Part shown: piece by piece, positions 1 through 64,000 of the stretch
How positions within the stretch are numbered: position 1 is the first letter of the stretch
How the letters are laid out: every line of letters begins with the position of its first letter
IMG/VR virus record: IMGVR_UViG_3300040801_002121
From: a virus
DNA: 64,000 bases
Direction: 5' to 3' (one strand)
The notes under the pieces: model-generated
Seen by the model: the letters and a program-made list of their open reading frames with translations, nothing else
What the model was told of the DNA's origin: nothing
The model's database searches: none
Program-made: the position numbers and the translations under genes

Positions 1-2
1 CA

Positions 3-1337
3 GGATTTAGTATCGAACAAGGTTTCTTTGCTGGTTACTGCGTCACGTGGGGTTCTGCCTTGACGGCTGCTCAAGTTTCTGAGTTCAATTCCTATATGAC
101 AGAGCGTATGCGCCTCCACGCCGAACGGCTGTCTTCCGGCGCATTTTTCCAAGATGATTTTACGCGCCAGATCGCGACCGAAAACCTTGAACTCTCTCCG
201 TTCTGGGAGCCTCGCGGCGGCGCGTCCGGCGCTCTGACTGTGAGCGGTGGTCAGCTTAATATGGTATCGACGAGCGATGGTCCTTATTACTGGTGCCCAA
301 GTGTTAATTCGCTCGACCACTATGTGGAAGTAGATTACCTCCCCCAGCCCGGTCATGACTTTTTTGTTTGCTGTCGTTTGCTTGACGCCAATAATTTCAT
401 CGGGGCCCGCCGCTGGACAGTCGGCGGTGATCGTTGGAGCATTTACAAACGCGTCTCGGGCACATTCACAGAGTTGGCGTGGTTGGAAGCCCCAAGCTTT
501 GATCTGGTCGCTTTTCAACCGCAACGTGTTCGTCTCGAAGTCATCGGCGATGAAGCGCGTTTGTTCATTAACGGAAGCGAGGTAGCTCGGGCGTCTATCG
601 GAGCACACTCAGATAGTTTCCGCGCTGGTTTCATCACACGCAACGATGCGGAAACCGGTGCTTACGATAATTTTGAACACGGCCCTCTGAAAAGTTTTAC
701 GGTCTACGATCCTCGCGACATCGTTGATTTGAGCTTTGATGGAGTCAATGGTGCAACGACACTGCCGGATACAGGTCCTCAAGGATCGGCTGTAACTTTT
801 GCTGGTGACGCTGTTCTTGACGATGGCGAATCTCTGAACGGAACCACTTCGCTGTTGCTTGATGGAACAGGGGATTATGTAACTGTTCAGGATCACTGGG
901 ACATGCATTTAGGTGCAGAAGATTACACGATCGAGGGGTATTTCCGTCCGCGTGTCACCGATTCAGGTATTGTCGCGCCTCTTACTAAACGTAACGGCGC
1001 AGGCGCGGACTGGACTGTGTTCTTGGACAACGACAGCCCACGCCTTCTGATTTGGGGTGCCACCACTTTGGATGTAACCGCCACCGAGAAGGTGACTGTT
1101 GGTGATTGGAATCATCTCGCTATCACTGTTGTGGGTAGCGCTGTTAAGCTATGGCTCAATGGTGTTCAGGTTATTTCTGACACACTCCCATCAGGGCTTG
1201 TGTTTACGAGTGAGGACCTTCACATTGGACGTGATCCGACTAACACAGGACGTGATTTCGATGGCCGCGTGCAAAATGTCCGCCTTACAAAAGGCCTTGC
1301 ACGGTATACGGAAGCTTTCATACCTGATGAATTTTGA
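3..1337 (+). CDS. LamG/concanavalin-like domain virion protein (tail fibre or baseplate accessory?); 5' end probably outside window
   Basis: Track ORF 60..1337 starts at TTG, but the frame stays open back to nt 3. C-terminal half (YTIEGYFRP..WNHLAITVVGSAVKLWLNGVQV..LHIGRD..FDGRVQNVRLTKGLARY) fits the LamG/Laminin_G_3 pattern. Confidence 0.55.
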   Translation, partial: GFSIEQGFFAGYCVTWGSALTAAQVSEFNSYMTERMRLHAERLSSGAFFQDDFTRQIATENLELSPFWEPRGGASGALTVSGGQLNMVSTSDGPYYWCPSVNSLDHYVEVDYLPQPGHDFFVCCRLLDANNFIGARRWTVGGDRWSIYKRVSGTFTELAWLEAPSFDLVAFQPQRVRLEVIGDEARLFINGSEVARASIGAHSDSFRAGFITRNDAETGAYDNFEHGPLKSFTVYDPRDIVDLSFDGVNGATTLPDTGPQGSAVTFAGDAVLDDGESLNGTTSLLLDGTGDYVTVQDHWDMHLGAEDYTIEGYFRPRVTDSGIVAPLTKRNGAGADWTVFLDNDSPRLLIWGATTLDVTATEKVTVGDWNHLAITVVGSAVKLWLNGVQVISDTLPSGLVFTSEDLHIGRDPTNTGRDFDGRVQNVRLTKGLARYTEAFIPDEF

Positions 1338-1361
1338 CCCACATGATAAGGCGTAGCCTAA

Positions 1362-2129
1362 ATGCTTAATGGCATCGTAGCCAACCCTTCCGTGATCTAT
1401 CAAGATCAAGACATCATTTTGCCCGAAGCCAGCGATGTGGCCTACCACTTCGCGGCTGACTTTGGGGTGTTTAAGGATTCAATCGGCGGCACGTTGGCGG
1501 ACAGCAACGACACGATCGCAGGGTGGCAGAATCAGGGAAATATCTCCGAAGACGCCGCACAAACGAACACAGCATTACGCCCACGCTTTCGCACTGGAGG
1601 GCTCAATGGAAAGCCCTACATCGAAGGCATCCGCGCTGTTCCCACTTATTTTGAAAATCTTCAAGGAATCACACAAGATAGCGGTATCCTGTCTTGGCAG
1701 GAATGGAACTCGTTTGCATTTGTTGTTGATAATATATCAGCGACAGAGTTTTGTGGGTTTATCGGGGATGGTAGTAAAACTAACATTTATTTCCGACCAT
1801 TTGCTGGCGCTGCTCTTCACTGGGAAAAGTCCGACTTTCGTTTTGGCACTATTACAGGCCCGACGGTCATTGTTATGGCTAAAACCAGTAACACTACGAT
1901 CGCAGCGTATTTTAACGGAACCCGCATATTTAGATCGGATGCCAGTAACCCACCGAGTAGTAGTAGTTCGAGCGCACCCTTCCTGCGAACGACTTTCCTG
2001 AGCGGGGATGATCGCCACTTTAGCGGGCATCTTTATGAGTTTGTCGCATGGAACAATGCCCAGCGTCTATCCGAAGCCCAGATGGTTGATCTCAGCACAC
2101 AACTTTTGACCAAATACAACATTTCCTAA
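1362..2129 (+). CDS. hypothetical virion-associated protein with LamG-like C-terminus
   Basis: 255-aa ORF 25 nt after the previous stop. Ends FSGHLYEFVAWNNAQRLSEAQMVDL, a jelly-roll closing motif like the upstream gene. Confidence 0.5.
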   Translation: MLNGIVANPSVIYQDQDIILPEASDVAYHFAADFGVFKDSIGGTLADSNDTIAGWQNQGNISEDAAQTNTALRPRFRTGGLNGKPYIEGIRAVPTYFENLQGITQDSGILSWQEWNSFAFVVDNISATEFCGFIGDGSKTNIYFRPFAGAALHWEKSDFRFGTITGPTVIVMAKTSNTTIAAYFNGTRIFRSDASNPPSSSSSSAPFLRTTFLSGDDRHFSGHLYEFVAWNNAQRLSEAQMVDLSTQLLTKYNIS

Positions 2130-2177
2130 CCGGCAACCGCAATTTTAGGTTGACAAACCAAACAAGGATCGATACAC

Positions 2178-3020
2178 ATGCAAGTTCAAAATCACCGTCT
2201 TCGTGGCATTCCATACATCGAGTCACCAAATCGTTCTGGGTTCATGACGCCCACGGTAGCTCTCATGCACTACACGGCCGGTTACACCGCTCGCAGCGCA
2301 ATCGCCACGCTGACTAACCGCCGCCGCAAGGCATCTGCCCATCTCGTGATCGATACTGATGGTTCGATTACACAACTTGTGCCTTTCAATCGCGTTGCAT
2401 GGCACGCCGGTCGTTCATCCTTCATGGGCCGCCGTGGTGTGAACAATTTCTCGATCGGCTTTGAGTTCGTCAATCCCGGTTTCTTCAAGGAGGTCAACGG
2501 AGGTTACCAAGATGCTTACGGAACGCGCCTTTCGGATCGTCGCTTGTCGCAGTTTCAGCTTACGAATCGAGGACCGGTAAGTCGTCTGGGTTCCGGCACG
2601 TTTGTTTGGCCTGCTTACACGGATGCCCAGATTAACGCAGGGCTTGCGGCTTTTGACGCAATCGTCGATGCGTATCCATCGATCCGACACGTGACCGGAC
2701 ACGAGGATGTGGACCTGCGAGGCTGGAAGAGTGATCCGGGCCCGGCCTTCCCGATGGGTGAGTTCGAAGACGTTCTGCTTTACGATTCCGGTCCGATGCG
2801 TGACACTGACCGTGCCGATGGCCTCGAACCAGTTCGTGAGCGGCGCACCGTCGATGTTGGTCGCCTAAACGTCCGCGATAAGCCGAGCATTCGAGGACGC
2901 ATACTGACCACGCTTTCAGGAGGGTCCGAAGTGATTATTCTTGAAGACACCGGCAAATGGAGCCGGGTCGAATACGCTCCCGGTCTCGAAGGCTGGTTGG
3001 CGGATGGATACCTCGCCTAA
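2178..3020 (+). CDS. endolysin: N-acetylmuramoyl-L-alanine amidase (Amidase_2/PGRP fold) with SH3b-like C-terminal domain
   Basis: AAGGA RBS 8 nt upstream. Motifs AHLVIDTDGSITQLVPFNRVAWHAG, GFEFVNPGF, VTGHEDV. C-terminus GKWSRVEYAPGLEGWLADGYL. Confidence 0.85.
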   Translation: MQVQNHRLRGIPYIESPNRSGFMTPTVALMHYTAGYTARSAIATLTNRRRKASAHLVIDTDGSITQLVPFNRVAWHAGRSSFMGRRGVNNFSIGFEFVNPGFFKEVNGGYQDAYGTRLSDRRLSQFQLTNRGPVSRLGSGTFVWPAYTDAQINAGLAAFDAIVDAYPSIRHVTGHEDVDLRGWKSDPGPAFPMGEFEDVLLYDSGPMRDTDRADGLEPVRERRTVDVGRLNVRDKPSIRGRILTTLSGGSEVIILEDTGKWSRVEYAPGLEGWLADGYLA

Positions 3021-3031
3021 GGAGATACGAC

Positions 3032-3493
3032 ATGGCCATTGGCATCGCAGAGATTCCATTCCTCCTCAAGGTCAAGAGCTTCTTTGGGAAGCTCTTTTCC
3101 AGTCCTTGGTTTTACGCCATCTTGGCTTTTGCCGCTATCGCGGTAGGCACTGGGTGGTATCTCAAGAACGATAAAGCCGAAGCGGTCGAACAAGCCACTG
3201 AACAAGCTTTCGAACAAGCTGGGCAGGAAGCGACAGTCAAGTCGCTCGAAGCCCAGACGACAACGCAGGAGCGAACTCAAACAATCGATCGCGACTTCAC
3301 GGACCTCCGCGAGCAAACTACAGAGGATTTTACCAATGTCCGAAACAAAATCGACACTGCCCCGGTGGAAGCGAGGGACGCTCCTGCTCCTCGGCTCCTT
3401 ATCGATACTCTCAATGAGCTTGACCGGTTGCGGCAGGAGCGCTCCCGAGCCGCTGAGGATCGAGTTCCTGACGCCAAAAATTCCTCTGGATGA
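3032..3493 (+). CDS. i-spanin (Rz-like inner-membrane spanin subunit)
   Basis: ATG 3032 sits behind AAGGAG (3019-3024). N-terminal TM helix WFYAILAFAAIAVGTGWYL is followed by a charged coiled-coil region. Lies immediately after the endolysin. Confidence 0.65.
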   Translation: MAIGIAEIPFLLKVKSFFGKLFSSPWFYAILAFAAIAVGTGWYLKNDKAEAVEQATEQAFEQAGQEATVKSLEAQTTTQERTQTIDRDFTDLREQTTEDFTNVRNKIDTAPVEARDAPAPRLLIDTLNELDRLRQERSRAAEDRVPDAKNSSG

Positions 3494-3692
3494 ATTGATC
3501 TGCATGGATGCACCGGCCGGGCAACTGCCAAGCGATGCTTCCAATGCACAAGTCGCTCAACGCGTCACGGGAATTGATGAGGCCGGTGAGGATTGCCGTC
3601 AACGCCTCAACCGCGCTCGCATGAAAATCAAAACATTCAACGAAGTCGTTGCCGAGATCAACGCAGCTAACGAAAGAGCCCGACAAGAATGA
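3336..3692 (+). CDS. o-spanin (Rz1-like outer-membrane lipoprotein), overlapped architecture
   Basis: Starts in another frame inside the i-spanin gene and runs past its stop. Signal peptide ends in lipobox LTG|C (Cys32). Stop overlaps the thyX start (ATGA). Confidence 0.7.
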   Translation: MSETKSTLPRWKRGTLLLLGSLSILSMSLTGCGRSAPEPLRIEFLTPKIPLDELICMDAPAGQLPSDASNAQVAQRVTGIDEAGEDCRQRLNRARMKIKTFNEVVAEINAANERARQE

Positions 3693-4558
3693 TTATCTCT
3701 CCACTTATCAGCGCAACCATTCTGGCTGACTCCATCTCACCGGAAGGTGTCCGATTGACCACGATGGAATTGGTTTATCCTCGCTTTATTCATAGCGAGC
3801 TAATGACCCATCGAGTTTTCAGCCGCAACGCATCTTCCTCACGAGCCATCCCAACGAAGCGTGCTCTCCGGATGATCCGAGAGAACCCTGCCGTTCCTGC
3901 TTCATGGCGTATGAACCAACCGGGGATGCAGGGGTATGAACATGCCACGGAAGAAGTCGCTATGGAAGCTCAAAATATCTGGCTTGACGCGATGAACGCG
4001 GCGATCAATTACGCCGAAATGATGGACCAACTGGGTATTCATAAACAGGTCGTCAACCGTATCTGTGAACCTTACAGCCACATCAAGGTCGTGCTGACCA
4101 GCGTCTACTGGGAAAACTGGGATGGCTTGCGAAATCACCACGCAGCCGATCCAACGATCGCAGCACTCGCAGAACAGATTGCCGCCGCCCGCCAAGCCTC
4201 GGAGCCCAAGAAACTGGAAGCTGGTCAGTGGCATCTGCCTTACATTACCGAGGAAGACTTAGGGACCCACGGGGTAGATATGTGCAAGAAGATTTCGACT
4301 GCACGGTGCGCCCGCGTGAGCTATAACAACCATGACGGTTCTTCGACTGATCCTGAGAAGGATGTGGCGCTACACGCCATGTTGGTTGAATCCGATCCCA
4401 AGCACGCCAGCCCGGCTGAACACCAAGCCACGCCGGATTTCAAGGTCAATCACCGAGGCATGTGGATGAACCCACGACAGCATGGAAATCTGCACGGCTG
4501 GATTCAATATCGCAAGACACTAGAGAACGAAAACATCGACACGGTTCTCGTCGGTTAA
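3689..4558 (+). CDS. thyX: flavin-dependent thymidylate synthase ThyX
   Basis: ThyX signature HRVFSRNASSSR (RHR-x7-S-x-R); 289 aa. Confidence 0.85.
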   Translation: MIISPLISATILADSISPEGVRLTTMELVYPRFIHSELMTHRVFSRNASSSRAIPTKRALRMIRENPAVPASWRMNQPGMQGYEHATEEVAMEAQNIWLDAMNAAINYAEMMDQLGIHKQVVNRICEPYSHIKVVLTSVYWENWDGLRNHHAADPTIAALAEQIAAARQASEPKKLEAGQWHLPYITEEDLGTHGVDMCKKISTARCARVSYNNHDGSSTDPEKDVALHAMLVESDPKHASPAEHQATPDFKVNHRGMWMNPRQHGNLHGWIQYRKTLENENIDTVLVG

Positions 4559-4585
4559 CCTTAACCGCAATTTTCGCTTGACAGT

Positions 4586-4623
4586 AAGGCCCGTCTTCTT
4601 CAAAGGAGGCGGGCCTTATTTTT
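4586..4623 (+). terminator. rho-independent terminator after thyX
   Basis: Stem AAGGCCCG / CGGGCCTT followed by ATTTTT. Confidence 0.65.
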
Positions 4624-4638
4624 GGAGGAAAGTGGTAG

Positions 4639-6782
<2,144 letters not shown>

Positions 6783-6783
<1 letters not shown>

Positions 6784-7121
6784 TGGAACATCGAGGGGCC
6801 TACCATGTCCATACTGTCGTTGAAGGTGTTTACGTCACCGGCACTGTTGATCCGGACAAGCTCCAATATAACAAAGGGCCTCATAAATGGGCTAATGGAA
6901 GGAAACCTGTGATTATCTACCCCAGCGATTCACCCTCTTTCAAGGTTCGTGAACCTGCCGACGGTCCACCGATTTTTGTAGGTGATTTTTACGAGCACCC
7001 GGAATACATCGGCGTCGTTGTTATCGACATTGCGATTGACGAACGCACGACGCCAGTCGAGCGGATAGTGACTTACCGGGCCGCAACGAGGCAGGACCTT
7101 GTAGATCACGGGATGCTTTAA
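6783..7121 (+). CDS. hypothetical protein
   Basis: Internal ATG of track ORF 6720..7121 overlaps the ligA stop (TAATG). Stop is coupled to the next gene. Confidence 0.6.
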
Positions 7122-7735
7122 TGAGCCATACGATTCAAACAGCCAATGAGGCCTTCTACTGGCACGGCTATGCGGCTGATACGATCTTCTTTTTTGACTT
7201 CGATGGCGTGCTCGCCGACCAAGAAGAAGAGAAGGTGTTCCGGCTCCCGGAGATTGCTAATGAGCGCGCCCACTTGGAAGCGATCGGAAAGTTGAATGGC
7301 ATCGATCCGTCGCTTTACCACTCGACTCGATATTTGCGACACCTCATCTATCAGGCCAATGCCCTTGGAGAGCCTGTGAAGCCACACACGGAGGCTGTGG
7401 AGTTTGCTCAGCACCTCACACGCACTGGACAGCCCTATTTCATCATAACGGCTCGTAGCGGCTTCTGGGCGGTGCAGCGGATGATCAAGTTCTGTGAGAC
7501 TTGGGAACTTATGCCGCAGGAATCCTTTTGCCTCGGCCGCCTCAGCAAGGCTACGCTACTTGAGCAGCTTCGCTTGGAGTGGCCTGATCGTCCTTTTGTG
7601 TTTTTCGAGGATTCGGCGCATCACATCCAAGCAGCAAAAAACCTCGGTGATCCCAATCTTGAGATCATCGAGGTTGAATGGCCAGCCTGCATGGAAGATG
7701 CCAAGCGCGCTCGCAGAGAACGCTTGGGCTTTTAA
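7121..7735 (+). CDS. HAD-superfamily hydrolase (possible nucleotidase)
   Basis: HAD motif I FFFDFDGVLAD; FFEDS near the C-terminus. Confidence 0.55.
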   Translation: MSHTIQTANEAFYWHGYAADTIFFFDFDGVLADQEEEKVFRLPEIANERAHLEAIGKLNGIDPSLYHSTRYLRHLIYQANALGEPVKPHTEAVEFAQHLTRTGQPYFIITARSGFWAVQRMIKFCETWELMPQESFCLGRLSKATLLEQLRLEWPDRPFVFFEDSAHHIQAAKNLGDPNLEIIEVEWPACMEDAKRARRERLGF

Positions 7736-8520
7736 TAGCGCGACAGAACCGAAACCACAGCGCCCAGAACTTTGATGTCCTTGGAGGCAATCGTTCGCGT
7801 CTTATTGTGAGCGTCGATAAACGAAACCTTGCCCTTTGCGGCCGTAGGCACGTAACGCACCACCACCAATTCACCACCAATTTCGATGGCATAGATGTCG
7901 CGATCAATCGACATGCGATCAACGGATGTGTCAAGGAACAGGCGGTCCTCGACTTTGAGATTGAACAGTGCCGCATCGTGGCTCATAACGAAGACACGCA
8001 GGTCCTTGATGTCTTCGACGTAGCTTTCAGCCAGTGCTCGTGGAATCACGAACCCACCGGTGATGCGTCGTCCGGACTTGGACAGGCTGACTTCATCAAC
8101 CGTGACAATCAAGTCGGGCTTGGTGACCTTCACAGCGTGTTCGCCGAACGCGAGATAGGTAGCGGAAACGCCAAAGCGACGCGCCATGATCTCGATCTTG
8201 TCGTAAGGTGCGGCGCTCTTGCCGGATTCGTAGTTCCGGATCGACTGGCGGGACGAATCCAACCAACGCGCTACCTCTTCCTGAGACACTTCGCGAGAGG
8301 TGCGAAGATGAATCAAGCGGCCGCCGAATGTGTTTAGATCAACATCGTCGGCCGAGCCGGGCACGTCGTAGCGACGCGGAATACTGAGTTTACCGGTCTT
8401 CTTACCGGTCTTCATGAGGGCAGGCTTGCCCTTACCCGGTATTTGCCGGGGCTTCATAACCTTGACGGCCTTGCTGGCCGATTTCGTAGCCTTATTTGCG
8501 GCTTCTAAAGTAGCCATCAT
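7732..8520 (-). CDS. CI/LexA-like transcriptional regulator: Lys-rich N-tail, XRE HTH, S24-like C-terminal domain
   Basis: HTH LRTSREVSQEEVARWLDSSRQSIRNYESGK. C-terminal beta-rich domain resembles peptidase S24 but has MSHDAA where GDSM is expected and VVVRYV where VKRL is expected. Confidence 0.6.
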   Translation of the reverse strand: MMATLEAANKATKSASKAVKVMKPRQIPGKGKPALMKTGKKTGKLSIPRRYDVPGSADDVDLNTFGGRLIHLRTSREVSQEEVARWLDSSRQSIRNYESGKSAAPYDKIEIMARRFGVSATYLAFGEHAVKVTKPDLIVTVDEVSLSKSGRRITGGFVIPRALAESYVEDIKDLRVFVMSHDAALFNLKVEDRLFLDTSVDRMSIDRDIYAIEIGGELVVVRYVPTAAKGKVSFIDAHNKTRTIASKDIKVLGAVVSVLSRY

Positions 8521-8548
8521 TTTCCTCCTATGCGGGTTTCGGTAAGTT

Positions 8549-8578
8549 CATATACCGGTTGACCTTACAGTTTGTCAA
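8549..8578 (-). promoter_or_regulatory. sigma70-like promoter for the regulator gene
   Basis: Minus strand reads TTGACA (8578-8573), 18-nt spacer, TATATG (8554-8549). Confidence 0.6.
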
Positions 8579-8619
8579 TAAAAAATAGCGGTTAGGGAAA
8601 CAAGGAGTTGCCCTAACCG
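8579..8619 (-). terminator. rho-independent terminator after the glutaredoxin/RNR operon
   Basis: Perfect 10-bp stem GCGGTTAGGG/CCCTAACCGC followed on the minus strand by TATTTTTTATT. Confidence 0.8.
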
Positions 8620-8658
8620 CTATTCAAACGCGCTTTTCGGTTGTAAATGAGGAGAAAG

Positions 8659-8925
8659 CTAGGCCGAATCAAACACTTCCCAGTTGGTCGAAACTTCCGA
8701 CCAGCCGCCGAGGCGGTGCCCCGAAGGATTTGTAACGGTGTGGTTTTCGTCACTGAGGAAAACTTGCGGGACGGTATTGACTCCGACTCGCTCATAGAAT
8801 CGTTGTCGATTCGAATCATCGCTGAGATCAATTTCGTTAAACGAAATACCACGCTTTCGCATCTCCATCTTGAGCAGAGAGCAAAACGGACACCCTGCCT
8901 TGGAGTAGACTACGACTCCGCTCAT
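8659..8925 (-). CDS. glutaredoxin/NrdH-like redoxin
   Basis: VVVYSKAGCPFCSLLK CPxC motif. ATG at 8925 overlaps the nrdB stop (ATGA). Confidence 0.8.
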   Translation of the reverse strand: MSGVVVYSKAGCPFCSLLKMEMRKRGISFNEIDLSDDSNRQRFYERVGVNTVPQVFLSDENHTVTNPSGHRLGGWSEVSTNWEVFDSA

Positions 8926-9941
8926 GTTCGGTTCCCTTCCAATTTCAAATTGTTGGCAAAGTCCCAAGGTTCAGAATCCCAGCCCCGGACACCGCCTTTC
9001 GAATACTCGGTAGCACGACCTTCGAAGAAGTTGGTGTGAGTATGTGCCGTCATCATCTCATCGATCCACTCAAGCGGGTTATCGCTCACACGATAGATCG
9101 GCTTGAGCCCAAGCTGAATCATGCGCCGATCGGCCGTGTAACGGATGTAGGTCTTGACTTCCTCAGGAGTGATGCCTGCGATCTCGCCCATCGAGAACAT
9201 GAGATCGATAAAACGGTCCTCAAGCCCCACCATTTCGATACAGGTCTGCTTGATGTCTTCTTTGAGACGAGGTGTCCAAACCTCGGGATTTTCCTTGATC
9301 ATGGTGTGGAACAGTTTGATCATGCATTCCACATGGTGGCTCTCGTCACGTAGAGACCACTCCACGATCGTGGACATACCCTTCATCAACCCACGGCGCT
9401 TGAACGAAAGAAGCACAGCAAAGCTTGAGAAGAGTTGCATACCCTCGCCGAATGCCGAGAATACGGCCACGTCGAGTGCAAGCTTCTCCAGTTCGGAGCG
9501 TGGTTCGCCATCAACGTGACTGGTCCGATCCTCGAACATGTAATCGTGCTTGTCACGCATTTCAGCAAACTCAGCGAACGCTTCGTATTCGGATTCCGGA
9601 AGCCCAAGCGTATCGATCAGTTGCGAATAGGAATGGATGTGGTTACATTCCGAAGTCGTAAATGCAGACAACATCATGCGGACCTCGGTCGGCTTGAAGG
9701 TTGTCTGGTATTTGTCGATATATCCGTGACCGATGTCTTCATCGCCTTTCGTGAAGAAACGGAAAAGCTGGGTCAGCAGATTGATTTCGGCGGGCGTGAG
9801 TTTGTTGCCCCAGTCATGCACATCTTCTTGCAGCGGAACTTCGCTGGGCAGCCAGTGAATGTCTTGCATGACTTTGTAGGCGTCGAAAGCCCATGGATAC
9901 TTGAATGGCTTATAGGATTTGGATTTCTCGAAAAGAGACAT
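8922..9941 (-). CDS. nrdB: ribonucleotide reductase class I beta subunit
   Basis: Ferritin-like di-iron ExxH motifs (SECNHIHSY, RDESHHVECM); 339 aa. Confidence 0.9.
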   Translation of the reverse strand: MSLFEKSKSYKPFKYPWAFDAYKVMQDIHWLPSEVPLQEDVHDWGNKLTPAEINLLTQLFRFFTKGDEDIGHGYIDKYQTTFKPTEVRMMLSAFTTSECNHIHSYSQLIDTLGLPESEYEAFAEFAEMRDKHDYMFEDRTSHVDGEPRSELEKLALDVAVFSAFGEGMQLFSSFAVLLSFKRRGLMKGMSTIVEWSLRDESHHVECMIKLFHTMIKENPEVWTPRLKEDIKQTCIEMVGLEDRFIDLMFSMGEIAGITPEEVKTYIRYTADRRMIQLGLKPIYRVSDNPLEWIDEMMTAHTHTNFFEGRATEYSKGGVRGWDSEPWDFANNLKLEGNRT

Positions 9942-10393
9942 CAGTAGCTCTCCGGCATAATTGTGTGAACTGCGTCCGGGGTAACGCCCCAGATTTCGTC
10001 TTCGATATGAATGTTCTCGACAAAGACGATTTCTTCGCCCCAGTCGCCGTATCCGCCGTCAATGACGCGTCCCCAGATTAAACGCTCACAGGTCGTGGGA
10101 TCACCCTCGTCAAGTTGGCTTGGGTCAAGGTCGTATTCATACGTGAATCCGATAACACGATTGCTCAAGGTAACGGCAAGGTGCTCATGAACACGGGAAA
10201 CAACCCGGCGCGGCCAGACGATGGTGTTACCGCCGACGTGGAATGATCCGTCCGGATACACCTTGGAAACCTCATACTCGCCCGCAGGGACGATGCAGTC
10301 CTCTTCGTGGGCAAGAACAACGATGTCACCCACAACGGGCTGAAAGGCGGGATCATCCTTCACAGGCAAGGCACTCCTCTGACTCGGGCGCAA
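9941..10393 (-). CDS. hypothetical protein between nrdA and nrdB (start uncertain; GTG at 10363 possible)
   Basis: 150-aa ORF overlapping the nrdA 3' end. No NrdI-like flavodoxin motif seen. Confidence 0.55.
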   Translation of the reverse strand: MRPSQRSALPVKDDPAFQPVVGDIVVLAHEEDCIVPAGEYEVSKVYPDGSFHVGGNTIVWPRRVVSRVHEHLAVTLSNRVIGFTYEYDLDPSQLDEGDPTTCERLIWGRVIDGGYGDWGEEIVFVENIHIEDEIWGVTPDAVHTIMPESY

Positions 10394-12119
10394 TAAGTTC
10401 CATCTGCGCCACTTTGGTATTCATGTTCTCGGCCTTCTTGAGCGTCTTGGAACGCACGTAGTAAAGGCTTTTGGTGCCACCAGCCCAAGCCATGAAATGG
10501 CACTCAAGCATGTAGGCAGCGTCCACATAAGCGGGGAACGACAGGTTAAGACTGACACCTTGATCAACGAAGCCAGCGCGATCGTTGGCCATCTGCACGG
10601 TAAGCCGTTGATCGGTTTCGAACGCAGTCAAGAAGACAAGCTTTTCATGCTCCGAAAGGAAATCGAGATGTTGGACCGAACCATCGTTGGCAAGAATGGA
10701 CTTCCAGACTTTGTGCTCATCCTTGTCTTTCGCTTGCAGCAGCTTTTTGAGCGCCGGATTGTATACCTTATGCGACCCTGAAAGCGTTTTGTGGATGAAG
10801 ATGTTTTCTGGAAATTGCTCGATCGACGGCGAAATAGGCCCGTCAGGCACAAAGATCGACGACGATGCGTTTGGAGCCACAGCCATACGGTGAGAGAACC
10901 GTAGTCCGGTGCCCGCCATATCAGGCGCTTCACCACGCTCGGCACCTAGTTTGCGTGACGCTTCCAGTGTCTTATTGTGCAGGTGCTCGAAAATCATGAC
11001 GTTGTAAGCACGCGCTGCGTCGCCGCCCCAGACAAGCATTTTGTCTTGAAGGTAGGTCTGTAAGCCCATAGCACCCAGACCCACCGAGCGCTCATTACGC
11101 GCCGAGTTCACAGCACGCCAAAGCTCCGGCGGAGCCTTCGCGATAAAATCTTCCAGCGTGTTATCGAGCATTCGCATCAAATCTTCGATGAACAGCGGAT
11201 CGTCCTTCCACTCATCGAACTTAGCAAGATTGGTGCTCGACAAACAGCACACAGCGGTGCGGTCGGGAGCAGTTGGAAGCATGATCTCGGTGCAGAGATT
11301 GGACTGGTGGACCTTGAGACCCAGCTTCTTCAACGGCTCTGGCATCGCACGGTTGGCTGTGTCGCCGAACAGGATGAAGGGTTCGCCGGTCTGGTGACGT
11401 GTCTCGACAATCTTACGCATAAGACTACGGGCGCTTACCGTCTTTTTTGTAAGACCAGTCTTCGGACTTACGAGGTTCCAGTCCTCGTCGTTCATACACG
11501 CTTCCATGAACGCATCGGTGATGACGACTGCGTGGTGCAGGTTCAGGGCCTTGCGATTGGCGTCGCCGCCGCTCGGTTTACGCATCTCCAGAAACTCATC
11601 GATTTCCGGGTGTGAGATGTCGAGATACGTGGCGCATGATCCGCGCCGTGTCTTTCCTTGCGAGAATGCCAGCATCAGCCGATCGAGCACGGCCAAGAAG
11701 GGCGGTGTCCCGCTCGAAGCCGAGCCACGCGAAGTAGCCTCAGGCCCACGCGTTGCCACGTAAGTGCCTACACCGCCACCGAGGCTGGAAAGCCACGAGG
11801 ATTCTGCATAGTTGGCGAGGATGCCTTCTCGGCTATCCGCCATGTAATTGAGGTAGCAGGAGATCGGAAGCCCTCGCTCAGTCCCGCCGTTAGACAGGAG
11901 AGGTGTAGCAAACATAAACCAGCCCCGGCTCGCATAATCGTAAAGGCGCTGGGCGTGCGCTGCATCGTCTGCGAAGGCAGCGGCGGCTCTTGCGAATGCT
12001 TGCTGGGGGCTGGTCTCCTCCTCCACGAGGTAACGATCTTGGAGGGTTTCAAAGGCGTGGGCGGACAGCAAAGCGTCGCGCCCGAGGTCGATAGTGACCT
12101 CGTTCGGGGAGACTGGCAT
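10353..12119 (-). CDS. nrdA: ribonucleotide reductase class I alpha subunit (short form, no ATP-cone)
   Basis: SNLCTEIMLPT active-site motif; C-terminal CLACEG redox pair; 588 aa. Confidence 0.9.
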   Translation of the reverse strand: MPVSPNEVTIDLGRDALLSAHAFETLQDRYLVEEETSPQQAFARAAAAFADDAAHAQRLYDYASRGWFMFATPLLSNGGTERGLPISCYLNYMADSREGILANYAESSWLSSLGGGVGTYVATRGPEATSRGSASSGTPPFLAVLDRLMLAFSQGKTRRGSCATYLDISHPEIDEFLEMRKPSGGDANRKALNLHHAVVITDAFMEACMNDEDWNLVSPKTGLTKKTVSARSLMRKIVETRHQTGEPFILFGDTANRAMPEPLKKLGLKVHQSNLCTEIMLPTAPDRTAVCCLSSTNLAKFDEWKDDPLFIEDLMRMLDNTLEDFIAKAPPELWRAVNSARNERSVGLGAMGLQTYLQDKMLVWGGDAARAYNVMIFEHLHNKTLEASRKLGAERGEAPDMAGTGLRFSHRMAVAPNASSSIFVPDGPISPSIEQFPENIFIHKTLSGSHKVYNPALKKLLQAKDKDEHKVWKSILANDGSVQHLDFLSEHEKLVFLTAFETDQRLTVQMANDRAGFVDQGVSLNLSFPAYVDAAYMLECHFMAWAGGTKSLYYVRSKTLKKAENMNTKVAQMELIAPESEECLACEG

Positions 12120-12162
12120 AGTGTTTTTATCCGTAGCTGGTGTGAGCGGTGAAAGGCCTACC

Positions 12163-12191
12163 AGTATACTAAAAATTGCGGTTCACTGCAA
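12163..12191 (-). promoter_or_regulatory. promoter of the RNR operon (spacer carries ACCGCAATTTTT)
   Basis: Minus strand reads TTGCAG (12191-12186), 17-nt spacer tgaACCGCAATTTTTag, TATACT (12168-12163). Confidence 0.6.
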
Positions 12192-12235
12192 GGAAGGAAT
12201 TTGCATAGTCAGCAAATTTTCACCTTGACATGAAC

Positions 12236-12844
12236 TCACGTGACTTTGGCGAGTGCCTTGGCCACTGAGAAACGAGGCAGAGCCAGTCCGGTTCCATAAA
12301 TCCACGCTTGAGTGGAAGTGGCACGCTCACCGTAAGAACCAACTTCAATCCCAGCGAGCATGAAGTCGTAACCTTCTTCGGTCTCTTCAACATCCATCGT
12401 GAATGACGGCTCATTAGGCTCGCCGATGATTTGCATCACTTCCGACGCATCTGACATCACACGTTCAAGTTCCGCGTCTTCGCACGTCACGAAAAGCTCG
12501 ACCTTCATGAAGTAGTCGCGGGTCAATAGATCGGTCTTGTTTTCCCAGCGGAAGCAAGGCGTAACGCCTACATAGGCATCCGGAGGGAGGTTCATGGACA
12601 GGAACCCTTGCTCAGCCGAACCAACCAAGCAGTTGCCTTTTTCCTCGCGCCACGGGTGAAGTTCTTTACGACCGGCTAGGTCAATTTGAAAGCCGGTGCG
12701 AAGACAGGCAGCCCGCTCATCGAGTGTGGCGTAAATATCGTGATCCTTGACCAGCCACGGCACTTCCACGTAGCGGTAGCCGCGCTTGACGTATTCCGAA
12801 ACAGCTTGTCCCAGTAAGGGATAATCAATTTTCGGAGTCATCAT
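12236..12844 (-). CDS. class II aminoacyl-tRNA-synthetase-like catalytic core (stand-alone, no anticodon-binding domain)
   Basis: Motif-2-like TPCFRWEnktdlltRDYFMKVELF (FRxE..R..F..E) and motif-3-like AGIEVGSYGER; only 202 aa. Confidence 0.4.
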   Translation of the reverse strand: MMTPKIDYPLLGQAVSEYVKRGYRYVEVPWLVKDHDIYATLDERAACLRTGFQIDLAGRKELHPWREEKGNCLVGSAEQGFLSMNLPPDAYVGVTPCFRWENKTDLLTRDYFMKVELFVTCEDAELERVMSDASEVMQIIGEPNEPSFTMDVEETEEGYDFMLAGIEVGSYGERATSTQAWIYGTGLALPRFSVAKALAKVT

Positions 12845-13124
12845 TGGTTTCCTTAGGTTTACGAGCCCCTGTTTGAAAGGCCCGGTCGGTCACGGCCGCC
12901 ATGGCGACAAGATCGTTAATCGTGATGGATGGATGGTGTTTGGCCAACCAACCCTTGATCGCACCGATCACATCAGCCAACTCGACCAGCGCCATAATCG
13001 ACACATTTTGGTCCAAGGCATCCGCAAATTCATCGACCTCTTCGTAGATTTTCGAGTCTTCGCCATATACTCCGCGAGTGATCTTGGCGATATGATAACC
13101 ATGAGGTGTTTCAGATTCGGCCAC
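12825..13124 (-). CDS. MazG/HisE-type nucleotide pyrophosphohydrolase (small)
   Basis: EEVDEFADAL..ALVELADVIGAIKGWL all-alpha NTP-PPase pattern. Confidence 0.6.
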   Translation of the reverse strand: MAESETPHGYHIAKITRGVYGEDSKIYEEVDEFADALDQNVSIMALVELADVIGAIKGWLAKHHPSITINDLVAMAAVTDRAFQTGARKPKETNDDSEN

Positions 13125-13335
13125 GTTTTGCCTTTCTATGAGCGCGGGCTTCCACTGCCATTGCCTTACGACGTTGGGCGCGGTTCAAGCCAGCATAAGG
13201 GTCTTCTGCACGCGTCACAGTGTATCTGACACCATCGGAGGTCGTCAGTTCGTCCGTAGACGTGGTGCGGTCGGAGGTGTCATGTGGGTCCATGTCGTCG
13301 ATAAAAATCGCGTCGCGGATGCGAATACGGGCCAT
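13111..13335 (-). CDS. hypothetical protein
   Basis: Internal ATG (MARIRIRD) of track ORF 13111..13389; TAATG coupling to the upstream small ORF. Confidence 0.5.
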   Translation of the reverse strand: MARIRIRDAIFIDDMDPHDTSDRTTSTDELTTSDGVRYTVTRAEDPYAGLNRAQRRKAMAVEARAHRKAKRGRI

Positions 13336-13427
13336 TAGCCAGTTACAGCGCAGTTCACCAGCAAGATCATGGCGAGACAGAAAGCGCAAGCTATCGCCAA
13401 GACCTTGAGATTGATTTCAAATTCCAT
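13335..13427 (-). CDS. 30-aa hydrophobic peptide (MEFEINLKVLAIACAFCLAMILLVNCAVTG)
   Basis: Below the ORF-track cutoff. Single TM-like helix; stop overlaps the next start. Confidence 0.4.
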   Translation of the reverse strand: MEFEINLKVLAIACAFCLAMILLVNCAVTG

Positions 13428-13471
13428 ACTGGTTTCCTTCAAGCAAAAATTGCGGTCGCGGTCAAGCTAAA

Positions 13472-13699
13472 TTAACCGATGTGAAATGACTTTGCACCGG
13501 GCACAGCACGTTCGATCTCCTGCACTACATCATCAGGCTCACCCGCAACGGGGAGAATTTCAGGAGAGTCCGAACTGTTATCGTAAACAATGACTGAACG
13601 ACCAGAATGTGCGGGGTCGGCGGTAATTGCCATGATACGCTTGGGCTCGATGTAGGCAATACCCAAGCCATCTACCTCAACTCGGATAAAAGTGATCAC
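13472..13699 (-). CDS. hypothetical protein
   Basis: 75-aa ORF packed 2 nt after the upstream stop. Confidence 0.55.
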   Translation of the reverse strand: MITFIRVEVDGLGIAYIEPKRIMAITADPAHSGRSVIVYDNSSDSPEILPVAGEPDDVVQEIERAVPGAKSFHIG

Positions 13700-13701
13700 A
13701 A

Positions 13702-14289
13702 TTAGTCCTCCCCTTGCGCCTTGTCAGCCCGCTCTCGGGCAGCTTCGTCTGAATAAGTCAGTCCTTTGTAACGGACAGACAGCTTGGCGATGTTGGCTTC
13801 CAAAGTGTCCTCACGTGAGGTTTGGATACCTTGGCGCATGATACCAATCATCACTTCCAGATTGGCCAGCGCATATTGAACCTTGTCGCGATCGAGCGCC
13901 TTCTGATAAACGACATGCTTCTTCACAGCGTCGAGAAGTTGACCGCCTGCAATGGCAAGCAAAGATGCCGCTTCGAGAGGTTCAGTGGCAAGCGTAAATT
14001 GCTGTTCAGTGCTGAATTGAACAACTTCATCACGTGCCATGCCGATATTCTGGCGCACCGATTCCATGTAGAACTCGATGTCGCCCAGTTCCTCGATCAT
14101 GTTGGCTACATCCATATGACCGGTGATGAACATGTTGGTAACAGCTTCCAACACTTCGGTGGTTTCACCAGCGACACCGGTAGCGCCATGCCAGAGGTCG
14201 GCCTGCTTATCGGTGAGGGTTTGGACGATCTCATGGCCGGGCTTCATGAGCCCGGCCACCATATCCGCGTGGTTGATTTGGTCAGTCAT
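13702..14289 (-). CDS. MazG-like nucleoside triphosphate pyrophosphohydrolase
   Basis: GVAGETTEVLEAV and EELGDIEFYMESV (EExxE / E..GD..Y motifs). Confidence 0.6.
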   Translation of the reverse strand: MTDQINHADMVAGLMKPGHEIVQTLTDKQADLWHGATGVAGETTEVLEAVTNMFITGHMDVANMIEELGDIEFYMESVRQNIGMARDEVVQFSTEQQFTLATEPLEAASLLAIAGGQLLDAVKKHVVYQKALDRDKVQYALANLEVMIGIMRQGIQTSREDTLEANIAKLSVRYKGLTYSDEAARERADKAQGED

Positions 14290-14291
14290 TG

Positions 14292-14828
14292 TTATCCTTC
14301 GTTGACGATCTGCGACGGAGCTTCACTGTCGTCGTTTGTTGCCGGACCTTGATCCGAGTTGATGATCTGGGCGTCGTCATTTGCAGCGACAAGTTGCTCG
14401 GCGAAATCCCAACAAGCGCACTGAAAATCCGTGTCGTTCATAAGCGAGCGCATGTAGAGCCCAATGCACTGTGCCGTTGTCGGAAGATGCTCACCGTCAG
14501 GATCGCCGCCCATGAACTCCAGCGTCGGAACAAACCGACCGGTGTTGAGGTCCTTATCCTCCAGAGTGAGCCGAGCAACCACCGGTGCGGTGGGTGAAAG
14601 ACACGGCGATTCCGTATTCTCTTCCATGTTTTGCATGATCGTTTGCGAAAATGCGATCACGCCATTCAGGAACTCGTCGTCTTCGACGATGTTGTAGAGA
14701 TAAAAGCCGGTGAAGTAGGCGGCTGTAGCGATCCCCTGATCGATCTGCGCCCCTTCTGCATCAAAATCCACGGTGTAAGTTCCGGAATCAAGGTCCATGT
14801 CTTGAATTGTAATTGTAATTTTCGACAT
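14292..14828 (-). CDS. hypothetical acidic protein
   Basis: Start moved to MSKITITIQ (ATG 14828) within track ORF 14292..14882. Confidence 0.55.
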   Translation of the reverse strand: MSKITITIQDMDLDSGTYTVDFDAEGAQIDQGIATAAYFTGFYLYNIVEDDEFLNGVIAFSQTIMQNMEENTESPCLSPTAPVVARLTLEDKDLNTGRFVPTLEFMGGDPDGEHLPTTAQCIGLYMRSLMNDTDFQCACWDFAEQLVAANDDAQIINSDQGPATNDDSEAPSQIVNEG

Positions 14829-14865
14829 ATTGAAGCTCCGTTTATGTCGTTTCTTATCCCGGCAG

Positions 14866-15462
14866 CTAAGCCACCAGCGCACTAACTTGAGATAGAAAAC
14901 GAGACCGGAACGATTGAATAGCGAGAGGACGTTCGTCTCCTTCTGCCCAGTGGTTTGTGACCCGTTGGGCAGATGGTAGGCTGGCGATCAAATCATCAAT
15001 CAAAGCTTCGGACTCGTGCTCTCCCTCTACAGGCTCGATCCAGTCAGCCGTGATGCCAATCACGACGCCGCCGACCTTCTCGATCGCCTCTTTTTCATTG
15101 GGGAAACGGACATCGGTGATTACCACCTCACCACCTCCGACCGCTCGCTTGATTGCCGAATTAACCCAAACGTCTTCGGCAATGAGTTCGCGACCCCACT
15201 GCGTTCCCAAGGATTGCATCGCCCACCTCGGGGTTTGACCGCTCAGATAGTCGGTTGGCACCTCTTTCAAGTCACCTTCGACCATCCGTTCGATCGTTTC
15301 ATACTCCAAGCCTTGATAAAAAAGCAGGGTCCGAAGCATGTCTTTCAAGGCTCCGGCGAACTTGATGTTCTCGTAGCCTTTCACCATCAGCGCGTCGGCT
15401 GCGGTGTCCTTCCCAGCGCCTTTACGACCAATAAGGCCAACGATTCGAGGAAGTTTTTGCAC
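14866..15462 (-). CDS. deoxynucleoside monophosphate kinase
   Basis: P-loop IVGLIGRKGAGKDT and VITDVRFPNEKEAI, typical of phage dNMP kinases. GTG 15462 sits behind GGAG. Confidence 0.6.
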   Translation of the reverse strand: MQKLPRIVGLIGRKGAGKDTAADALMVKGYENIKFAGALKDMLRTLLFYQGLEYETIERMVEGDLKEVPTDYLSGQTPRWAMQSLGTQWGRELIAEDVWVNSAIKRAVGGGEVVITDVRFPNEKEAIEKVGGVVIGITADWIEPVEGEHESEALIDDLIASLPSAQRVTNHWAEGDERPLAIQSFRSRFLSQVSALVA

Positions 15463-15574
15463 TTTGCGTCTCCAAGTCCTACATGTCCAGTGCATACGAC
15501 GAAACGTGCCGTAGCTCAGACAAGTTGTGAAACCTTACCTTAACGTAAATCCGTAGTGTTTGCTCACCGCAATT

Positions 15575-16912
15575 TTAGGCGACGATAACAAGACGTTCGG
15601 CCGCCCGCGTGATGGCTGTGTAAAGCCATTTATCTGCGTCATCGCGGAAGACCATTGATTCATCGTGGACGATTACCTCATCCCATTGCGAGCCCTGCGA
15701 TTTGTGGCATGTGATGGCCCAGCCAAAATCGATATGTGCGTCGCGGATACGTGATTTGAATGCCGCCTGTTTGTTGGCGCTGGCGAAGTTCTTCTCACGC
15801 TTCATGTGCTCCTCAAAGAGCCCTTGATAGGTAAACACGTTGTAGCGCCCACCTTCCTCGGTCTCGATGTTGGCAATGAAACGATCCCGGCCCTCTACGG
15901 CATTGCCGTGGTCCTCGGTCGCGAAAACCGCCGTGCCGTTCACCAGAGCGGGATGCTCTTTGTGGTTCTTGCAGATAATCAGGGGCTCACCCGCCATGGG
16001 CAGTTCATCGAGAAGACCACCCTCACGACGCATCCGTGATGTCTGCTTCCAGCGATTCTTGTTCGTCCCGACAATCACCTGACAGTCGCGTTCGAGATCA
16101 AGGGTGTAAATGTCCTTCTTACGTGGAACAATCAACACACCGTCGCCGTAATCACCAAAGTCGCAACGCTGGCCTTTACGCACCATGGTGGCGAGATAGA
16201 TAATCGGATTGTCCTGTGCCTGACGATGAACCTCAGTGAGAAATGCGTCTGGCAATTCGCCCTCGATAAAGAAGCCCGGTTTGTCGCCTACTGGCGGAAG
16301 CTGGCCGGGATCACCCATCACCAGAATCGGGATTTCGAAGTCCATAAGGTCTTCGGCGACTTCCTTACCAACCATTGATCCTTCGTCGAGGATGATCAGT
16401 TGGATTGCATCTTTCACCAATGTCGATTCCGGGTTCAAACTGAAACGCAGATCGTTCATGTCATAAGCGCGGTCGAGGTCTTTGGCGATCACTTGAGCCT
16501 TCTTCTGCATCTCTGCAAGGTCAGCGTCACGATCACCTGTGTATGGCGGCGCGATGTCCCCGTTCTTGAGCATTTCCATCTCGCGTTCGAGGTGTTGTAG
16601 ATCGCGCTCCAGAACTTCGGCCTTCTGCATTTTCGGCAGGTAAATGAGCTTGTGGATCGTCGAGGGCACCTGCTTGATGCCCTGTTGCCGCAGCTTTTCA
16701 CCCATGACTTTGGCGGCTTTGCCAGTCGGCGCGGCAAACGCGATCGTCGAAGGAGACAAGCCAGTCGCCTCGATGATGTCGGGAAGAATCGTTGACTTAC
16801 CGGTTCCGGCAAAGCCGCCGAGGGTGAATGTTTTCTTGTGTTCGGACTCGTGGCGGAACCACTCTCCGATGTCCCTGACCGCTTTTTCTTGTTGCGGTGA
16901 TAGGGTAAGCAT
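15575..16912 (-). CDS. RecD/Dda-like SF1 DNA helicase
   Basis: GGFAGTGKSTIL (Walker A), ILDEGSMV, GDPGQLPPV, ITCHKSQGSQWDEVIV. Confidence 0.85.
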   Translation of the reverse strand: MLTLSPQQEKAVRDIGEWFRHESEHKKTFTLGGFAGTGKSTILPDIIEATGLSPSTIAFAAPTGKAAKVMGEKLRQQGIKQVPSTIHKLIYLPKMQKAEVLERDLQHLEREMEMLKNGDIAPPYTGDRDADLAEMQKKAQVIAKDLDRAYDMNDLRFSLNPESTLVKDAIQLIILDEGSMVGKEVAEDLMDFEIPILVMGDPGQLPPVGDKPGFFIEGELPDAFLTEVHRQAQDNPIIYLATMVRKGQRCDFGDYGDGVLIVPRKKDIYTLDLERDCQVIVGTNKNRWKQTSRMRREGGLLDELPMAGEPLIICKNHKEHPALVNGTAVFATEDHGNAVEGRDRFIANIETEEGGRYNVFTYQGLFEEHMKREKNFASANKQAAFKSRIRDAHIDFGWAITCHKSQGSQWDEVIVHDESMVFRDDADKWLYTAITRAAERLVIVA

Positions 16913-16936
16913 ACGCGCCTCCGTTTACAGTGAGGA

Positions 16937-17287
16937 TTACTCCTCGCTCTGTGCTCCTTTGAGCACGTCGGGCATCAGCGGAAGCCCGGCCGCAGACGGT
17001 GAGGTGGGACCAGACTTTACAGCGAAGCCGGGCGAGCGCGATTCGAAGACGGCCAGCATCGACGAGAGCAGATCGCGAAACTCTTGTTCACCCATCTGGA
17101 GCGTGCCACGCCCGGTGATGCCGATTGTGTAGGTCGTCTGAGGGACTTTCTCGCCAAAAAGACAGTTCACGAGAGCGTGTTGTCCGGCCCACGCGCCGTC
17201 GATCTTGACGCCGGGAGCCTTGTCCACCACACCGCTCATCTCAGCGTCGGGCAGGCGGGAAAGGAATGCAAAGGGATTGTCGTTCAT
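16937..17287 (-). CDS. hypothetical protein
   Basis: 116-aa ORF in the replication module. Confidence 0.55.
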   Translation of the reverse strand: MNDNPFAFLSRLPDAEMSGVVDKAPGVKIDGAWAGQHALVNCLFGEKVPQTTYTIGITGRGTLQMGEQEFRDLLSSMLAVFESRSPGFAVKSGPTSPSAAGLPLMPDVLKGAQSEE

Positions 17288-17354
17288 CTTGTGTCTCCAA
17301 AGGGTGTAACCGGGGCGGGTAAAACGGAGGAAACCCCGCCCCGGCTACTGGCGC

Positions 17355-18389
17355 TTAGTCGAAGTTACGGAGGCGGCGGTTACCGCCACGGGCGCGACCA
17401 CGGCGAGGAGGGGCAGCTTCCTCATCATCACCATCAGTGTCATCGCCTTCCGGCTCTTCGGCTTTCGCAGCCTTACGGCCACGCGTGCGCCCACGGGCGG
17501 GAGGTGCGGCATCCTCGTCCTCGTCCTCTTCGGGCTCCGGCTCGGGTTCGGCACGACGGCGGCGACCACGGGCGGGCTTCTCAGCCTCTTCCTCTTCGGG
17601 CTCCTCGTTGTCCAAATCCTCGTCCTCTTCGGGCTCTGGCTCGGAGTCCTTCTTGGCCTTACGGCCACGACCGCGTGCGGGCTTCTCTTCTGCTTCCTCG
17701 TCAGCGGCCTTACGGCGGCTGCGTGTCTGCTTGGGAGCGGGCTCCTCTTCTGGCTCTTCATCAACGGGCTCGCCGGTGAGACCTTCAAGCTCGGCGGCCG
17801 ACATCCAGCCGACAATCTTCATGATCGGGGAGAACTTCTTCTTGCCGTAGCGCTTGTTGCGCGGCTCGTAGCTTTCCTCGCCCAGTTCCACGATCGGGAA
17901 CTCGCCGGGATGCTGTGCAAAAACGCGACCATACGCGCCGGACAGCTTGCGAATCTGGCGGACCTGACCACCGGTCGAAGTCTTCCAGAGGAGCGGGGTG
18001 CCGACTGCTTCGTCCTGATCATCATCGCCGTAGCTTTCGAGGATCATGGAGATCGACGACGCTTCGCGCCAGCCGTCGTCTTCTTCGTATGGACCGTAGT
18101 CCGTCAGGTCTTCTTCGCGGGGCGGCTTGCCGTCCACGACCATGACCAGCTTTTCTTCTTCGACCGCGCCATCGACCCAGCAAATCCAACCGAAGGACAG
18201 CGTGTCCATGTCCATGACGACGCGAGAGCCTTCCGGTAGATCGTCGTCATCCTGTCCGAACGACCAACGACCATCGTTGCCGTTGAATTTGAGGTAGGTG
18301 CCTGTTTCCACACCACGAGCGGCTTCCGCCCACGGGTTGGCACCGGCGTCAAGGGCACGCGAGCCCTGTTTGGCAAGATCATTTGCCAT
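17355..18389 (-). CDS. hypothetical nucleic-acid-binding protein with acidic/RGR-repeat tail
   Basis: ATG 18389 behind GGAG. The C-terminal ~130 aa alternate E/D runs with PARGRGRK, PARGRRRR, PARGRTRGRK and PRRGRARGG (AT-hook/RGG-like). Confidence 0.6.
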   Translation of the reverse strand: MANDLAKQGSRALDAGANPWAEAARGVETGTYLKFNGNDGRWSFGQDDDDLPEGSRVVMDMDTLSFGWICWVDGAVEEEKLVMVVDGKPPREEDLTDYGPYEEDDGWREASSISMILESYGDDDQDEAVGTPLLWKTSTGGQVRQIRKLSGAYGRVFAQHPGEFPIVELGEESYEPRNKRYGKKKFSPIMKIVGWMSAAELEGLTGEPVDEEPEEEPAPKQTRSRRKAADEEAEEKPARGRGRKAKKDSEPEPEEDEDLDNEEPEEEEAEKPARGRRRRAEPEPEPEEDEDEDAAPPARGRTRGRKAAKAEEPEGDDTDGDDEEAAPPRRGRARGGNRRLRNFD

Positions 18390-18451
18390 GGATGGTATCT
18401 CCAATGTTATTGAGGGAAAATAACGGGAAACCCTCCCGCGAGGGTTACCGG

Positions 18452-18811
18452 TTAATTGCTCGTCGGCATCGATGCCTTGAGGTTGGCGATCACTTCCCGC
18501 GAACGCTTGGCGTTCTCGGCCTTCGTTTCGAGTTCAGCTTTCTCCGCAGCAGCCTTCGCTTCGGTATCGGCGATGCGCTGTTCTTTGATGGATTCGATCT
18601 GTGCGATCTCAGCGGCGGCTTGCGACGCCAGCCGCTCCTTGGTTTGCTCTGTGCCGTTGACCAGATCACCGATGGCGTCTTCGAAACCGGCGACTTCATC
18701 GTCTGCCTTTTCCAGAAACTCATCGAGCTTCGCATCGAATGCGATGATGAAATTGACAAGGGCGTCGGAGGACCGGGCCACCCAGCGGAGCAAAAGAGAG
18801 TCGAGGTTCAT
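18452..18811 (-). CDS. hypothetical coiled-coil protein
   Basis: 119-aa ORF rich in A/E/K heptads. Confidence 0.55.
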   Translation of the reverse strand: MNLDSLLLRWVARSSDALVNFIIAFDAKLDEFLEKADDEVAGFEDAIGDLVNGTEQTKERLASQAAAEIAQIESIKEQRIADTEAKAAAEKAELETKAENAKRSREVIANLKASMPTSN

Positions 18812-18860
18812 GTCGGGTTACCTGTTTGATTGTCGGGTATCGGGTGGACCGATGTTTGAT

Positions 18861-18902
18861 GTGCTACAGTAAGGTTAATCGATTGTCAAGCATAATTTGC
18901 CC
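18861..18902 (-). promoter_or_regulatory. promoter with GGGCAAATTATGC upstream element
   Basis: Minus strand reads GGGCAAATTATGC-TTGACA (18889-18884), 17-nt spacer, TAGCAC. Confidence 0.5.
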
Positions 18903-18930
18903 TTACCAACAAATTATATTTGCGGTTGTG

Positions 18931-19992
18931 TTACTCCTTGAGTTTGACCGTCAGACGCTCGTATCCCGAGCCTTCCTTCTGATAGTCTTCGATGTCGAGA
19001 CCCACATCTTCGAGGTCGGCGGCCAACAGCGTCATGTCGAGAGATTTCTTACCCGAGCACCACGCCAGTGAGATTGAGCAAGCGTCATCTGTATGACCCT
19101 TGGTGCTGTTGTCACGCAGAAGGTCCTTGATCTCTGCCTCGACCAGCTTCTTATCCTTCTCGGCTTCTTTCTGGACCGCCGCATGTTCTTTCTGACGCTG
19201 GGCCAGCAGAGCGAGACGTTCGCGGATTTCCTCATCCTCGATGTTCTTCTTGACCTTGGGCGTCGCTTCACCGGTGGCGTAGGCGCATTCTTCGGTAAAC
19301 TCACAAAGCGAACAAGCGCCTGACAGCTTGCCCTCGGCCACGAAGTCCATCGGGTCTGGGTCTTTGGCGAAAACAGCAGCAGCCCGGTCCTTGGCAGCCT
19401 GATAAATCTTCGGATCGCGCTTGACCACGAACGGGCGGATGTCAGATAGCCACGAAGCGTTGAAATAGATGATCACCGCGTATTCGGGTTTGTATTCCGT
19501 CTTCTCGTGGAAGAGTCCCATCTGGACCTGTGTCTGGCCAGAGTGAATAGCTTTTTCTTCGTTGACGGTCGCACGCGGATCGAACGACTTGTATTCGATG
19601 ACAACGCAGTCAGATTCGATGTCATCGATCCCAAGCTGCTTGAGTGCATCACTGGCCAACCCAACGGCTAGACCGTCCGGCGTTGCGGTAAGTCGGCCGG
19701 ACTTGAGCGTGTCTTGTTCTTCACCAGCGTAAAGAAGCTCAGCGCCTTCCGGAAGGATGGCTTGAGTAGCAGGCACCGCGAAGTAGTTTTCGATGATGTC
19801 GCCGCGCTTTGCCGCACCCCAGTCTTGTTCATGTCCGTCGTCAGGCTCGTAGCCCCATTTCTTGAAGAACGTCTTGCGGTGACAATCGAAAGCTTCGGAT
19901 GCACCAACGGAGGCGTTGCGATCGTAGCGCCATTCCTTTTCGTCCGCCGCTTCGAAGGCAGCAAACATGCCTTTGAAATCAAGTTCGGCCAT
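18931..19992 (-). CDS. PD-(D/E)XK exonuclease, Cas4/AddB-like with 4-Cys Fe-S cluster
   Basis: N-terminal Cys (FDCHRK), nuclease motif DCVVIEYK, and C-x2-C-x5-C (CSLCEFTEEC). Confidence 0.7.
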   Translation of the reverse strand: MAELDFKGMFAAFEAADEKEWRYDRNASVGASEAFDCHRKTFFKKWGYEPDDGHEQDWGAAKRGDIIENYFAVPATQAILPEGAELLYAGEEQDTLKSGRLTATPDGLAVGLASDALKQLGIDDIESDCVVIEYKSFDPRATVNEEKAIHSGQTQVQMGLFHEKTEYKPEYAVIIYFNASWLSDIRPFVVKRDPKIYQAAKDRAAAVFAKDPDPMDFVAEGKLSGACSLCEFTEECAYATGEATPKVKKNIEDEEIRERLALLAQRQKEHAAVQKEAEKDKKLVEAEIKDLLRDNSTKGHTDDACSISLAWCSGKKSLDMTLLAADLEDVGLDIEDYQKEGSGYERLTVKLKE

Positions 19993-20582
19993 CAGTCTTC
20001 ATCCTCAATCATATACGGAGGGTCCATCTCGCGATCATCAAACATGTTGCGTTTGTTGTTGGCGATGAAGCGAGCAAGCTCCTCGAAAAAGTCGGTTAGC
20101 GGGATGAAGTTGTAAATATCAAACGTGTCGGACGTGATGCTCTTCTCAGCAAGCCACCGATCCGACGGAGTGCAAGAACCGTCGAGACCCAGTTCGAGCA
20201 CAGGTGCTTCCATGGCATCTTCGGGCACCTCGATTGATGCAAGCAGGTGGACCACTTCGCCGTCGTCGTCCATCTCTTCTTGGTCGGCCATGTCAGCCAG
20301 TTCGTTGAAGATGGTGATCACTGATACACCACCGACATAGGCGCTGGTGTAATCTTCAATGTATGACAGGTCACCGGCGAACGCGATGTCCCAGTCTCCA
20401 TTGTCACAGAAATAGAGAAACGGTGATCCCGGCCGCGTCTCGGATGGAACTGTTTTTGAAAAGAATAGGGTGCTCATGTTATTCCAAGCTTCATGTCTTC
20501 TGATTGCTGAGAAAGGCGACACATTTGCCACGAGTGAAACGGGCCGACGATTACTCCGTCCTTTTTGGAACGGAACCACCAT
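19992..20582 (-). CDS. hypothetical acidic protein (start uncertain; ATG 20477 alternative)
   Basis: Stop is coupled to the exonuclease start. Confidence 0.5.
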   Translation of the reverse strand: MVVPFQKGRSNRRPVSLVANVSPFSAIRRHEAWNNMSTLFFSKTVPSETRPGSPFLYFCDNGDWDIAFAGDLSYIEDYTSAYVGGVSVITIFNELADMADQEEMDDDGEVVHLLASIEVPEDAMEAPVLELGLDGSCTPSDRWLAEKSITSDTFDIYNFIPLTDFFEELARFIANNKRNMFDDREMDPPYMIEDED

Positions 20583-20669
20583 GTTCCCCGTTTCGGGCCG
20601 TTGAAACCGTCACAAATTTGGAACGGAATATCATAGCCAAAATGACATGGCGGATTGAGTTTGATGATT

Positions 20670-21368
20670 TCAGCCATCGAGACGTTCGACGTTATCAGCA
20701 AACTCCTTGGGGAGCTTACCTGCGGCTTTTAGGTCGTGGAACTCCTGATCGAACGCGCCTTCTTCAATCAGTGTGTGGAAGAGACGACGTGTAGCGCGGA
20801 TGTCAACGATAGCGGAGTGAGCACCGACAAGTTCCTCGTCGTAGAAGAACTTCATCGCTTCTTCGAGCTTTGGCCATTTGAAAGTGGTCTTACGGCCCTT
20901 TTGAGGAAGCTCGCAGATCGGCGTCGCCGCTTTCATGGTGCAAAGACGCGGCAAGCCAAGAAGGATTTCTCGCGGACCTGACTCCGGACGTAAGCGAGTG
21001 TATTCGAAACCGATAATCTTGGTATCAAAAGCCACGTTGTGGCAGACGATTGCATCAGCTTGTTCGGTCGCGATCATGAACATCTCAAGCGCATCCGCGA
21101 TTGGGATGCCACCCTCTTCACACATCTCCTGTGTGATACCTGTCAACTCAGTGGACTTCTTCGAGATGCCGGTGCCTGAGCAAGGATGGATGCGCCAGTT
21201 GTCCGGCTTGATCAACGCATCGAGTTGGATCACATCAACGCCGTCGATTTCGAGTAACATACCAAGCTGGGTGATGTGAGGCTGTTGCTCGGAATTGGGC
21301 GGATACTTGTTCGAAGGCAGGCCCGTCGTTTCTGTGTCGAAGTAAAGGACGCGCATCAGATGTCGCAC
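20670..21368 (-). CDS. DnaQ-like DEDDh 3'-5' exonuclease
   Basis: Exo I FDTETTGL, Exo II CHNVAFD, Exo III HSAIVD. Confidence 0.85.
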   Translation of the reverse strand: MRHLMRVLYFDTETTGLPSNKYPPNSEQQPHITQLGMLLEIDGVDVIQLDALIKPDNWRIHPCSGTGISKKSTELTGITQEMCEEGGIPIADALEMFMIATEQADAIVCHNVAFDTKIIGFEYTRLRPESGPREILLGLPRLCTMKAATPICELPQKGRKTTFKWPKLEEAMKFFYDEELVGAHSAIVDIRATRRLFHTLIEEGAFDQEFHDLKAAGKLPKEFADNVERLDG

Positions 21369-21709
21369 TCCTTAGTGACGTTCTCCATCTCTTCGACGAG
21401 ATCGTCCGGGGCCATTCCATGTTCTTTGGCGTAGAGAACGCCGTTCTGGATGAAGTAGTCGAGACGGTTGTCTGCCGCCGCGTGGCGTAGAGCTTCGTGG
21501 GTCGCGTTCCGCACGATCTCGAACATCAAGACGCGAAAGCAGACGATAGCCCCCGGCGTGAGCACAACAGCCCAAGGCAAGGCGGCACCAAGCAACTTGA
21601 TGAAAAGAAGCAGCGCTGTAACGCAACCGGCCAAAGCGTAGAAACGCACAGAGCCAGCGCGGCTGTTCTCCGCATAGGGATACGGAAGGGGGATGTTTTG
21701 CTTTTCCAT
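21356..21709 (-). CDS. membrane protein
   Basis: Two predicted TM helices (FYALAGCVTALLLFIKLLGAALPWAVVLTPGAIVCF). Confidence 0.55.
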   Translation of the reverse strand: MEKQNIPLPYPYAENSRAGSVRFYALAGCVTALLLFIKLLGAALPWAVVLTPGAIVCFRVLMFEIVRNATHEALRHAAADNRLDYFIQNGVLYAKEHGMAPDDLVEEMENVTKECDI

Positions 21710-21748
21710 GAGGATACTTTCGTGTCGGCGTTGCCGAGTGATGGCTAT

Positions 21749-21790
21749 GTATTAACCAATGTTGTTTACAATGTCAAGCAAAAATTGCCC
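21749..21790 (-). promoter_or_regulatory. promoter with GGGCAATTTTTGC upstream element
   Basis: Minus strand reads GGGCAATTTTTGC-TTGACA (21777-21772), 17-nt spacer, TAATAC (21754-21749). Confidence 0.6.
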
Positions 21791-21883
21791 TTAACCGCGT
21801 GTTTTTCGGTGACGATAAACAATCACACCGAACGTGATGATCAAGACGAACGCAAGGCCCATCAGAACTTCATGAAAAGTCAT
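21791..21883 (-). CDS. 30-aa single-TM peptide (MTFHEVLMGLAFVLIITFGVIVYRHRKTRG)
   Basis: Strong RBS AGGAGAGG; ATGA overlap with the upstream stop. Below the ORF-track cutoff. Confidence 0.6.
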   Translation of the reverse strand: MTFHEVLMGLAFVLIITFGVIVYRHRKTRG

Positions 21884-22107
21884 GTTTCCTCTCCTGTATA
21901 ACCGTTGAACTTACCAAATGCTTCCAACGCTTTGAGAAACGCTGGGAAATCATCTGGAGTGATTGTAACTATGCTCTTGATTTCCGGTCGGTCGGGCTCG
22001 TCGTAGCTAAGCTCGATCATACCGTCGCCATCTGTGCGTAGGCCATACGAATAGTCGCCGCCGTGGACGCCAAAGATCGTAAGTTGGTGTTGAATCAATA
22101 GGTCCAT
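21880..22107 (-). CDS. hypothetical protein
   Basis: Start moved to MDLLIQ (ATG 22107), which overlaps the upstream stop (TAATG). Confidence 0.55.
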   Translation of the reverse strand: MDLLIQHQLTIFGVHGGDYSYGLRTDGDGMIELSYDEPDRPEIKSIVTITPDDFPAFLKALEAFGKFNGYTGEET

Positions 22108-22694
22108 TACGCGGCTTCCTTGCGTGAGTAGTCTTTCCAAACCGCCAGATCATAATCAGCGACAGTCTCTCCGGCTTTATCAGCCAGAGCGATAAAGGCT
22201 TCTTCCAGTTCGCGGTAACGCTTACCCGCTGGAGGCGTCGCTTTCGGCGCGTCGATGCCGTTTGCCCGTAGGTGCTTGAGCACGTGCGTGTCGAGTGCGG
22301 CGTAGCGGGCTCCGGGGCGGCTCATCATGATGAACATGCGCGCCGTCTTGGGCCCGACACCGTGGATCGCTTCCAGTTCTTCAACGCTTGCGTTTCGCAG
22401 GTCAACGTCAAGGCTCTGCCAGAAGGTCTTGATCAGGCGATTGTATTGACCGATACGAGACTCAATGAGTGCATCTCGAAGCTGATTGTAGCTCATCTTG
22501 CGGAACTTCTCGAACGGGGTTTCACCTTCCAGCTTGTTCAACATGGAGTCCAGCAGCTTGGCCTGAGTGCGTGCGGTCTTGCCTGCGACGACACAGGAAA
22601 ACAACCACCATAGTTCGAGTTCGGCGTCAGTGCGGGTGTAGTTGATCACGTCTTCGGGGTCGATCAGGTAGTTCATCAGTGAGTCTCGTGCCAT
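22107..22694 (-). CDS. HhH-GPD family DNA glycosylase/endonuclease III-like protein
   Basis: Helix-hairpin-helix LEAIHGVGPKTARMF. Confidence 0.5.
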   Translation of the reverse strand: MARDSLMNYLIDPEDVINYTRTDAELELWWLFSCVVAGKTARTQAKLLDSMLNKLEGETPFEKFRKMSYNQLRDALIESRIGQYNRLIKTFWQSLDVDLRNASVEELEAIHGVGPKTARMFIMMSRPGARYAALDTHVLKHLRANGIDAPKATPPAGKRYRELEEAFIALADKAGETVADYDLAVWKDYSRKEAA

Positions 22695-25003
22695 GCATAG
22701 CCGTTGTCGGCGTGCGCTTCTACAGGGAGGGCAAATTCCAGATACTTACCGGCTTCGGCGGCCGCCTTGATACAGATACGCTCAACAGTCTCTTCAAGAC
22801 CTTCGCGGCAAGCGATTTGAACCTCGTCGTGGACCCAAGCGCAGAACACGAAGTCGCCATCCCAGCCGTAAGTCAGGCCTTCGTCATAGAGCATGTCTTC
22901 GATGAAGATCAGCCACCAGTTTGCGATCGTGGCACCCATGCCTTGGAGATCGGTGTTGAGCGCGGCGTGCTTGGAGCGAACGAACAGGCGGCGACCGTCA
23001 AGCCCTTGGAGAAACTTACGTGACGCTTGGCGCTGAACATCCCGGATAACCCGGTTAAGGGCGGGGAGGCTTTTCAGGAAGCGAGACTTGAGTTCCTTAC
23101 CGATCTTGGCTTGCTGGACTGGCGAAGATAGTGGCGAAACAATCTTACCAATCTTTTCGTCACCAGCGCCATAGAGGAACGCGTAGATGAAGGTCTTGGC
23201 CATGTCACGAGTCTCAAGACCCGCACGTTGTTGGTTTTCCGAGTGGATGTCACCTTCAAGCAGGATTCGCCCATACTCACCACCGTCGTATTTGGCCATC
23301 TCGTGGGCAAGACAACGAAGCTCAATACCGGCCAAGTCGGAACCAACGAGCTTCCAACCCTCCCATACTGTGAAGAGTGAGCGGCATTCGTAACCCCAAC
23401 CACCTTTGAGCCCGAGAATGATGACCATGAACTCACGCTCGTCACCAGCTTCGGCCTTGCCCTTCTCCACTTCCCAATCATCGGCGCTGTAATGACGCGG
23501 CATCTTGTGCCACTCATCACAACGCTGTCCACGGTGCAAGACAAGCACAGGACCATTCTTGAAATTAGCGTTCGGGCGAATGATGCCTTTTGGAGCGGCA
23601 ACCTGCGTAAGCTGTGAGAAAGTCGCTTTCTTTTTTCTAACAGCCGGAACCTGTGCGAGGTTCGGGAAGGCGTGCGTCGCACGGGTGGTCACCGCGCCAC
23701 AAGGATTGACGTAGCCGTGGATGCAGCCGGTCTCTTTGTCGTAGACCTTGAGCCACGCTTGATTGCCATCCTGTAGCTGACCCATGAGCTTGCGAATAGC
23801 AAGCAGGTCAGCCAGTTTCTCAGCAACCGGGAAATCTTGCACGATCCGACGCAGAATCACGTCGTTGGCTTTGACGTTGCCTTTTTCGGTGTAGTCTTCG
23901 TCCTCAGGCTCCCAACCCATCTCTTGCAGACGGTCGGTGATTTGAGGACGTGATGTGGCCTTGAACTCCTGCCATTTTACCGGTGTAAACCACGCGCCTT
24001 TGCAATAGCGGGGACGCATTGGGTCCTTCCACTTCGGGCTGTCCTTCTTGGTGTTCTTCTGTTCGGGATAACCATACCAGCGTCGGTCGGGCACCGCTTC
24101 GTCGATGATATTCTGGCGTTCTTCAATCGCTTCGCGTGCCGGTAGGCTTGAGTCCAGTTCCACCCCGTCGAGCAAGTAGAAGTCGGGGAACTGCCCGCCG
24201 TTGACATCCCGACCGATGGGTGGAGTCTCCATGCGCTTCTTGGGAATGAAACGGCCCGGAAATTCGATCGCCAGTTCAGCTTCGAGACGTTCCTGTTCAA
24301 CGGAGAGTTCGCCAGCCAGTATCTTGGCGCGGGGTGCATCAAACGGGAAGCCATTCTCTTGCTGGCGCGACATGAGATCAGCGAGACGATGCTGGACGTA
24401 GTTTGCGTCGTTGGATTGTTCACGACTATCGATCATCTTGACCAACAGCGTAGTAACGTCCACGTCGTTTACGCAGTAATCCTCAAGCTCCTGTGTCCAC
24501 GTGCCCCACACGAAGTGACGCATCTCCTCGGAGTCTTTCTCAATACCTTTGGCGACACCTTGAGCGGTGCGGATTGCCTTGTAGTCGCCTTTGTAAAGAC
24601 CAAGACGCTGACCCCACGAGTCAAGCGTGTGCTTCCCGATGTTGATGCCATCGAGCTTACCAGCTTCATACAGGCGAAAGTCTTTGTCCTTTTGGTCCGG
24701 GAAGAGCAAGCGAGCGAGAACGAGTGTGTCGCGAATGCGGGCAGTAGGTGCCCAGCCAAACAGGATTTCCAGCATCGGAATATCGTAACCGACGATATTG
24801 TGACCCCAGATTTCCTCAGCGTCGTCGAGAAGCTTGAACAGCCCCTCAATAGTGTCTTCTTTCTTGTTGCGGCGGAAAACCCAACGCTGTCCTGTATCGA
24901 AATCACGCACCGACACACAGTGACAGACGGTCACTTGATGAAGCAGACCATCCGTCTCTGCGTCGAAGATCAGACGCCGGTGTGATTTAGGTTTGAGCTT
25001 CAC
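22676..25003 (-). CDS. family A DNA polymerase with 3'-5' exonuclease domain (T7-type)
   Basis: Exo I FDAETDGL, motif B RDMAKTFIYAFLYGAG, motif C VHDEVQ. GTG start. Confidence 0.92.
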   Translation of the reverse strand: MKLKPKSHRRLIFDAETDGLLHQVTVCHCVSVRDFDTGQRWVFRRNKKEDTIEGLFKLLDDAEEIWGHNIVGYDIPMLEILFGWAPTARIRDTLVLARLLFPDQKDKDFRLYEAGKLDGINIGKHTLDSWGQRLGLYKGDYKAIRTAQGVAKGIEKDSEEMRHFVWGTWTQELEDYCVNDVDVTTLLVKMIDSREQSNDANYVQHRLADLMSRQQENGFPFDAPRAKILAGELSVEQERLEAELAIEFPGRFIPKKRMETPPIGRDVNGGQFPDFYLLDGVELDSSLPAREAIEERQNIIDEAVPDRRWYGYPEQKNTKKDSPKWKDPMRPRYCKGAWFTPVKWQEFKATSRPQITDRLQEMGWEPEDEDYTEKGNVKANDVILRRIVQDFPVAEKLADLLAIRKLMGQLQDGNQAWLKVYDKETGCIHGYVNPCGAVTTRATHAFPNLAQVPAVRKKKATFSQLTQVAAPKGIIRPNANFKNGPVLVLHRGQRCDEWHKMPRHYSADDWEVEKGKAEAGDEREFMVIILGLKGGWGYECRSLFTVWEGWKLVGSDLAGIELRCLAHEMAKYDGGEYGRILLEGDIHSENQQRAGLETRDMAKTFIYAFLYGAGDEKIGKIVSPLSSPVQQAKIGKELKSRFLKSLPALNRVIRDVQRQASRKFLQGLDGRRLFVRSKHAALNTDLQGMGATIANWWLIFIEDMLYDEGLTYGWDGDFVFCAWVHDEVQIACREGLEETVERICIKAAAEAGKYLEFALPVEAHADNGYAWHETH

Positions 25004-25029
25004 AGGATTCTCTTTGTCGGGGAGCCGAA

Positions 25030-25058
25030 CGTATAGTTAAAATTGCGGTAGGTGTCAA
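25030..25058 (-). promoter_or_regulatory. promoter of the DNA polymerase gene (spacer carries ACCGCAATTTT)
   Basis: Minus strand reads TTGACA (25058-25053), 17-nt spacer ccTACCGCAATTTTaac, TATACG (25035-25030). Confidence 0.65.
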
Positions 25059-25060
25059 GC

Positions 25061-25348
25061 TTAATCTGCTTCCCAGTGAAGCAGAACAGTGCCATTCCAG
25101 TTGCCGTCCTCGATCTCGAAATAGAAGCTGCGTTGGTTAAAAAACACATTGCCACTCGCCCGGATCACAGGGTCTTGTGGACCTCCAGCGTTCTCGCTGT
25201 TGATGATCGTAACGATCGGGTTTGGTGCTCCCCACGCAGCCTCGACTATGGCGGTCAGGATCGTGTCTTGATCGGATACTGACACGTCAAGATCGAAGGC
25301 TTCCTCGGCCTCAGACATAAAGGTCCTCGTCGTCGTCATCGTCGTCAT
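25061..25348 (-). CDS. hypothetical protein (start may be MSEAEEAF at 25318)
   Basis: 95-aa track ORF. Confidence 0.5.
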   Translation of the reverse strand: MTTMTTTRTFMSEAEEAFDLDVSVSDQDTILTAIVEAAWGAPNPIVTIINSENAGGPQDPVIRASGNVFFNQRSFYFEIEDGNWNGTVLLHWEAD

Positions 25349-25449
25349 CGCCTGTCAGCATCCCGACTGCGAGTGTGAACATGAGCATCATGAGTTCGCC
25401 CATAAGGACGCCAACAGTGATGACCCAGATAAGGCCGTAAGGAGTCAGT

Positions 25450-25995
25450 TCAGAGATCAAGGTTGAGTTGTCCTTTATCAATGGGGCGGTGAGTTTTCAC
25501 CGTGTGGGGCGGTTCGTCGAATTGGAGATAACCAAGCTCTTGGCACATCGCTTGCGCTCCTTGACGTAGAAAGCGATGGTAACCGTAATCATGGCAGACC
25601 ACCTGATCGTTCAGCATTCCGAAGTTGTGGTAGTGGGTATCGGCCAACATTTCGGGCAAACGACCGCCACGCGAACGGCGTAAAGCGTCCTTAAAGTCTT
25701 GTTCGCTATCAAATGGTTGTGTCCGCCGTTGTATCAGTGCTGAGCCCCAACTATCGATCGACACGCAAGGGGCAAACCAATCATTGATTGGCCAATCCTT
25801 CACCTCTTGCCAAACCAACCACTCTACTTGGTTATGGAAGGTGCGGCCGCTGTATTCCAGTTTAATAACCAAGGTGTCATCACGCACCAACGAATAAACT
25901 CGTCGTGAATTTCCTACACCAATAGGCTCAGGATCAATAAGAGTTTCCAGAGCGCAGTTTTTTATCTGTGTGATTTCGTCGAATAGCGAAGTCAT
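25450..25995 (-). CDS. hypothetical protein with weak protein-kinase-like motifs
   Basis: GVGNSRRVY..VIKLE (Gly-loop and Lys-like), ADTHYHNFGML and VCHDYG (HxDxxxxN / DFG-like). Resemblance only. Confidence 0.3.
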   Translation of the reverse strand: MTSLFDEITQIKNCALETLIDPEPIGVGNSRRVYSLVRDDTLVIKLEYSGRTFHNQVEWLVWQEVKDWPINDWFAPCVSIDSWGSALIQRRTQPFDSEQDFKDALRRSRGGRLPEMLADTHYHNFGMLNDQVVCHDYGYHRFLRQGAQAMCQELGYLQFDEPPHTVKTHRPIDKGQLNLDL

Positions 25996-26126
25996 TTGCG
26001 AGGAGGCCTCCCGCCCAACTTACCAAACATGGTCTCAATAAGAGAGCCCAAGAGAAAGAGAGGAATGATCATCGAGGCAATAAGGATGACTCCTGCAACG
26101 ATGATCTGGACATCACTCCAATACAT
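25992..26126 (-). CDS. 44-aa single-TM peptide
   Basis: MYWSDVQIIVAGVILIASMIIPLFLLGSLIETMF.. ; ATG overlaps the upstream stop (TGATG). Confidence 0.5.
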   Translation of the reverse strand: MYWSDVQIIVAGVILIASMIIPLFLLGSLIETMFGKLGGRPPRK

Positions 26127-26461
26127 CACGCGGGCCTTGAGAAACGAATGACTGTGAAAGGCGTGTCCGGCTGTGCTTCCGGATAGCGGATGGACATATC
26201 GGCACGGGCGTTGTCGCCATCCAGATAACCGGCAAGCTGAGCATCGCGATCGGTGATACCAAGCCACGTAGTTCGCAGGACCAAATCGACGTTAACGATC
26301 ATCGGCAGAAACCGTGCGGTCGGTGAGACGAAGACTACGGTGCCCGGTGCTACGATGGCTGGGCGTTCGCCTATCCGGATGGTAGCGGTTACACGACCGG
26401 CAAGTGCGTCTTGGAAGAAGCCTTCATTCATTTCAAGCGACGGATAACTGAAAGCGGTCAT
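26126..26461 (-). CDS. ASCH-domain-like protein
   Basis: ALAGRVTATIRIGERP resembles the ASCH 'G.KT.E.R' core. ATGA coupling at 26461. Confidence 0.4.
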   Translation of the reverse strand: MTAFSYPSLEMNEGFFQDALAGRVTATIRIGERPAIVAPGTVVFVSPTARFLPMIVNVDLVLRTTWLGITDRDAQLAGYLDGDNARADMSIRYPEAQPDTPFTVIRFSRPA

Positions 26462-26646
26462 TCGGTCAGGTCCTCTGTCCCACCGGGGCGGGGCGGTTCT
26501 TCGTTCCGACGCATGACACACTCACCAACACGTTTACTGATCTGGTTCCAAGCGATCTCGGTCGGGTTATAGGCCTGATCTAGGAGGCCTTCATCGATGA
26601 GGATTTGGGCACAAAGCCCGTTGTCCATTTCAATCGTGACCTTCAT
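26458..26646 (-). CDS. hypothetical protein
   Basis: 62-aa ORF, coupled on both sides. Confidence 0.5.
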   Translation of the reverse strand: MKVTIEMDNGLCAQILIDEGLLDQAYNPTEIAWNQISKRVGECVMRRNEEPPRPGGTEDLTE

Positions 26647-28301
26647 GCGTAATACCGTCCATTGTGGAATGTGATGATGGTGCGCTTACCGTTCGGGTAA
26701 GTGATGATGTGCGATTGTGACCACGAAGACGGTCCCTTGTTGTAACCAAGGTCGAGCGTGGCGCTGACACCACCAACATACGCTCCGTCGCGGATCGCAG
26801 GTGAGTGGGTGTGGCCAGTGTTGGACTTCATACCGGCCCGGCTGATCGATAGCGGCGAACCACGTGCGCCATTTGGACCAAGGTGGCCGTGCATCCCGCA
26901 CTCGATGTCATCACAGATAACGAAGGACTCATCTTCATTGACGAAGACAACATCGTCCGGGCAGCCCATCTCACGTAGGACATACTGGAAGACATCTGGC
27001 TCTTCGAGCCCCTTCTGGAGCATCTGGTAAATCCAGAGTTGGCAGAACAGGAAGAAGATCGCGTTCTCAGGGTCTTCACGATAGTCTGCCTGCTTGAGCC
27101 ACTTGAGCAGTGCTTGGTCGTGGTTGGACTCGATCACGATGGACATAATGTCGTCGCGGTGGATGACTTTCAGGAAGTCCGCGCAGCCTTGAAGCGCACC
27201 GGCCACGTTGTTGTCCTGTCCGCCTCGAACGTGAGCGGCGAAGCGGAAGTGGTGGTCCTTGATATTGTGGTGATTCCGGGGTGAGAAGTCCGAGAGATCG
27301 TGATAGAACTCATAGAGCGGGTGCAGAAAATCACGTAATGGAAGCTCGCCGTGCAGGCTGGTGTAGTCTTCATCCACCGTGCGAGATTCTGGATCGTAAG
27401 CCCACGTCGCCATGGCCAGATCAGGATCGAGCTTTTCGTGATGAATGTCGCCGTAGCTGATTGCTTCGATCCGGTTACCTTCGGTCACGCCAGTGTTGGT
27501 CACATGCCGATCAAGATCGTAGAACGAGCCGTCTTCAAGGTCAGTGGCCAGAAGATGGCGGCAGTAGGTCGAGCCGTCCGGACGCATCTCCACAAGGACC
27601 GCACCAATTTGATGGTGGAACATCGCTTTGATGCCCGCCTTCTTGCGGATATAATTTGGCAGTGTCACCGCACCAGTCGTCATAAGCTGCTTGGCGCGCT
27701 CGTGCTTCATGGTGGCGATGGATTCTAACTGGACCTTCGGGTGAGGGAAGATACCCCAGCGGCTTCTCGTGTAGGTCGAAAAACCGGACAGAGGCGTCAC
27801 GGCGGTCGGCAGGGTGTTCATCTCACCACAGAACTCAACCTCGTCACCACAGCGGATACGTTCATGTTGGACAAACGGATCGATCTCCGGATGGAAGTAG
27901 ACACCATCAGCGCGTTTGTCGTGTTCTTCGAACAGCTTTTTGGAGTAAGTGAAGCCCGAAACGATGATCTCACAGTTCTCAAGCCACTCGGCGTAGACGT
28001 GCAGGCAGTGCCAGAAATCAGCGTGGATTTCCGAGCCATCTTGGGCGGCCGTGAAGATGAAGTAACGGTTGTGTGTCGAGATAGGATCAAAAATGACCGG
28101 CTTGGGAGCCCGATAGGACTTGAACTCCGGGTCATCCGATTCCTCCTCGGCCATCGTATCATCGATGTCTTTCTTGAGGCGATAACGGATCGTGGATTCC
28201 GGCATATCCAGTTCACGACCGGCCGGGCGGATTCCGCCGTAGATCGCAATGGCTTCGCGGATTTCCTCAATCGAGATTTCTTCGGGCGTCTCGGTGCTCA
28301 T
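26643..28301 (-). CDS. HTH-domain + calcineurin-like metallophosphoesterase protein
   Basis: N-terminal HTH (GGIRPAGRELDMPESTIRYRLKK). MPP motifs YGDIHHE, ESNHDQ, GMHGH, GHTHSP. Confidence 0.55.
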   Translation of the reverse strand: MSTETPEEISIEEIREAIAIYGGIRPAGRELDMPESTIRYRLKKDIDDTMAEEESDDPEFKSYRAPKPVIFDPISTHNRYFIFTAAQDGSEIHADFWHCLHVYAEWLENCEIIVSGFTYSKKLFEEHDKRADGVYFHPEIDPFVQHERIRCGDEVEFCGEMNTLPTAVTPLSGFSTYTRSRWGIFPHPKVQLESIATMKHERAKQLMTTGAVTLPNYIRKKAGIKAMFHHQIGAVLVEMRPDGSTYCRHLLATDLEDGSFYDLDRHVTNTGVTEGNRIEAISYGDIHHEKLDPDLAMATWAYDPESRTVDEDYTSLHGELPLRDFLHPLYEFYHDLSDFSPRNHHNIKDHHFRFAAHVRGGQDNNVAGALQGCADFLKVIHRDDIMSIVIESNHDQALLKWLKQADYREDPENAIFFLFCQLWIYQMLQKGLEEPDVFQYVLREMGCPDDVVFVNEDESFVICDDIECGMHGHLGPNGARGSPLSISRAGMKSNTGHTHSPAIRDGAYVGGVSATLDLGYNKGPSSWSQSHIITYPNGKRTIITFHNGRYYA

Positions 28302-29041
28302 TCAAAGTCCTCGGAATTGTCCATCTTGGCGAGTGATGGGTGGGAGTAAGCAATTCGACCACTGTCGTCAGCGAGGCTCCAGTCCCATACGAACCACGAA
28401 TAATTGTGGCGTGGTGAACCGGTGGAGCCTTCAACCCAACGAGGCCGTTTGGTCACGACGATCTTCTTATGGAAGGGCCGGGTCGCGAAAAGGTCCATAC
28501 GCCCTTTCGAGCAGTCAAACTCATTGCGAAGGAACATCGCCACCTGCCCCTTGGAGGGCTTGGTCAGTTCGATTGCGTGGCGGCAGAAAAGCTCGGCCAG
28601 ACTGACTGAGTTGCCAGTGATGCCGTATTTCTCAGCAAGCGGTTTGAGATGTGCCCAGTCCGGATCGTTAAGCTTAACCGTCTCGTAAGGAGGGTTCGAA
28701 ACGATCGAGTGAACCAGTGGGTCAGGCATCTTCGTCTGGGCGAAAAAGTCGCTCTGGGTAAAGCGCTTGTCATAGCCGTAGTTGATGATGTCGCTGGACC
28801 AAACAGTGTGACCCGTTTCGTGCAGACGGGTTGCGAGGTTCCCAATACCAACCGCTGGCTCCCACACGTTTTTACGGGGCGTTACGTGTTGGAGCAAGCA
28901 GTCGAGGTTTTCGGGAGGGGTGTTGTAATGATCAGCTTCGATCCGGTCATAACCGGAATCGCCAATCATGGCGGCGTCCTTGAGAGCGGCCTTACGGCCT
29001 TTGGTCATCTCAAGCGCCGCCTCTTCGGCGGAATTGCTCAT
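28298..29041 (-). CDS. N6-adenine (or N4-C) DNA methyltransferase
   Basis: SAM motif I VWEPAVGIGNL and motif IV IVSNPPYE. Confidence 0.75.
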   Translation of the reverse strand: MSNSAEEAALEMTKGRKAALKDAAMIGDSGYDRIEADHYNTPPENLDCLLQHVTPRKNVWEPAVGIGNLATRLHETGHTVWSSDIINYGYDKRFTQSDFFAQTKMPDPLVHSIVSNPPYETVKLNDPDWAHLKPLAEKYGITGNSVSLAELFCRHAIELTKPSKGQVAMFLRNEFDCSKGRMDLFATRPFHKKIVVTKRPRWVEGSTGSPRHNYSWFVWDWSLADDSGRIAYSHPSLAKMDNSEDFE

Positions 29042-29349
29042 GCGGCTTCGGCAGCCTCACCGAACGTGATCTGTTGCACGGTGCCGTCAGGCTGGTGAAC
29101 AGTCGTATGGAAATGTGGCGTGCCTTCCTTCACACACCAACGGAGGGCGAGGAAATTGCCCGGCATGTAGTGAACGATGCCGCAATCATCAACGACGCGG
29201 TGAGCCCCATGAACAGGGTTGACGTTCAGGAAGCACGGGTTTTCGATGGTGATCGTGGCGATCGTGCCGTCTGGCATGGCGTAGTCATATTCGCGCCAGA
29301 TGTCATCGAGCTTGGAGAAGTCAAGCGGGGTATTGTTGCGAAGTTCCAT
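29038..29349 (-). CDS. hypothetical protein
   Basis: Start moved to MELRNN (ATG 29349), just after the dCMP deaminase stop. Confidence 0.5.
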   Translation of the reverse strand: MELRNNTPLDFSKLDDIWREYDYAMPDGTIATITIENPCFLNVNPVHGAHRVVDDCGIVHYMPGNFLALRWCVKEGTPHFHTTVHQPDGTVQQITFGEAAEAA

Positions 29350-29350
29350 A

Positions 29351-29821
29351 TTAGCGGTCCAGAATCTTGAGTTCGATGCCAGCTTCTTCAAAGTAACCGG
29401 CAGCACGGGACAAAAGCCCTTCCCAGCGATCAGCAAGCTCGGGAGGGGTGGCGTAAGCCACAACGCGTTTGATGCCCGATTGGGCGATCACAACGGCGCA
29501 GCGGTCGCACGGCGCGAGGGTGACATACATGGTGCAGCCATCCACCGGACCGTGGGAGTTCACGATTGCGTTGATCTCAGCGTGAATGATCCGCGAGTAT
29601 TTCTCTTCGCGGTTGTCATAAAGAGCCGGATCATCTTTCATGTTGCGGGCGAAACCGTTGAAGCCAACGCTCTTGACGGTGAGGTCCGGCCGCACAATCA
29701 CCGCACCGGTTTTGGTCGATGGGTCCTTCGAAGCGGTTGAGACATACTCAGCCATACCGAGGTAGAAGCGATCCCACTTTTCTTGACGGGCGCGGAGTTC
29801 TTCGAGCGTAGGTTCGTTCAT
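29351..29821 (-). CDS. dCMP deaminase
   Basis: Zinc motifs HAEINAI and APCDRCA. Confidence 0.9.
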   Translation of the reverse strand: MNEPTLEELRARQEKWDRFYLGMAEYVSTASKDPSTKTGAVIVRPDLTVKSVGFNGFARNMKDDPALYDNREEKYSRIIHAEINAIVNSHGPVDGCTMYVTLAPCDRCAVVIAQSGIKRVVAYATPPELADRWEGLLSRAAGYFEEAGIELKILDR

Positions 29822-30528
29822 GCTGCAAGTTCCTCATAACGAGCGATGTAGCGCTCTTTGGCTTCTTCGGCCGACCAAACGCGGAAGTCCGGAATGACAT
29901 CACGGATGTTGATACGCGGGTGGTCATTTTCGTTGGAGTAGGGGACGACAGGCGGGCCCATGAGTTCATCACGTTCGAGAAACACGAGCATGTTGTCGAT
30001 GCGGCGAACACATTCGTCGATCGCCACGTCTCGCGGAATCTTGAGCACTCGGCAGATTTCATCAAGCATAGCCTTCTCGGCTTCCGAGTAGCCTTCAAGC
30101 TGCTTCTTGACTGGGCGACATACGTCGGCGAAGCCATAACCTTCTGCGGCGTCGTGGATGAGAGCATAAAGCGCTGGCGAGGCTGAGCCCGTCCAATCCC
30201 ATTTTGGCACGATTTCGAGATGGGATCGCTCGGCGATCTCAGATGCGTGGACTTGGTGCTGGGCGATCGAGAAGCGGAGCGGTTTTCCATCCTCGTCTGC
30301 GGTTTGCCCTCCCCAGCGGGGAAGGACGGCTGTGGCATGAGCGATCGTCTCGATGTCGATGTCGTTACCGGGATGGCGCGGCACCAATGGCCAGAAATAT
30401 CGTCCCTTGTAAATCTGGATAGCCCCATCAATGCCGGTGGCATTCGCGACCGCTTTGTTGCGTGCGATCTTGGCTCGCCATTCAGGCGCGGTTCGGCGTG
30501 CTTTCGGCAGCGTCAGGGTCATATCCAT
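29818..30528 (-). CDS. HD-domain phosphohydrolase
   Basis: H..H (IAQHQVHASE) and LIHDAAEGY..D pattern. Confidence 0.6.
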   Translation of the reverse strand: MDMTLTLPKARRTAPEWRAKIARNKAVANATGIDGAIQIYKGRYFWPLVPRHPGNDIDIETIAHATAVLPRWGGQTADEDGKPLRFSIAQHQVHASEIAERSHLEIVPKWDWTGSASPALYALIHDAAEGYGFADVCRPVKKQLEGYSEAEKAMLDEICRVLKIPRDVAIDECVRRIDNMLVFLERDELMGPPVVPYSNENDHPRINIRDVIPDFRVWSAEEAKERYIARYEELAA

Positions 30529-30555
30529 GGGAGGTTCCTTGGTTAAGGTGAGAAT

Positions 30556-30597
30556 GTTCTAGTAAAAATTGCTGTCTTTGTCAAGCAAAAATTACCC
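30556..30597 (-). promoter_or_regulatory. promoter with GGTAATTTTTGC upstream element
   Basis: Minus strand reads GGTAATTTTTGC-TTGACA (30584-30579), 17-nt spacer containing GCAATTTTT, TAGAAC (30561-30556). Confidence 0.6.
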
Positions 30598-30765
30598 TTG
30601 GTCGCGGGAGAAACAACGGAATCCTTCCTTGATGCCCCGTGAAACACCTTGGTAGATTTTGTTGTCGATCTCATAATAAGTGAACGAAATCAACAGACCG
30701 GTGAGTAAGAAACCTCCGACGATAAGCGCGACTACTTCATTGATGTCCATTGGATTAGGCTCCAT
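30592..30765 (-). CDS. small single-TM protein
   Basis: MEPNPMDINEVVALIVGGFLLTGLLISFTYY..; internal ATG of track ORF 30592..30882. Confidence 0.5.
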   Translation of the reverse strand: MEPNPMDINEVVALIVGGFLLTGLLISFTYYEIDNKIYQGVSRGIKEGFRCFSRDQG

Positions 30766-30776
30766 AATGCTCACCG

Positions 30777-31190
30777 TCAGGCAATTTCGACACGGCCGTG
30801 TGTCAGTGTCCGATCGCGATTTTCGAGCGGCAGGTGCTCCATCCACTCCTTCTTCCACGGTCCTCGAATTGAAAACACCCATGACTCCGGTGTTACCGAT
30901 GAGACCTTGTGGAAGTCTTTGCGGGTTGTCAGGAACGGGAGGAATGACGGCTTGATCGTGTAGGTCCGACCATCCCGCATTTCTTCATGAAGCTCGCCTT
31001 TGACAACCCACGAGATACAATGAAAAGCGTGTGTGTGAAAAGCTTCGCGACTGTCTCCGTCAAAGCGGAGAAGAACGATCGAGAAAAGTGGCTTGATTGC
31101 GATGAAGAAAAAGCCACTTACAGTGCTTTTTTCTCCTCCGTCCTTACGCCAGTCAAGAAACGAAAACAGGTTTTTCTTACCAAAACGCAT
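30777..31190 (-). CDS. hypothetical protein (possible cupin-like)
   Basis: 137-aa ORF; FHTHAFHCISWVVKGELHE. Confidence 0.5.
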   Translation of the reverse strand: MRFGKKNLFSFLDWRKDGGEKSTVSGFFFIAIKPLFSIVLLRFDGDSREAFHTHAFHCISWVVKGELHEEMRDGRTYTIKPSFLPFLTTRKDFHKVSSVTPESWVFSIRGPWKKEWMEHLPLENRDRTLTHGRVEIA

Positions 31191-31199
31191 AGTAAACCC

Positions 31200-33011
31200 C
31201 TAAGCAGCAGCACGGTGACCATCGACACCTTCTTGCACCATAGCAATACGGGTAACGAGGTCTTGGATTGTTAGAGCATCGATGGTGCCATCGACGACGA
31301 GATATTGAACCAGCACATTATGTTCGAGACCAATACGGTGAGCCCGGTCTTCACATTGCTCCATGTCACCGGGGACTGACCACATTTCTAGGAAACAGAC
31401 GACAGTGGCTTCTGTGAGTGTATGTCCCACACCGCCAGCTTTGAGGTTACAGATGATGACGTTGCAGTCAGGATCGGGATCGATGCCGTTGTCATTGTCG
31501 CCTTGGAAGCGCAACTTTTCCGCTTCAACCTTTTTGGTGCCGAGACCACCGATAATCCGGGCGGCGGTCGGGAAAGCTTCGTGGACCTTGGCCACCACGT
31601 CTTTGTGGATTGCAAAGACGATGACTTTTTCACCAGAGTCCACGAGACGTTTGATATGCTCGACCGCCATCGGCACCTTTGACAAAGCCAGATCATGGCG
31701 AGCTTCTGAATAAGCGGCGAAGCCGGGCTGCACTTCACCGGGATCAAGCTGATCGATCTCAGGTGATTCAAAACCCTGCGGCAGGAACTTGGTCATAGTG
31801 TCAAGCATCATCGCCGGGTCTTGTTCTTCCAGCGCTACCTCGGGCTTGTATTCCACCCCTTCGTTTGCCGCGTCCAGCATCGCCAGAGCCTTTGTGAACT
31901 TGTCACGTTCAGTCTTGATGATCCGCTTCATCCCCTCGGGTGGGAAGACCACAACTTCGCGAGTTTTCTCCGGTAAGTCAGACAGAACGTGTTTCTTCAA
32001 GCGACGAATCATGAAGGTTCGGCGCAGGTATTCGTTTAGCTCTTCGAGGTTTGATCCACCAGACGCATCCATACCAAAGCCACTCATTGTGGCATCGCAA
32101 TAAGTGAAAGCAAAATGCTCCCAATTATTGCCCAGACCACGTGGGTCGAAGTCTCGGATGATCGTCCACATATCCTTGGGCTGCTTCATCATTGGTGTGC
32201 CAGTCAGCATCAAACGATACTCGGCACGTAGACAGGCCATTCGAATGGATTTCTCAGCGTGGGCGCATCGTATACGCTGCTTCATCCGCATGAATTTCTC
32301 GGCCTTGTAATCCCATTTGTAGGTGCCGAAGATCGCTTGCGTCCGCTTGGAATCTCCGTTTGAGAGATATTGGGCTTCATCACAGATCAAGATGTCCCAA
32401 TGCTCAGCCCACAAGGCATCCTTGTTTCGGTTCAAGATGTCATAATTGATGATGACAAAATCGGTCTCAGGAATTTCCGATCCATAGGCGATACCAACTG
32501 TTAGGTCTTTATCGACCAACCATTTCGTCATTTCCTTGAGCCAATTGAGTTTCAACGTAGCCGGGCAAACGATAAGGCCGCACCGAAGATCAAGATAATT
32601 GATCAGCCCGATTGCTTGGATCGTCTTTCCAAGTCCGGGAGGATCACCAATCAGTGTGTCACGGCGTTCGGCCGCGTAAAGGATACCTGCCTTCTGATAA
32701 GGTAGGTAATCGAGTTTTTCGCCTTTGTGATTCCAGATGTCCGGGACTGCGATCTCCGCATCGGCATACATCGAATAGGAGGCTTCCATAGCCTCATCAC
32801 GTTCATCGATCAGTCCCTTGAGATAATCGTAGGTCTCATCGTCAGCCGCACATTCAACAAACGGCTCTGCGTTCTTCCAGTCCGAGGTCTGGTAGATACG
32901 GTTGATCCGGTCAAAGATAAACCCGGCTTCTCGGAGTTCGCCCCAGTGTTCTTCTGCGGCGTCAGCGAGAAACCGACCGTCTTTGTAATAAAGGTCGAGG
33001 TCGAGGTCCAT
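31200..33011 (-). CDS. SNF2-family helicase
   Basis: GDPPGLGKTIQAIG, DEAQ box (ILICDEAQYL), and C-terminal GGVGHTLTEA..QCEDRAHRIG. Confidence 0.85.
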   Translation of the reverse strand: MDLDLDLYYKDGRFLADAAEEHWGELREAGFIFDRINRIYQTSDWKNAEPFVECAADDETYDYLKGLIDERDEAMEASYSMYADAEIAVPDIWNHKGEKLDYLPYQKAGILYAAERRDTLIGDPPGLGKTIQAIGLINYLDLRCGLIVCPATLKLNWLKEMTKWLVDKDLTVGIAYGSEIPETDFVIINYDILNRNKDALWAEHWDILICDEAQYLSNGDSKRTQAIFGTYKWDYKAEKFMRMKQRIRCAHAEKSIRMACLRAEYRLMLTGTPMMKQPKDMWTIIRDFDPRGLGNNWEHFAFTYCDATMSGFGMDASGGSNLEELNEYLRRTFMIRRLKKHVLSDLPEKTREVVVFPPEGMKRIIKTERDKFTKALAMLDAANEGVEYKPEVALEEQDPAMMLDTMTKFLPQGFESPEIDQLDPGEVQPGFAAYSEARHDLALSKVPMAVEHIKRLVDSGEKVIVFAIHKDVVAKVHEAFPTAARIIGGLGTKKVEAEKLRFQGDNDNGIDPDPDCNVIICNLKAGGVGHTLTEATVVCFLEMWSVPGDMEQCEDRAHRIGLEHNVLVQYLVVDGTIDALTIQDLVTRIAMVQEGVDGHRAAA

Positions 33012-33016
33012 TAAGG

Positions 33017-33214
33017 TTAATCTGGTAGTTCGATGCGGTGGAGTTCGTATTTGCCTTGTGGCCACGTGATGCCGTAGCTGCACCCCATTTGACAGGCGCG
33101 TGCCTGTAGCTCTTGGATAAGTGCGATGGCACGATCGTCGTGGCTATCTAAAGCCACGACGATCTCGCCTCGTCCGGGCGGTGCTATCTTCACAGGCCGA
33201 GCTTCTTTTTCCAC
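33017..33214 (-). CDS. hypothetical protein
   Basis: 65-aa ORF overlapping the rIIB-like 3' end by 25 nt; start uncertain. Confidence 0.4.
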   Translation of the reverse strand: MEKEARPVKIAPPGRGEIVVALDSHDDRAIALIQELQARACQMGCSYGITWPQGKYELHRIELPD

Positions 33215-34581
33215 CCACGCAGAGTGGATTCGCCAATGTCGAGTTCACGGGCGGCGGCGCGGATCGCCGAAGCTTCTTCGAGGGCTTCTTCAATTTCCTT
33301 GCCGGTGAATTTGCGACCATCCTTGGTCTCGAAGATTTCTCCCTCGTTGTCGGGCAGTTTGTATTCCACTCGTGCTTGTGCAGCTTCACGCTGCATCTTC
33401 TCACGCCGCTTTTCTTCGTAGATTTCGGCGCTGATTGCATGTGCTCGGTTGCGAATCAGAGTCTCCATTTCACCATCGGGTGAGACGGCTTCTTCGTTCG
33501 CCTTGTCAAGCTTCTCGTATGCGCTGGTGGCATCATCAACACCGCCGCGAGCTTCAAGACGCTCTTCCAAGAGACGGCGAGTCACCTCACCGCTGTGGAC
33601 GCCTTTCGAGGCTGCTTCGATTTGCTGAACCGTCGCGTCGGCGATGTTGGGCTTCTCACGAGCTTCGACCTCGGCTTGTGCGATAGCGGAGATTGTGTCG
33701 GAATAACCAGTGTCATCCGCCTTATCAGCATCGGTCATTTGTTCTTCGGTCTCAGCGGCCGCTGCATCGCACGTCACCGGCGTCGGAAGCTTGATCTGGG
33801 CAAGAACATCATCGGGGAACTCAGCCGGATTTTCGAGGTTGACCACACCCTTCTTCCAGACCTTATCGTGGGCCGCGCTTTCCTTCGCCAGTTCGGCGAC
33901 GACTTCGTAACGGCAGCACCGCCCTTTGGTGAACCCATAATCGTTCGGAATCGAGGTCACATCACGCGGGTTGATCTTCACAATCACGACGCGCTGTCCG
34001 CTAAAGCTTGACAGATAACCGACGGAGCAAAAGTGGAAGCCAGTTGAGCAGTGATTGGAGCGAACAGGATCGCACATTTCACGTGGCATCTCGATCACCG
34101 TTCCCGGCGAATTATCGAATTTACCAGTGTGGCAATCAGTGAAGTTGGCCCGGACCTTCTTGAAGGCGAGGAAATGACCGTCGTCGGTCAACGGCATATC
34201 AGCCTTTTCCATCCATTCGTAAAGCTCATCATGGGCATACGCGGCCGGGTTGTCGTAGACGTTGTTCATGAACTTGGCCCACGGCGTCAGGTCAAAACCG
34301 TCAAGCAACAGGTCCATCATGCGCTTGGTCATATAGTTATGAACTGGTTTTCCGTCGAACTTGATCTCGTTGTCAGTCACGGTCACGCGACCTTCGGTCA
34401 TGATCTCGACAGCCCGCTTGACCGACGCCCACTCGATGATCTGGTCCACGTCACGTTCGGAGACAGGCTTCTTGAGTTCGTCCCGGATAGAGGTGTAGTT
34501 GATGTGACTTTCGTCGATGGAATGCACATCTCCGTTAAAGAGAAGCGTAATCGACGAGCGGTTGAGGGTGAAGCTCAGCAT
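33190..34581 (-). CDS. rIIB: rIIB-like protein with C-terminal HTH
   Basis: Directly downstream of the rIIA-like gene. FKKVR..HTGKFDNSPGTVIEMPR..CSTGFHFCS resembles the T4 RIIB core. C-terminus ELDIGESTLRGWKKK. Confidence 0.55.
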   Translation of the reverse strand: MLSFTLNRSSITLLFNGDVHSIDESHINYTSIRDELKKPVSERDVDQIIEWASVKRAVEIMTEGRVTVTDNEIKFDGKPVHNYMTKRMMDLLLDGFDLTPWAKFMNNVYDNPAAYAHDELYEWMEKADMPLTDDGHFLAFKKVRANFTDCHTGKFDNSPGTVIEMPREMCDPVRSNHCSTGFHFCSVGYLSSFSGQRVVIVKINPRDVTSIPNDYGFTKGRCCRYEVVAELAKESAAHDKVWKKGVVNLENPAEFPDDVLAQIKLPTPVTCDAAAAETEEQMTDADKADDTGYSDTISAIAQAEVEAREKPNIADATVQQIEAASKGVHSGEVTRRLLEERLEARGGVDDATSAYEKLDKANEEAVSPDGEMETLIRNRAHAISAEIYEEKRREKMQREAAQARVEYKLPDNEGEIFETKDGRKFTGKEIEEALEEASAIRAAARELDIGESTLRGWKKKLGL

Positions 34582-36833
34582 CCGATTTGTTCCTTGATTG
34601 CAGTATATACGAACTTGGTTTTCAAAGTGCCGGTTCCTGAAACACTCACGCGGTTGATGAGTTTCATCAGTCGTTCCCAGCGGGGTGACATCAGTGGGTA
34701 AGGAAAGACATCTTTATAGCGAATTGTTGGCGGCAGAACTTCAAGACCGTAGGCGAGTCCCTGCGTGATGGCCATTTCTTGCAGTGCCGGGTAGGTGTAA
34801 ATGAAGGTGCCAAGTTTTTGACGCCGTTCGGTTGGGATGCGCTTGTAGCGCTTATCAAAGCGGCTCAGTTCATAAAGCTCTCCGACTGGCTCCATCCCAG
34901 CGTTTTTCCAACGCGACAGCGCGTAATCGTAACGTGACTTTTCAAAGCGTTCGTGATTGAGAATGTTGACCATATCGCGAATGTCACGAAAAGTCAATAG
35001 ACCTTCAATCGTTTCTTCCACCCCGTAGTAGAGTGGGAAGTCTGCCCAGCGCTCCAGCTTTTCAAACTCATTCTTCTTGATATTGATGACTGAGATCGCA
35101 GGTCCCCCAAATTGTTGGAGGACTTCATGAAGGGTCTCGACTTCGTGGAGCGAGCGGTGAGGATATTTCTCCGGATCGGGGTTCCAGCATTCACCACAGT
35201 TGATGAAAGCAAACAAATGACCTTCATAGTCAGATTCGTTATCGGCAGCCACCAGATGACCATTCTCGAACACTTTCATGCGGTCGAAGCCGCCGTAGTA
35301 GTATTCGTTCCCGTTGCTGTCACGCGGCGTTACTGGCTTGGGTGGTAGCGGCAAATCGCTTGCCTTGACGATGGGTGGTTTGCCCAAGGCCTTATGCAGC
35401 TTCTTGTCGAAATCGCCTTCTTGGATCGTGAATCCATAGAGAAGATCATTCTCAATCAGATAGTGGCCGATGCGCGAGTTGTGCTGTCCCGCCTTGTCAA
35501 GGATCACAAAAATAGACTTATCCAAGTCAGCAGGCACACCACCTTGGAAGCCTGAGAGGCGTCGATCGTCGCGGTCGTAAACCAAGGAGTAATGATTGTT
35601 ACCGCTCTCGCGATAAACAACAGAAAAGATCGGATATGCTGGCCCACGATCTCGGCGGCACGGGGCGATGTGAGAGACGAAAGTGTCGCGAAGTTCGATC
35701 GCCTTTTCATACTGCGGCGTCTGTTTGAACAGTTTGCCCATGCTCTGCAACGCAGGCGACCCGGCGATGCAGAGATATTCCCAATCGTTCTTGGCACCAG
35801 CGAACACGGTATCTAGCCGTGAGCCGACATCATCCATCATGTCTTGCCAACGCGCCTTGAGCGCTGCGACAGTCTCATCGGTGTAAGCCAAGCGTTCGCG
35901 ACCTAGATCGAACTCAAGTGAGCCGATTGGGAAGTCAATCACAAATGTGGACTGCATGTTCTTGAAAGCAGCGAATTTCTCGGAGTGATTGACGATGGTT
36001 ACATCGACATATTCACCCAGCATGGAATCATATTTGCGTCGCGTTTCCTCGGTGGCGCGATCATCGATTTCCATAAGGTCAATGGGATAGAGAACGCAGC
36101 CCTGCTTGGCCCAGAACCCCGAGCCCGGAAGATACTCCTCAGGATAGACCTTGAACACGGAACCCACTTCCAGAGGTTCGACGCGTAGTTCCTCGACAAC
36201 CCGCTCACGCAGACCGTTCGGAATGGTCGGAAACCCACGAAAGACACGGATTGCTGACTTCTCGAACTGATCAAGGTCTTTGTTCTTGACCGGAAACTCG
36301 ATCTTGACACCAGACAGTTCATCACTGTCTCCTCCACCAGCATGGGCGATCTGTGGTTCACCGCTGGGGCCCATGTATACCGAATAGAAGTTGACCCGGC
36401 CATCTTTCCAAACGGTGATTGCACATGAATCTGTGTAGGCGAAGAAGCTCATCCGGCCCAGCCCGAGCATACCTACCTGATCGTTGGGGTTGGTATCCAT
36501 GTCCTCTTCGTTCAACCCGTCTTTGGTGCTCTCAAACATGACGGCAAAACGGCTCATCATGAACTCGTGGCTCATCCCGATGCCGTAGTCACGAATAGAG
36601 AAATTGGGCTCAAGAGCGTTGGGCAGGTGAACATCGAACGGCGCGAGTGAGCCTGCCATCTTATGCGAGTCAAAAGCGTTGGTAGCCAACTCGCGGATCG
36701 CGGCCTCAATCTTACGGGAGTATAGACCGTCAATAAGCCCCCGGAATGCCTTGCCGTTTGCTGAGATGGAAAACGACTGGGTTTGCCCGAAACCTTCTGC
36801 TTCGACTTCCGCGTGTGCTGTATTGAATTTCAT
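34575..36833 (-). CDS. rIIA: rIIA-like protein (GHKL/HATPase_c N-terminal domain)
   Basis: N box IRELATNAFDS, G1 DYGIGMS, G2 GMLGLGRMSFF. ATG 36833 behind AAAGGAGG. Confidence 0.6.
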   Translation of the reverse strand: MKFNTAHAEVEAEGFGQTQSFSISANGKAFRGLIDGLYSRKIEAAIRELATNAFDSHKMAGSLAPFDVHLPNALEPNFSIRDYGIGMSHEFMMSRFAVMFESTKDGLNEEDMDTNPNDQVGMLGLGRMSFFAYTDSCAITVWKDGRVNFYSVYMGPSGEPQIAHAGGGDSDELSGVKIEFPVKNKDLDQFEKSAIRVFRGFPTIPNGLRERVVEELRVEPLEVGSVFKVYPEEYLPGSGFWAKQGCVLYPIDLMEIDDRATEETRRKYDSMLGEYVDVTIVNHSEKFAAFKNMQSTFVIDFPIGSLEFDLGRERLAYTDETVAALKARWQDMMDDVGSRLDTVFAGAKNDWEYLCIAGSPALQSMGKLFKQTPQYEKAIELRDTFVSHIAPCRRDRGPAYPIFSVVYRESGNNHYSLVYDRDDRRLSGFQGGVPADLDKSIFVILDKAGQHNSRIGHYLIENDLLYGFTIQEGDFDKKLHKALGKPPIVKASDLPLPPKPVTPRDSNGNEYYYGGFDRMKVFENGHLVAADNESDYEGHLFAFINCGECWNPDPEKYPHRSLHEVETLHEVLQQFGGPAISVINIKKNEFEKLERWADFPLYYGVEETIEGLLTFRDIRDMVNILNHERFEKSRYDYALSRWKNAGMEPVGELYELSRFDKRYKRIPTERRQKLGTFIYTYPALQEMAITQGLAYGLEVLPPTIRYKDVFPYPLMSPRWERLMKLINRVSVSGTGTLKTKFVYTAIKEQIGC

Positions 36834-36881
36834 ACTGCCTCCTTTTTGTCTCCGATTCGTGCAAGGCCTACGTAAATGAGC

Positions 36882-36910
36882 TTGCATTGTCAAGCAAAAA
36901 TTGCTATAGT
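36882..36910 (+). promoter_or_regulatory. plus-strand promoter, face-to-face with the rIIA promoter element
   Basis: TTGCAT (36882-36887), 17 nt, TATAGT (36905-36910). The spacer is the reverse complement of GCAATTTTTGCTTGACA. Confidence 0.6.
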
Positions 36911-36917
36911 GCAAAGG

Positions 36918-37160
36918 ATGAATGGCGGTATGAAAAAAGTGTCTGGTCGTGTTCTGTCATCGAAGCCTCTACTCGATGATTGGGATGACGACGATTGCCT
37001 GTGCCAAGGGAAAGTCACTGACGACAGACGCATCGACGTTCAAGTCCGCATCTACGATGAAAAGCGCAAGAAACACCGCTGGCGCAACATGATTCGTTAC
37101 CACATGGATTGTCCTGTTCACGGGACCAACCGGGGAGCCAACCAATGCCCGCAGGAATGA
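36918..37160 (+). CDS. hypothetical protein
   Basis: ATG 36918 (or 36930) within track ORF 36876..37160. Confidence 0.45.
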   Translation: MNGGMKKVSGRVLSSKPLLDDWDDDDCLCQGKVTDDRRIDVQVRIYDEKRKKHRWRNMIRYHMDCPVHGTNRGANQCPQE

Positions 37161-37330
37161 ACCCTCTCGTTTGTAACGAAATTGAGCGCAACGGTGTGAT
37201 CCCGGAAGAATGCAAGTTTCTCAACCCTTCTCTTCATTTCTGCCCAACGTGGGGTGGAATGTTGATTGATCATTCCGATCCGGAATTTGACCACTGCCAA
37301 TGTCCCGAATTTCAGAGGTATAAGAAGTGA
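37145..37330 (+). CDS. small Cys-rich protein
   Basis: ATG 37145 behind GGGGAG; CNE..C..C..CQC pattern. Confidence 0.45.
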   Translation: MPAGMNPLVCNEIERNGVIPEECKFLNPSLHFCPTWGGMLIDHSDPEFDHCQCPEFQRYKK

Positions 37331-37707
37331 ACCAACCCGAAAGCCCTTACCGGGCGATCGCATCCCAAATCCTGTTTGATGAGCAGCCCGGTGTTGATGG
37401 GTGTTCCAACGCAGATCGAGCTTTGTTCTTCTGTAACGCCATGGACGTTCAGACCATCGATCTAAATGAGCAGCTTGATCTTACGATGCTCGTTAGGGAG
37501 ACGGACATCACTGTGGTTGATGCAGCATTTCACTATCTTATGTTGCAGCTATCATATAACCGGCGTCTTCTCGATACCGGTTTTATCGCTCCAGAAGAGT
37601 TTCAACCGAAATGTGATTCTCTTGCTCTTGCGCTTCGTCGCGTAAAGTGGCACAAGAAGCACCTTCTAAAAGGTGTTCCAACTCCACCGTTCTCAATCAC
37701 GGACTGA
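37327..37707 (+). CDS. hypothetical protein
   Basis: 126-aa ORF, coupled to the upstream stop. Confidence 0.55.
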   Translation: MNQPESPYRAIASQILFDEQPGVDGCSNADRALFFCNAMDVQTIDLNEQLDLTMLVRETDITVVDAAFHYLMLQLSYNRRLLDTGFIAPEEFQPKCDSLALALRRVKWHKKHLLKGVPTPPFSITD

Positions 37708-37733
37708 GTTGATTTCCTAAGTTCACAAAGTTG

Positions 37734-37762
37734 TTGACACGAATCGGTTCACTGTGCATAAC
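37734..37762 (+). promoter_or_regulatory. promoter of the recombinase gene
   Basis: TTGACA (37734-37739), 17 nt, CATAAC (37757-37762). Confidence 0.5.
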
Positions 37763-37795
37763 GGTGATACCGAAACAACAACGAGGAGTGAACTT

Positions 37796-38425
37796 ATGGC
37801 TACCAAGCGTGCCAAGACCCTGAACGACAAGCAGTTTGCCAAGATGTGCGACGTGGCTCGCGACATCTCGCCGTTGCCTGAGCGTGACATTCTCATGCTC
37901 GCTCTGTCATTCAAGGCTGGTCTTCGTATTGGCGAGATCGCCAAGATTGACCTTGATCATATGCTCGACATTGAAGGTGACATCGCCGACACTATCAACG
38001 TGTTCTCGCATGTTGGTAAGCGTCACCGCGAACGCACCTTGCCCATGCACCCACTGGTGCGCGATGCTCTCGAAGACTTCATGAAAGCCTACCCCAGCGC
38101 TGAGTTTGTGGCGATCTCGTCGCAACCGTTTCGTTGGGTATTGGCTCGTGGTGAAGAAATCCCAGCCGATGCTGAGCACCGTCGTGCGACCGTCAACGCC
38201 ATGACGAAAGCGTTCAAGAACATTGCCAAAGAAGCTGGGTTCAAAGGCGTCAGCACTCACTCTGGCCGTCGCACCTTTGGCACCAAGCTGGCTCGACAGG
38301 CCAACAAAGACAACCACACCACGATTCGCGATGTGCAGCGTTGCTTGGGCCACGCTCACCTCGAAACGACCGAAGCTTACATCGATGTCTCGGAAGATGT
38401 CCGCGACCTCGTTGCCGCTGTTTGA
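37796..38425 (+). CDS. int: tyrosine recombinase/integrase, catalytic domain only (210 aa)
   Basis: R (AGLRIGEI), HxxR (HSGRRTF), and H..Y (LGHAHLETTEAYI). No N-terminal core-binding domain. Confidence 0.8.
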   Translation: MATKRAKTLNDKQFAKMCDVARDISPLPERDILMLALSFKAGLRIGEIAKIDLDHMLDIEGDIADTINVFSHVGKRHRERTLPMHPLVRDALEDFMKAYPSAEFVAISSQPFRWVLARGEEIPADAEHRRATVNAMTKAFKNIAKEAGFKGVSTHSGRRTFGTKLARQANKDNHTTIRDVQRCLGHAHLETTEAYIDVSEDVRDLVAAV

Positions 38426-38506
38426 TGAAATAAGCTGTTGACTTTGACAGCGGATTGAAGCAAACAAACATCACAACCACCTAACCAAAAACATACAGGA
38501 GGAATT

Positions 38507-39004
38507 ATGACTACGCCGAAAAAGACTACCACCAGCACTCGGAAAGCCGGGACCGCAAAGAAAACACCGACTCGCCGGACCGATCCGTATCGCGACCAGC
38601 AGGGTCAGCAGATCGACGAAGGCGGCACCGCTGGCGTTCCGATCATGATGCTCGAACACGTCGAACCGACATTCTCCGGCCGCACGCCTAAGCCGGAAGA
38701 GTATCCGTTCTCCAAGCTGGAGCACTCGAAGAAGGTCGAAGGCAAGCTTGTGGGCCCCTCGTTCTTCATCCCCAACTCGGCCAAGCCGGAGACCGTGCTG
38801 GCGCGTTACCGCAAGCGCTGGAACGGTTACGACGGTAAGGAATATCGCAAGTTCCAGTCGCACGCCAATACGATGGAAATCGACGGCAAGATGGTGCAGG
38901 GCATGAGCGTCTGGCGCGCTACCAAGGAAGAGGAAGCCGCTGGCCGTGCTGATCTTGAAAAGCGGCTTGCTGCGAAAGCCAAGAAGCAGAAAGAGCCTGC
39001 ATAA
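38507..39004 (+). CDS. hypothetical basic protein
   Basis: AGGAGG RBS; K/T-rich N-terminus. Confidence 0.6.
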   Translation: MTTPKKTTTSTRKAGTAKKTPTRRTDPYRDQQGQQIDEGGTAGVPIMMLEHVEPTFSGRTPKPEEYPFSKLEHSKKVEGKLVGPSFFIPNSAKPETVLARYRKRWNGYDGKEYRKFQSHANTMEIDGKMVQGMSVWRATKEEEAAGRADLEKRLAAKAKKQKEPA

Positions 39005-39063
39005 AGAGCTTGCGAATCAGCGAGAGGGTCGCTAACACGATCCAACCACTCGTCAACCGACAG

Positions 39064-39099
39064 GCGGCCGTCATCGAAAGATGGCGGCCGTTGGTTTTT
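39064..39099 (+). terminator. rho-independent terminator
   Basis: Stem GCGGCCGTCAT/ATGGCGGCCG(T), then TTGGTTTTT. Confidence 0.7.
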
Positions 39100-39142
39100 A
39101 ACAAGGGTAGACAACTTTTTTCGCATCAGTGCAAATTAGTTG

Positions 39143-39171
39143 TTGACATAGAGGGCAAGTATCACTATACA
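39143..39171 (+). promoter_or_regulatory. promoter of the large non-coding RNA
   Basis: GCAAATTAGTTG-TTGACA (39143-39148), 17 nt, TATACA (39166-39171). Confidence 0.65.
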
Positions 39172-39738
39172 CCCTCTTCTCGACGCGATCGAGAGCTTAT
39201 TGAGAGGACTTCCGGCCAAGCGACGGTTTGGTTTGAGCGCCTGACGGGGCCAGTGAAGTAAACGGGGTCCTCACAGTAAGCTCTTGGAGCTACGAGATTC
39301 CCGCCTGAGGGAGATACGCACGGGCAACCGTGTTGAAAGAGGGTATGGCCACATAACCTCGCCAGTTTACGGATTGGTCAATTCAGGCAAGCGCAGCTTG
39401 ACCCGCGAGGGTCGTTCTATCCGCTGATCTCCTTCCAGAGGTCATGATAGGATAAGCTGGAAATCAGATGCAGGTCCCGAAGGGGATATGAATTGGGTAA
39501 CTCCGGATTCAGAAAGGGAGGCTTGGCGGCCTCCGCCTCATGCCAATCTGGTTGACAGGGGAAGCTAACGTGTAGGGCTCAGGTTCGAGGCTTAGCGGCC
39601 AAGGGCGGTGTCCAGTAGGAAGGGCGAAAGTCCTGACCGACCGTTCTATTAGCCTTAGCGGGTGAACGAATATGAGGTGTCTGACATTCCGTCGGTGGAA
39701 ACACTTATGGACTCAGGTGGCAGCACATCTCAGTGGCT

Positions 39739-39812
39739 TGCAATCTAGCATAATTGGTTAATGCAACTGACTCTTAATCAGTAGATTATTGGTTCAATCC
39801 CAATGATTTGTA
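39739..39812 (+). other. nested tRNA-Lys(CUU)-shaped module, AT-rich, defective acceptor stem, no CCA
   Basis: D arm GCAT/ATGC; anticodon arm ACTGA-CTCTTAA-TCAGT; T arm ATTGG-TTCAATC-CCAAT. Acceptor TGCAATC vs GATTTGT pairs at only 4 of 7 positions. 24/74 G+C. Confidence 0.55.
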
Positions 39813-40184
39813 AACGCAAAGATTGCCACGGCAGTGCGCCGAAAACGCCTAATGCTACCGGGGAAACCTAATGTAGCGCAAGCTGACCTCGCAAGGGAAA
39901 GCCTGTTTAGTGCAAGACGATTCGTTGGGGCTTAGCGGCTCCTTAATGGCGGGAAACCGTCAGCGGGAAGGAAAGCGCTGAAAAACGCACTGTGTCGCCG
40001 CAAACGCCAGCGGCCCCGTGAGAACCGGGAAAATTGGCGGCGTTGGTCGTAAACATGGGTAGCCGGTTTCCGGTCCTGTGTGGATAAGTCGGCAAGGTGG
40101 CCCGCAAGGTCATCGTAATCCGACGAATGGACGATCTGGCAAGGGCCTAATCTCAGCCCGCGCTACCACTGTTCAAGGTGGCTT

Positions 40185-40285
40185 ACAGGAACCATGGGGC
40201 GCATTAGGCCGATGCGTTTCCTTGGTGGAAGCCGGGCTTGCCATAGCCCGGTGGGAAGTTCGATCCCTCCGTCCATGGTTCCTGT
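40185..40285 (+). other. nested tRNA-like four-hairpin junction closed by a 13-bp helix
   Basis: ACAGGAACCATGG (40185-40197) pairs with CCATGGTTCCTGT (40273-40285). Inside are CGCAT/ATGCG, TTTC/GAAG, CGGGC/GCCCG hairpins and the T-arm look-alike GGAAG-TTCGATC-CCTCC. Confidence 0.55.
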
Positions 40286-40624
40286 AAATCACCCGTAACG
40301 CGGCCCCTCTTGCAGCAAAGCTGTTGGGCCTCACTAACCCGGCTCCGGACAGGCGAGAGAAGTAGTGACCTCCCGGCGACACGGTAAGCTTCGAGGTGCC
40401 ACGTTACAAGTGATGGTGCCCAAGGTCGGCGCAGCGGGGAGGTTTAGCTAACTTCCTTCACGTGCCCGCAGGCAAATACCGGTCCTAGTTGCTCGATCAC
40501 GCAGGCCGGATAATCTCCAGAGGCAGAAGCATCGAGCCGTCCATCTGGGGAATATGGGAAGCGCTGCAACTTGCTGCGTCGTCCTTGGCTACCAACTTAT
40601 TTTTGCCCTCAAGTCTTTTTTCTA

Positions 40625-40653
40625 TTGACAAGCCGACGCAGTTCGGTTATCAT
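40625..40653 (+). promoter_or_regulatory. promoter, first tRNA transcription unit
   Basis: TTGACA (40625-40630), 17 nt, TATCAT (40648-40653). Followed by the conserved TCAAGACGCGG..CCCGCAAA leader. Confidence 0.7.
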
Positions 40654-40705
40654 CAATGCCTCAAGACGCGGGATCGCCCGCAAAACACAGGATAACGAGT
40701 TTCAA

Positions 40706-40798
40706 ATGTTCAACGCATTCGCCATGAATAATATCGCACCGGTGGCCATTATGGTCCCAGCGATGGCGCGTGCGCTCGATGGAGGAACTACGTTCTAG
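40706..40798 (+). CDS. possible 30-aa peptide (MFNAFAMNNIAPVAIMVPAMARALDGGTTF)
   Basis: Short ORF between the conserved leader and a terminator. Weak RBS; may be non-coding. Confidence 0.3.
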   Translation: MFNAFAMNNIAPVAIMVPAMARALDGGTTF

Positions 40799-40828
40799 GC
40801 CGAACGTCCTCCAAAGCACAAGTTTACC

Positions 40829-40856
40829 AAGGCCTCCATTCGGGGGCCTTTTTCGT
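40829..40856 (+). terminator. hairpin + T-run
   Basis: AAGGCCTCC-ATTC-GGGGGCCTT then TTT. Confidence 0.55.
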
Positions 40857-40858
40857 TT

Positions 40859-40935
40859 CTGGGGTTAGCTCAGTCGGTAGAGCGCCCGGTTTGGGACCGG
40901 GAGGATCGGAGGTTCGAGCCCTCCACTCCAGACCA
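40859..40935 (+). tRNA. tRNA-Pro(TGG)
   Basis: Acceptor CTGGGGT/ACTCCAG (C1:G72); anticodon arm CCCGG-TTTGGGA-CCGGG; T arm GGAGG-TTCGAGC-CCTCC; A73; encoded CCA. Confidence 0.85.
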
Positions 40936-40942
40936 GTTTTAT

Positions 40943-41021
40943 CAGGCGGTGGAGAAGTCTGGCCGTTCTCGCCTCCCTCGGACGGAGGAGCCCGTAGGTT
41001 CAAATCCTACTCGCCTGACCA
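40943..41021 (+). tRNA. tRNA-Pro(CGG)
   Basis: Acceptor CAGGCGG/TCGCCTG; D stem GAGA/TCTC with an 11-nt loop; anticodon arm CCTCC-CTCGGAC-GGAGG; T arm GTAGG-TTCAAAT-CCTAC; CCA. Confidence 0.8.
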
Positions 41022-41022
41022 T

Positions 41023-41092
41023 AGCAGTGAAGTAGTTTGACCGGGGGCTCATAACCCTTAGGTTGGTGGCGCACCTCCACCCACTGCTACCA
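41023..41092 (+). tRNA. aberrant tRNA(CAT)-like, reduced D arm and non-canonical T loop
   Basis: Acceptor AGCAGTG/CACTGCT is perfect. Anticodon arm GGGGG-CTCATAA-CCCTT. T arm GGTGG-CGCACCT-CCACC (no TTC). Only 11 nt where the D arm should be. Encoded CCA. Confidence 0.5.
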
Positions 41093-41139
41093 GTTTCGTC
41101 CCCGGTTTCCGTCAAATCGGAAGGGACAAAGAAGTTCAT

Positions 41140-41215
41140 AGGCGATTAGCTCAGCGGTAGAGCGGGGTCTTTACACGTCCCGTCAGCGGCGGTTCGATCC
41201 CGTCATCGCCTACCA
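41140..41215 (+). tRNA. tRNA-Val(TAC)
   Basis: Acceptor AGGCGAT/ATCGCCT; anticodon loop TTTACAC; T arm GGCGG-TTCGATC-CCGTC; CCA. Confidence 0.85.
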
Positions 41216-41224
41216 AAGTTAAAT

Positions 41225-41301
41225 CCACGAGTAGTTCAGTCTGGTAGAACGTCCGCCTGATTAGCGGTATGTCGTAGGTTCAAATCCTACCTCGTGGTCC
41301 A
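41225..41301 (+). tRNA. tRNA-Ile(GAT)
   Basis: Acceptor CCACGAG/CTCGTGG; anticodon loop CTGATTA; T arm GTAGG-TTCAAAT-CCTAC; CCA. Confidence 0.85.
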
Positions 41302-41451
41302 GATAAGATAGAAGGCTGGAATAATGCCTGAAACGCGAGGGTTAGTCTCCTCGTAAGAGCGAGAACAATAGACCGAACCTGCGCTGGCGGATGAGTTGAC
41401 GACTCGCAATCCCAGTTAGCTTAGTAGGTTGAGTTCTCGCTAAAAGTTCAA

Positions 41452-41527
41452 GGGGCTGTAGCTCAGATGGGAGAGCGCCGGGCTTGCACCTCGGAGGCCG
41501 TCGGTTCGATCCCGACCAGTTCCACCA
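41452..41527 (+). tRNA. tRNA-Ala(TGC)
   Basis: Acceptor GGGGCTG/CAGTTCC with G3:U70; anticodon loop CTTGCAC; T arm GTCGG-TTCGATC-CCGAC; CCA. Confidence 0.9.
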
Positions 41528-41532
41528 GTTCG

Positions 41533-41561
41533 TTGACAAGGCTCGTCAACACGTGTATACT
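41533..41561 (+). promoter_or_regulatory. consensus-like promoter abutting tRNA-Asn
   Basis: TTGACA, 17 nt, TATACT. The predicted start falls at or inside the tRNA-Asn 5' end (41564), so its role is unclear. Confidence 0.4.
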
Positions 41562-41563
41562 AT

Positions 41564-41639
41564 TGGGTAGTGGCAGAGTGGTAATGTGCCCGACTGTTAA
41601 TCGGTGACCTCGCTGGTTCGATCCCAGCCTACCCAGCCA
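41564..41639 (+). tRNA. tRNA-Asn(GTT)
   Basis: Acceptor TGGGTAG/CTACCCA; anticodon loop CTGTTAA; T arm GCTGG-TTCGATC-CCAGC; G73; CCA. Confidence 0.85.
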
Positions 41640-41655
41640 GTATATAGGAGTTTCC

Positions 41656-41967
41656 ATGGGCCAACAACGTCTGAAATTGTCATATCGTCGTGGCGGTCTT
41701 CGAACCGATCACGAGACGCCGCCGCCGAAGCCTGATAATTCATGGCATGGCGTTCGTCAGTTCTGGACGCGGGCTTACGATGGGCTCTATTCGAACGATT
41801 ACGATCGTGGAGTGACAGACGCTCAGGCTGATCTCGACGAAGAGGTCACGACGCGCAGAGAAGCCTTGCTCTCCACGTCCAGTGCGAATAAGGACAAGGC
41901 ATGGGAAGCTTACCGCGACGGGTTCGAGGATACGCTTCGCAAGAACGACGGAACAACGCTTCGTTAG
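41656..41967 (+). CDS. hypothetical protein inside the tRNA island
   Basis: TAGGAG RBS 6 nt upstream of the ATG; 103 aa. Stop overlaps the 5' end of tRNA-Val(GAC) by 10 nt. Confidence 0.55.
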   Translation: MGQQRLKLSYRRGGLRTDHETPPPKPDNSWHGVRQFWTRAYDGLYSNDYDRGVTDAQADLDEEVTTRREALLSTSSANKDKAWEAYRDGFEDTLRKNDGTTLR

Positions 41968-42033
41968 CTCAGTGGTAGTAGCGCTCCCTTGACATGGGAG
42001 AGGCCGGATGTTCGAACCATCCACGAAGCACCA
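41958..42033 (+). tRNA. tRNA-Val(GAC)
   Basis: Acceptor GCTTCGT/ACGAAGC; anticodon arm CTCCC-TTGACAT-GGGAG; T arm GGATG-TTCGAAC-CATCC; CCA. Confidence 0.85.
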
Positions 42034-42223
42034 ATCCCTCAGACTGGGGGTAGACGAGCCGACCATGGCAGCGGACTTCGCGAGCCGTCCCCATGTTGGG
42101 TTGTCGTCGAAACGGAAGCGGCGCAGGCCACGGAACGCCTTTACACCGGTGAGGGCATGATCGATCGCCGTGAGAGCTTGCGCCGCTTCTACGATAAAAA
42201 TTACGGTGATAGGAAATTAGTGG

Positions 42224-42252
42224 TTGACATTCGTAACCGAATCACTTATCAT
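42224..42252 (+). promoter_or_regulatory. promoter, second copy of the promoter-leader module
   Basis: TTGACA (42224-42229), 17 nt, TATCAT (42247-42252), then TCAAGACGCGGAATATCCCGCAAAC. Confidence 0.7.
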
Positions 42253-42407
42253 CATTGGCATCAAGACGCGGAATATCCCGCAAACAGTTTAAGGAATTGG
42301 AAAACGCTATGACCTTTGGACGCACCAAACGAGATCGCCGGGAAGGCGATGAACGAGGTTTTACCTCGTAACCGGTGGTGCGTGCCTTGCTACTGGTTTG
42401 ATTTGTT

Positions 42408-42483
42408 GGATCAGTAGCTCAGTAGGCAGAGCGACGGGCTCTTAACCCGTAGGTCGTGGGATCGTTTCCCACCTGATCCTCCA
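42408..42483 (+). tRNA. tRNA-Lys(CTT), T loop ATCGTTT (A54/U58 swap)
   Basis: Acceptor GGATCAG/CTGATCC; anticodon arm ACGGG-CTCTTAA-CCCGT; T arm GTGGG-ATCGTTT-CCCAC; CCA. Confidence 0.8.
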
Positions 42484-42502
42484 AGTCAAATCAGAAGTTT
42501 TG

Positions 42503-42536
42503 AACGCTCCATCGGATAGCCCGGTGGGGCGTTTTT
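42503..42536 (+). terminator. hairpin + TTTTT
   Basis: AACGCTCCATC..GGTGGGGCGTT, then TTTTCG. Confidence 0.55.
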
Positions 42537-42554
42537 CGTGTTCCCGGTTCGTGT

Positions 42555-42631
42555 GGACCGGTAGCTCAGTAGGTAGAGCGGCGGGCTTTTAATCCGCGTC
42601 GTCGTGAGTTCGAACCTCACCCGGTCTGCCA
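42555..42631 (+). tRNA. tRNA-Lys(TTT)
   Basis: Acceptor GGACCGG/CCGGTCT; anticodon arm GCGGG-CTTTTAA-TCCGC; T arm GTGAG-TTCGAAC-CTCAC; CCA. Confidence 0.85.
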
Positions 42632-42646
42632 AAAATTAGACAGGAA

Positions 42647-42721
42647 GCGGGCGTAGCTCAGTGGTAGAGCGCTGCGTTGCCAACGCCGAGGTCGCGGGAT
42701 CGTAACCCGCCGCCCGCTCCA
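42647..42721 (+). tRNA. tRNA-Gly(GCC), T loop ATCGTAA (A54/U58 swap)
   Basis: Acceptor GCGGGCG/CGCCCGC; anticodon loop TTGCCAA; T arm GCGGG-ATCGTAA-CCCGC; U73; CCA. Confidence 0.8.
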
Positions 42722-42743
42722 GTCGCCAGTGATGAATGATGAT

Positions 42744-42820
42744 GCGGGTGTAGCTTAATGGCGAGAGCGGCTGGTTTCCACCCAGTCTAGGTGTCGGTTC
42801 GAGTCCGTCCACCCGCTCCA
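42744..42820 (+). tRNA. tRNA-Gly(TCC)
   Basis: Acceptor GCGGGTG/CACCCGC; anticodon arm GCTGG-TTTCCAC-CCAGT; T loop TTCGAGT; CCA. Confidence 0.85.
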
Positions 42821-42833
42821 TCATTTATTACAA

Positions 42834-42909
42834 GGAAGCGTAGCTCAGTTGGTAGAGTAGGGGATTGTCTATCCCAAGGTCGCGGGTTCGAACCCCGTCG
42901 TTTCCGCCA
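42834..42909 (+). tRNA. tRNA-Asp(GTC)
   Basis: Acceptor GGAAGCG/CGTTTCC; anticodon loop TTGTCTA; T arm GCGGG-TTCGAAC-CCCGT; G73; CCA. Confidence 0.85.
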
Positions 42910-42912
42910 GTT

Positions 42913-43053
42913 TGTAGTGTAGTTTAAGCTCCATAGGAGAGTGCGGGATCACGACCTGCCTCAAACAGGAGCACCGGCCTTCGTGAAGCCGGGGTATTAA
43001 AACAGCCACCACGTCAGGTGGAAAATGCAGGTGAAAGGCCTGTCACTACGCCA
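42913..43053 (+). other. oversized (~140 nt) tRNA-shaped RNA of unknown identity
   Basis: Ends pair like an acceptor stem (TGTAGTG / CACTACG) followed by CCA. Internal hairpins: GCGGG-ATCACGA-CCTGC, CCGGC-CTTCGTGAA-GCCGG, CCACC-ACGTCA-GGTGG, GCAGG-TGAAAGG-CCTGT. Confidence 0.4.
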
Positions 43054-43060
43054 GTTTACC

Positions 43061-43137
43061 GCCCCGTTGGTCTAGCGGTTCAGGACGCCCGGTTCTCAGC
43101 CGGGAGGACGCGAGTTCGAACCTCGCACGGGGCACCA
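43061..43137 (+). tRNA. tRNA-Glu(CTC)
   Basis: Acceptor GCCCCGT/ACGGGGC; anticodon arm CCCGG-TTCTCAG-CCGGG; T arm GCGAG-TTCGAAC-CTCGC; CCA. Confidence 0.88.
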
Positions 43138-43156
43138 GTTTGTTTGTTAAGTTCAC

Positions 43157-43234
43157 GTGGCGGTCCTATAACCGGTCTAATAGCTCTGACTTTCAATCAG
43201 AGGAATGCGGGTTCGAATCCCGTTCGCCACACCA
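43157..43234 (+). tRNA. tRNA-Glu(TTC)
   Basis: Acceptor GTGGCGG/TCGCCAC; D stem CTAT/ATAG; anticodon arm TCTGA-CTTTCAA-TCAGA; T arm GCGGG-TTCGAAT-CCCGT; CCA. Confidence 0.85.
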
Positions 43235-43253
43235 AGTTGATTCAAAAGTTAAT

Positions 43254-43330
43254 GCCCTTGTAGCTCAGTGGATTAGAGCAGTTGGCTACGAACCATCAGG
43301 TCGGGAGTTCGAATCTCTCCAAGGGCTCCA
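43254..43330 (+). tRNA. tRNA-Arg(ACG)
   Basis: Acceptor GCCCTTG/CAAGGGC; anticodon loop CTACGAA; T arm GGGAG-TTCGAAT-CTCTC; CCA. Confidence 0.85.
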
Positions 43331-43342
43331 GTTAATGTGTTA

Positions 43343-43418
43343 GGTGATGTAGCTCAGTTGGTAGAGCGGGAGCCTGAAAAGCTTCGCGTCGGAGGTTCAA
43401 GTCCTTCCTTCACCACCA
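43343..43418 (+). tRNA. tRNA-Phe(GAA)
   Basis: Acceptor GGTGATG/CTTCACC (one mismatch); anticodon arm GGAGC-CTGAAAA-GCTTC; T arm GGAGG-TTCAAGT-CCTTC; CCA. Confidence 0.85.
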
Positions 43419-43423
43419 TGTAT

Positions 43424-43495
43424 GCGCTCGCCGTGGATCGGGCTCTGGGCCTTCTAAGCCCACAGGCGAGCGTTCGATTCGCTCCGAGCGCTCCA
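43424..43495 (+). tRNA. tRNA-Arg(TCT) with shortened D arm
   Basis: Acceptor GCGCTCG/CGAGCGC; anticodon arm TGGGC-CTTCTAA-GCCCA; T arm GAGCG-TTCGATT-CGCTC; CCA. Only 15 nt between the acceptor and anticodon stems. Confidence 0.6.
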
Positions 43496-43504
43496 TATTA
43501 AAAC

Positions 43505-43533
43505 TTGACTATTCCGCAATTCTTAGTTACCAT
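43505..43533 (+). promoter_or_regulatory. promoter (spacer carries CCGCAATTCTT)
   Basis: TTGACT (43505-43510), 17 nt, TACCAT (43528-43533). Confidence 0.55.
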
Positions 43534-43559
43534 TCGGTCACTCAAGACAGGATTTTGAC

Positions 43560-43745
43560 GTGGCCAATTATGGACGTGTTGTTCACGCGGGACGTAGTGT
43601 ATGGCTTCCACCTGAACTCGTGCGAGAGATCAGGCAAGGCGGGCTGACCAACGAGCAGATTCAAACGCTCCTTGCACTGGCCGACGAACTGGATTCTGTT
43701 GATCTAATATCCACGTTTGAAACCGCCTTAAAGGATAGTGCCTAA
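43560..43745 (+). CDS. hypothetical protein
   Basis: GTG start; 61 aa; stop coupled to the next gene. Confidence 0.5.
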   Translation: MANYGRVVHAGRSVWLPPELVREIRQGGLTNEQIQTLLALADELDSVDLISTFETALKDSA

Positions 43746-44254
43746 TGTCGCTCGTTAATCAAGTCCAACTCCTAGCTCAACGTATCGCCGCTGAATGCAC
43801 CGACATTCGGACTCAGATCACCGACACCACCGGTGATTTGGCGGCACTGACCACAACAGACAAGACAAACCTTGTTGGTGCGGTCAATGAACTCAAGACA
43901 CTGATCGATCAGATCGATGCGACCGATATTATTGATGACACGACAGTCGGCACTGATACGACTTTTTCTTCGCAGAAGATCACCGATGACATCAATGTCG
44001 CGATCGCCGGTCTTGTCGATGGTGCGCCGGGTGCTCTCGATACGCTGAACGAACTCGCTGCGGCGCTGGGCGACAACGAGAGCGCCATTGCAACGATCAC
44101 CAATGGTTTGGCCAATCGTCTGCGTATTGATGCGCTCCAGACGCTTACCGCCCAACAGCAAGAATTTGGTCGCACCAATCTCGATGTCTATTCGAAAGCA
44201 GAAATCGGCGACATCGATACTGATTTTGTCGCGGTGTTCGAATCGGGCCTGTAA
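43745..44254 (+). CDS. tail-fibre-repeat (Phage_fiber_2-like) protein
   Basis: LVDGAPGALDTLNELAAALGDNESAI motif, typical of phage tail-fibre repeats; coiled N-terminus. Confidence 0.5.
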   Translation: MSLVNQVQLLAQRIAAECTDIRTQITDTTGDLAALTTTDKTNLVGAVNELKTLIDQIDATDIIDDTTVGTDTTFSSQKITDDINVAIAGLVDGAPGALDTLNELAAALGDNESAIATITNGLANRLRIDALQTLTAQQQEFGRTNLDVYSKAEIGDIDTDFVAVFESGL

Positions 44255-44539
44255 GTGCTCGCCGATCGGATTTCTTCCCTAGCGGAAGCTGTCCGGGCTC
44301 GCTTTGATGCCCTGACGATCGAAGACACGATTCGTATCGTGTCTTCGTTCTCCGAACTAGACGACGAAGAAGTTGGCGATTTGCTGATCTTCTCTTTGGG
44401 AGAAGGTCGCGAGCGTTATGGCCTCTACCAACGACAACCCGATGGACAGTATGTCCGTCTCAGCACGACTGGGCGTTCCTACCGAGTCGGCGCACAAACA
44501 CGTGATGAGCCGTGGTGGCGTTGGTGGATTTGGTGGTAA
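44255..44539 (+). CDS. hypothetical protein
   Basis: GTG start right after the previous stop; 94 aa. Confidence 0.5.
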   Translation: MLADRISSLAEAVRARFDALTIEDTIRIVSSFSELDDEEVGDLLIFSLGEGRERYGLYQRQPDGQYVRLSTTGRSYRVGAQTRDEPWWRWWIWW

Positions 44540-44569
44540 ACAAAAATTGCCCTTAGGCCAAAATAATCC

Positions 44570-44598
44570 TTGACTTCCGAATCGTTTCTGCTTATACT
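44570..44598 (+). promoter_or_regulatory. promoter
   Basis: A/T-rich upstream region, TTGACT (44570-44575), 17 nt, TATACT (44593-44598). Confidence 0.7.
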
Positions 44599-44690
44599 CC
44601 GCCGCATGAAGACACAGACCCACACCTTACAGCCGCTTACGCAGGCTTTGCTATGCCAACATTGGTATAGCACGAGTTCATCCCTCTAAG

Positions 44691-44720
44691 GGAGTGGTTC
44701 TGACGCGCCACTCCTTTGTT
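44691..44720 (+). terminator. hairpin + T-rich tail
   Basis: GGAGTGG-ttctgacgcg-CCACTCC, then TTTGTT. Confidence 0.5.
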
Positions 44721-44722
44721 AA

Positions 44723-44806
44723 GGAGGGTGGCGCACAGGGTGCAAACGGGTCTCGAAAACCCGGCTATCCGAGAGGTTAAGGGTTCGATTCCTTCACCCT
44801 CCGCCA
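44723..44806 (+). tRNA. tRNA-Ser(CGA)
   Basis: Acceptor GGAGGGT/ACCCTCC; anticodon arm CGGGT-CTCGAAA-ACCCG; long variable arm; T loop TTCGATT; G73; CCA. Confidence 0.8.
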
Positions 44807-44817
44807 ACAAGTTTCAA

Positions 44818-44849
44818 AGCGTCATTCCTTCCGGGAGTGGCGCTTTTTT
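44818..44849 (+). terminator. rho-independent terminator
   Basis: AGCGTCATTCC..GGGAGTGGCGCT (G:U-tolerant stem), then TTTTTT. Confidence 0.65.
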
Positions 44850-44857
44850 CGTTTTAT

Positions 44858-44942
44858 CCGTGGGTTCAGTCAGGGGCACTGACAGACGGCCTGTAAAGCC
44901 TGACCTTAACCGGGAGTAGTTCGACTCTACACCCACGGACCA
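44858..44942 (+). tRNA. tRNA-Tyr(GTA), irregular anticodon stem
   Basis: Acceptor CCGTGGG/CCCACGG; D arm CAGT-CAGGGGC-ACTG; loop CTGTAAA flanked by only GGC/GCC; T loop TTCGACT; CCA. Confidence 0.6.
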
Positions 44943-44984
44943 AATTCAATGTAATCAAGGAGATTGCTAAGTTTACGATCTGAC

Positions 44985-45063
44985 GTGCCGCTGGGCAAAT
45001 TTGGTAAAGTCGCTCGCCTCAGAAGCGAGAGTTCTCCCGGTTCGAGTCCGGGGCGGCGCACCA
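44985..45063 (+). tRNA. tRNA-Leu(CAG) with short (6-nt) variable region
   Basis: Acceptor GTGCCGC/GCGGCGC; Leu-type D loop AAATTTGGTAAA; anticodon arm CTCGC-CTCAGAA-GCGAG; variable AGTTCT; T arm CCCGG-TTCGAGT-CCGGG; A73; CCA. Confidence 0.75.
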
Positions 45064-45070
45064 GATCGAT

Positions 45071-45154
45071 GGGGATATGGCGAAATTTGGTAAACGTAGC
45101 GTCTTGAGAGGGCGTGGCTTCGGCTTCTGGGTTCAAGTCCCAGTATCCCCACCA
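45071..45154 (+). tRNA. tRNA-Leu(GAG)
   Basis: Acceptor GGGGATA/TATCCCC; anticodon arm GCGTC-TTGAGAG-GGCGT; 11-nt variable arm; T arm CTGGG-TTCAAGT-CCCAG; CCA. Confidence 0.82.
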
Positions 45155-45163
45155 AGTTCGAAT

Positions 45164-45238
45164 GCCGGATTAGCTCAGTGGTAGTAGCAGGGCCGTCGTA
45201 ACGCCAAGACAAGAGTTCGATTCTCTTATCCGGCTCCA
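45164..45238 (+). tRNA. tRNA-Thr(CGT), weak anticodon stem
   Basis: Acceptor GCCGGAT/ATCCGGC; anticodon loop GTCGTAA; T arm AAGAG-TTCGATT-CTCTT; CCA. Confidence 0.7.
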
Positions 45239-45253
45239 TCGTTAAAATATGTG

Positions 45254-45281
45254 TTGACATATAATTTGCAGGGAATATACG
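45254..45281 (+). promoter_or_regulatory. promoter
   Basis: TTGACA (45254-45259), 16 nt, TATACG (45276-45281). Confidence 0.55.
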
Positions 45282-45297
45282 CAGTAACAGATTTCAT

Positions 45298-45377
45298 GGT
45301 GTTGGTAGCTCAGTTGGTTAGAGCGGGAGGTTGTGAACCTCTGTCAGTCGTGGGTTCAAGTCCCATCCTTCACCCCA
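45298..45377 (+). tRNA. tRNA-His(GTG)
   Basis: G-1 present and C73; anticodon arm GGAGG-TTGTGAA-CCTCT; T arm GTGGG-TTCAAGT-CCCAT; CCA. Acceptor has two U:U mismatches. Confidence 0.75.
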
Positions 45378-45382
45378 GTTAT

Positions 45383-45448
45383 GAGGCCACGCCCCAGACT
45401 TAGACAGGGGCCGGTTGATCAGCGGGTTCAAGTCCCGGTGGCCTCCCA
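45383..45448 (+). tRNA. aberrant 64-66 nt tRNA-like element lacking one arm
   Basis: Acceptor GAGGCCA/TGGCCTC is perfect; T arm (G)CGGG-TTCAAGT-CCCG(G). The only other helix is GCCCC(A)G-ACTTAGA-C(A)GGGGC, followed by an 11-nt linker. Confidence 0.4.
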
Positions 45449-45449
45449 T

Positions 45450-45527
45450 TGCACGTCTTGCTGGCTGGTCCGGCCGCCTGACTCTGAATCAGGAAAGATA
45501 GAGGTTCGAGTCCTCGGCGTGCATCCA
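45450..45527 (+). tRNA. tRNA-Gln(CTG)
   Basis: U1:A72 acceptor TGCACGT/GCGTGCA; anticodon arm CCTGA-CTCTGAA-TCAGG; T loop TTCGAGT; CCA. Confidence 0.82.
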
Positions 45528-45578
45528 GTTTGCGGAGATAGTTATGAAGACAGTTGAAAGCCCAGATCGACAACCTAA

Positions 45579-45652
45579 TGCCCCTTCGGCTAATGGTAAG
45601 TCAGCGCCCTTTGAAGGCGAAGACGTTGGTTCGATCCCAACAGGGGCATCCA
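45579..45652 (+). tRNA. tRNA-Gln(TTG)
   Basis: U1:A72 acceptor TGCCCCT/AGGGGCA; anticodon loop CTTTGAA; T arm GTTGG-TTCGATC-CCAAC; CCA. Confidence 0.85.
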
Positions 45653-45668
45653 GACAAGTAGGCGAGTG

Positions 45669-45812
45669 ATGGTAGCACCCATCGACCGCCTGAGAGCAGT
45701 TCCAGTGGACGGCAAGGAAGGCACGTTCATTCTGGTGGACAAGGTAACAGGAGAGCCGTTCGATGTAGCGGCCGAGATCAACAAGGCGTTCATCGCCGGA
45801 AAGTGCAGGTAA
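45669..45812 (+). CDS. possible 47-aa protein (MVAPIDRLRAVPVDGKEGTFILVDKVTGEPFDVAAEINKAFIAGKCR)
   Basis: Short ORF between two tRNAs with a weak RBS. Below the ORF-track cutoff. Confidence 0.35.
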   Translation: MVAPIDRLRAVPVDGKEGTFILVDKVTGEPFDVAAEINKAFIAGKCR

Positions 45813-45815
45813 TTC

Positions 45816-45903
45816 GGAGTGTGCTGGGGTTGGCTCCCCACGCGGTTTGCTAAATCGTAGTGGCCTTCACGGGTCAGAGGTTCGATGCCTCCACGCTCCT
45901 CCA
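45816..45903 (+). tRNA. tRNA-Ser(GCT)
   Basis: Acceptor GGAGTGT/ACGCTCC; anticodon arm GCGGT-TTGCTAA-ATCGT; long variable arm; T loop TTCGATG; CCA. Confidence 0.82.
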
Positions 45904-45910
45904 ACTTTAT

Positions 45911-45985
45911 GCGACGGTGGCGGAGTATTATCGCGCTTGGCTGCAAACTAAGAGAACGCCGGTGAGATTCCGGCCCGTCGCTCCA
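45911..45985 (+). tRNA. tRNA-Cys(GCA) with non-canonical D and T loops
   Basis: Acceptor GCGACGG/CCGTCGC; anticodon arm CTTGG-CTGCAAA-CTAAG; T arm GCCGG-TGAGATT-CCGGC (no TTC); D loop AGTATTA (no GG); CCA. Confidence 0.75.
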
Positions 45986-46000
45986 GATCAAAGACACTGT

Positions 46001-46074
46001 GGGGGTGTCGTCTAACGGTAAGACCCCGGCTTCCAACTCCGGTAATTAGGGTTCGACTCCTTACTCCCCCGCCA
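46001..46074 (+). tRNA. tRNA-Trp(CCA)
   Basis: Acceptor GGGGGTG/CTCCCCC; anticodon loop TTCCAAC; T arm TAGGG-TTCGACT-CCTTA; G73; CCA. Confidence 0.82.
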
Positions 46075-46083
46075 AGTCAACAT

Positions 46084-46159
46084 GCCGGTGTAGCTCAGAG
46101 GCCAGAGCAGCGCTCTTGTAAAGCGAAGGTCGTCGGTTCGACTCCGACCTCCGGCTCCA
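46084..46159 (+). tRNA. tRNA-Thr(TGT)
   Basis: Acceptor GCCGGTG/CTCCGGC; anticodon loop CTTGTAA; T arm GTCGG-TTCGACT-CCGAC; CCA. Confidence 0.85.
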
Positions 46160-46228
46160 TTTTCCACTTGACAAGTTCCCCCTTATCGTTACAGGTGTTG
46201 TCACCGAAACGAATCAAAGGAGGTTTTC

Positions 46229-46345
46229 ATGATCATCGGAGGTTTATTTTTCTTGTTCTGTCTTTACCTCATTGGAGGTAAAGAACTGGCAGGAGGTGTT
46301 GTCAAGCTTGTTTTAGGTGTGGGCCTCCTCCTTCTGTTTCTCTGA
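46229..46345 (+). CDS. 38-aa hydrophobic membrane peptide (MIIGGLFFLFCLYLIGGKELAGGVVKLVLGVGLLLLFL)
   Basis: Strong RBS AAAGGAGG 7 nt upstream. Two hydrophobic segments. Below the ORF-track cutoff. Confidence 0.65.
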   Translation: MIIGGLFFLFCLYLIGGKELAGGVVKLVLGVGLLLLFL

Positions 46346-46348
46346 ACC

Positions 46349-46422
46349 AGTCCTGTAGCTTAATGGTAAAGCTGGGGCCTCATAAGCCTTAGATGGTGGT
46401 TCAATTCCATCCGGGACTACCA
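46349..46422 (+). tRNA. tRNA-Met(CAT) (elongator or Ile2-type)
   Basis: Acceptor AGTCCTG/CGGGACT; anticodon arm GGGGC-CTCATAA-GCCTT; T arm GGTGG-TTCAATT-CCATC; CCA. Confidence 0.82.
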
Positions 46423-46423
46423 T

Positions 46424-46501
46424 GCGGGCGTGGCGAAATTGGTAAACGCACGGGATTTAAGCTTCCGCAAACTGAGAGTTCGAGTCTCTCCGCCCGCACC
46501 A
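46424..46501 (+). tRNA. tRNA-Leu(TAA) with short (6-nt) variable region
   Basis: Acceptor GCGGGCG/CGCCCGC; Leu-type D loop AAATTGGTAAA; anticodon arm CGGGA-TTTAAGC-TTCCG; variable CAAACT; T arm GAGAG-TTCGAGT-CTCTC; A73; CCA. Confidence 0.78.
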
Positions 46502-46509
46502 TTTTCTGC

Positions 46510-46538
46510 TTGACAAATCCGAATCAGTCTGGCAGTAT
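46510..46538 (+). promoter_or_regulatory. promoter of the tmRNA transcription unit
   Basis: TTGACA (46510-46515), 17 nt, CAGTAT (46533-46538). Confidence 0.55.
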
Positions 46539-46544
46539 TCTCAC

Positions 46545-46930
46545 ATGATCGTAATTCGATCGACTGAATTTTGGTCTGGACGCGGGGGCAGAGCCCGCCA
46601 CCTCCACCATCTATTCTCGCAGGCGGTAAGTGTCCGAATGCGAAGCTCATGACCGGGGAGCAACAGGTTGTCCCGGCGCGATGCGAGGATAGTTGATGGG
46701 GGTGAATTTAGGATCGACAGGCCCGATGAAAGAAGAGCGCGATCAAGCTTGACCGACTTTAACAGGTCACCGCATGTAAATGCAATCGACAACGTAGTTG
46801 TCGCCAACGACAACGACGCCGAGGTTCGCCTCGCCGCCTGAGTTGGCAAAATCCCTGCGGCGATCAACTCCGTAGGTGGCGTATTGGCTCCACGTAGCAA
46901 CAGGACGGGCCAGTTAGTTTTATGGACCCT
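46545..46930 (+). ncRNA. ssrA: two-piece, circularly permuted tmRNA (acceptor piece ~46545-46609, coding piece from 46698; 3' end uncertain, may reach ~47030)
   Basis: Upstream T arm GCGGG-GGCAGAG-CCCGC plus CACCTCC-ACCA (46582-46609). Downstream GGGGGTG-AATTTAGGATCGACAGG (46698-) pairs perfectly with it, including G3:U70. Tag ORF GCC..TGA at 46803-46841 encodes ANDNDAEVRLAA. Confidence 0.8.
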
Positions 46931-47035
46931 GCACCGCTACGAGTATGTGCGAGAGTCACTACCAAGGGCCGGATCGCAACCGGTTCCAGTCGTGGCAAGG
47001 CATTTGTTTACGAATGGGGGTCCGCCAAGTTACCA

Positions 47036-47159
47036 GAGAGTCTGCTGGAATGGTAGACGGGGCTGGCGAGGACCTATAAATCCACTCATGGTCCAAACCG
47101 GCTGTCTCGCGGCAGTGGATAGCTGCAAAGACGTGAGGGTTCGAATCCCTCGGCTCTCT
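47036..47159 (+). other. oversized (124 nt) tRNA-Leu-like RNA with expanded anticodon and variable arms
   Basis: Acceptor GAGAGTC/GGCTCTC; Leu-type D arm CTG-GAATGGTAGA-CGG; canonical T arm GAGGG-TTCGAAT-CCCTC. The stem GCTGG/CCGGC encloses 31 nt, including the GGACC..GGTCC hairpin. No CCA. Confidence 0.5.
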
Positions 47160-47166
47160 GGTTAAA

Positions 47167-47237
47167 GTGTCGTCAGCCCACCTCGGTATGCTTAGAGCAG
47201 GAAGAGAAGAGCGAAGGTGGTGAGACGCTTTTTTTTT
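47167..47237 (+). terminator. strong terminator ending the tmRNA unit
   Basis: Long imperfect stem GTGTCGTCAGCCCACCTCG..CGAAGGTGGTGAGACGC followed by T9. Confidence 0.7.
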
Positions 47238-47238
47238 G

Positions 47239-47267
47239 TTGACAGGCCGGATGAATTGTCCTATCAA
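47239..47267 (+). promoter_or_regulatory. promoter of the ~0.37 kb ncRNA
   Basis: TTGACA (47239-47244), 17 nt, TATCAA (47262-47267). Confidence 0.65.
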
Positions 47268-47273
47268 CAGATC

Positions 47274-47643
47274 AACGAAACGAAGTGATTCGCTCTCTTC
47301 GTCAGACCTGATCTAGCCGACGGGCGAAAGATCAATGAAACAGGTCACAGGATGCCGACCATGGAAACGGCCTGTGGAATGCGGAGATTGGTCAGGGCTG
47401 ATGAAGATGGTGATTCGACCCGCGATGGGACTTTGCTCGGTCCTTAGAGCACGCGGTATAAGGGAGCTTGCGCCTCGGGCTTCTAACGAATTGTAGCGGA
47501 CGGCTGCGTCACAGGATGGCGTGGAGATAAGCCGCTAGAGGCCGTAGTTACCGTATCCCGGAGAACCGTCTGTCTCCGCTTTCGATGACCGGGATGCACA
47601 GGCCCGCCTCCGCTGTAAAGCGTCGAGGCGGGTCTTTACTTTT
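47274..47643 (+). ncRNA. ~370-nt non-coding RNA of unknown class
   Basis: Own promoter and an intrinsic terminator (CCCGCCTC..GAGGCGGG + TCTTTACTTTT, 47603-47643). No plus-strand ORF. Confidence 0.55.
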
Positions 47644-47649
47644 AACGCA

Positions 47650-47691
47650 GGGCAAATTTTGCTTGACATATAGGGCCCACTTAGGTAACAA
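47650..47691 (+). promoter_or_regulatory. promoter with GGGCAAATTTTGC upstream element
   Basis: GGGCAAATTTTGC-TTGACA (47663-47668), 17 nt, TAACAA (47686-47691). Confidence 0.6.
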
Positions 47692-47721
47692 TATAAGCTC
47701 CTTTCCCGACAAGGACCTTAC

Positions 47722-48171
47722 ATGACTACCATCGCTTATCGATCCGGCGTGCTGGCCGCAGACACGCTGATTGCCTACCATACCATCACAAACGGAGAAC
47801 GTGACAAGATTGAGCGATGTGGAGATTTTCTGGTGGCCATGGCCGGTGCTACGTGGGTGCGGCCAATTCTCGAAGAGTGGGTCGCCCATGGGTGTGATCC
47901 CAATGAAGTTCCCGAACAGCTTCTCGACAATCAAGAAAAATTTGCCGCGTTGATCATTGGTCCCAATGGTCTCGCACATGAATTTGACAGCGGATACCTT
48001 GTCCCTGTCCACGCCGATTACACCGCAATCGGATCAGGCGCTCTTATTGCTATGGGCGCTATGGCTCACGGAGCCACTGCCGAAGAAGCTGTGATGGCCG
48101 CTTCTCGGCATGATAAAGCAACTGGTGGCCCGGTGACCGCCCACAAAGTTGAAGGCCTTCCATGCTCCTGA
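47722..48171 (+). CDS. HslV/proteasome-beta-like Ntn-hydrolase peptidase
   Basis: N-terminus MTTIAYRSGVLAADT (Thr nucleophile after Met), then ..KIERCGDFLVAMAGA.., matching the HslV TTIV..G.V..A.D..K(V).R..(V)A.AG pattern. Confidence 0.6.
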   Translation: MTTIAYRSGVLAADTLIAYHTITNGERDKIERCGDFLVAMAGATWVRPILEEWVAHGCDPNEVPEQLLDNQEKFAALIIGPNGLAHEFDSGYLVPVHADYTAIGSGALIAMGAMAHGATAEEAVMAASRHDKATGGPVTAHKVEGLPCS

Positions 48172-51100
48172 CTGAACTTATCAGCGACATCTTCGCTCGC
48201 ACTACCGGTGCCGTCACGGTTATCAATGAAGACGGCGAAAAACTCACAAGCACTGATCTCATCGAAGTTGGTAAGTTCGCTTCCGCGTGTGACGATCCGT
48301 GGATTGATCTTGTAACTGACAAGCTCGAAGCTATCGGGACAACGGTGATGGGCAAGGCGGATGCCTTGCTCAATGAACCTACTGTTGTTCTGGCTGACGG
48401 TGCTGCTTTTCTCTTCGACGGTGATCCCGTCGCTGGTGATAAGCAAGGCTTTCACTGGCTTCCGTTGGTTGATCTGCAAGAGACCATCGACAAGGCTGGC
48501 TCGATCGATGACATCCCGTGGTGTGCTTCAAACGAATTTGACCTGTCAACGGAGGCGTCACAGCGTGAGATCACGTTGATGACTGGCCGCAATCGCTCTG
48601 AGTATCAGGGTAAGTGGAAGCCAGTCCCTTCGACCTTCGGCCAGTTTGCGGCTGTTTTGTGTGATCACCTGCCGGGTAAGAAAGATGGCCCTTGCTTCTT
48701 GCAAGGCGAGGCGGCGGGCGGCACGCGTAAAGCGGTCGCTATGATCTCGAACGAAATCCTTGGCGTGGACCTCGACTCCGGTGCTCCGCTTGAAGACGTG
48801 ATCGACACGATCCAGAAGTTTGGGCTCGATGCGGTGATTTACACCACCCACAGCCACATGAAGGATACCAGCGTCATCAAGCGCGACCACTTCATGAAGA
48901 AGATGGACACGAGCGACGCTGATCCTGAGCTTCTGCGTGACTACCTCATCGAGTGGAAAGGCATCCTGCCTGCGATCGTTGAAGACCTCGAAGTCATCGA
49001 CGATGCTCATCACTCAGAGGAAGGCATCGTCATCCTCGTCAAACACAAGCCGATGCCGAAGTTCCGGGCGGTCTTCTCGCTCAAGGAACCGTTCGTATTT
49101 GCCAAGCGTGGGGGCACCCAGAAGGACGCCATCGCCGAGTGGAAAGAACGCTACGCTGGCTTCTGCACCGCACTCGGGCTCTTCTTCGATGAGAAGTGCG
49201 TCGATCCGGCGCGTTTGTTCTATCTACCACGTCACCCGAAGGGTAACACCAGCTTTGGTTCTTGGCGTATTGTCGGTGATCCGCTTGATCTCGACAAGTT
49301 TGATCGTGTGAAGATCAGCCGACGCCGCAAGAACCAACGCGGCGCTGGCCCGGCCAACGCGTTCACAGACGCATCGGGTGGCGAGTCGGCGAGTGATGAT
49401 GATGATCGGGATCGCTACAAATTCGATGGCAAGAACTTGCTTAGCTGGGCGAAAAAACATGCACACAAGTTCGAAGTTCAAACGATGCTTGAAGAGTGCA
49501 TCGGCGGCGATTTCATTCGCGAGGATCGCGGCGGAAAGCCCGGAGTCCACGTCGAGTGTCCTTTCGAAGCCGAGCATTCCAGCTTCGGCGGAATGGGCAC
49601 GTTCGTGGTCAACGCTTCGGACAATATCGAAGAAGGCTACGATTCTGGTTTTACCTTCACCTGCGTCCACGATGCGTGCTCCGGCCGCGACCGCTTGGAT
49701 TTCCTTCGCGAGTTGTTGGAACAAGAACTAATCACGTGGGACGATCTCACGAATCCTGAGTTCATGATCGAGCTTGAGGAAGAAGAGGATGATGAACAAT
49801 CAGACTCAGCCTATGGTAATCAACCAGCACGCCAAAAACGCCACACCCAGCAAACGCCGCAAGAGCGTGAGCAGGAACATGATGAGCAAGTGGCTGACGA
49901 TGATTTCGGCGACGATGAAGTTTCCATGCTCAAGGCCTTCAACCGCCGTTATGCGGTGATCCGCACGGCAGCGGGAGTTCGCATCTTGGTTGAACCCCGC
50001 ACGCCCGATGAACACGTCCGGTTCGAAACCCAGAACGATGTCGCGCTTTTCGAACGCCAACGGGTCCTTTTCCTTGAGCAGAAGAATAAGAGCGGCGGCA
50101 CCTCGGTCCAGAAAGTGCAAGCTTTCCAGCGCTGGCTTGAATGGGATGAGCGACGCACGTATCGCGACGTGGTGTTCAAGCCCGGTGTGAAGACTCCAAA
50201 GGATGTCTACAACCTGTTCCGTGGTTGGCCGTATGAGCCGCAGGAAACGACGTGGCAAGACCCGATGGAGAACTTCGACAAGCCGGTCGAGGGTGATTGG
50301 TCGATGCTGCGTGGTCATCTCTACGAAAATATCTGTGAGAAGAACGACGAATGGTTTGAGTGGTTCATGACATGGATGGCTCAGCTTTTCCAGAATCCAA
50401 GCTCAAAGCCCGGTTCGACCGTGGTTATCACTGGTGACAAGGGAACTGGTAAGTCAACGCTGTTTGATTTCCTCAACCAGTTGCTCGGTCGTTGTGGTAT
50501 TACCGTATCGCAGCGTAAGCAGATCGTTGGACAGTTCAATGGGCACCTTGCTGAATGTTTGCTCATGGTCTGCGAAGAAGCCTTCTGGGCAGCCGATCCG
50601 CAAGCCGAAGGTGTGCTCAAGGACATGATCACAAACCGCAGCATGTTGATTGAGCGCAAAGGCGCTGACCCGATTCAAGCTGACAACTACACGCGGCTGG
50701 CGTTGATCTCAAACAGTGATTGGGTTGTCCCGGCGTCACTGAAAGACGAACGTCGTTTCTTCGTTCTGCGTTGCGGTAACCAACGGCGCGGCGATATTCA
50801 CTTCTGGGAAGACTGCCGAAACCAGATGATGAAGAAGGGTGGTCTTGAAGCCATGCTGTATGATCTCATGCATTGGGAGCCTAGTAACGGCACATTCGGC
50901 TCGCTGTTCACGCCTCCGCACACACCCTATCTGCAACAGCAACAGATCGAAACTCTTTCGGGCCTTCAAAAGTTCATGCTCGAACTGGTTAAAGCTGGGG
51001 TGTATGAGCCAACAGACGATCACTATGAGCCGATCGAGCTATCTGCGACCGAGGAGACGAAGGTCTGGGCACTCCACATGCGGGGCGCTGTCCAAGATTA

Positions 51101-51341
51101 TATGCGGTTCAAGTTCTCTTCCGACCGAGCGGAGGCTGGCTATGATAACATCGCTGCTGTCGTCACTGACTGGTTTGGTGCCCGCGAGATGCTTCTTGCG
51201 ATGGATGGTCAGACGAACAAGAAGCGTTGCTTCATCTTCCCGCCGCTCGATAAGGTTCGCGAGACGCTTTATGACCGTAAAGGCCTCGATATTGTCGCGA
51301 TGCCCGAAGAGACTATCAAGCAACTGCGTATTCGCGGGTAA
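48162..51341 (+). CDS. bifunctional AEP-type primase-polymerase / D5-like SF3 helicase
   Basis: AEP motifs GVDLDSG and YTTHSH; Zn-binding CPFEAEHS..CVHDAC; Walker A GDKGTGKST; Walker B LLMVCEEA. Confidence 0.75.
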   Translation: MLLTELISDIFARTTGAVTVINEDGEKLTSTDLIEVGKFASACDDPWIDLVTDKLEAIGTTVMGKADALLNEPTVVLADGAAFLFDGDPVAGDKQGFHWLPLVDLQETIDKAGSIDDIPWCASNEFDLSTEASQREITLMTGRNRSEYQGKWKPVPSTFGQFAAVLCDHLPGKKDGPCFLQGEAAGGTRKAVAMISNEILGVDLDSGAPLEDVIDTIQKFGLDAVIYTTHSHMKDTSVIKRDHFMKKMDTSDADPELLRDYLIEWKGILPAIVEDLEVIDDAHHSEEGIVILVKHKPMPKFRAVFSLKEPFVFAKRGGTQKDAIAEWKERYAGFCTALGLFFDEKCVDPARLFYLPRHPKGNTSFGSWRIVGDPLDLDKFDRVKISRRRKNQRGAGPANAFTDASGGESASDDDDRDRYKFDGKNLLSWAKKHAHKFEVQTMLEECIGGDFIREDRGGKPGVHVECPFEAEHSSFGGMGTFVVNASDNIEEGYDSGFTFTCVHDACSGRDRLDFLRELLEQELITWDDLTNPEFMIELEEEEDDEQSDSAYGNQPARQKRHTQQTPQEREQEHDEQVADDDFGDDEVSMLKAFNRRYAVIRTAAGVRILVEPRTPDEHVRFETQNDVALFERQRVLFLEQKNKSGGTSVQKVQAFQRWLEWDERRTYRDVVFKPGVKTPKDVYNLFRGWPYEPQETTWQDPMENFDKPVEGDWSMLRGHLYENICEKNDEWFEWFMTWMAQLFQNPSSKPGSTVVITGDKGTGKSTLFDFLNQLLGRCGITVSQRKQIVGQFNGHLAECLLMVCEEAFWAADPQAEGVLKDMITNRSMLIERKGADPIQADNYTRLALISNSDWVVPASLKDERRFFVLRCGNQRRGDIHFWEDCRNQMMKKGGLEAMLYDLMHWEPSNGTFGSLFTPPHTPYLQQQQIETLSGLQKFMLELVKAGVYEPTDDHYEPIELSATEETKVWALHMRGAVQDYMRFKFSSDRAEAGYDNIAAVVTDWFGAREMLLAMDGQTNKKRCFIFPPLDKVRETLYDRKGLDIVAMPEETIKQLRIRG

Positions 51342-51382
51342 CTGTAAAGTTTTGCTTGACGGTGGGGCGGAAACCTCCTAGT

Positions 51383-51409
51383 GAACCGGTTACTGAAATT
51401 GACCGGTTC
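51383..51409 (+). promoter_or_regulatory. perfect 8-bp inverted repeat in the rtcB leader (operator or RNA hairpin)
   Basis: GAACCGGT-tactgaaattg-ACCGGTTC, 14 nt upstream of the rtcB ATG. A weak promoter, GTTTTGC-TTGACG (51356-51361), lies upstream. Confidence 0.45.
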
Positions 51410-51423
51410 ACAAAGGAGGGCAC

Positions 51424-52665
51424 ATGCGAGTTCATCAAGTCGAAGACCCGTTCGGGCGTAAGAAGCTGATCAAGATGTGGGAGCCGGAAGGGCACCCGTT
51501 CGAAGAGCAGGCTGTTGCCCAGATCGAGAACATGGCTCGAATGCCGTTTATCCACAAGCATGTCGCTGTCATGCCGGACGCACATGCCGGTAAGGGATCG
51601 ACCGTAGGCACGGTGATTGCAACCAAGGGTGCGATCGTTCCGGCCGCCGTGGGTGTTGACATCGGCTGTGGTATGATAGCCGCTCGCACCTCTTTGACTT
51701 CAAACGATCTTCCAGACACCTTGTCGCATATTCGCGGCATGATCGAAGCGGCTGTGCCTCATGGACGCGGCTCGATGGATCAAATCCGCCGTGGTGCTGA
51801 TCCCGGTTCGCATTCGGAGCCGCCACGCGAAGCGATCGTGGCGATGAATGAACTATCGAAGCGCTATCGCGACATCATTGCGAAGCATCCGAAGATCGCG
51901 CAGCGTCGTTCGCCTGATTACCACATGGGCACGCTCGGCACCGGCAACCACTTCATCGAGATTTGCCTTGATGAGGATGACCGCGTTTGGGTCATGCTCC
52001 ACTCGGGCTCGCGTGGTATCGGCAACTCCATTGGCAGCTACTTCATCGAGCAAGCCAAGAAGGAAATGGAGCGTTATCACATCGCTCAGTATCTCCCGGA
52101 CGCCGACTTGAGCTATTTGGTGGAACACACCGAGGTGTATGACGATTACGTCGAAGCCGTGGGGTGGGCTCAGGATTTCGCGTTGGCCAACCGCCGCGTG
52201 ATGATGGAGGCTGTGTTGGCCGTAATGCGCCAGACGCTCCCGCCCCATCTCGTCGAGACCAGTGCGGTCGAATGCCATCACAACTATGTGACCCGTGAGA
52301 ACCATTACGGAGAGAACGTCTGGGTGACCCGTAAGGGCGCTGTGCAAGCTCGTGAAGGCACGCTTGGCATCATTCCGGGGTCGATGGGCACCGGCAGCTT
52401 TATCGTGCGTGGAAAGGGCAACCATCACGCATTTCACTCGTGCAGTCATGGTGCTGGGCGCGTGATGAGTCGCGCCAAGGCCAAGAAGACCATCACGCTC
52501 GACCAACACCGCGAGGCGATGCAGGGGATCGAAGCCCGCGTTGATGCAGACGTGATCGATGAAAGCCCGGCCGCCTACAAGCCGATTGGTGCTGTGATGG
52601 ATGCCCAAGACGATCTAGTGGAAATTGTCCATCGTTTGCGTCAAATCCTGAACGTAAAGGGCTGA
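51424..52665 (+). CDS. rtcB: RtcB RNA 3'-phosphate/5'-OH ligase
   Basis: MPDAHAGKGSTVG, GTGNHFIE, CHHNY, SCSHGAGR. Confidence 0.92.
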   Translation: MRVHQVEDPFGRKKLIKMWEPEGHPFEEQAVAQIENMARMPFIHKHVAVMPDAHAGKGSTVGTVIATKGAIVPAAVGVDIGCGMIAARTSLTSNDLPDTLSHIRGMIEAAVPHGRGSMDQIRRGADPGSHSEPPREAIVAMNELSKRYRDIIAKHPKIAQRRSPDYHMGTLGTGNHFIEICLDEDDRVWVMLHSGSRGIGNSIGSYFIEQAKKEMERYHIAQYLPDADLSYLVEHTEVYDDYVEAVGWAQDFALANRRVMMEAVLAVMRQTLPPHLVETSAVECHHNYVTRENHYGENVWVTRKGAVQAREGTLGIIPGSMGTGSFIVRGKGNHHAFHSCSHGAGRVMSRAKAKKTITLDQHREAMQGIEARVDADVIDESPAAYKPIGAVMDAQDDLVEIVHRLRQILNVKG

Positions 52666-52667
52666 TC

Positions 52668-52922
52668 ATGGTAATTACACCATACACAGAAGATGATCTT
52701 GATAGCGCCATCGCCGCTTCTGTCAGCATTCTCTGGTGGCGGGTTAATGGACCAAGCAGCGTTGGTTACACCCGGATCATGGCTATTCGCGAAGCGATGA
52801 TGAACCGCTGGGAACGAATGATGCCTGAGAACAATGACTCAGCCATCATTCGTCAGGCGTGGCGTGATCTCTCGAAGCTTGGTCATTTTGATTTTCGTGT
52901 TGAGGAGGATGTCGATGCCTAA
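52668..52922 (+). CDS. hypothetical protein
   Basis: 84-aa ORF 2 nt after the rtcB stop. Confidence 0.55.
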   Translation: MVITPYTEDDLDSAIAASVSILWWRVNGPSSVGYTRIMAIREAMMNRWERMMPENNDSAIIRQAWRDLSKLGHFDFRVEEDVDA

Positions 52923-53343
52923 AGTTATCCTGTTTTCAGGTTGGTATACCCGTGAATTGTGCGAGCAGCACCGTGACAAACTATTTGTCTTTGGCGACAA
53001 TACAAAACGGTTCGGAATGGGTGGTCAAGCCATTATCCGCAATCAACGAAACTCGATCGGGATCGCAACGAAGCGACTTCCCGCCATGAGCAAGGAATCT
53101 TTTTTCTCTGACAAGGAGCCAGCACACATGCTCTTTGTTCTCGACGACATTGGACGTGTCTGGGATCGGCTAGAAGCCGGAGAGACTGTTGTCATCCCTG
53201 TCAACGACATAGGCAAGCCGACCCTTGGGCTTGAACGCGCTGAACTTCCCAGCCGAGCGCCGATGATCTACGAAGCCATCTGTCGCCACGTGGGAGAGAT
53301 GGTTGAGGCTTACGGAGATGGATTGATAGTTGATACCTTGTGA
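52915..53343 (+). CDS. hypothetical protein (possible SLOG/Rossmann-like nucleotide-binding fold)
   Basis: ATG 52915 behind GAGGAGG. LFVFGDNTKRFGMGGQAIIRNQRNSIGIATK resembles the FvFG.N..G.hG.G.A..A...GI.T pattern. Confidence 0.35.
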   Translation: MPKVILFSGWYTRELCEQHRDKLFVFGDNTKRFGMGGQAIIRNQRNSIGIATKRLPAMSKESFFSDKEPAHMLFVLDDIGRVWDRLEAGETVVIPVNDIGKPTLGLERAELPSRAPMIYEAICRHVGEMVEAYGDGLIVDTL

Positions 53344-53672
53344 TGCATGATGAACAACAACAGGTCGATTCTTTACAAGGCTTCATCTACGGCCTGAATT
53401 ATTTCTTAAAACGCGGCTACGATCCTGTTGACCTACAAGTCTTGTGCGGAATCAAGATGATACGTTTGCGGGCTCCTATGGAATCCCCTCGCGTTGCAGA
53501 TTTGGTGAAGACGCTACGGCTTCCTGCCTGTTCGGTGGAAAAATCGTTACAAGTTCTGGAAGACAACGGCTTAGTTCATCGAGAAATTCCCAAATATGGT
53601 GATCTTGATAAGTCAACTTATCGGTTAGCTGCAAAAGGTGGCACCATGATGAAGAAAATGCTCCAGCCTTAA
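53340..53672 (+). CDS. winged-helix (MarR-like) DNA-binding protein
   Basis: RVADLVKTLRLPACSVEKSLQVLEDNGLVHRE. Confidence 0.4.
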   Translation: MMHDEQQQVDSLQGFIYGLNYFLKRGYDPVDLQVLCGIKMIRLRAPMESPRVADLVKTLRLPACSVEKSLQVLEDNGLVHREIPKYGDLDKSTYRLAAKGGTMMKKMLQP

Positions 53673-53679
53673 AATCAGC

Positions 53680-53708
53680 TTGCTTTCCACCGCAACTTTT
53701 GCTATACT
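53680..53708 (+). promoter_or_regulatory. promoter (spacer carries ACCGCAACTTTT)
   Basis: TTGCTT (53680-53685), 17 nt, TATACT (53703-53708). Confidence 0.6.
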
Positions 53709-53756
53709 GTGGCACTCACTTAAATTCGCCGGGTCGCAACCCTTGGAGCCACAGCT

Positions 53757-54113
53757 ATGACCGTTGTCGTCCTTGCTACGATCCTAAGCTTAATCGCATT
53801 GATCACAGGAATCGCAGCGGTTGGTAAAGGATCGAACTGGAAGTTCACACCAAAAGACATCATGAAAGGTCGCCGTAATGCGATCATTTATGTCTGGGTG
53901 ACCTTTTCGACAATTTTTTCGCTTTTTCATACCGCCGCCAATTTCGGATACATTCTCGATCCTGTCTGGGGGATAGGTCCCGGCATCCAAATGTGGTTCT
54001 GGTTACACGCCGCCGTTGGTCTGCTTCTTACCGGAGCACATGCCATCATCCATTTTACTCTAATCCGCGACAACCTTCTTGAAACCTACTTTTGGGGTGA
54101 TGGCCAACCGTAA
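53757..54113 (+). CDS. membrane protein (3-4 TM)
   Basis: Hydrophobic segments throughout; 118 aa. Confidence 0.6.
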   Translation: MTVVVLATILSLIALITGIAAVGKGSNWKFTPKDIMKGRRNAIIYVWVTFSTIFSLFHTAANFGYILDPVWGIGPGIQMWFWLHAAVGLLLTGAHAIIHFTLIRDNLLETYFWGDGQP

Positions 54114-54592
54114 TGCCGTTTGATCCGATCCTTGCCACTCTGCGTGATGAACAGACACAGCAACTTGTTTGGATCGGTGTAGCCGGTGCGAGCGTGGTTT
54201 TGCTGCAATCGATTCTGTCCGGAACGCGCCGCTCTTGGTTCAAGCTGATTGCTTCGTGCGTCATCGGCGGGTCGGCGGCTGCGTTGACTGGTCATGTCTT
54301 TTCGGATTCTCCGTATGTCTATTTGTATTGCGGTATCGCGGCCGTAATGGCAGAGAACATTATCTTTGGTCTCTACAACGCCTCGGAAGAGTTCAAGGAA
54401 AACCCGATCAACACCTTCGCCCAGCTTTGGCGTATTATGGTGCCTGCTTGGGGGCGTCGCACTGACAAGCCGGGGCTTGATCTCCCTACAGACGGACCGA
54501 GTGACCACGAACAAGGTGGAGGTTACCAACCACCTCCGCGTCGCCGTCATCGTCGAGATTTCGACGACTACGATGGCCCTCCCTTTGGTTGA
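54113..54592 (+). CDS. membrane protein (possible holin-like), Pro/Arg-rich tail
   Basis: Three hydrophobic helices, then DGPSDHEQGGGYQPPPRRRHRRDFDDYDGPPFG. Confidence 0.5.
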   Translation: MPFDPILATLRDEQTQQLVWIGVAGASVVLLQSILSGTRRSWFKLIASCVIGGSAAALTGHVFSDSPYVYLYCGIAAVMAENIIFGLYNASEEFKENPINTFAQLWRIMVPAWGRRTDKPGLDLPTDGPSDHEQGGGYQPPPRRRHRRDFDDYDGPPFG

Positions 54593-54711
54593 CCCCCACG
54601 CTAAAGCGTGTCTCCCAGCGAACGCCTCGACAGTAATGTCGGGGCGTTTTGCGTTGACAGACAGGAATAATTATCCTACGAGATTGGCGTTAGCCAGTTG
54701 AAAGGGGACTT

Positions 54712-55122
54712 ATGCCTGATTACCATACCGTCGCGATGATGGGCGATAGCGTTATCGCCACCCTGCCTCCCGGAGAGCGTGGCTCCTGTCCTAATTGCGG
54801 GACTGCCTTAGACGGTGGTGGAATCTGGTTGCATTTCTACCACGATTTCACCGAGGGCCGGGGTTACTGGCTCGATGAGAAAGACAAGTTTCTGGAAGGT
54901 AGCAAAAAGCGGATGCTCTCTCAAGAAGAGGCAGCGGAGGTCGCCGATAAAGTGGCAGCGAATTATGGCGCTAACCGGACGAAGGGCCGCTGGGGAACTG
55001 CAATCGCTCTTGTGTGTAACGATCGTGTGCAATCTCACGCTTGTGGGGAGTGCCGTGCTATCTGGGACGATGCTGGCTTGACCGGTAATTTTCTTGACCG
55101 GGAGACACACAAAATTGGCTGA
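54712..55122 (+). CDS. hypothetical Zn-ribbon protein
   Basis: CPNCGT ... CGEC cysteine pairs. Confidence 0.5.
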   Translation: MPDYHTVAMMGDSVIATLPPGERGSCPNCGTALDGGGIWLHFYHDFTEGRGYWLDEKDKFLEGSKKRMLSQEEAAEVADKVAANYGANRTKGRWGTAIALVCNDRVQSHACGECRAIWDDAGLTGNFLDRETHKIG

Positions 55123-55732
55123 GCGTTTCTTCATTGCTGATACTCACTTCGGACACCGAGGTATGGTCAAATTCGCCCGGCCTAATGGTGATGCTGTGCG
55201 GCCGCTCTGGGGACGAGTCGATCCGGATATGTCCGATGAGGAAGCCTATGATCGGGTCGCCAAGATGAATGAGGACATGATCGAGCGGTGGAACGCAGTG
55301 GTAAGCCCCGGCGATAAGGTGGACATACTAGGTGATGTAACGATCGGCCGACGCCCCCTTCTGGATGTGATCCCGCGCCTCAACGGCAAGAAGCGACTAC
55401 GCTCTGGGAACCACGATCTCTACCATAAAGACTATCCGAAACTCTTCAAAGAGATTACGGCCTACAAGGTCTACGACGGGTTCTTGTGCTCTCACATCCC
55501 TATTCACACCAGCGAAATCGCCCGGTGGGGCGGCAACCTGCATGGGCACCTGCACACGGAACGAGTGATGCGGCACCGGCAGTGGATAGAGAGCGGTGAG
55601 GTTCATATGGTCTCGGAGATCGATCCGGACTACCTGTGCGTCTCAGCCGAACATACAAATTTTGCTCCGATCTCAATGGATGAGGTTCGCGAGCGCTTTG
55701 CAAAACAACGTGAGGAAACGTGCAATGTCTAA
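55094..55732 (+). CDS. calcineurin-like metallophosphoesterase (start uncertain; TTG 55094 or 55115)
   Basis: FFIADTHFGH, ILGDV, GNHD, GHLH motifs. Confidence 0.7.
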   Translation: MTGRHTKLAERFFIADTHFGHRGMVKFARPNGDAVRPLWGRVDPDMSDEEAYDRVAKMNEDMIERWNAVVSPGDKVDILGDVTIGRRPLLDVIPRLNGKKRLRSGNHDLYHKDYPKLFKEITAYKVYDGFLCSHIPIHTSEIARWGGNLHGHLHTERVMRHRQWIESGEVHMVSEIDPDYLCVSAEHTNFAPISMDEVRERFAKQREETCNV

Positions 55733-55985
55733 TCGACCAACACCTAAAAAGCCCAACACGCCCAAGGAAGCTGTCTTGGCTTTCCGGGAGCGCCACCAAC
55801 TCGATCAGCCTGAGATGGATCGGCTCATGGGTTTTTCGTCACTCGGACGCACTACGCGCCGGTGGGAGGCTGAGGGAGCCCCTTACTACGTGTCCTTGCT
55901 GATTGCCTATGGAGACGCTTATGGTCTCGATCTCATGCGCCAGATGGCGGCTGAACTGGAAGAACAACAACTCGAAGAGGCTTGA
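55725..55985 (+). CDS. small HTH (XRE-like) protein
   Basis: ATG 55725 overlaps the upstream stop. AFRERHQLDQPEMDRLMGFSSLGRTTRRWEAEG. Confidence 0.45.
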   Translation: MSNRPTPKKPNTPKEAVLAFRERHQLDQPEMDRLMGFSSLGRTTRRWEAEGAPYYVSLLIAYGDAYGLDLMRQMAAELEEQQLEEA

Positions 55986-56051
55986 CATCGATTCTAAATG
56001 AGCGCATTACACTCTTGAGACAGTGACCTTCATCATTGTTTCGGTGGCTCT

Positions 56052-56081
56052 CGCCCCAGTTCACTTCGGTGAACTGGGGCG
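56052..56081. terminator. bidirectional hairpin between convergent gene blocks
   Basis: Perfect 13-bp stem CGCCCCAGTTCAC-TTCG-GTGAACTGGGGCG. Overlaps the 3' end of the minus-strand ORF. Confidence 0.6.
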
Positions 56082-56252
56082 AAGTCGTTTTGGAAGGTGG
56101 ATTTCGTATCCAAGCCCAATCAGTTCATCGAGCACGAAAATTGCATCGCTATGATTGGGATCATCAAGGCCAGTGTCGTAAAGTGCTTGTAGCACCGCCC
56201 GCACAGTGGGCTCCTCCGGTGCTAGATCGGATCGGCGCAGTGGTGTGGTCAT
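56061..56252 (-). CDS. hypothetical protein
   Basis: 63 aa; ATGA coupling to the upstream gene. Confidence 0.5.
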   Translation of the reverse strand: MTTPLRRSDLAPEEPTVRAVLQALYDTGLDDPNHSDAIFVLDELIGLGYEIHLPKRLRPSSPK

Positions 56253-56578
56253 ACCTCCGCTTCACCTCGCACCCACATCGCTACAGGCGGTAGCGAAGTC
56301 CCGGAGATCATAAGACGGATCGGCTGGCCTGCTTTGAGTAGTTCGAGATCATCAGGTGTGGGCACCCATTCAGAGACGTAGACTGGAAAGACCTCTTCAC
56401 CAGAGGGAAGCTGACTGCGCTGGACGCGAGCAGCGGGCTCTGCCAGCATATCGGCTGTCGCCACCATACGACGCACACACAGCGTCCCACAGTCCTTCTC
56501 TTCCCAGTCTTTGGGCTTGCCCATCTTCATGTAATAATCAGGTGCCTCGGGGTGAGGCCCAATGTCGGTCGGTTTCAT
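56249..56578 (-). CDS. hypothetical protein
   Basis: Start moved to MKPTDIG (ATG 56578) behind GGAGCC. Confidence 0.55.
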   Translation of the reverse strand: MKPTDIGPHPEAPDYYMKMGKPKDWEEKDCGTLCVRRMVATADMLAEPAARVQRSQLPSGEEVFPVYVSEWVPTPDDLELLKAGQPIRLMISGTSLPPVAMWVRGEAEV

Positions 56579-56640
56579 GTTGGCTCCTGTGAATGAGTGA
56601 CCCCGAGGGCATACCAAAAGTTGCCCTCGGGGTCAAACAA

Positions 56641-57369
56641 TTAACGACTGAGCCAGCCTTGCTCATCGAGATGGTCGGGATGTTCCAGCGCTTCCTCGAT
56701 CCGATCAAGAGTCTCGGACCAGTCGTAGTGGCAAGTCTGGATTCCCTTGGGGAACTTCTCGGTCGGTTCGATCACATAATCGGTCCAGTCCGTGTCTCGA
56801 ACTACCCGGCCTTTGAGGCCATGCTTTTTGAGGAGCTTGCGAAGATCGCGCAAGTCCGGATCGACTGGCTTACGCTTAGTCTCCTTGGTTTTTGAAAGCC
56901 GAGCCAAAGTCTTCTTGGTTGGTTTCAGTTTGCCCGGTTCCATCCAACCTGACTTGATTGCGTAGGTGACCAAGCGGCCTTCAAGCTGCGCCTGCCGACG
57001 GCTATGAGGTGCGTCCAAGGGGTGGAGCCTCATATGGGCAAGGTGACTGATTGAGTGAATGATCTCACGCAAACCACGCGATCCGGTCCAGATATGCTCA
57101 TCCGGGTTGACACTCATGACACCGTTACGGACCCACGTGCGGCGGTTGCCGCTAGTCAGCTTGACTTTCCCGGTGAAAGAACGGCCCATGGCTTTACGAT
57201 AAAGCCGCAGAGCCGCTTCGACCGAAGCTTCGGGAGAGAGCACCGGATACTCTCCACCGAACTTCTCGTTCACGAGTCTATCCCAGAGGGACTTGTCTCG
57301 CTTAGTTCCAAGTTTTTTCAAGAATCGTCTCCTTCGTTTGTCGTCATTGACAAACAAGCTATAGGACAA
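56641..57369 (-). CDS. hypothetical basic protein
   Basis: 242-aa ORF. Confidence 0.6.
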   Translation of the reverse strand: MSYSLFVNDDKRRRRFLKKLGTKRDKSLWDRLVNEKFGGEYPVLSPEASVEAALRLYRKAMGRSFTGKVKLTSGNRRTWVRNGVMSVNPDEHIWTGSRGLREIIHSISHLAHMRLHPLDAPHSRRQAQLEGRLVTYAIKSGWMEPGKLKPTKKTLARLSKTKETKRKPVDPDLRDLRKLLKKHGLKGRVVRDTDWTDYVIEPTEKFPKGIQTCHYDWSETLDRIEEALEHPDHLDEQGWLSR

Positions 57370-57403
57370 TTCTTCCGGTTTGTCAACCCAGCCGATTCAG
57401 GGC

Positions 57404-57670
57404 TTAGCCCGGATTACGGTCTCGCGCCCGGCGAAAACGGTAGGTTTTGCGGCGCGGCCGCTCGGCTTCGCGGATCGCGTCGCGAATCTGGCGACGCTGG
57501 AATTGAGCCCGGTTGGTGTAGGGCGAGCGAGCGCGGTCGCGTCGTTCGGCACGATCACGATCACGTTGCTCCGCACGGTCGCGGCGGTCATTCCGGTCCG
57601 GGTCATCGGCGGCCGCAGGGGCCGCCAGCGCGGCCAGCGCGAGGGCTAGGATATAATGGATTAGTTTCAT
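57404..57670 (-). CDS. secreted Arg/Asp-rich small protein
   Basis: AAGGAGG RBS; signal peptide MKLIHYILALALAALAAPAAA; then DRNDRRDRAEQRDRDRAERRDRAR. Confidence 0.6.
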   Translation of the reverse strand: MKLIHYILALALAALAAPAAADDPDRNDRRDRAEQRDRDRAERRDRARSPYTNRAQFQRRQIRDAIREAERPRRKTYRFRRARDRNPG

Positions 57671-57686
57671 TCTTTTCCTCCTTGAG

Positions 57687-58631
57687 TTACCACCCGAACC
57701 GCTCGGCGCAGATGGGTCCGATCCCGCGATCGATCGATTCATGGTTCGTCAGCGTGCGGCTGCACACCGAGCATTTACCTTCTCGGCGTCCGTAGGCGAT
57801 CGCGGCCGCCTCCGGGTCAGAAGCGGCTTCAATGATCCGCTTCTTATCTTCGTCCGTGCATTTGAAGGCACGGAAGAATCTCCCATCGGTGATCTTACCA
57901 TAATACTGGCGTTCACCCATGTCGTCTTTCTCGATCGACTTGACGTAGATCGACCCAGCATTGCGGCCCGAACGCACGATCGAGAAGATATAAGCATCGA
58001 GTCGCAGCTTTGGATATTTGATCGACTGATCAAGCGCGTTGTGGAACGCGAGCATAATCTTGTCGAGAGCTTCGACGTTGATGTCCGGCGCGCGGTTGGC
58101 GATTTCCTCGCGTTCTTTTTCGCGCTGGAGGTCTTGAGCCAAGCAACGACGCACGGCGGCGAGTTGCTTTTCCGACAGCGATCCGCGCTGGCACAGAGAC
58201 TCAAACAACGACTTGGCGAAGTCGAAAGTCGGGGCCTTGGCGACGAGCCATTGAAACTCGTCCTTGTGCTCTTCCATCCAAGCTTCGATCTTGGCCGACA
58301 ATTCGGCCTGACGACGCTGCTTGACAGCTTCACGCTGTTCGGCGCTCTTGGCGCGAGCCTCCGGCGAGGTCTTGAAGACCAGATAACCGGTGCCCTTGCA
58401 CTTGAAGCAGTTGCCAACCACACGACCGGTGTAGCTGGTAAAGCGGCCAGAGCCATGACACTTCGGACACTTCTCTTTATACTCCTGCTTGGCGGGAGCG
58501 TGCGGCACCTGATCGGCAGCCTTGTGTCGCGAAAGGTGATCGAGCACCATATCAGCACGTTCATCGCTGACAGGCTCGGACGAACCAAAGAGATCGCTCA
58601 GGTCATCGTCAAAATCATATTTCTCACACAT
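57687..58631 (-). CDS. zinc-finger protein (DnaJ-type CxxCxGxG) with C-terminal GIGPxC motif
   Basis: CPKCHGSGRF..CFKCKGTGYL and CSVCSRTL..SIDRGIGPICAERFGW. Confidence 0.5.
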   Translation of the reverse strand: MCEKYDFDDDLSDLFGSSEPVSDERADMVLDHLSRHKAADQVPHAPAKQEYKEKCPKCHGSGRFTSYTGRVVGNCFKCKGTGYLVFKTSPEARAKSAEQREAVKQRRQAELSAKIEAWMEEHKDEFQWLVAKAPTFDFAKSLFESLCQRGSLSEKQLAAVRRCLAQDLQREKEREEIANRAPDINVEALDKIMLAFHNALDQSIKYPKLRLDAYIFSIVRSGRNAGSIYVKSIEKDDMGERQYYGKITDGRFFRAFKCTDEDKKRIIEAASDPEAAAIAYGRREGKCSVCSRTLTNHESIDRGIGPICAERFGW

Positions 58632-58735
58632 CTGTCTGCCTCCTGATTCGTTGTTACACGAATGGAGTAGCTGATTCGTAGCAATGAGTCAATATAATTC
58701 GTTGAGGTATTTTTCCATGAGTCGGCGGAGCCGAC

Positions 58736-59614
58736 TCATGCCTCCTCTTTCCACTTTGAGCCTCCGCGTTCCATGGCGTAACTGGCGTCAGTGATACCAA
58801 GCTCAGGGTTTCCCCGTGTGTGGGGAGGCACAAGGACCACAGAGACGTTCTTGTAGCGCGGATGGACCAAATACCGCAAATGGGCCCGAACAAAGTGCAG
58901 GCACCGCTCAGGACCATCTCCTTGCCCCTCCTGCACCTTGAGAACATGCTTATCGATGTTCAGACGCACTTGGTGGTGTGGGTGGTAAAGATATTTCCCA
59001 CGCTTCAAGCGCCGAGCGTTGAACTTCTCCATGTCGTGATGATCCTTGCGGATCAGTTTCGGAGAGTTCAAAAACGCCAACAGCGTAAATAGCACTTTCT
59101 TCATGTTGGACATGAAGTCGTTCAGCCGCACTTTGGCGAGAATTGGATCAACAGACGCTATGCTTGTTGGTTGGATCAAATTAAACAGCTTGCGAGTTCG
59201 TTCATCGATACCAAGCTGATCAGCCTTCATCGCCGCATATTGCTGGAGATCGATAAACTCCATGCTATAATCCGGCAAGCTGACTTTGAACGGAACCAAA
59301 TGAGGTTCCTTTTCTCCGGGGAATTGAGCAATGATCATGCCGATCCCACGAGTAACGCTGCGTCCTTCTTCCCCGTGGAAGTAGATGCCCATCTGAACGC
59401 CAGCCAGCTTGAACTCCATCCAAGTATCGTAGTCCGGCCAGACCACAAATTTGGCGATCTTGGCCAGCCGATCGCTGTCGCGCTCAGCGAGTTGTGTAGC
59501 GTGTTCGATAACGTCGTCGTGAATTTGCATCATCCGGGTGCCGTCGAACAGCGCCTTTAGAGAATGATAGAAATTGTCCTTGACGAATTGCTCAGGAAGT
59601 TTGTCAGCCCACAT
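58736..59614 (-). CDS. hypothetical protein
   Basis: Start moved to MWADKLPEQ (ATG 59614), which overlaps the upstream stop (TGATG). Confidence 0.6.
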   Translation of the reverse strand: MWADKLPEQFVKDNFYHSLKALFDGTRMMQIHDDVIEHATQLAERDSDRLAKIAKFVVWPDYDTWMEFKLAGVQMGIYFHGEEGRSVTRGIGMIIAQFPGEKEPHLVPFKVSLPDYSMEFIDLQQYAAMKADQLGIDERTRKLFNLIQPTSIASVDPILAKVRLNDFMSNMKKVLFTLLAFLNSPKLIRKDHHDMEKFNARRLKRGKYLYHPHHQVRLNIDKHVLKVQEGQGDGPERCLHFVRAHLRYLVHPRYKNVSVVLVPPHTRGNPELGITDASYAMERGGSKWKEEA

Positions 59615-59853
59615 CAGACCCGCGCTCCTTGTGCTCGCAGAATGCGCTTGAGTTCGCACAAGCTGTTGGTGCGTCCTTTGCCTGCGACACGGCCCGTCAT
59701 GGCGTAGAAGAACTTATGTCGCTCTCCTCTGATCTCGTATACGATGACGCCGTGGCCTTTCTTGGTGGAGCCCACCTCGATAACCTTCACATTGGCGTCA
59801 TCACATATCCTAAGCAGATTTTCTTCGTGCTGCTTGCACTCTTTCATGCTCAT
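59614..59853 (-). CDS. hypothetical protein
   Basis: Start moved to MSMKECK (ATG 59853), right after the NAMPT stop. Confidence 0.5.
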   Translation of the reverse strand: MSMKECKQHEENLLRICDDANVKVIEVGSTKKGHGVIVYEIRGERHKFFYAMTGRVAGKGRTNSLCELKRILRAQGARV

Positions 59854-59854
59854 T

Positions 59855-61339
59855 TCATTTCCCCTCGAATTTGTCCCGGAACTCAGCCGACCGGAGCCGC
59901 ACTTCCTCCCATGATTGTTGGTTGTGAAGTTGGCCATTCTCATAAACGAGATTCAGCCAGTCGGCTTGGCCCTCCCATGGGTCAATTCCCAGACCCGTAT
60001 TGTCGGAGTAGGTTAGCAAGGTGCCTCCGGGCTCTGGTTGGACGACCTTGAACCGACCGGCTTTGGAAGCCTTGCTGGGATCGGTTGCCACAGTCTTTTG
60101 AACAGCCATAGTCGAACCCGCGATAGTGACTTCGCTCGTTTTCATGGCAAAGCGGTGCGTATCTCGCTCAGCTTGGTGAACGAGCAATCCGCCGCCTGAT
60201 CCGAAGACGAGATTGTCCATCGACCATGTGTGGTAGGCGGCACGAGCCATGATGCGCCGCAGCGAATCTTCATTGATGCCATCGCCTTGGATGACCCGGA
60301 CGTAATCAGGCAAGACCCGGTAGCCCTTGTCATTCGTTTGAGTTCCGACAAGCTTACCTGCCAGTTCCAGCACGTGGATGACGTTGACGATTGGATCACC
60401 TGAGTCTGGGCGCAGGACGACGCGCATGTTCGATTGCTTGAGCCGATCGAGCAAACCGCCCTCGCTCTCAGGACTGAGCCACATCTTAATCGCTTCGTCC
60501 TGATCATAGGTATCGATGACGACCGAGACAGGGAAGCGAGAACCGTCAGGCATCGCCTTATCGCCATGAATGGCCAGAATACGCTCAAAGAACGCTTTCT
60601 CGTTGTCACGTCCCCACGACGTTGTGACGGAGTGCTCGGTCGCAGGGATCGAGAAGCCGGGCATACTATCGGTTGGATAGGCGTGTTTGGCGAAACGGAT
60701 TCCCATCAGGTTGTCGGTCACTTGGAAGTTGACGAGGTGTGCCATACCTCCGAGAGCCGCAGCCTCGGTCGAGTGAGCGCCGCGTGCGCCGAAATCAACG
60801 AGTGCAAAGTCAGCCGGAGCTTCCCCAGTCTCGGTGTAATAGTGGTTCATCATCTTCCACCAGCGCAGCGAGCGCGTCGCAATCGTTGTTGGGTAGTGAA
60901 CGGCCCGCAGCAGCATGGTCTCGACGTAAGCCGCCATGCCTGCCAGTTCAGGGTCCGTGGATTCCACGGTGACAAGGACGCAGCCTTGTCCCACCACCAC
61001 ACCTTCTGGAAGCGCACGGACACGGACTGGAATGTATCCATTGTGGACATCAACAACCCGTTCCCACGCCGTGCGGTTGAACGGAATGCCGTGGGCGGTA
61101 AGTTCCACTTCGGCCTCGTCGATCATAGCGAGCGTCACTTGCTGCATGAGGAAGTAACGCAGCGCATATTGAAGGCCGAGAAACTGCACATACGAGAACT
61201 CGCCGCCGCGCCGTGCTTCGATGTAGCCGTAGCTGTTCTCGAAATCAGGATGCTCAAACGTCCAGTGCGTTGCCTTGTAGGTGTCCGCGTTAAGGATCGG
61301 CTGGGTGAGTAGATCACCAAGGGTATTAGCTGGTTGCAT
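59855..61339 (-). CDS. nadV: nicotinamide phosphoribosyltransferase (NAMPT/NadV)
   Basis: VDFGARGAHS and LRPDSGDP motifs; 494 aa. Confidence 0.85.
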   Translation of the reverse strand: MQPANTLGDLLTQPILNADTYKATHWTFEHPDFENSYGYIEARRGGEFSYVQFLGLQYALRYFLMQQVTLAMIDEAEVELTAHGIPFNRTAWERVVDVHNGYIPVRVRALPEGVVVGQGCVLVTVESTDPELAGMAAYVETMLLRAVHYPTTIATRSLRWWKMMNHYYTETGEAPADFALVDFGARGAHSTEAAALGGMAHLVNFQVTDNLMGIRFAKHAYPTDSMPGFSIPATEHSVTTSWGRDNEKAFFERILAIHGDKAMPDGSRFPVSVVIDTYDQDEAIKMWLSPESEGGLLDRLKQSNMRVVLRPDSGDPIVNVIHVLELAGKLVGTQTNDKGYRVLPDYVRVIQGDGINEDSLRRIMARAAYHTWSMDNLVFGSGGGLLVHQAERDTHRFAMKTSEVTIAGSTMAVQKTVATDPSKASKAGRFKVVQPEPGGTLLTYSDNTGLGIDPWEGQADWLNLVYENGQLHNQQSWEEVRLRSAEFRDKFEGK

Positions 61340-61350
61340 GGGCGTCCTCC

Positions 61351-62421
61351 TTACTGAATGTTGAGGGTGTCGGCGAAGTGCCGGATGATGAGATAGTGGT
61401 CTTCGAACATCATATCGCGAGTTACCTCATCGATGTTCCAACACCGCGCTTCCTTGGCGTCGTCTGAGCCGATGACTTCAAGACGCTTCTGACCGGGCAA
61501 AATCCCGCCATAAGCCATGCCAATGGTCCGCATCCGGGTCGAGCGCCACGGATTGTCGAGAAGCTTCGATCCCCGGATCGCGACCTTGATGTCGTCAATG
61601 TCCAGATCAGGGTTGCAATCGAGGATTGCCGTTTCTTCGGTAAATTCCCGGATCGCCGCCGCTTCGAAGCGCTCTTCGGGGTTGACGTGACCACCCGGTA
61701 ATGCCCACAGGCCTTTACCGGGAGCCTCGCCGCGCCGGACGAGAAACACGCCGCCTGCTTGAAACATGCACATGTCGGCCGTGATGTGGAAAGCAACGCC
61801 TTCACCGTGGTAGGGATGCGGTGGAAATTTCGCCGCTTCGCGCTGGTTGAACAGGAACTCTTCCTGCATCCGCTGAAACGCCATCGAGCCGACCCATTGC
61901 CGCAGGAAGACTTCGGAGCCCTTGGGCAGCCCCATCTTCTGGACAAGAGCGACACGCTCATCGGGGTCGTTGGTTTTGTAGAGCGTTTTGCGAATACCGG
62001 TCGAGGAGTAACCATCGCGCCAGTCCGACGTGTTGGTGCGCTCCCACTGGGGGAACAGCCGCAGATAGTAGCCCGAACTGTCCTTCGAGTGTCCGACCAG
62101 TGTGACGCTGGGATCATCGAGAGAAAGGCGTTTGGCTTCGCCCCGGACCTGTCGCTGGACTTCGGCCACCCACTTGAGATCGGAGTCCTGATCCTCGACA
62201 CCGAACAGGTAGACGCGATCATTCTCAAGCGCCGAGAGTGAGCCACGGACCATTTGCTTGACCTCATCGGCCGTGAACGGATTGCGGAAATTGATGGGCT
62301 CGTTGGCTGAGCCAATCATGACGAAGACATACTGGGCGACTTTTAGCGCCTCGTTGATATTGTGCAGGTGTTGCGGCCCGAACGGACGCGCCCGCATTGC
62401 AAAGACTGCGATGTCGAACAT
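61351..62421 (-). CDS. bifunctional NMN adenylyltransferase / Nudix ADP-ribose pyrophosphatase (NadM-Nudix type)
   Basis: N-terminal nucleotidyltransferase (RPFGPQHLHN, SSTGIRK). C-terminal Nudix box GGHVNPEERFEAAAIREFTEETA. Confidence 0.75.
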   Translation of the reverse strand: MFDIAVFAMRARPFGPQHLHNINEALKVAQYVFVMIGSANEPINFRNPFTADEVKQMVRGSLSALENDRVYLFGVEDQDSDLKWVAEVQRQVRGEAKRLSLDDPSVTLVGHSKDSSGYYLRLFPQWERTNTSDWRDGYSSTGIRKTLYKTNDPDERVALVQKMGLPKGSEVFLRQWVGSMAFQRMQEEFLFNQREAAKFPPHPYHGEGVAFHITADMCMFQAGGVFLVRRGEAPGKGLWALPGGHVNPEERFEAAAIREFTEETAILDCNPDLDIDDIKVAIRGSKLLDNPWRSTRMRTIGMAYGGILPGQKRLEVIGSDDAKEARCWNIDEVTRDMMFEDHYLIIRHFADTLNIQ

Positions 62422-62423
62422 AC

Positions 62424-62705
62424 TTACTCCTTTATTGGACGAGGATACACACCAGTCAGGCGTTTGAACTGTTCCACAACAGCCCCCTCAATTTGGTAAT
62501 GGGAGCCATCTTCGAAAAGAAATGACGCCCGATAATCGAATGTGAAGCCGGTCAGCCGAGCCCCCAGTTGTTGACCCAACCGGTCCCAGAAATCTCGATG
62601 ATGGGCGGTCATCCACCCGTCCTGCCAATCTTGAGACTGGAACTTGTCAAAAGGCAAGCCACGCTCCCACGCGTCATACCCTGCCCCTGTTTCTGTAGTG
62701 TTCAT
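62424..62705 (-). CDS. hypothetical protein
   Basis: 93-aa ORF, tightly packed. Confidence 0.55.
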   Translation of the reverse strand: MNTTETGAGYDAWERGLPFDKFQSQDWQDGWMTAHHRDFWDRLGQQLGARLTGFTFDYRASFLFEDGSHYQIEGAVVEQFKRLTGVYPRPIKE

Positions 62706-62709
62706 GGCC

Positions 62710-63114
62710 TTACTCGAACGGAATGAAGTTGATCTCGATGCCTAGCTTGTCGAGCTTGGCGGCGAGGGTGCGAAGCGCTTTAAGGGCTTCGTTGATGTGA
62801 GGCGGGCTGTCCTTGGTGGGCGGATGGGTGCGGTAGACGTTGATCCACGTCGTTTGTTCCACGCAAGCCCGAAGGATAGCTTCCTCAAGCTCGGTCCAGT
62901 CGCCTTCAAGTTTATGGCCGTAAGCCACCTCCCACAGGCCTCCAACAGCCTCAGCGATTGCCGGGCGCGTGTATCCCATCGCCATCAGGCCGAAGAGCGG
63001 ATCGGTAGGTTCTTCGACCTTGCGATCAATGTTGTCACCGACTTGAGCCAATCCCCACATCAGGGCCTCGGCTTCCTTGTCGTTCAAAGGTATATAGCCC
63101 AAAGCGGTATCCAT
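62710..63114 (-). CDS. hypothetical protein
   Basis: 134-aa ORF. Confidence 0.55.
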   Translation of the reverse strand: MDTALGYIPLNDKEAEALMWGLAQVGDNIDRKVEEPTDPLFGLMAMGYTRPAIAEAVGGLWEVAYGHKLEGDWTELEEAILRACVEQTTWINVYRTHPPTKDSPPHINEALKALRTLAAKLDKLGIEINFIPFE

Positions 63115-63115
63115 G

Positions 63116-63295
63116 TTATTTCTCCACGTGTTTGCGACGGAATTGCTTGATGATCACACCATTGGCGACGATCTGGCAATATGCCGTAGCGGGTGTTGCT
63201 CGAAGCAGCGCGTAGCGCGATCGGGCAGATGTTTCGTCGCTGTAAGTGACGGTGGTCGCTCCGGCAGCGTTCACGTCTGTGACTTGAAAACTCAT
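63116..63295 (-). CDS. hypothetical protein
   Basis: Start moved to MSFQVTDV (ATG 63295); ATGA coupling. Confidence 0.5.
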   Translation of the reverse strand: MSFQVTDVNAAGATTVTYSDETSARSRYALLRATPATAYCQIVANGVIIKQFRRKHVEK

Positions 63296-63504
63296 ACCGG
63301 GCCGCCTCCGTAATTGCAGCCCCAAAGGCAGTCGAGCTTGTTGGCGAGTGATGCCGCGACATCCTCGGCACGCTGGCGTGTCTCTACCTGCGTTGCCTTG
63401 CTGGCGTAACGAAACTTACGCTCAGGCTTGAGCTTGCCTTGGTCATCGTAGACCGTGATGAGTCCTTTGTCGTCGTCCTCAACATAGACATGATTGCGTT
63501 GCAT
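63292..63504 (-). CDS. hypothetical protein
   Basis: 70-aa ORF. Confidence 0.5.
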   Translation of the reverse strand: MQRNHVYVEDDDKGLITVYDDQGKLKPERKFRYASKATQVETRQRAEDVAASLANKLDCLWGCNYGGGPV

Positions 63505-63509
63505 GGTTG

Positions 63510-63842
63510 TTACTCCTTGATACCGAGCAGTCTGCGTTCCTCGGGCGATAGCTTAGCATACGCTGCTTTGCGTTTCTCCGCTTCGCGCTTGGGCAAATTA
63601 ACGCCCAGCGGATATGATACAGGCGATTCAAGCAAGAAGACCGCGTTTGGGTCTTTCTTATCCAGAATCAGTGCGTAGCGTTCGCTGATACGCCCCTCGC
63701 TTCCGAAGTAACCCTGCCCCTTGGCCATGTTTTCAGCTTCGGCAATACTTACAGTAACGCCAACCTTGGTGCCAGTGCGGCCTCGTTCGTCAACCACTGT
63801 TTCGACGAGATAGACCTTGATGATTGAATCTTTGTCAATCAT
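63510..63842 (-). CDS. hypothetical protein
   Basis: 110-aa ORF. Confidence 0.55.
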   Translation of the reverse strand: MIDKDSIIKVYLVETVVDERGRTGTKVGVTVSIAEAENMAKGQGYFGSEGRISERYALILDKKDPNAVFLLESPVSYPLGVNLPKREAEKRKAAYAKLSPEERRLLGIKE

Positions 63843-64000
63843 CCCAGCTTCTCCACGATCTCTCCGGCGCGACGGGCTGCGTCAGAGTATTGCTTCATAG
63901 TGCCAGAGGCTTCGAAGTGGATGTCACGCTCGACCTTGAGACCAAGCGGACCACGAACACCTTCGAGTTCGCTCAAGCTGACATAGCCAAGTTCCGGACT
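63839..64000 (-). CDS. 3' end of a gene continuing beyond the right window edge
   Basis: Frame is open from 64000 down to TGA at 63839-63841 (..GTMKQYSDAARRAGEIVEKLG*). ATGA coupling to the next gene. Confidence 0.5.
   Translation of the reverse strand, partial: SPELGYVSLSELEGVRGPLGLKVERDIHFEASGTMKQYSDAARRAGEIVEKLG

Follow-up and report, generated by a model that had tools for sequence, protein, structure and literature searches.

What is encoded by the roughly 1.45 kb of DNA that lie, with no credible open reading frame, at the head of a viral tRNA island? The DNA belongs to a stretch of 64,000 nucleotides (hereafter the window) from IMG/VR virus record IMGVR_UViG_3300040801_002121. A preliminary description, made from the letters alone, had proposed that positions 39143-40620 hold a promoter-driven, ornate RNA of about 1.4 kb, which would be a member of the GOLLD or ROOL class or else a large noncoding RNA of a new kind. 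The comparisons described here indicate, with a probability of about 95%, that the stretch is a GOLLD RNA (Rfam RF02032). What follows considers where the locus begins and ends, how the RNA is built, and what the sequence downstream of it may be.

Limits of the locus

The gene upstream (ORF 38507-39004) ends in an intrinsic terminator that sets the 5' boundary of the noncoding locus; it occupies 39063-39099 on the plus strand and is given by the scanner as a 13-pair stem (39063-39092) followed by GGTTTTT. The terminator had been anticipated in the preliminary description, as had the next promoter at 40625, for which the scanner reports TTGACA-17-TATCAT at 40625-40653. Between the two, the longest frames are 69 aa and overlap one another on opposite strands, so the statement that about 1.45 kb here lack a credible ORF is sound. 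The placement at the head of a tRNA island is likewise correct, with 30 tRNAs and a tmRNA directly downstream.

Transcription is predicted to proceed from a sigma-70-like promoter at 39143-39171 (plus strand) and to start near 39178. The sequence read there earlier, TTGACA-17-TATACA, is present exactly, but it matches the consensus at 10 of 12 positions and is thus near-consensus rather than, as had been written, consensus. It is missing from the scanner's list because its -10 hexamer ends in A, not T. Both hexamers are identical in Erythrobacter phage L02, in which the spacer has diverged. The promoter scanner finds no promoter in XM05, and XM05-type relatives lack the one at 39143-39171; in L003 only weak candidates are returned. 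Given a -10 hexamer without its final T and the absence of the promoter from XM05-type relatives, the 5' end of the GOLLD is not fixed. At the other end, the scanner finds no terminator in the window between 39092 and 40829.

That the region instead encodes one or more small proteins, as frames of 47-83 aa on both strands might suggest, is extremely improbable: codon periodicity across homologues, which had been named beforehand as the sign of a coding frame, is absent in all four pairwise comparisons (substitutions not 3-periodic, p 0.3-0.9), indels in multiples of three make up only 0-1 of 9-11 per comparison in the two GOLLD domains, and the frames both overlap one another and cross covarying helices.

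Identification and architecture of the RNA

When positions 38950-40900 were compared with Rfam at E<=10, GOLLD was the sole large-RNA family matched. The match is full-length, with model positions 1-416 of 416 aligned to window positions 39672-40159 on the plus strand (cmscan, 114.8 bits, E 5.6e-31). In the same search, which the preliminary description had recommended, the models for ROOL, HEARO, introns, RNase P and tmRNA all failed to match this region. The gathering score that Rfam sets for GOLLD is 150 bits; the score of the window lies below it, and consequently standard annotation would miss the GOLLD here. Ten related loci carry the same two-domain RNA and score 120-172 bits against the model. 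Four of them, L003, L005, L010, and L028, exceed the cut-off; XM05 and L02 score 120-142 bits, and the cut-off therefore misses genuine GOLLDs of this clade. The published GOLLD alignment (Kretsch et al., Nature 2025, Supplementary File 3) has a row for the L02 orthologue, OL955261.1:69523-70013 (L001 3049-3539), next to rows for phiCbK-like, DSS3P8, and MD18 phages. The RNA is annotated neither in the L02 GenBank record nor in the L02 genome paper.

It could be argued from the score under the Rfam cut-off, and from a 5' domain with no detectable similarity to those of phiCbK, DSS3P8, and MD18, that the locus represents a new class of large noncoding RNA or a ROOL RNA. However, the match to GOLLD covers the whole model, close relatives surpass the cut-off, the L02 orthologue stands in the published alignment, variability of the 5' domain is among the very traits that define GOLLD, and ROOL is unmatched at E<=10. 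Both alternatives offered in the preliminary description have thus fallen away, leaving them a negligible chance, and its first guess, GOLLD, is the correct identification; this is not a new kind of RNA. The locus very probably encodes the GOLLD of a CbK-like alphaproteobacterial siphophage, kin of Erythrobacter phages vB_EliS-L02 and XM05. The proposed extent of 1.4 kb has to be divided: about 980 nt (39178-40159) are GOLLD with its leader, but the last ~460 nt are modules separate from GOLLD, which other GOLLD-bearing phages lack.

Some sequence matches were set aside. The IMG/VR locus L004 matches the 19-mer CAGGTTCGAGGCTTAGCGG by chance, within the gene for a tail protein, and has neither GOLLD nor a tRNA. 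Most metagenome and genome matches to AAACGCAAAGATTGCCAC are likewise due to chance; of these loci, only L028, L033, L034, and L040 carry the RNA.

The RNA begins with a leader (39178-39299, plus strand) that fold and alignments describe as one long, stable, imperfect hairpin. The fold of 39172-39300 has an energy of -60.9 kcal/mol (z -5.1), and none of 200 shuffled sequences was as stable. This hairpin is common only to phage L02 and is absent in the other clade members; in the alignments, the conserved core begins near 39300.

The 5' domain, 39300-39671 on the plus strand, is the clade-specific "variable" domain and contains about 17 helices. Searches with nhmmer found homologues in L001, L002, L003, L005, L010, L028, and L033; the domain is not alignable to its counterparts in phiCbK, DSS3P8, and MD18, as is expected because it is the variable one. 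It is followed by the universally conserved 3' domain of RF02032 (39672-40159, plus strand), delimited by cmscan and the clade alignment. Covariation among related loci, another of the checks that had been proposed, speaks for both domains: compensatory changes occur in 48 of 103 consensus pairs of the 5' domain (8-sequence alignment) and in 55 of 143 pairs of the 3' domain (nine clade members), counts that overstate independence, as they come from 8-9 related sequences with structures predicted on the same alignments. Furthermore, 93.6% of cells in the 5'-domain alignment are paired, versus 36-48% when the partner is slid, and none of 500 shuffles reaches the observed value. This clade's 5' domain is now represented by an alignment of eight sequences that is supported by covariation.

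Several small motifs noticed earlier can be placed within these domains. All three GAAA hairpins lie exactly where they had been described, one of them (39622-39633) in the 5' domain. The repeated motif GSCTTAGCGG is also real, with three copies in 64 kb against 0.13 expected, and none of 100 shuffles reaches three. Two of the copies, at 39589 and 39652, form YUUAGCGG hairpin loops in the 5' domain. The third, recognized by the motif count at 39929-39938 (plus strand), is the loop of a 3'-domain hairpin (GGGGC-UUAGCGG-CUCC) and is dimorphic, reading UUAGCGG in four members and CCGCAA(U/G) in five. A search for its pairing partner gave no consistent candidate, and the linker candidates show no covariation with the loop. 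Also in the 3' domain, the hairpin GGCGG-GAAA-CCGTC (39948-39961, plus strand) is capped in each of the nine clade members by a GNRA loop (GAAA, GAGA or GUAA) on a covarying stem.

The remaining GAAA hairpin, GGUG-GAAA-CACU at 39694-39705 (plus strand), caps the first hairpin of the 3' domain (L14). Its stem covaries. The hairpin is present in eight clade members, and all of them keep the A-run of its loop, seven as GGAAAC and L02 as CAAAAG; in the short variant, L006, most of the hairpin is missing. In the solved GOLLD cage, the L14 A-run forms the inter-subunit A-minor bridge B6 (Kretsch 2025, supplementary text). By analogy, 39694-39705 would be the bridge tip of the window's RNA, both in its place on the model and in its three-dimensional role.

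Within the 3' domain, after its first hairpin, lies a variable linker, closed by a pseudoknot helix in which GTGGCAG (39717-39723) pairs with TTGCCAC (39823-39829), both on the plus strand. This helix covaries over four distant phage GOLLDs, reading CTGGACCAG/CTGGTCCAG in phiCbK, CCGAGCCAG/CTGGCTCGG in MD18, and GGGTCAG/CTGACCC in the Mesorhizobium phage. Another pairing around the tRNA-like module, GCAATCT (39740-39746) with AGATTGC (39820-39826), was considered and rejected; it is invariant in the clade, and the overlapping GTGGCAG/TTGCCAC helix covaries instead, so it is treated as secondary or coincidental.

Embedded in the linker (J13/15), at 39739-39813 on the plus strand, is a module that ARAGORN calls as tRNA-Lys(CTT) and that scores 55.7 bits with the Rfam tRNA model. 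Of the two nested tRNA-shaped modules announced in the preliminary description, this one is called as a tRNA, but the other, at 40183-40286, is only tRNA-like and is called by neither tool. The cloverleaf at 39739-39813 contains two mismatches in its acceptor stem and lacks an encoded CCA, and the tRNA array contains a better tRNA-Lys(CTT) (42408-42483, 68.2 bits). Among nine relatives, the linker tRNA is Lys-CTT in five, has a changed anticodon in three, and is no longer called in one; CCA is encoded in XM05, L005, and L006, and partly in L028 (CC at the printed end). The notion that the linker tRNA was never selected for decoding is thus only partly supported, as five of nine keep Lys-CTT and some encode CCA. 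Nevertheless, the drift of anticodon and acceptor quality among close relatives argues against its retention for decoding in some members.

Modules downstream of GOLLD

Beyond the end of GOLLD lie two structured elements and a spacer. The first element is a tRNA-like five-way junction of 104 nt (40183-40286, plus strand), whose predicted fold has an energy of -56.5 kcal/mol (z -6.0). The perfect 13-bp long-range helix described before is real and does close four hairpins, but its coordinates were off by one, it comprises 15 complementary bases (TTACAGGAACCATGG, 40183-40197, with CCATGGTTCCTGTAA, 40272-40286; 16 pairs in the MFE fold), and it lies outside GOLLD. The last of the four hairpins resembles a T-arm (GGGA-AGUUCGA-UCCC), and the four arms include no 7-nt anticodon loop. 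ARAGORN makes no call for the element, and a search of 281 nt against Rfam at E<=10 gave no match of any kind for it, the tRNA, tmRNA, and tRNA-Sec models included. Its counterparts in L02 and L005 have closing stems of about 24 bp and different sequences.

The second element, at 40289-40413 (plus strand), is a module of 125 nt that is confined to this phage clade and is defined by closing helices that covary over nine distinct loci. These helices are P1 (TCACCCGTAACG / CGTTACAAGTGA) and P2 (GCCCCTC / GAGGTGC), and they enclose two internal hairpins, GCAGC-AAA-GCTGT and CACTA...TAGTG. The sequence GUAGUG shows no variation, and L001, L003, and L010 differ at 1-2 bases in the AGCUUCGAG block. 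In the alignment, 96.1% of cells are paired, versus 32-49% with slid partners, with eight compensatory pairs and none of 500 shuffles equalling the observed value. A covariance model of the module scores 96.9 bits on the plus strand versus 40.4 on the minus strand, and it matches L010, which lay outside the training set, with 74.8 bits. The module has no Rfam family match at E<=10 (also in the 281-nt search), nhmmer and covariance model R1 do not find it in phiCbK, DSS3P8, MD18, the Mesorhizobium phage or L028, and a pattern scan of IMG/VR returned only loci that were already known. The spacer up to the next promoter (40414-40624, plus strand) is poorly structured, folding no better than shuffled sequences (z -0.07, +0.90). 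It is partly conserved with L02: conserved blocks are shared with L001, and there is one conserved hairpin at about 40436-40458 (GGGAGGUU-UAGCUAA-CUUCCUU).

How should this tail be understood? A tentative proposal is that 40183-40286 and 40289-40413 are undescribed small RNAs of the phage, cut from a GOLLD precursor by RNase III, or by RNase P/Z at the tRNA mimic, whose partner would be either GOLLD or the tRNA island; the cage might, for instance, take them up as cargo or use them as a cofactor, or they might act as a decoy that diverts tRNA-directed host factors. Somewhat less probable is the idea that 40160-40620 consists of decayed remnants of tRNA genes plus spacer and has no function of its own. 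This would account for a tRNA-like element that is unrecognizable as a tRNA, for a final 210 nt that fold no better than shuffled sequence, and for the mosaic content between GOLLD and the tRNA array, which differs between relatives. Yet decay does not readily explain why the closing helices of the 125-nt module are kept through compensatory changes in nine loci, why the tRNA-like element is far stabler than its shuffles, or why a long closing stem persists in its L02 and L005 counterparts, whose sequences differ.

It is less probable still, and in our view unlikely, that the whole 1.45 kb is a single RNA in which GOLLD is extended at its 3' end, in this clade only, by the last 460 nt, which would decorate or load the cage. 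All parts lie on the same strand, no terminator intervenes between 39092 and 40829, and in this clade the 125-nt module is always downstream of GOLLD. However, the distance between GOLLD and the module is 53 nt in XM05, 87 nt in L003, and about 770 nt in L005, with differing inserts; in XM05, GOLLD is immediately followed by a stem plus UUUU that resembles a terminator (a reading of the fold, not an item on the scanner's list); phiCbK, DSS3P8, MD18, and the Mesorhizobium phage have GOLLD without the module; and the solved GOLLD RNAs stop at the end of the Rfam model.

As for the transcript of GOLLD itself, the absence of a terminator from GOLLD to 40829 suggests that GOLLD is probably made within a longer precursor. 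The long-stem tRNA-like element would be a likely site of processing, the candidate enzymes being RNase III, for the stem, or RNase P/Z, for the tRNA mimic. A cut there would release GOLLD at its 3' end and, at its 5' end, the 125-nt module, which starts two bases after the element. The pair of clade-specific structured modules after GOLLD may represent processing signals or partners.

Cage formation and comparison with known RNAs

The expression of other GOLLDs has been reported to rise in phage lytic growth. GOLLD is among the few natural RNAs known to form a closed cage free of protein. The RNA adopts a two-domain fold and assembles by itself into a closed dihedral 12- to 14-mer, in which the 5' domains form the caps and the 3' domains the rings, with the linker facing inward (Kretsch et al. 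2025; PMC12990946). Such cages, described as 10- to 14-mers, are known for env-38 GOLLD, an 833-nt RNA that forms a 14-mer (PDB 9MEE), and for S. agalactiae GOLLD. By analogy, the GOLLD of the window would form a 12- to 14-mer cage with its tRNA-like module turned toward the interior. One may speculate that in lytic growth this cage belongs to a translation-support programme of the phage, together with the tRNA island and the tmRNA; our best guess, no firmer than that, is that it holds or masks the internal tRNA module, or else engages ribosomes or tRNA-directed host factors. This copy alone adds little, since GOLLDs of CbK-like phages including L02 were already in the published alignment, and Caulobacter with phiCbK provides a better experimental system.

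Among known systems, ROOL resembles the RNA studied here in being large, ornate, phage-associated, and near tRNAs, and it too forms RNA-only cages, but the search of 38950-40900 at E<=10 gave no hit for ROOL. The tRNA-like junction at 40183-40286 recalls YrlA, the bacterial Y RNA (RF02553), in its long end-to-end stem, its tRNA-like multi-branched cap, and its T-arm look-alike, and sub-threshold YrlA matches occur in the tRNA arrays of related phages. However, there is no such match anywhere in the window, including the tRNA island, and the likeness is architectural only, with no Ro-binding motif identified.

The closest comparison is with phage L02, to which the window is about 80% identical over the neighbourhood. 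The locus is orthologous (identity about 81% for the 3' and 89% for the 5' domain), has the same promoter hexamers and leader, and likewise has a tyrosine-recombinase gene on one side and the tRNA array on the other. The two differ in the linker tRNA, which is an aberrant Glu-TTC in L02 and Lys-CTT in the window, in the sequence of the downstream tRNA-like element, and in an extra insert of about 170 nt in the L02 tail. From distant GOLLDs, the window's RNA differs in its unalignable 5' domain, its extra leader of about 120 nt, and the degraded appearance of its embedded tRNA. It nonetheless shares with env-38 and with GOLLDs that carry a tRNA in J13/15 the combination of a conserved 3' domain and a variable 5' domain, here with a core of about 860 nt. 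As in a GOLLD of a Mycolicibacterium tRNA array, which is described as holding a tRNA-Phe in J13/15 (Morgado et al. 2020, as cited in PMC12990946), a tRNA is embedded in the linker and the RNA itself lies in or beside a tRNA array.

Identity of the RNA and limits of the locus

When 38950-40900 was scanned against all 4227 Rfam families (E<=10), the sole large-RNA match was to GOLLD (RF02032), at 39672-40159 on the plus strand, spanning model positions 1-416 of 416 at 114.8 bits (E 5.6e-31). ROOL, HEARO, group I/II introns, RNase P, and tmRNA gave no match in this interval. The Rfam gathering score for GOLLD is 150, and because the window copy lies under it, a default scan of the window had shown only tRNAs and the tmRNA. 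The preliminary description had proposed a GOLLD- or ROOL-class RNA or a new one; judged by sequence, with a full-length match and a nearest orthologue in a published GOLLD alignment, its identification is correct and the locus is a further copy of a known family.

The neighbourhood is ~80% identical to that of Erythrobacter phage vB_EliS-L02 (L02), with Erythrobacter phage XM05 a more distant relative. Both are ~150-kb CbK-like siphophages that carry the same RNA, unannotated, in the same place (GOLLD scores of 141.9 and 120.4 bits, respectively). IMG/VR, metagenomes, and genomes were scanned for exact patterns and nhmmer was then applied, which yielded further two-domain loci (L003, L005, L010, L028, L033, L034, L011, and five identical contigs, L006-L009 and L040), 4 of which exceed the Rfam cut-off, at 157.6-172.1 bits. 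GOLLD is mentioned in neither the L02 genome paper nor the L02 GenBank record. The nearest orthologue has nonetheless been published, and GOLLD in this phage group is already on record, because the alignment of Kretsch et al. 2025, which also includes phiCbK-like Caulobacter phages, DSS3P8, and MD18, contains the row "OL955261.1:69523-70013 Erythrobacter phage vB_EliS-L02", the exact orthologue of 39672-40159. The only unexplored parts are two small downstream modules and a possible leader-peptide attenuator before the tRNA array.

The claim that the region is free of ORFs holds: between the terminator at 39063-39092 and the next promoter at 40625-40653, both located by scanner, the longest frame is 69 aa, and the 69-aa frames lie on opposite strands and overlap each other. 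The alternative of a conserved protein-coding frame is not borne out, since substitutions relative to four relatives lack three-base periodicity; furthermore, almost none of the indels is a multiple of three. The sequence features listed in the preliminary description were all found by direct reading, including GSCTTAGCGG, with 3 copies in the window vs 0.13 expected. TTGACA-17-TATACA is indeed present at 39143-39171, with both hexamers identical in L02 and the spacer diverged. It is not a consensus promoter, as had been stated; the -10 hexamer ends in A, which explains why it is missing from the consensus scanner list.

Architecture of the GOLLD copy

In a nine-sequence clade alignment, RNAalifold gives 143 pairs in the 3' domain, 55 of them compensatory, and the 5' domain (39300-39671), conserved in eight loci, has 103 consensus pairs, 48 compensatory; these counts come from 8-9 related sequences, with structures predicted on those same alignments. 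In the 5' domain, 93.6% of cells are paired vs 36-48% with the partners slid, and 0 of 500 shuffles reach the observed values. This domain could not be aligned with those of phiCbK, DSS3P8, and MD18, which fits the published GOLLD architecture of a conserved 3' domain and a variable 5' domain. It is preceded in the window and L02 by an extra leader of ~120 nt (39178-39299) that forms one long hairpin (z -5.1). A natural short variant occurs at L006 2610-3210 (identical in L007, L008, L009, and L040). In it, the initial ~180 nt of the 5' domain run straight into the linker with its tRNA and the remaining 3' domain; the latter half of the 5' domain and most of the first 3' hairpin are missing.

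The variable linker of the model holds a called tRNA-Lys(CTT), at 39739-39813 inside the GOLLD match, one of the "two nested tRNA-shaped modules" described earlier; the other, 40183-40286, is only tRNA-like. The linker is closed by GTGGCAG (39717-39723) pairing with TTGCCAC (39823-39829), a helix that joins an internal loop of the first hairpin to sequence 3' of the tRNA and shows covariation in phiCbK, MD18, and a Mesorhizobium phage. Among nine relatives, the tRNA is Lys-CTT in five; L003 has Arg-TCT, L010 has Ile-TAT, L02 has Glu-TTC with an aberrant arm, and L034 gives no call; CCA is encoded in XM05, L005, and L006 and partially in L028. In the window, the acceptor stem of this tRNA contains two mismatches and CCA is absent; a better tRNA-Lys(CTT) is present in the array at 42408-42483. 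We infer that the window module is probably retained for its place in the GOLLD linker and not because it is needed for decoding.

Two further observations concern possible alternative contacts. Invariant GCAATCT (39740-39746), on the 5' side of the acceptor stem in the linker tRNA, is a perfect complement of invariant AGATTGC (39820-39826), which overlaps a strand of the conserved linker-closing helix; this could be an alternative pairing, for which covariation is uninformative, as the strands never vary. In addition, the loop of the 3'-domain hairpin at 39929-39938 is dimorphic across the clade. L02, XM05, L034, and the window have UUAGCGG, a sequence also found in two invariant loops of the 5' domain; L003, L005, L006, L010, and L028 have CCGCAA(U/G), complementary to UU(A)GCGG. 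No consistently covarying partner was found in the clade alignment; from its sequence, the loop may make a switched kissing-loop contact. The 39948-39961 hairpin has a GNRA loop without exception in this alignment.

Elements between GOLLD and the tRNA array

The last 460 nt of the locus are not part of GOLLD. A short hairpin precedes a 104-nt element (40183-40286; z -6.0) whose closing helix surrounds four hairpins, the last T-arm-like. The long helix had been placed one base off and taken as 13 bp; it comprises 15 complementary bases, 40183-40197 with 40272-40286, and 16 pairs in the minimum-free-energy fold. The element has no ARAGORN call and no Rfam match at E<=10, a 281-nt search included. 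In L02 and L005, the counterpart has another sequence and is closed by a stem of ~24 bp. The annotated "tRNA-Cys" of phiCbK (101969-102057; L064 1670-1758) is unusually long (89 nt), shares its strand with GOLLD, from which it lies ~230 nt downstream, and may be a counterpart.

A 125-nt module (40289-40413) begins two bases after this element; it has two helices, a closing one of 12 bp and a second of 7 bp, and a pair of hairpins within. GUAGUG does not vary among the copies; the AGCUUCGAG block shows one or two base changes in L02 (L001), L003, and L010. A covariance model trained on eight copies, with rough E-values, finds a ninth, L010, outside the training set at 74.8 bits; the plus strand outscores the minus by far, and phiCbK, DSS3P8, MD18, the Mesorhizobium phage, and L028 give no match. 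In the model-based alignment, 96.1% of cells are paired vs 32-49% slid, and eight pairs have compensatory changes, values reached by 0 of 500 shuffles. Between 53 nt (XM05) and about 770 nt (L005) separate the module from GOLLD, and the inserts vary. We read the module as a separate element outside GOLLD. Three relatives have a weak second match of 24-27 bits (L011 1013-1154, L005 10337-10480, and L010 1688-1785), placed 110-300 nt downstream of their first copy; these could be diverged paralogues, and the window has none. The final 210 nt of the locus fold no better than shuffled sequence.

Beyond the locus, 40625-40850 (z -4.1) contains a conserved promoter, TTGACA-17-TATCAT, a conserved ~30-aa ORF (40707-40799; MFNAFAMNNIAPVAIMVPAMARALDGGTTF), a hairpin over its stop codon, and an intrinsic terminator (40829-40850), immediately followed by the tRNA array. 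Homologues in seven related loci read MFNV(V/I)A(M/I)NNPA(A/V)PAIMVPV..., a core made almost solely of Asn, Pro, Ala, Ile, Met, and Val; the array opens with six tRNAs for Pro, Pro, Val, Ile, Ala, and Asn, in that order. The 3' arm of the terminator could serve as an alternative partner for CCUCC of the stop-codon hairpin. The arrangement looks like a putative leader-peptide transcription attenuator before a phage tRNA operon. Sub-threshold YrlA (Y RNA-like, RF02553) matches, at 37-46 bits vs a GA of 69, occur in related arrays (L003 13792-13894, L005 11320-11420, L006 4752-4855, L011 2088-2191), with none in that of the window. The island ends with a two-piece (permuted) alphaproteobacterial tmRNA at 46498-46932, with tag peptide AIDNVVVANDNDAEVRLAA.

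Proposed maturation and assembly

Transcription would start from the promoter at 39143. The scanner finds no terminator between GOLLD and 40829, so the RNA probably matures from a longer precursor, and the long-stem tRNA mimic at 40183-40286 would be an obvious candidate for cleavage by RNase III or RNase P/Z. By analogy with published structures, the window GOLLD would self-assemble into a closed cage of 12 to 14 subunits, in which the 5' domains form the caps and the 3' domains the rings, and the interior holds the linker and its tRNA module. A role for such a cage in a translation-support programme of the phage is a doubtful guess. In the solved cage, the conserved L14 A-run makes inter-subunit bridge B6 (Kretsch et al. 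2025). Here, the tip of the first 3'-domain hairpin, GGUG-GAAA-CACU (39694-39705), has a covarying stem and an A-run kept in all 8 relatives having that hairpin; the short variant L006 lacks most of the hairpin. This A-run probably corresponds to that of L14.

Follow-up and report, generated by a model that had tools for sequence, protein, structure and literature searches.

The window, the whole 64,000-nt stretch of viral DNA analysed here (IMG/VR record IMGVR_UViG_3300040801_002121), belongs to a lytic CbK-like Erythrobacter phage. Its only close cultured relatives were two isolates, the Erythrobacter phages vB_EliS-L02 (below, L02) and XM05; the former is described as a lytic CbK-like siphovirus with 29 tRNAs (PMC9127768). 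At the head of its tRNA array, the phage encodes a GOLLD RNA, a giant cage-forming phage RNA, and this RNA encloses a tRNA-shaped module of 74 nt. The features of the locus and its surroundings are listed below.

~39336..40160, + strand: whole GOLLD RNA (Rfam RF02032 and homology within the clade)
39336..39671, + strand: GOLLD 5' domain, variable and outside the Rfam model (sequence conservation in the clade)
39672..39730, + strand: first hairpin of the conserved 3' half (cmscan alignment, Rfam model positions 1-64)
39717..39722, + strand: 5' strand of a long-range helix, GUGGCA (covariation with 39824-39829)
39731..39738, + strand: junction motif CAGUGGCU, directly 5' of the module; GUAGGUU-like in other GOLLDs
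39739..39812, + strand: tRNA-like module with anticodon CUU; canonical D, anticodon and T arms, frayed acceptor end, no CCA
39812..39821, + strand: AAACGCAAAG motif, the 3' flank of the linker; kept in 13/15 distant GOLLDs
39824..39829, + strand: 3' strand of the long-range helix, UGCCAC (covariation)
39830..40159, + strand: rest of the conserved GOLLD 3' domain (Rfam RF02032 alignment)
40859-46501: array of free-standing tRNAs
46517-46932, + strand: two-piece (permuted) tmRNA of alphaproteobacterial type at the end of the tRNA array, with tag peptide AIDNVVVANDNDAEVRLAA
51424-52665, + strand: RtcB RNA ligase (Pfam E 2e-124), 4.5 kb downstream of the tmRNA
59855-61339 and 61351-62421, both - strand: adjacent NAMPT-family and NUDIX-domain genes

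The Rfam model RF02032 matched 39672-40159 over model positions 1-416 with no truncation (E = 8.6e-31, 114.8 bits). We found this match with relaxed thresholds; the curated gathering score is 150, so a default Rfam scan is silent on this GOLLD. The clade relatives scored 172.1 (L039), 157.6 (L041), 141.9 (L02) and 120.4 bits (XM05), and the same GOLLD is unannotated in the records of both L02 and XM05. The terminal motifs GUGGAUAAG...UAAUC...UAAUCUCA were located at 40080-40157 and CUAAUGC at 39859-39865, the motif set that marks a GOLLD. Homology to clade members began within 39292-39336 and stopped within 40127-40164. We place the 5' boundary only approximately, within 39292-39336, and the 3' end at 40158-40164. 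Within the 5' domain, to which helices P1-P13 of the family belong, sequence is conserved in XM05 and L041; L039 and L096 share part of it. No ORF of at least 60 aa fitted 39336-40160, a stretch of ~825 nt with no credible ORF and of normal length for a GOLLD. The tRNA array begins ~700 nt downstream, and the relatives that carry the RNA are phages.

The GOLLD is not fixed in this phage group. Three IMG/VR relatives (L003-L005) have a recombinase 85% identical to that of the window and the same tRNA array, and lack window positions 39025-40596; ~120 bp (about 7255-7373 in L005) replaces the block. Because they lack the whole block, the GOLLD is a presence/absence polymorphism. The ~440 nt that separate the array promoter from the end of the GOLLD (40160-40596) fall in the same indel block; they are only patchily conserved in L02 and take in an element closed by 13 bp at 40185-40285. 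ARAGORN and Rfam found neither a tRNA nor a known family in 40160-40596. A strong terminator-like hairpin (39063-39102, + strand) lies upstream of the GOLLD, and a simple scan from this terminator to the GOLLD 5' end found no sigma-70-like promoter. A near-consensus promoter-like site, TTGACA-17-TATCAT (40625-40653, + strand), stands at the head of the tRNA array.

RtcB is an enzyme of the tRNA-repair type. The NAMPT-family gene and its NUDIX-domain neighbour make up a pair of NAD-salvage type, such as phages deploy against defences that deplete NAD. Given these genes and the tmRNA, the phage invests heavily in the upkeep of tRNAs and translation, and a tRNA-related role for the GOLLD module is plausible.

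GOLLD is among the largest structured RNAs of bacteria and phages. Homo-oligomeric nanocages have been reported by cryo-EM for the env-38 and S. agalactiae GOLLDs, and the 5' and 3' domains are separate structural units, of which the 3' domain can assemble without the other (bioRxiv 10.1101/2024.12.08.627333, PMC12990946). The env-38 structure has an unresolved linker in the interior of a 14-mer cage, and tRNAs occur in the linker of GOLLDs (bioRxiv 10.1101/2024.12.08.627333); linker tRNAs also feature in Kretsch et al. Kretsch et al. and a 2026 review (PMC12990946) name the variable linker J13/15, and the review cites Morgado 2020 for a tRNA-Phe in J13/15 of a Mycolicibacterium GOLLD. Because linker tRNAs are already in the literature, the module of the window is a known feature in a new lineage.

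We observed that the module has the form of a tRNA-Lys(CUU), as had been predicted from the sequence. ARAGORN called tRNA-Lys(ctt) at 39739-39813, and the Rfam tRNA model scored 39740-39812 at 55.7 bits (gathering score 29), a value bracketed by the scores of the window's 29 free-standing tRNAs. Read directly, the D arm (GCAT/ATGC), the anticodon arm (ACTGA-CTCTTAA-TCAGT) and the T arm (ATTGG-TTCAATC-CCAAT) are all perfect. The D loop contains GG and the variable loop is 5 nt long. The 7-nt anticodon loop is fully canonical (C32 U33 CUU A37 A38), and both this loop and the discriminator A73 fit lysine identity. Over positions 8-63 (56 nt), the module is 82-84% identical to the tRNA-Lys of FelixO1-like phages. 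The phage has a second, free tRNA-Lys(CTT) at 42408 (ARAGORN), and the longest run that the two share is the 7-nt anticodon loop.

The acceptor end is different. In strict register 4/7 acceptor pairs form, as first described; the Rfam alignment gives six pairs and one bulged U. The module thus falls short of the seven-pair stem of a canonical tRNA-Lys(CUU), and the free-standing tRNAs of the window have seven pairs, a few of them five or six by an automatic measure. We confirmed that the module lacks a 3' CCA, the discriminator A being followed by AAACGC, whereas CCA is encoded at the end of 29/29 free-standing tRNAs. Its G+C content (24/74) is below that of the rest of the GOLLD (55.8%) and of the window (54.0%), so the richer context noted at the outset is real. 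MFE folding of the isolated 74 nt did not recover the cloverleaf, and the z-score was weak (-1.6). This is expected of an AT-rich tRNA, and we did not take it as evidence.

In the model alignment, the module falls where the sequence is unpaired and variable, after the first hairpin of the 3' half (which has an internal loop on its 3' strand) and before the consensus AAAGCAAAAG, with which the AAACGCAAAG at 39812-39821 agrees. The conserved flanks meet the module with almost no spacer, a GUAGGUU-like motif on the 5' side and AAACGCAAAG on the 3' side. By analogy with the literature, the junction motif at 39731-39738 is a putative kissing partner.

The original prediction had bracketed the module between GTGGC (39733-39737) and GCCAC (39825-39829). 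Both segments are present; their pairing with each other did not hold up. The true partner of the 3' segment is 39717-39722: GUGGCA, just 5' of a conserved GCAC, pairs with UGCCAC (39824-39829), just after AAACGCAAAG. Across 15 GOLLDs, all six pairs of this helix show double changes and 93% of cells are paired. We assign GCCAC to this helix because it covaries in every lineage. The proximal pairing is contradicted by L096, in which the 3' strand changes together with 39717-39722 and the proximal GTGGC stays fixed and mismatched. The module therefore sits in a loop closed by a conserved helix. The match to a GOLLD and the covarying closing helix bear out the earlier view of the module as a domain within a larger RNA and not as an ordinary free-standing tRNA gene.

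A further candidate helix joins GCAATCT (39740-39746) to AGATTGC (39820-39826). Five clade members pair it without a mismatch, one of them (L041) through a compensated change, and two others form 6/7 pairs. We did not adopt it because it is absent outside the clade and competes with the long-range helix. GCAATCT consists of the 5' acceptor strand plus U8, and the pairing also competes with the acceptor stem. It may be a switch or a coincidence.

For comparison across the family, we scanned viral contigs with the terminal GOLLD motifs and obtained at least 120 loci, a sample biased by the search motif. In an Rfam check, 9/9 tested motif-scan loci were GOLLDs, six of them above the gathering score (including L039 and L041). 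Among the matches listed, ~112 candidates had enough upstream sequence, and ARAGORN placed a tRNA equidistant from the terminal motif in 20 (15 unique) of them. A tRNA-like module at the same site thus occurs in about one in six sampled GOLLDs. Linkers that lack a tRNA can be ~60 nt long, according to a rough, heuristic linker-length survey that resolved 48/112 loci. Four contigs (L021, L077, L114 and L125) carry an identical truncated GOLLD (e.g. L021:2697-3212), which lacks ~327 nt of 5' domain and the first hairpin. Its module is a tRNA-Lys(ctt) with 6/7 acceptor pairs, U73 and CCA; because of the missing 5' domain, this GOLLD may be a different case.

We aligned the 15 distinct modules and counted the D, anticodon and T stems together with the long-range helix. 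In these 15 sequences, 97.3% of cells were paired and 19/20 pairs showed changes on both sides. None of 500 shuffles reached the observed values, a statistic that overstates significance because related sequences are not independent. The safer measures are the slid controls, which paired in ~40% of cells, and the number of distinct pair types. The elbow is also kept in the modules: the D loop retains GG and the T loop retains TTCRA. L098 has GA and TTT at these places, so that both partners of the tertiary pair G19:C56 have changed together, to A19:U56. Judged by this alignment, selection keeps the stems of the D, anticodon and T arms, together with the elbow formed by the D and T loops. In the window copy AT-richness is derived, and compensated changes have preserved all stems.

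The anticodon behaves differently from the stems. Within the close clade, the module flanks are identical for ~20 nt on each side, yet the anticodon loops differ. The window, L021 and L096 have CTCTTAA (Lys-CUU), XM05 has CGCTTAA with G33, L039 has CTTCTAA (Arg-UCU), L041 has CTTATAA (Ile-UAU), and L02 has a 9-nt loop, CTGTTCAAA. The anticodon at this site is therefore not conserved among sister GOLLDs as that of a canonical tRNA-Lys(CUU) would be. The array tRNAs of the clade phages keep their order and anticodons, and each phage has a free Lys-ctt. More distant modules carry GCA, ATG (twice), CTA, TCC, TGA and GCT; those with TGA and GCT lack the long arm of tRNA-Ser. Loops of 8 nt as well as 9 nt occur among the embedded modules, and 12/15 have U33 and a 7-nt loop. 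The modules of L079/L103 and L080 have A34-UG anticodons. The module of L082 (5866-5937, - strand) has the amber-suppressor-like anticodon CUA, on a contig that also carries a tmRNA and >15 tRNAs.

Using a lenient best-register measure, we compared the acceptor ends of the embedded modules with those of the free-standing tRNAs (626 distinct sequences) at these loci. All seven acceptor pairs formed in 2/15 embedded modules versus 546/626 free-standing tRNAs (Fisher P = 5e-10). The mismatches were concentrated (18/21) in the outermost pairs 1-72, 2-71 and 3-70. A CCA followed directly in 2/15 embedded modules versus 279/626 free-standing tRNAs (P = 0.017). Relative to its locus, mean G+C was 0.062 lower in embedded modules and 0.117 higher in free-standing tRNAs, with the window copy as the extreme case. 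On these comparisons, the anticodon triplet, the outer three acceptor pairs and the CCA end are not kept by selection.

Module and scaffold also differ in their relationships. The window and L02 are 53% identical in the tRNA body and 81% in the 3' domain, L021 and L041 are 61% and 92% identical, and the window and L021 are 75% and 70% identical. Because these identities disagree, they suggest that modules are exchanged through their invariant flanks, or else that rates are very uneven.

A tyrosine recombinase lies near the module, as had been noted: a Phage_integrase-family protein of 223 aa is encoded at 37754-38425, 1.3 kb upstream. It comprises the catalytic Phage_integrase domain only and lacks arm- and core-binding domains. 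Many temperate phages integrate into tRNA genes. We searched a collection with one genome for each of 185,579 prokaryotic species. One module segment was scanned, the 3' 21-mer GGTTCAATCCCAATGATTTGT, and it had no exact match. The flank signature of the clade, used as a check for prophages and lysogens, also had no match in these genomes, and so no integrated copy was found among them. An exact 20-mer of the 3' flank had no match in IMG/VR.

A tRNA shape that is kept while the anticodon is free, the outer acceptor is open, CCA is absent and G+C is low is what would be expected of a cis-acting tRNA-shaped domain and not of a decoder gene. We consider it probable that the module is a tethered tRNA-shaped domain in the variable GOLLD linker, a mimic of a tRNA rather than a released decoder. 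Such a module would not be excised as an ordinary decoder; both its ends would stay covalently attached. With the outer acceptor pairs frayed, the two strands could pass on into the scaffold; because the module ends run into the scaffold within a few nucleotides, the open pairs are plausibly the point where the strands diverge. The module would probably be displayed in many copies on the inner face of the cage, if its position matches that in env-38, a different GOLLD. In that position it could mimic a tRNA and serve as a handle or bait for a factor that reads tRNA shape. Several observations run counter to this reading. The anticodon loop is flawless, A73 is present, and at 55.7 bits the module scores no worse than genuine tRNAs. 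Most modules (12/15) retain U33 and a 7-nt loop, and two (the L021 type and L122) have CCA. A missing encoded CCA is also not disqualifying where a CCA-adding enzyme exists.

The same observations favour a different explanation, in which the module is a functional tRNA-Lys(CUU), stored in or co-transcribed with the GOLLD, released by RNase P and 3' trimming, completed by a CCA-adding enzyme and used to decode AAG. The high tRNA model score, the canonical anticodon loop, A73 and the resemblance to real phage tRNA-Lys genes (FelixO1-like) all fit such a tRNA, as do the L021-type and L122 modules with CCA and 6-7 acceptor pairs. A nucleotidyltransferase and RtcB have been reported in L02 (PMC9127768), RtcB is present in the window, and an 'inhibited storage' idea for the linker tRNA has been raised (PMC12990946). 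However, a released tRNA would duplicate the free Lys-ctt at 42408, and its anticodon varies among sister phages in which the array tRNAs are conserved. The acceptor forms 4/7 pairs here and 7/7 in just two of the 15 modules, CCA is missing next to an array in which every tRNA has it, and the composition is AT-shifted, the opposite of real tRNAs. In the M. aubagnense GOLLD, the inner pseudo-tRNA was not detected as a separate RNA (PMC6582537). Taken with the evidence on both sides, we regard release as unlikely, though it is the alternative that fares best.

A processing signal would explain the kept shape in another way. In the manner of tRNA punctuation or of MALAT1 mascRNA, the module could direct RNase P and/or RNase Z in cis, such that a cut separates the 5' and 3' domains of the GOLLD or opens the linker and the small product is disposable. 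Shape without anticodon conservation is the pattern expected of a processing signal. The two domains are separate units, the 3' domain assembles alone, and the long-range helix could hold the halves together after the cut. The outer acceptor pairs, which RNase P reads, are however the least conserved part of the module. About 5/6 of the GOLLD sample (among the matches listed) has no tRNA module, so a cut at the module is not essential to the family. We find this reading doubtful.

We hold a more specific form of the tethered mimic to be equally speculative. Here the embedded modules would be exchangeable cassettes that, at 10-14 copies per nanocage, serve as tethered tRNA decoys or recruitment handles, and their anticodon loops would change in an arms race and not by neutral drift. 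They might, for example, soak up a host defence nuclease that targets tRNAs, or hold a tRNA-processing or repair enzyme during infection. This reading draws on the incongruent identities of module and scaffold, the invariant flanks and the unusual anticodons (A34-UG, CUA and UAU), and on the presence of RtcB, a tmRNA and ~30 tRNAs in the same phage.

Alternatively, a tRNA gene may have landed in a tolerant, variable loop and now be a functionless, drifting pseudogene. The AT drift, the frayed acceptor, the missing CCA and the odd anticodons elsewhere (ATG, CTA, 9-nt and 8-nt loops) would suit a decaying relic, as would the variability of the linker and the absence of the module from most GOLLDs (among the matches listed). 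Neutral decay, however, would break the stems. The three internal stems are perfect at 53-75% identity within the clade through many compensated changes, the elbow nucleotides are kept, and one tertiary pair covaries. A relic is very improbable on this evidence. The original prediction also raised the idea that the module is a fragment captured from a host tRNA or an attP core, through which the nearby recombinase would insert the phage into a tRNA-Lys gene of the host. This idea has next to nothing left in its favour beyond the Phage_integrase-family protein 1.3 kb upstream: that protein is catalytic-domain-only, neither the 3' 21-mer nor the flank signature of the clade turned up in the 185,579 species genomes, the relative L02 is lytic (PMC9127768), L003-L005 keep the recombinase without 39025-40596, the module at 32% G+C is far from the G+C-rich tRNAs of the same phage, and it varies between sister phages by compensated changes, which an attP core that must match attB could not tolerate.

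One of the few clues to what GOLLD does is the tRNA sometimes present in its linker. The family was only recently found to build nanocages of RNA alone, and two ideas have been published, tRNA storage by the cage and tRNA exposure. That tRNAs occur in the GOLLD linker was already known. What is new is the lineage, the CbK-like Erythrobacter phages, which is cultivable (isolates L02 and XM05) and in which the module can be compared between sister genomes, and the pattern of constraint on shape without constraint on decoding. This comparison argues that the tRNA shape, and not the ability to decode, is under selection. A loose hint thereby becomes a statement open to testing, in a system amenable to phage genetics. 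There is also a consequence for annotation: GOLLDs of this type score below the Rfam cut-off, so automated annotation misses them and would wrongly count the module inside them among the tRNA genes.

The module shares with tRNA-overlapping attP sites that a tRNA-derived sequence lies near a tyrosine recombinase gene in a phage. It differs in that it is a whole cloverleaf and not a 3' fragment, that site and recombinase are uncoupled, that the recombinase lacks arm-binding domains, and that identical host segments and lysogens were not found in the species genomes scanned with the 21-mer and the flank signature. The array tRNAs (40859-46501) resemble it in cloverleaf, elbow nucleotides and covariance-model score, and differ in having a 7-bp acceptor, an encoded CCA, G+C above the genome mean and conserved anticodons.

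The closest likeness is to the linker tRNAs of the Mycolicibacterium and M. aubagnense GOLLDs. The RNA family is the same, as are the insertion site (past the first hairpin of the 3' half and ahead of AAAGCAAAAG) and the genomic setting at or inside phage-type tRNA arrays. In contrast to these, the GOLLD of the window is found in a CbK-like phage of a marine alphaproteobacterium and scores below the Rfam gathering cut-off, and its module is nominally Lys-CUU and unusually AT-rich, with an anticodon that toggles between sister phages. MALAT1 mascRNA, the 3' tRNA-like structures of plant viruses and the tRNA-like domain of tmRNA are, like this module, selected tRNA folds in a bigger RNA. In all of them shape outweighs the anticodon, a likeness for which we claim no homology. 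Those structures stand at the end of an RNA or are cut out of it, and several are aminoacylated, whereas the module described here is internal, tethered on both sides and without CCA, in an RNA of a family that forms homo-oligomeric cages.

Follow-up and report, generated by a model that had tools for sequence, protein, structure and literature searches.

Organization of the locus

The window, that is the whole 64-kb stretch of viral DNA analysed, shows a tmRNA gene of the circularly permuted type located downstream of a large array of tRNA genes. The acceptor half of the gene ends at 46609 and the coding half begins at 46698, with a segment of 88 nt between them. The main features of the region are:

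37754-38425: tyrosine recombinase gene, upstream of the tRNA array
39739..46501, + strand: array of 30 tRNA genes (ARAGORN and Rfam), which ends 9 bp before the tmRNA promoter
46510..46538, + strand: sigma-70-type promoter (TTGACA 46510-15, 17-nt spacer, CAGTAT 46533-38)
46546..46609, + strand: acceptor piece of ~64 nt (Rfam alignments, consensus fold and pair counts)
46610..46697, + strand: intervening segment of 88 nt, presumed excised, whose interior is not conserved among relatives
46698..46925, + strand: coding piece of ~215-228 nt (Rfam, consensus fold and pair counts)
46926..47237, + strand: spacer of ~310 bp in three parts, from the tmRNA to the next promoter (47239)
51424-52665: RtcB RNA ligase

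Furthermore, a gene encoding an HslV-family peptidase (47722-48171) is found ~800 bp downstream of the tmRNA 3' end.

ARAGORN called a permuted tmRNA at 46517-46932 of the window. Rfam searches of the window gave full-length matches to RF04321 (tmRNA_permuted; 91.2 bits, E = 2.9e-16) and RF01849 (alpha_tmRNA; 80.5 bits, E = 3.2e-20), both above the gathering thresholds of 47 and 50 bits, respectively. The original prediction, which proposed a phage-borne permuted tmRNA of alphaproteobacterial type and named ARAGORN and the alpha_tmRNA model as checks, is thus supported by two independent detectors, as well as by the covariation and the synteny with sequenced phages described below. No riboswitch was found in the window with Rfam.

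The tRNA-like domain shows a 7-bp acceptor stem, a G3:U70 pair, A73, a 3' CCA and a 5-bp T arm. The T arm (GCGGG 46582-86, loop GGCAGAG 46587-93 and CCCGC 46594-98) is base for base as predicted, and it is followed by the acceptor 3' strand CACCTCC (46599-46605) and ACCA (46606-09), whose coordinates had also been given correctly. The 5' half, GGGGGTG-AATTTAGGATCGACAGG, starts at 46698 as proposed. The acceptor stem formed by the two strands has 7 bp; in it G3 (46700) faces U70 (46603), and A73 is the discriminator.

Homologous genes in phages and metagenomes

Homologous genes were found in vB_EliS-L02 (L02), XM05, Cp1R7A-A1 and Lacusarx, in a phage-like contig of Sphingobium sp. MK2 and in several metagenomic contigs. 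The window gene aligns with its relatives in L02, XM05 and Lacusarx, and all share the promoter, a hairpin in the open reading frame and the EVRLAA end. In at least three deposited genomes (L02, XM05 and Cp1R7A-A1) the gene is present and unannotated, and neither the L02 paper nor the L02 GenBank record mentions a tmRNA. In XM05, a CDS that is probably spurious overlies the tmRNA gene.

Scanning genome contigs with a T-arm/acceptor pattern gave 13 loci, nine of which are titled Saccharibacteria or Saccharimonadia MAGs. One-piece tmRNAs were found in both non-alphaproteobacterial loci checked (L244 and L255), while other matches include Aureimonas flava and the phage-like Sphingobium sp. MK2 contig; no Erythrobacter ssrA was among the 13 loci of this one scan. 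The metagenome scan gave 43 loci, with related tmRNAs in three only (L259, L284 and L294). A window-specific 20-mer of the coding piece showed no match in IMG/VR, therefore no exact copy of that 20-mer is present there.

Fold of the RNA

The helices of the two pieces and of their precursor are:

46546-51, 46557-61 and 46573-78, + strand: 3' strands of the P2 helices, in the acceptor piece
46718-23, 46735-39 and 46740-45, + strand: 5' strands of the P2 helices, in the coding piece
46606-16 with 46687-97, + strand: precursor helix that extends the acceptor stem, at the base of the intervening segment
46698-704, + strand: acceptor 5' strand GGGGGTG at the start of the coding piece, followed by the D-loop analogue AATTTAGGATCGAC
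46750-54 (TGACC) with 46765-69 (GGTCA), + strand: hairpin at the PK1 position
46832-36 with 46877-81, + strand: P5-like helix of the coding piece
46854-60 with 46870-76, + strand: hairpin of the coding piece
46886-90 with 46907-11, + strand: terminal hairpin, followed by GTTAGTTTTAT (46913-23)

In an alignment of seven related genes, pairing reaches 91.5% over the 61 base pairs of this fold, whereas slid controls give 37-44%; compensatory (double) changes are seen in 28 pairs, compared with 5-11 in the controls. None of 500 shuffles matched any of the covariation measures. The acceptor stem and its extension (16 pairs) are 99.1% paired, with compensatory changes in nine, and the three P2 helices (also 16 pairs) are 82-93% paired, again with nine pairs showing compensatory changes. 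The T arm is 100% paired and two of its five pairs covary. G3:U70 does not vary in any of the sequences (7/7 and 11/11), and the pairs next to it covary. The covarying hairpins at 46750-69, 46854-76 and 46886-911 are located at the positions expected for pseudoknots, as hairpin stems only. The 3' end of the coding piece was placed approximately, according to the terminal hairpin and the T-rich tail common to the relatives.

Tag reading frame and resume codon

The tag frame and the hairpins inside it are:

46782..46841, + strand: tag frame, with predicted resume codon GCA 46782-84, 19 codons encoding AIDNVVVANDNDAEVRLAA and stop codon TGA 46839-41
46787-93 (CGACAAC) with 46797-803 (GTTGTCG), + strand: hairpin A, -7.3 kcal/mol
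46797-803 (GTTGTCG) with 46808-14 (CGACAAC), + strand: hairpin B, -9.1 kcal/mol, in the window only

The original prediction described a tag frame from GCC to TGA at 46803-46841. The frame and its LAA end are present; however, a start at 46803 is the less probable one, as the homologous resume codon is GCA 46782. This codon is seven codons upstream of 46803 and in the same frame, and ANDNDAEVRLAA is the C-terminal part of AIDNVVVANDNDAEVRLAA. The tag is likely to be AIDNVVVANDNDAEVRLAA, with translation resuming at GCA 46782. Both ARAGORN and the Rfam alignment place the resume codon at this position, which aligns to the alpha_tmRNA consensus uuAuAAuU-GCaAACGAcAAc and, in every relative, to the xNDN start. 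The frame has no start codon, its resume context, GUAAAU-GCA, shows an upstream motif containing U-A, and it ends in ...RLAA and TGA. Furthermore, a resume codon 3' of the hairpin would not fit into the tags of L181 (VNDNDVVEALAA) and XM05, which are short. The tag has 19 residues, against 12-17 in the relatives, and residue 2 is Ile in the window and Asn in all nine hairpin-bearing relatives. Every relative retains a tag frame that ends in LAA and a stop codon, and all indels are multiples of three.

Hairpin A (7 bp) extends over tag codons 2-8 and is kept in 10 of the 11 aligned tmRNAs, those of the window and nine relatives, with the exception of Cp1R7A-A1. Hairpins A and B are mutually exclusive (46787..46814), and it is the duplication of NDN in the window phage that creates the pair. 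Among 53 distinct alpha-type tag frames of IMG/VR, the lineage member L02 is the only one with a hairpin at the tag start, which is found in none of the 52 frames from outside the lineage. A pattern scan of IMG/VR for the hairpin, CGACAACGNNGTTGTCG, gave at least 120 matches, mostly unrelated palindromes, and L181 is the sole tmRNA among the matches listed.

These features could also be read, at a rather low probability, as a gene of the same kind that resumes downstream, at GCC 46803 or GUC 46800, with a tag of 12 or 13 residues (ANDNDAEVRLAA or VANDNDAEVRLAA) and the upstream AIDN as a decayed relic. Such a tag would have the canonical ANDN motif and a length typical next to IMG/VR tags, and the Ile of the upstream-start tag, where the relatives carry Asn, would fit a relic. 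Moreover, a window-specific loop change from GAU to GUA creates GUAGUU-GUC at 46800, which resembles GUAAUU-GUC GCA of Cp1R7A-A1 and has U-5/A-4 like E. coli, whose resume context is reportedly UAGUC-GCA with U-5/A-4, as Williams et al. in 1999 and Miller et al. in 2008 are said to have described. However, positions 46797-46803 lie within the 7-bp stem of both alternative hairpins and GCA 46782 lies outside both, the two detectors agree on 46782, and the homologous upstream codon is the sole workable start in the relatives with short tags. As the two frames coincide, a ribosome starting upstream passes the downstream site anyway. Thermodynamic cofolding of the two pieces, run for resume-codon accessibility, did not recover the comparative P2 helices, and it was therefore given no weight on this point.

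A distinctly more speculative proposal is that the start of the tag frame is a regulated, structured element (palindrome NDN-x-VV). The NDN duplication would then add a second resume context, GUAGUU-GUC-GCC, and two exclusive hairpins, which might allow tags of two lengths, 19 or 12-13 residues, or gate the tagging, maybe with the HslV-family peptidase as a phage-controlled tag-and-degrade module.

Promoter and downstream region

The prediction that the unit has its own promoter at 46510-46538 was upheld in part: both hexamers are present and their position is conserved in relatives, but the -10 hexamer is weak and the promoter was missed by a consensus scan because only 3/6 positions of the -10 match. 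TTGACA and the 17-nt spacer are found at the equivalent place in six relatives, with the -10 variants CAGTAT, CATGAT, TATCAT, TAAGTA, TATATA and TATATT, and this positional conservation is what supports the promoter. The 5' end of the alpha_tmRNA model in Rfam also covers the region, and the transcription start is predicted near 46545.

The spacer downstream of the tmRNA, which may be a read-through tail of its transcript, consists of:

46926-47030, + strand: segment common only to the metagenomic relative L294
47033-47161, + strand: tRNA-like element, window-specific
47229-47237, + strand: T9 run, preceded by an imperfect long hairpin

The T9 run had been predicted as a terminator with no coordinates. 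In the element at 47033-47161 the T arm (47135-51) is perfect and the acceptor stem has 7-8 bp, so that the element resembles a tRNA but cannot be recognised as one. ARAGORN made no default call on it, and Rfam gave no match at the gathering score or at E values up to 10. With introns allowed, ARAGORN reports a forced tRNA-Ala(ggc) that needs an insert of 35 nt, a D stem of 3 bp and a long variable arm. The element was rejected as a tRNA, a selenocysteine tRNA and an intron-bearing tRNA, as it fits no model. The closest relatives lack it, neither sequenced phages nor IMG/VR contain a homologue, and it does not particularly resemble the class II tRNAs of the phage group.

Phage genome context

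Both flanks of the gene in the window are collinear with Erythrobacter phage vB_EliS-L02, at ~79% identity. Around 65-79% of the flanks queried (1-24000 and 30000-50000) aligns collinearly to this phage, and the aligned stretches span genes for DNA polymerase, ligase, ribonucleotide reductase, rIIA and primase. The order of tRNA array and then tmRNA is also found in L02, XM05, L307 and the Sphingobium sp. MK2 contig. That the window could be a bacterial chromosome and the gene the cell's own ssrA would agree with a gene of ordinary alphaproteobacterial type, but the collinearity of the flanks with a phage, together with the array of 30 tRNAs and the phage-family proteins beside the gene, leaves this reading next to no probability. 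Host DNA and an att-site fragment were both rejected as readings of the tmRNA, on synteny and completeness.

It is very unlikely that the gene is an inert passenger without a role in infection, either a host ssrA captured once or an integration-site remnant. tmRNA genes are frequent integration sites whose fragments occur in prophages, and the tRNA array is preceded by a tyrosine recombinase gene; however, the window gene is full length, its structure is kept through the 28 compensatory pair changes among tmRNA sequences that are ~70-80% identical or less, and both its promoter and its place at the end of the tRNA array are retained. The compensatory changes and the fixed place after the array point to a long-standing phage gene, not a recent host capture, so the host clue reaches the class or order level only. 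At the level of class, the clue drawn in the original prediction from the alphaproteobacterial type of the gene is upheld by the detectors, the covariation and the synteny. Altogether, the element is very probably a functional ssrA of the circularly permuted alphaproteobacterial type, inherited in a CbK/Lacusarx-like siphophage lineage that infects Sphingomonadales.

Proposed function

In the proposed mechanism, transcription from the promoter at 46510-38 would give a precursor of ~380 nt, in which the 3' tRNA-like half (46546-46609) and the 5' half (46698 on) would fold together through the 7-bp acceptor stem and the three P2 helices. Host tRNA-processing enzymes would then remove the 88-nt intervening hairpin, with an RNase P cut 5' of G46698 and 3' trimming to ACCA46609, leaving two RNAs joined by base pairing, the acceptor RNA of ~64 nt and the coding RNA of ~220 nt. 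The product would be charged with alanine by the host AlaRS via G3:U70 and A73, and delivered by the host SmpB to ribosomes stalled on broken mRNAs. Translation would most probably resume at GCA 46782 and append (A)AIDNVVVANDNDAEVRLAA, whose ...LAA end is the usual degron for host ClpXP-type proteases. The gain for the phage could be that its ribosome-rescue capacity is topped up during infection. A tblastn search with E. coli SmpB as query found no SmpB in the 64-kb window, and its hits in the phage collection include none of the records of the four relatives, which would make the RNA reliant on host factors.

An RNA that acts mainly as an antagonist or decoy was also considered. By competing with the host tmRNA for SmpB, AlaRS or stalled ribosomes, it would spare phage proteins from host tagging; alternatively, the tag it adds would have a different fate. 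[quoted passage not shown] 2017, PMC5648845), and tmRNA is inhibited by the TLD-only tmRNA of phage DS6A, or a similar molecule. With no phage SmpB found, the RNA must use the host pool; the conserved hairpin over codons 2-8 could impede loading of the tag frame, and the HslV-family peptidase gene lies nearby. However, the indels have left every relative with a complete in-frame tag, the canonical LAA degron and a stop codon, and a pure decoy has no need of a reading frame, which DS6A has lost; these points make a decoy improbable.

As a carrier of a putative ribosome-rescue RNA, the window phage adds one more to those catalogued. The tmRNA, the 30 tRNAs and the RtcB RNA ligase look like a translation-maintenance module, and their proximity supports the view that these large siphophages bring a translation-maintenance kit. 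In addition, the double-NDN tag could serve as a handy natural marker for locating the resume site by mass spectrometry.

Comparison with known systems

The closest sequences are those of L02 (OL955261.1, ~75738-76146) and the metagenomic L294, L304 and L307, with ~76-78% identity over the matched region, which in the L294 group covers the entire gene. Like the window, they show the promoter and the place after tRNA-Leu(taa), and the HslV-family peptidase gene is likewise found downstream. However, their resume codon is GUC (Val) instead of GCA (Ala), with tags VNDND/AVVVARDEVRLAA of 17 residues; relative to these, the window has Ile instead of Asn at residue 2, and NDNDA replaces RD. Furthermore, L02 does not have the 310-bp spacer, so that the end of its tmRNA abuts the homologue of the 47239 promoter, and L294 does not have the tRNA-like element.

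The two-piece tmRNA of Caulobacter crescentus and other Alphaproteobacteria (RF01849) also shows the acceptor piece upstream of the coding piece, a T loop of the GGC type that characterises the alpha group, P2 helices that join the pieces and an ANDN...AA tag. The window gene differs from that of Caulobacter in being on a phage, in the hairpin over tag codons 2-8 and in its longer tag. Processing and function of the Caulobacter RNA were reportedly proven by Keiler, Shapiro and Williams in 2000, while those of the window gene are predicted.

This kind of gene is already known in phages, and published two-piece phage tmRNAs include that of the related phage Lacusarx. Sphingobium phage Lacusarx has an annotated ssrA (KY629563.1 74819-75212, LAV_00111; Nielsen et al. 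2017, PMC5648845), and, as in the window, it is a permuted alpha-type tmRNA of a CbK-like Sphingomonadales siphophage, encoded on the strand that also carries a large tRNA array. Its tag, ANDNDVVTAEVRLAA, shares with that of the window the NDN-x-VV start, the hairpin in the frame and the EVRLAA end; however, it has 15 residues and neither the second NDN nor hairpin B, and ~3.7 kb of ORFs lie between the tRNA array and ssrA. The Lacusarx gene is too diverged from the window gene for a BLAST link. In the survey of Buchholz et al. 2022 (PMC9004378), 53 of the 133 unique phage tmRNA structures are two-piece forms, and the table includes Lacusarx, Phaeobacter phage MD18 and Mesorhizobium phage Cp1R7A-A1.

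Marine phages such as OM43 phage Melnitz and the pelagimyophages also carry a permuted ssrA of alphaproteobacterial descent, although Melnitz is a myophage and its ssrA carries a glutamine riboswitch (PMC9004378). Mycobacteriophages of the Bxz1 group and DS6A are, in turn, lytic phages that combine a tmRNA with large tRNA sets (Hudson, Lau & Williams 2014, PMC4131195); their genes are unpermuted and DS6A has no tag frame, whereas the gene in the window is permuted and its frame is complete.

Identification of the permuted tmRNA gene

The circularly permuted, two-piece tmRNA gene of the original prediction was examined by direct reading of positions 46300-47300, and all of its elements were seen where they had been placed:

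46582-46598: T arm, GCGGG (46582-86), loop GGCAGAG (46587-93) and CCCGC (46594-98)
46599-46609: acceptor 3' strand, CACCTCC (46599-46605), then ACCA (46606-09)
from 46698: 5' half, GGGGGTG-AATTTAGGATCGACAGG, 88 nt past the acceptor half

The acceptor strands pair at seven positions, G3 faces U70 and the discriminator is A73. ARAGORN called a permuted tmRNA at 46517-46932, and full-length matches were obtained with the Rfam models tmRNA_permuted (91.2 bits, E = 2.9e-16, threshold 47) and alpha_tmRNA (80.5 bits, E = 3.2e-20, threshold 50); because of this call and these two matches above threshold, the two-piece tmRNA gene of the window is real, far beyond chance.

Phage context and related genes

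The window flanks are collinear with Erythrobacter phage vB_EliS-L02 (L02, OL955261.1) at about 78-80% identity, across the DNA ligase, ribonucleotide reductase, DNA polymerase, rIIA and primase genes, and show more distant matches to Erythrobacter phage XM05 and Sphingobium phage Lacusarx. The tmRNA lies among the following genes:

39739-46501: 30 tRNA genes (ARAGORN), same strand as the tmRNA, the array ending 9 bp before the tmRNA promoter
47722-48171: HslV-family peptidase gene (phrog_1040, E = 8e-34; 91% identical to the L02 protein)
downstream of the tmRNA: large primase-like gene
51424-52665: RtcB RNA ligase (Pfam, E = 2e-124)

Owing to the L02 synteny, the tRNA array and the downstream gene content, the window is assigned to a phage of the CbK/Lacusarx-like siphophage group infecting Sphingomonadales and not to a bacterial chromosome; that its tmRNA is host DNA is, given the phage synteny, barely conceivable.

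ARAGORN found neither tRNA-Tyr nor tRNA-Ser(gct) in the window, both of which are present in L02, and gaps in the array, such as 44806-44985 and 45652-45911, could hold undetected genes. A 169-aa ORF inside the array (43745-44254) matches phrog_4757 and many tail-fibre families. Just upstream of the array lies a tyrosine recombinase (37754-38425; Phage_integrase, E = 2e-22); the phage group is described as lytic.

Permuted tmRNAs occupy the equivalent place in L02, XM05 and Mesorhizobium phage Cp1R7A-A1, unannotated in all three GenBank records, and, under the annotation ssrA, in Lacusarx. They were also found in IMG/VR and metagenome contigs (L181/L306, L259/L302, L284/L301 and L294/L304/L307), and a phage-like 126.5-kb contig of Sphingobium sp. 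MK2 carries the same tRNA array with a permuted tmRNA after it. The closest relatives are L294/L304/L307 (76% identity over the whole gene) and L02 (about 77-78% over the matched region). The MK2 contig (NZ_JAZDXA010000011.1, NODE_9, 126,565 bp, coverage 128) is near Lacusarx in size (130 kb) and probably represents the genome of a phage that was assembled together with its host. In XM05, a 'hypothetical protein' CDS, XM05_242 (L002 1644-1781; PV416404.1 149786-149923), overlaps the tmRNA coding piece on the other strand and is probably spurious.

Consensus fold and covariation

The RNAalifold consensus of seven aligned genes agrees with the known two-piece architecture and comprises, in window coordinates:

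46546-51/46740-45, 46557-61/46735-39 and 46573-78/46718-23: three P2 helices joining the pieces
T arm and acceptor stem
46606-16/46687-97: continuation of the acceptor helix within the intervening segment
hairpin within the tag frame
46832-36/46877-81: P5-like helix that encloses the stop codon
two 3' hairpins

At the positions of the pseudoknots, only hairpins were found in this fold. Across the 61 named pairs, 91.5% of cells were paired and 28 pairs showed compensatory changes, compared with 37-44% and 5-11 in slid controls, and none of 500 shuffles reached any of the pairing measures. The G:U acceptor pair is invariant (7/7 and 11/11 sequences), and the adjoining pairs covary. The 88-nt spacer has an unconserved interior and a strongly covarying basal stem, as would be expected of a processing substrate.

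Tag frame and resume codon

ARAGORN reads the tag from GCA 46782 to TGA 46841, encoding AIDNVVVANDNDAEVRLAA. The tag frame first proposed, GCC 46803 to TGA 46841, is in frame and contained in this one, and only its start is moved, to GCA 46782. In the Rfam alignment UGUAAAU/GCA sits on the family consensus uuAuAAuU/GCaAACGAcAAc, and the tags of the relatives begin at the same aligned position.

Tags of related tmRNAs
Lacusarx: ANDNDVVTAEVRLAA
L02: VNDNDVVVARDEVRLAA
L294: VNDNAVVVARDEVRLAA
Sphingobium sp. MK2 contig: VNDNEVVEMRLAA
XM05: VNDNDVVETPMALAA
L181/L306: VNDNDVVEALAA
L259: ANDNTVVEARLAA
L284: VNDNTVVEARLAA

The tag frame is kept through in-frame indels, which makes a decoy or antagonist role of the tmRNA unlikely.

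CGACAAC-NNN-GTTGTCG forms a 7-bp hairpin spanning tag codons 2-8 in 10 of 11 aligned tmRNAs, namely the window and all relatives but Cp1R7A-A1; among 53 distinct alpha-type tag frames from IMG/VR, only that of L02 has a hairpin at this place. In L181 and XM05, resuming past the hairpin would leave nothing useful, and therefore the hairpin would lie inside the translated frame in this lineage. Based on this, the Rfam alignment and the starts of the relatives, the resume codon is probably GCA 46782.

A downstream resume codon, which would leave the gene identity unchanged, is possible but distinctly less probable. Three changes specific to the window (Ile at tag residue 2, which is Asn in other lineage members; hairpin loop GAU to GUA; an extra GCC-AAC-GAC-AAC-GAC) jointly make GUAGUU/GUC-GCC, which shares U-5/A-4 with the resume context of E. 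coli, resembles GUAAUU/GUC-GCA of Cp1R7A-A1 and is followed by the canonical ANDN. However, 46797-46803 is paired both in hairpin A (with 46787-93) and in hairpin B, where the duplicated CGACAAC at 46808-14 offers GTTGTCG an alternative partner, whereas GCA 46782 is outside both. With hairpin B (-9.1 kcal/mol, versus -7.3 for hairpin A), 15 nt at the start of the tag frame stay unpaired. The C-terminal degron is identical whether translation resumes at GCA 46782 or downstream.

The L259/L302 and L284/L301 tmRNAs are almost identical but for a swapped cassette that separates the PK1 position from the resume codon (...GCATGTAAAT/GCA versus ...GCCAACGACTTAACG/GTC) and brings Ala or Val, respectively, as first tag residue. 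Of these two cassettes, the GCA type is present in the window and the GTC type in L02 and L294, to which the window is closest, a pattern suggestive of recombination inside the tmRNA gene.

Promoter and 3' end

The promoter originally placed at 46510-46538 was not called by a consensus scan, because its -10 CAGTAT matches only three of six positions; nevertheless, TTGACA with a 17-nt spacer stands at the equivalent position in six relatives (-10 variants CAGTAT, CATGAT, TATCAT, TAAGTA, TATATA and TATATT), and on this positional conservation we accept it as the candidate tmRNA promoter. From it, transcription is predicted to begin near 46545, at the first P2 pair. That the gene is an inert passenger or the remnant of an att site is very improbable in view of the covariation, the promoter conservation and the fixed position.

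A hairpin (46886-46911) and, after it, GTTAGTTTTAT close the gene; the T runs of relatives at this place are comparable or better. The tmRNA of L02 is directly followed by the next promoter, whose homologue in the window (47239-47267, TTGACA-17-TATCAA) lies about 310 bp farther on. Transcription of the tmRNA may read through as far as the T9 run (47229-37).

Sequences downstream of the tmRNA

About 105 nt right after the tmRNA (46926-47030) are conserved in L294/L304/L307 and absent from L02, and their end (AATGGGGGTCCGCC) has the look of a decayed counterpart to the T-arm-like sequence GGGGGTTCGACTCCCCC of XM05. An orphan tRNA-like element follows at 47033-47161. Its acceptor stem has 8 bp, CCAGAGAG/CTCTCTGG, or 7 bp if taken as GAGAGTC/GGCTCTC; the T arm, GAGGG-TTCGAAT-CCCTC (47135-51), is perfect, the D stem is short, the variable arm is long and class-II-like, and the anticodon arm contains an inserted 25-nt hairpin (47070-94). 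The element is called neither by Rfam nor by ARAGORN at default settings, and ARAGORN -i forces it into a 'tRNA-Ala(ggc)' whose intron would measure 35 nt. L02 and L294 lack the element, and neither sequenced phages nor IMG/VR contain a homologue. L294 shows a further T-arm-plus-CCA-like sequence more downstream, and the spacer between tmRNA and peptidase seems to collect tRNA-like debris. The HslV-family (proteasome-like) peptidase, N-terminal MTT..., lies about 800 bp past the tmRNA 3' end and has no Pfam match at 1e-3; the adjacency of tmRNA and protease gene also occurs in L02, XM05 and L294, which are close relatives and thus not independent evidence.

Host factors

A tblastn search with E. 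coli SmpB (100% identical to annotated copies) found nothing significant in the 64-kb window, and the L02, XM05, Lacusarx and Cp1R7A-A1 records were not among the matches in the phage collection. Because SmpB was found neither in the window nor in these records, the phage tmRNA would rely on host SmpB, AlaRS, RNase P and proteases.

Genome contigs were scanned once for host ssrA with the 32-nt T-arm/acceptor pattern GGACGCGGGGGCAGARCCCGCCNNCTCCACCA, giving 13 loci (L244-L255 among them), nine of them titled Saccharibacteria or Saccharimonadia MAGs; no Erythrobacter ssrA was among them. This pattern is otherwise typical of the present alpha-type phage tmRNA; the only two non-alphaproteobacterial loci checked, L244 (Saccharimonadales) and L255 (a Clostridia MAG), carry one-piece tmRNAs that share this T-arm pattern.

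Comparison with known two-piece tmRNAs

Two-piece tmRNA was reportedly established for Alphaproteobacteria by Keiler and colleagues in 2000, and Rfam RF01849 (alpha_tmRNA) is the family model of this type. Knowledge of phage tmRNAs goes back to the Bxz1-type mycobacteriophages (PMC4131195). Buchholz et al. 2022 described 133 unique phage tmRNA structures, 53 of them two-piece, and their table includes Lacusarx, Phaeobacter phage MD18 and Cp1R7A-A1 (PMC9004378); 79 phage sequences are contained in a tmRNA database of 2025 (PMC11915505). For Lacusarx, 'a single tmRNA' is described in its paper (PMC5648845); the L02 paper makes no mention of tmRNA (PMC9127768). Since alphaproteobacterial and phage two-piece tmRNAs have already been reported, the phage two-piece tmRNA is known as a kind, and the window adds another example.
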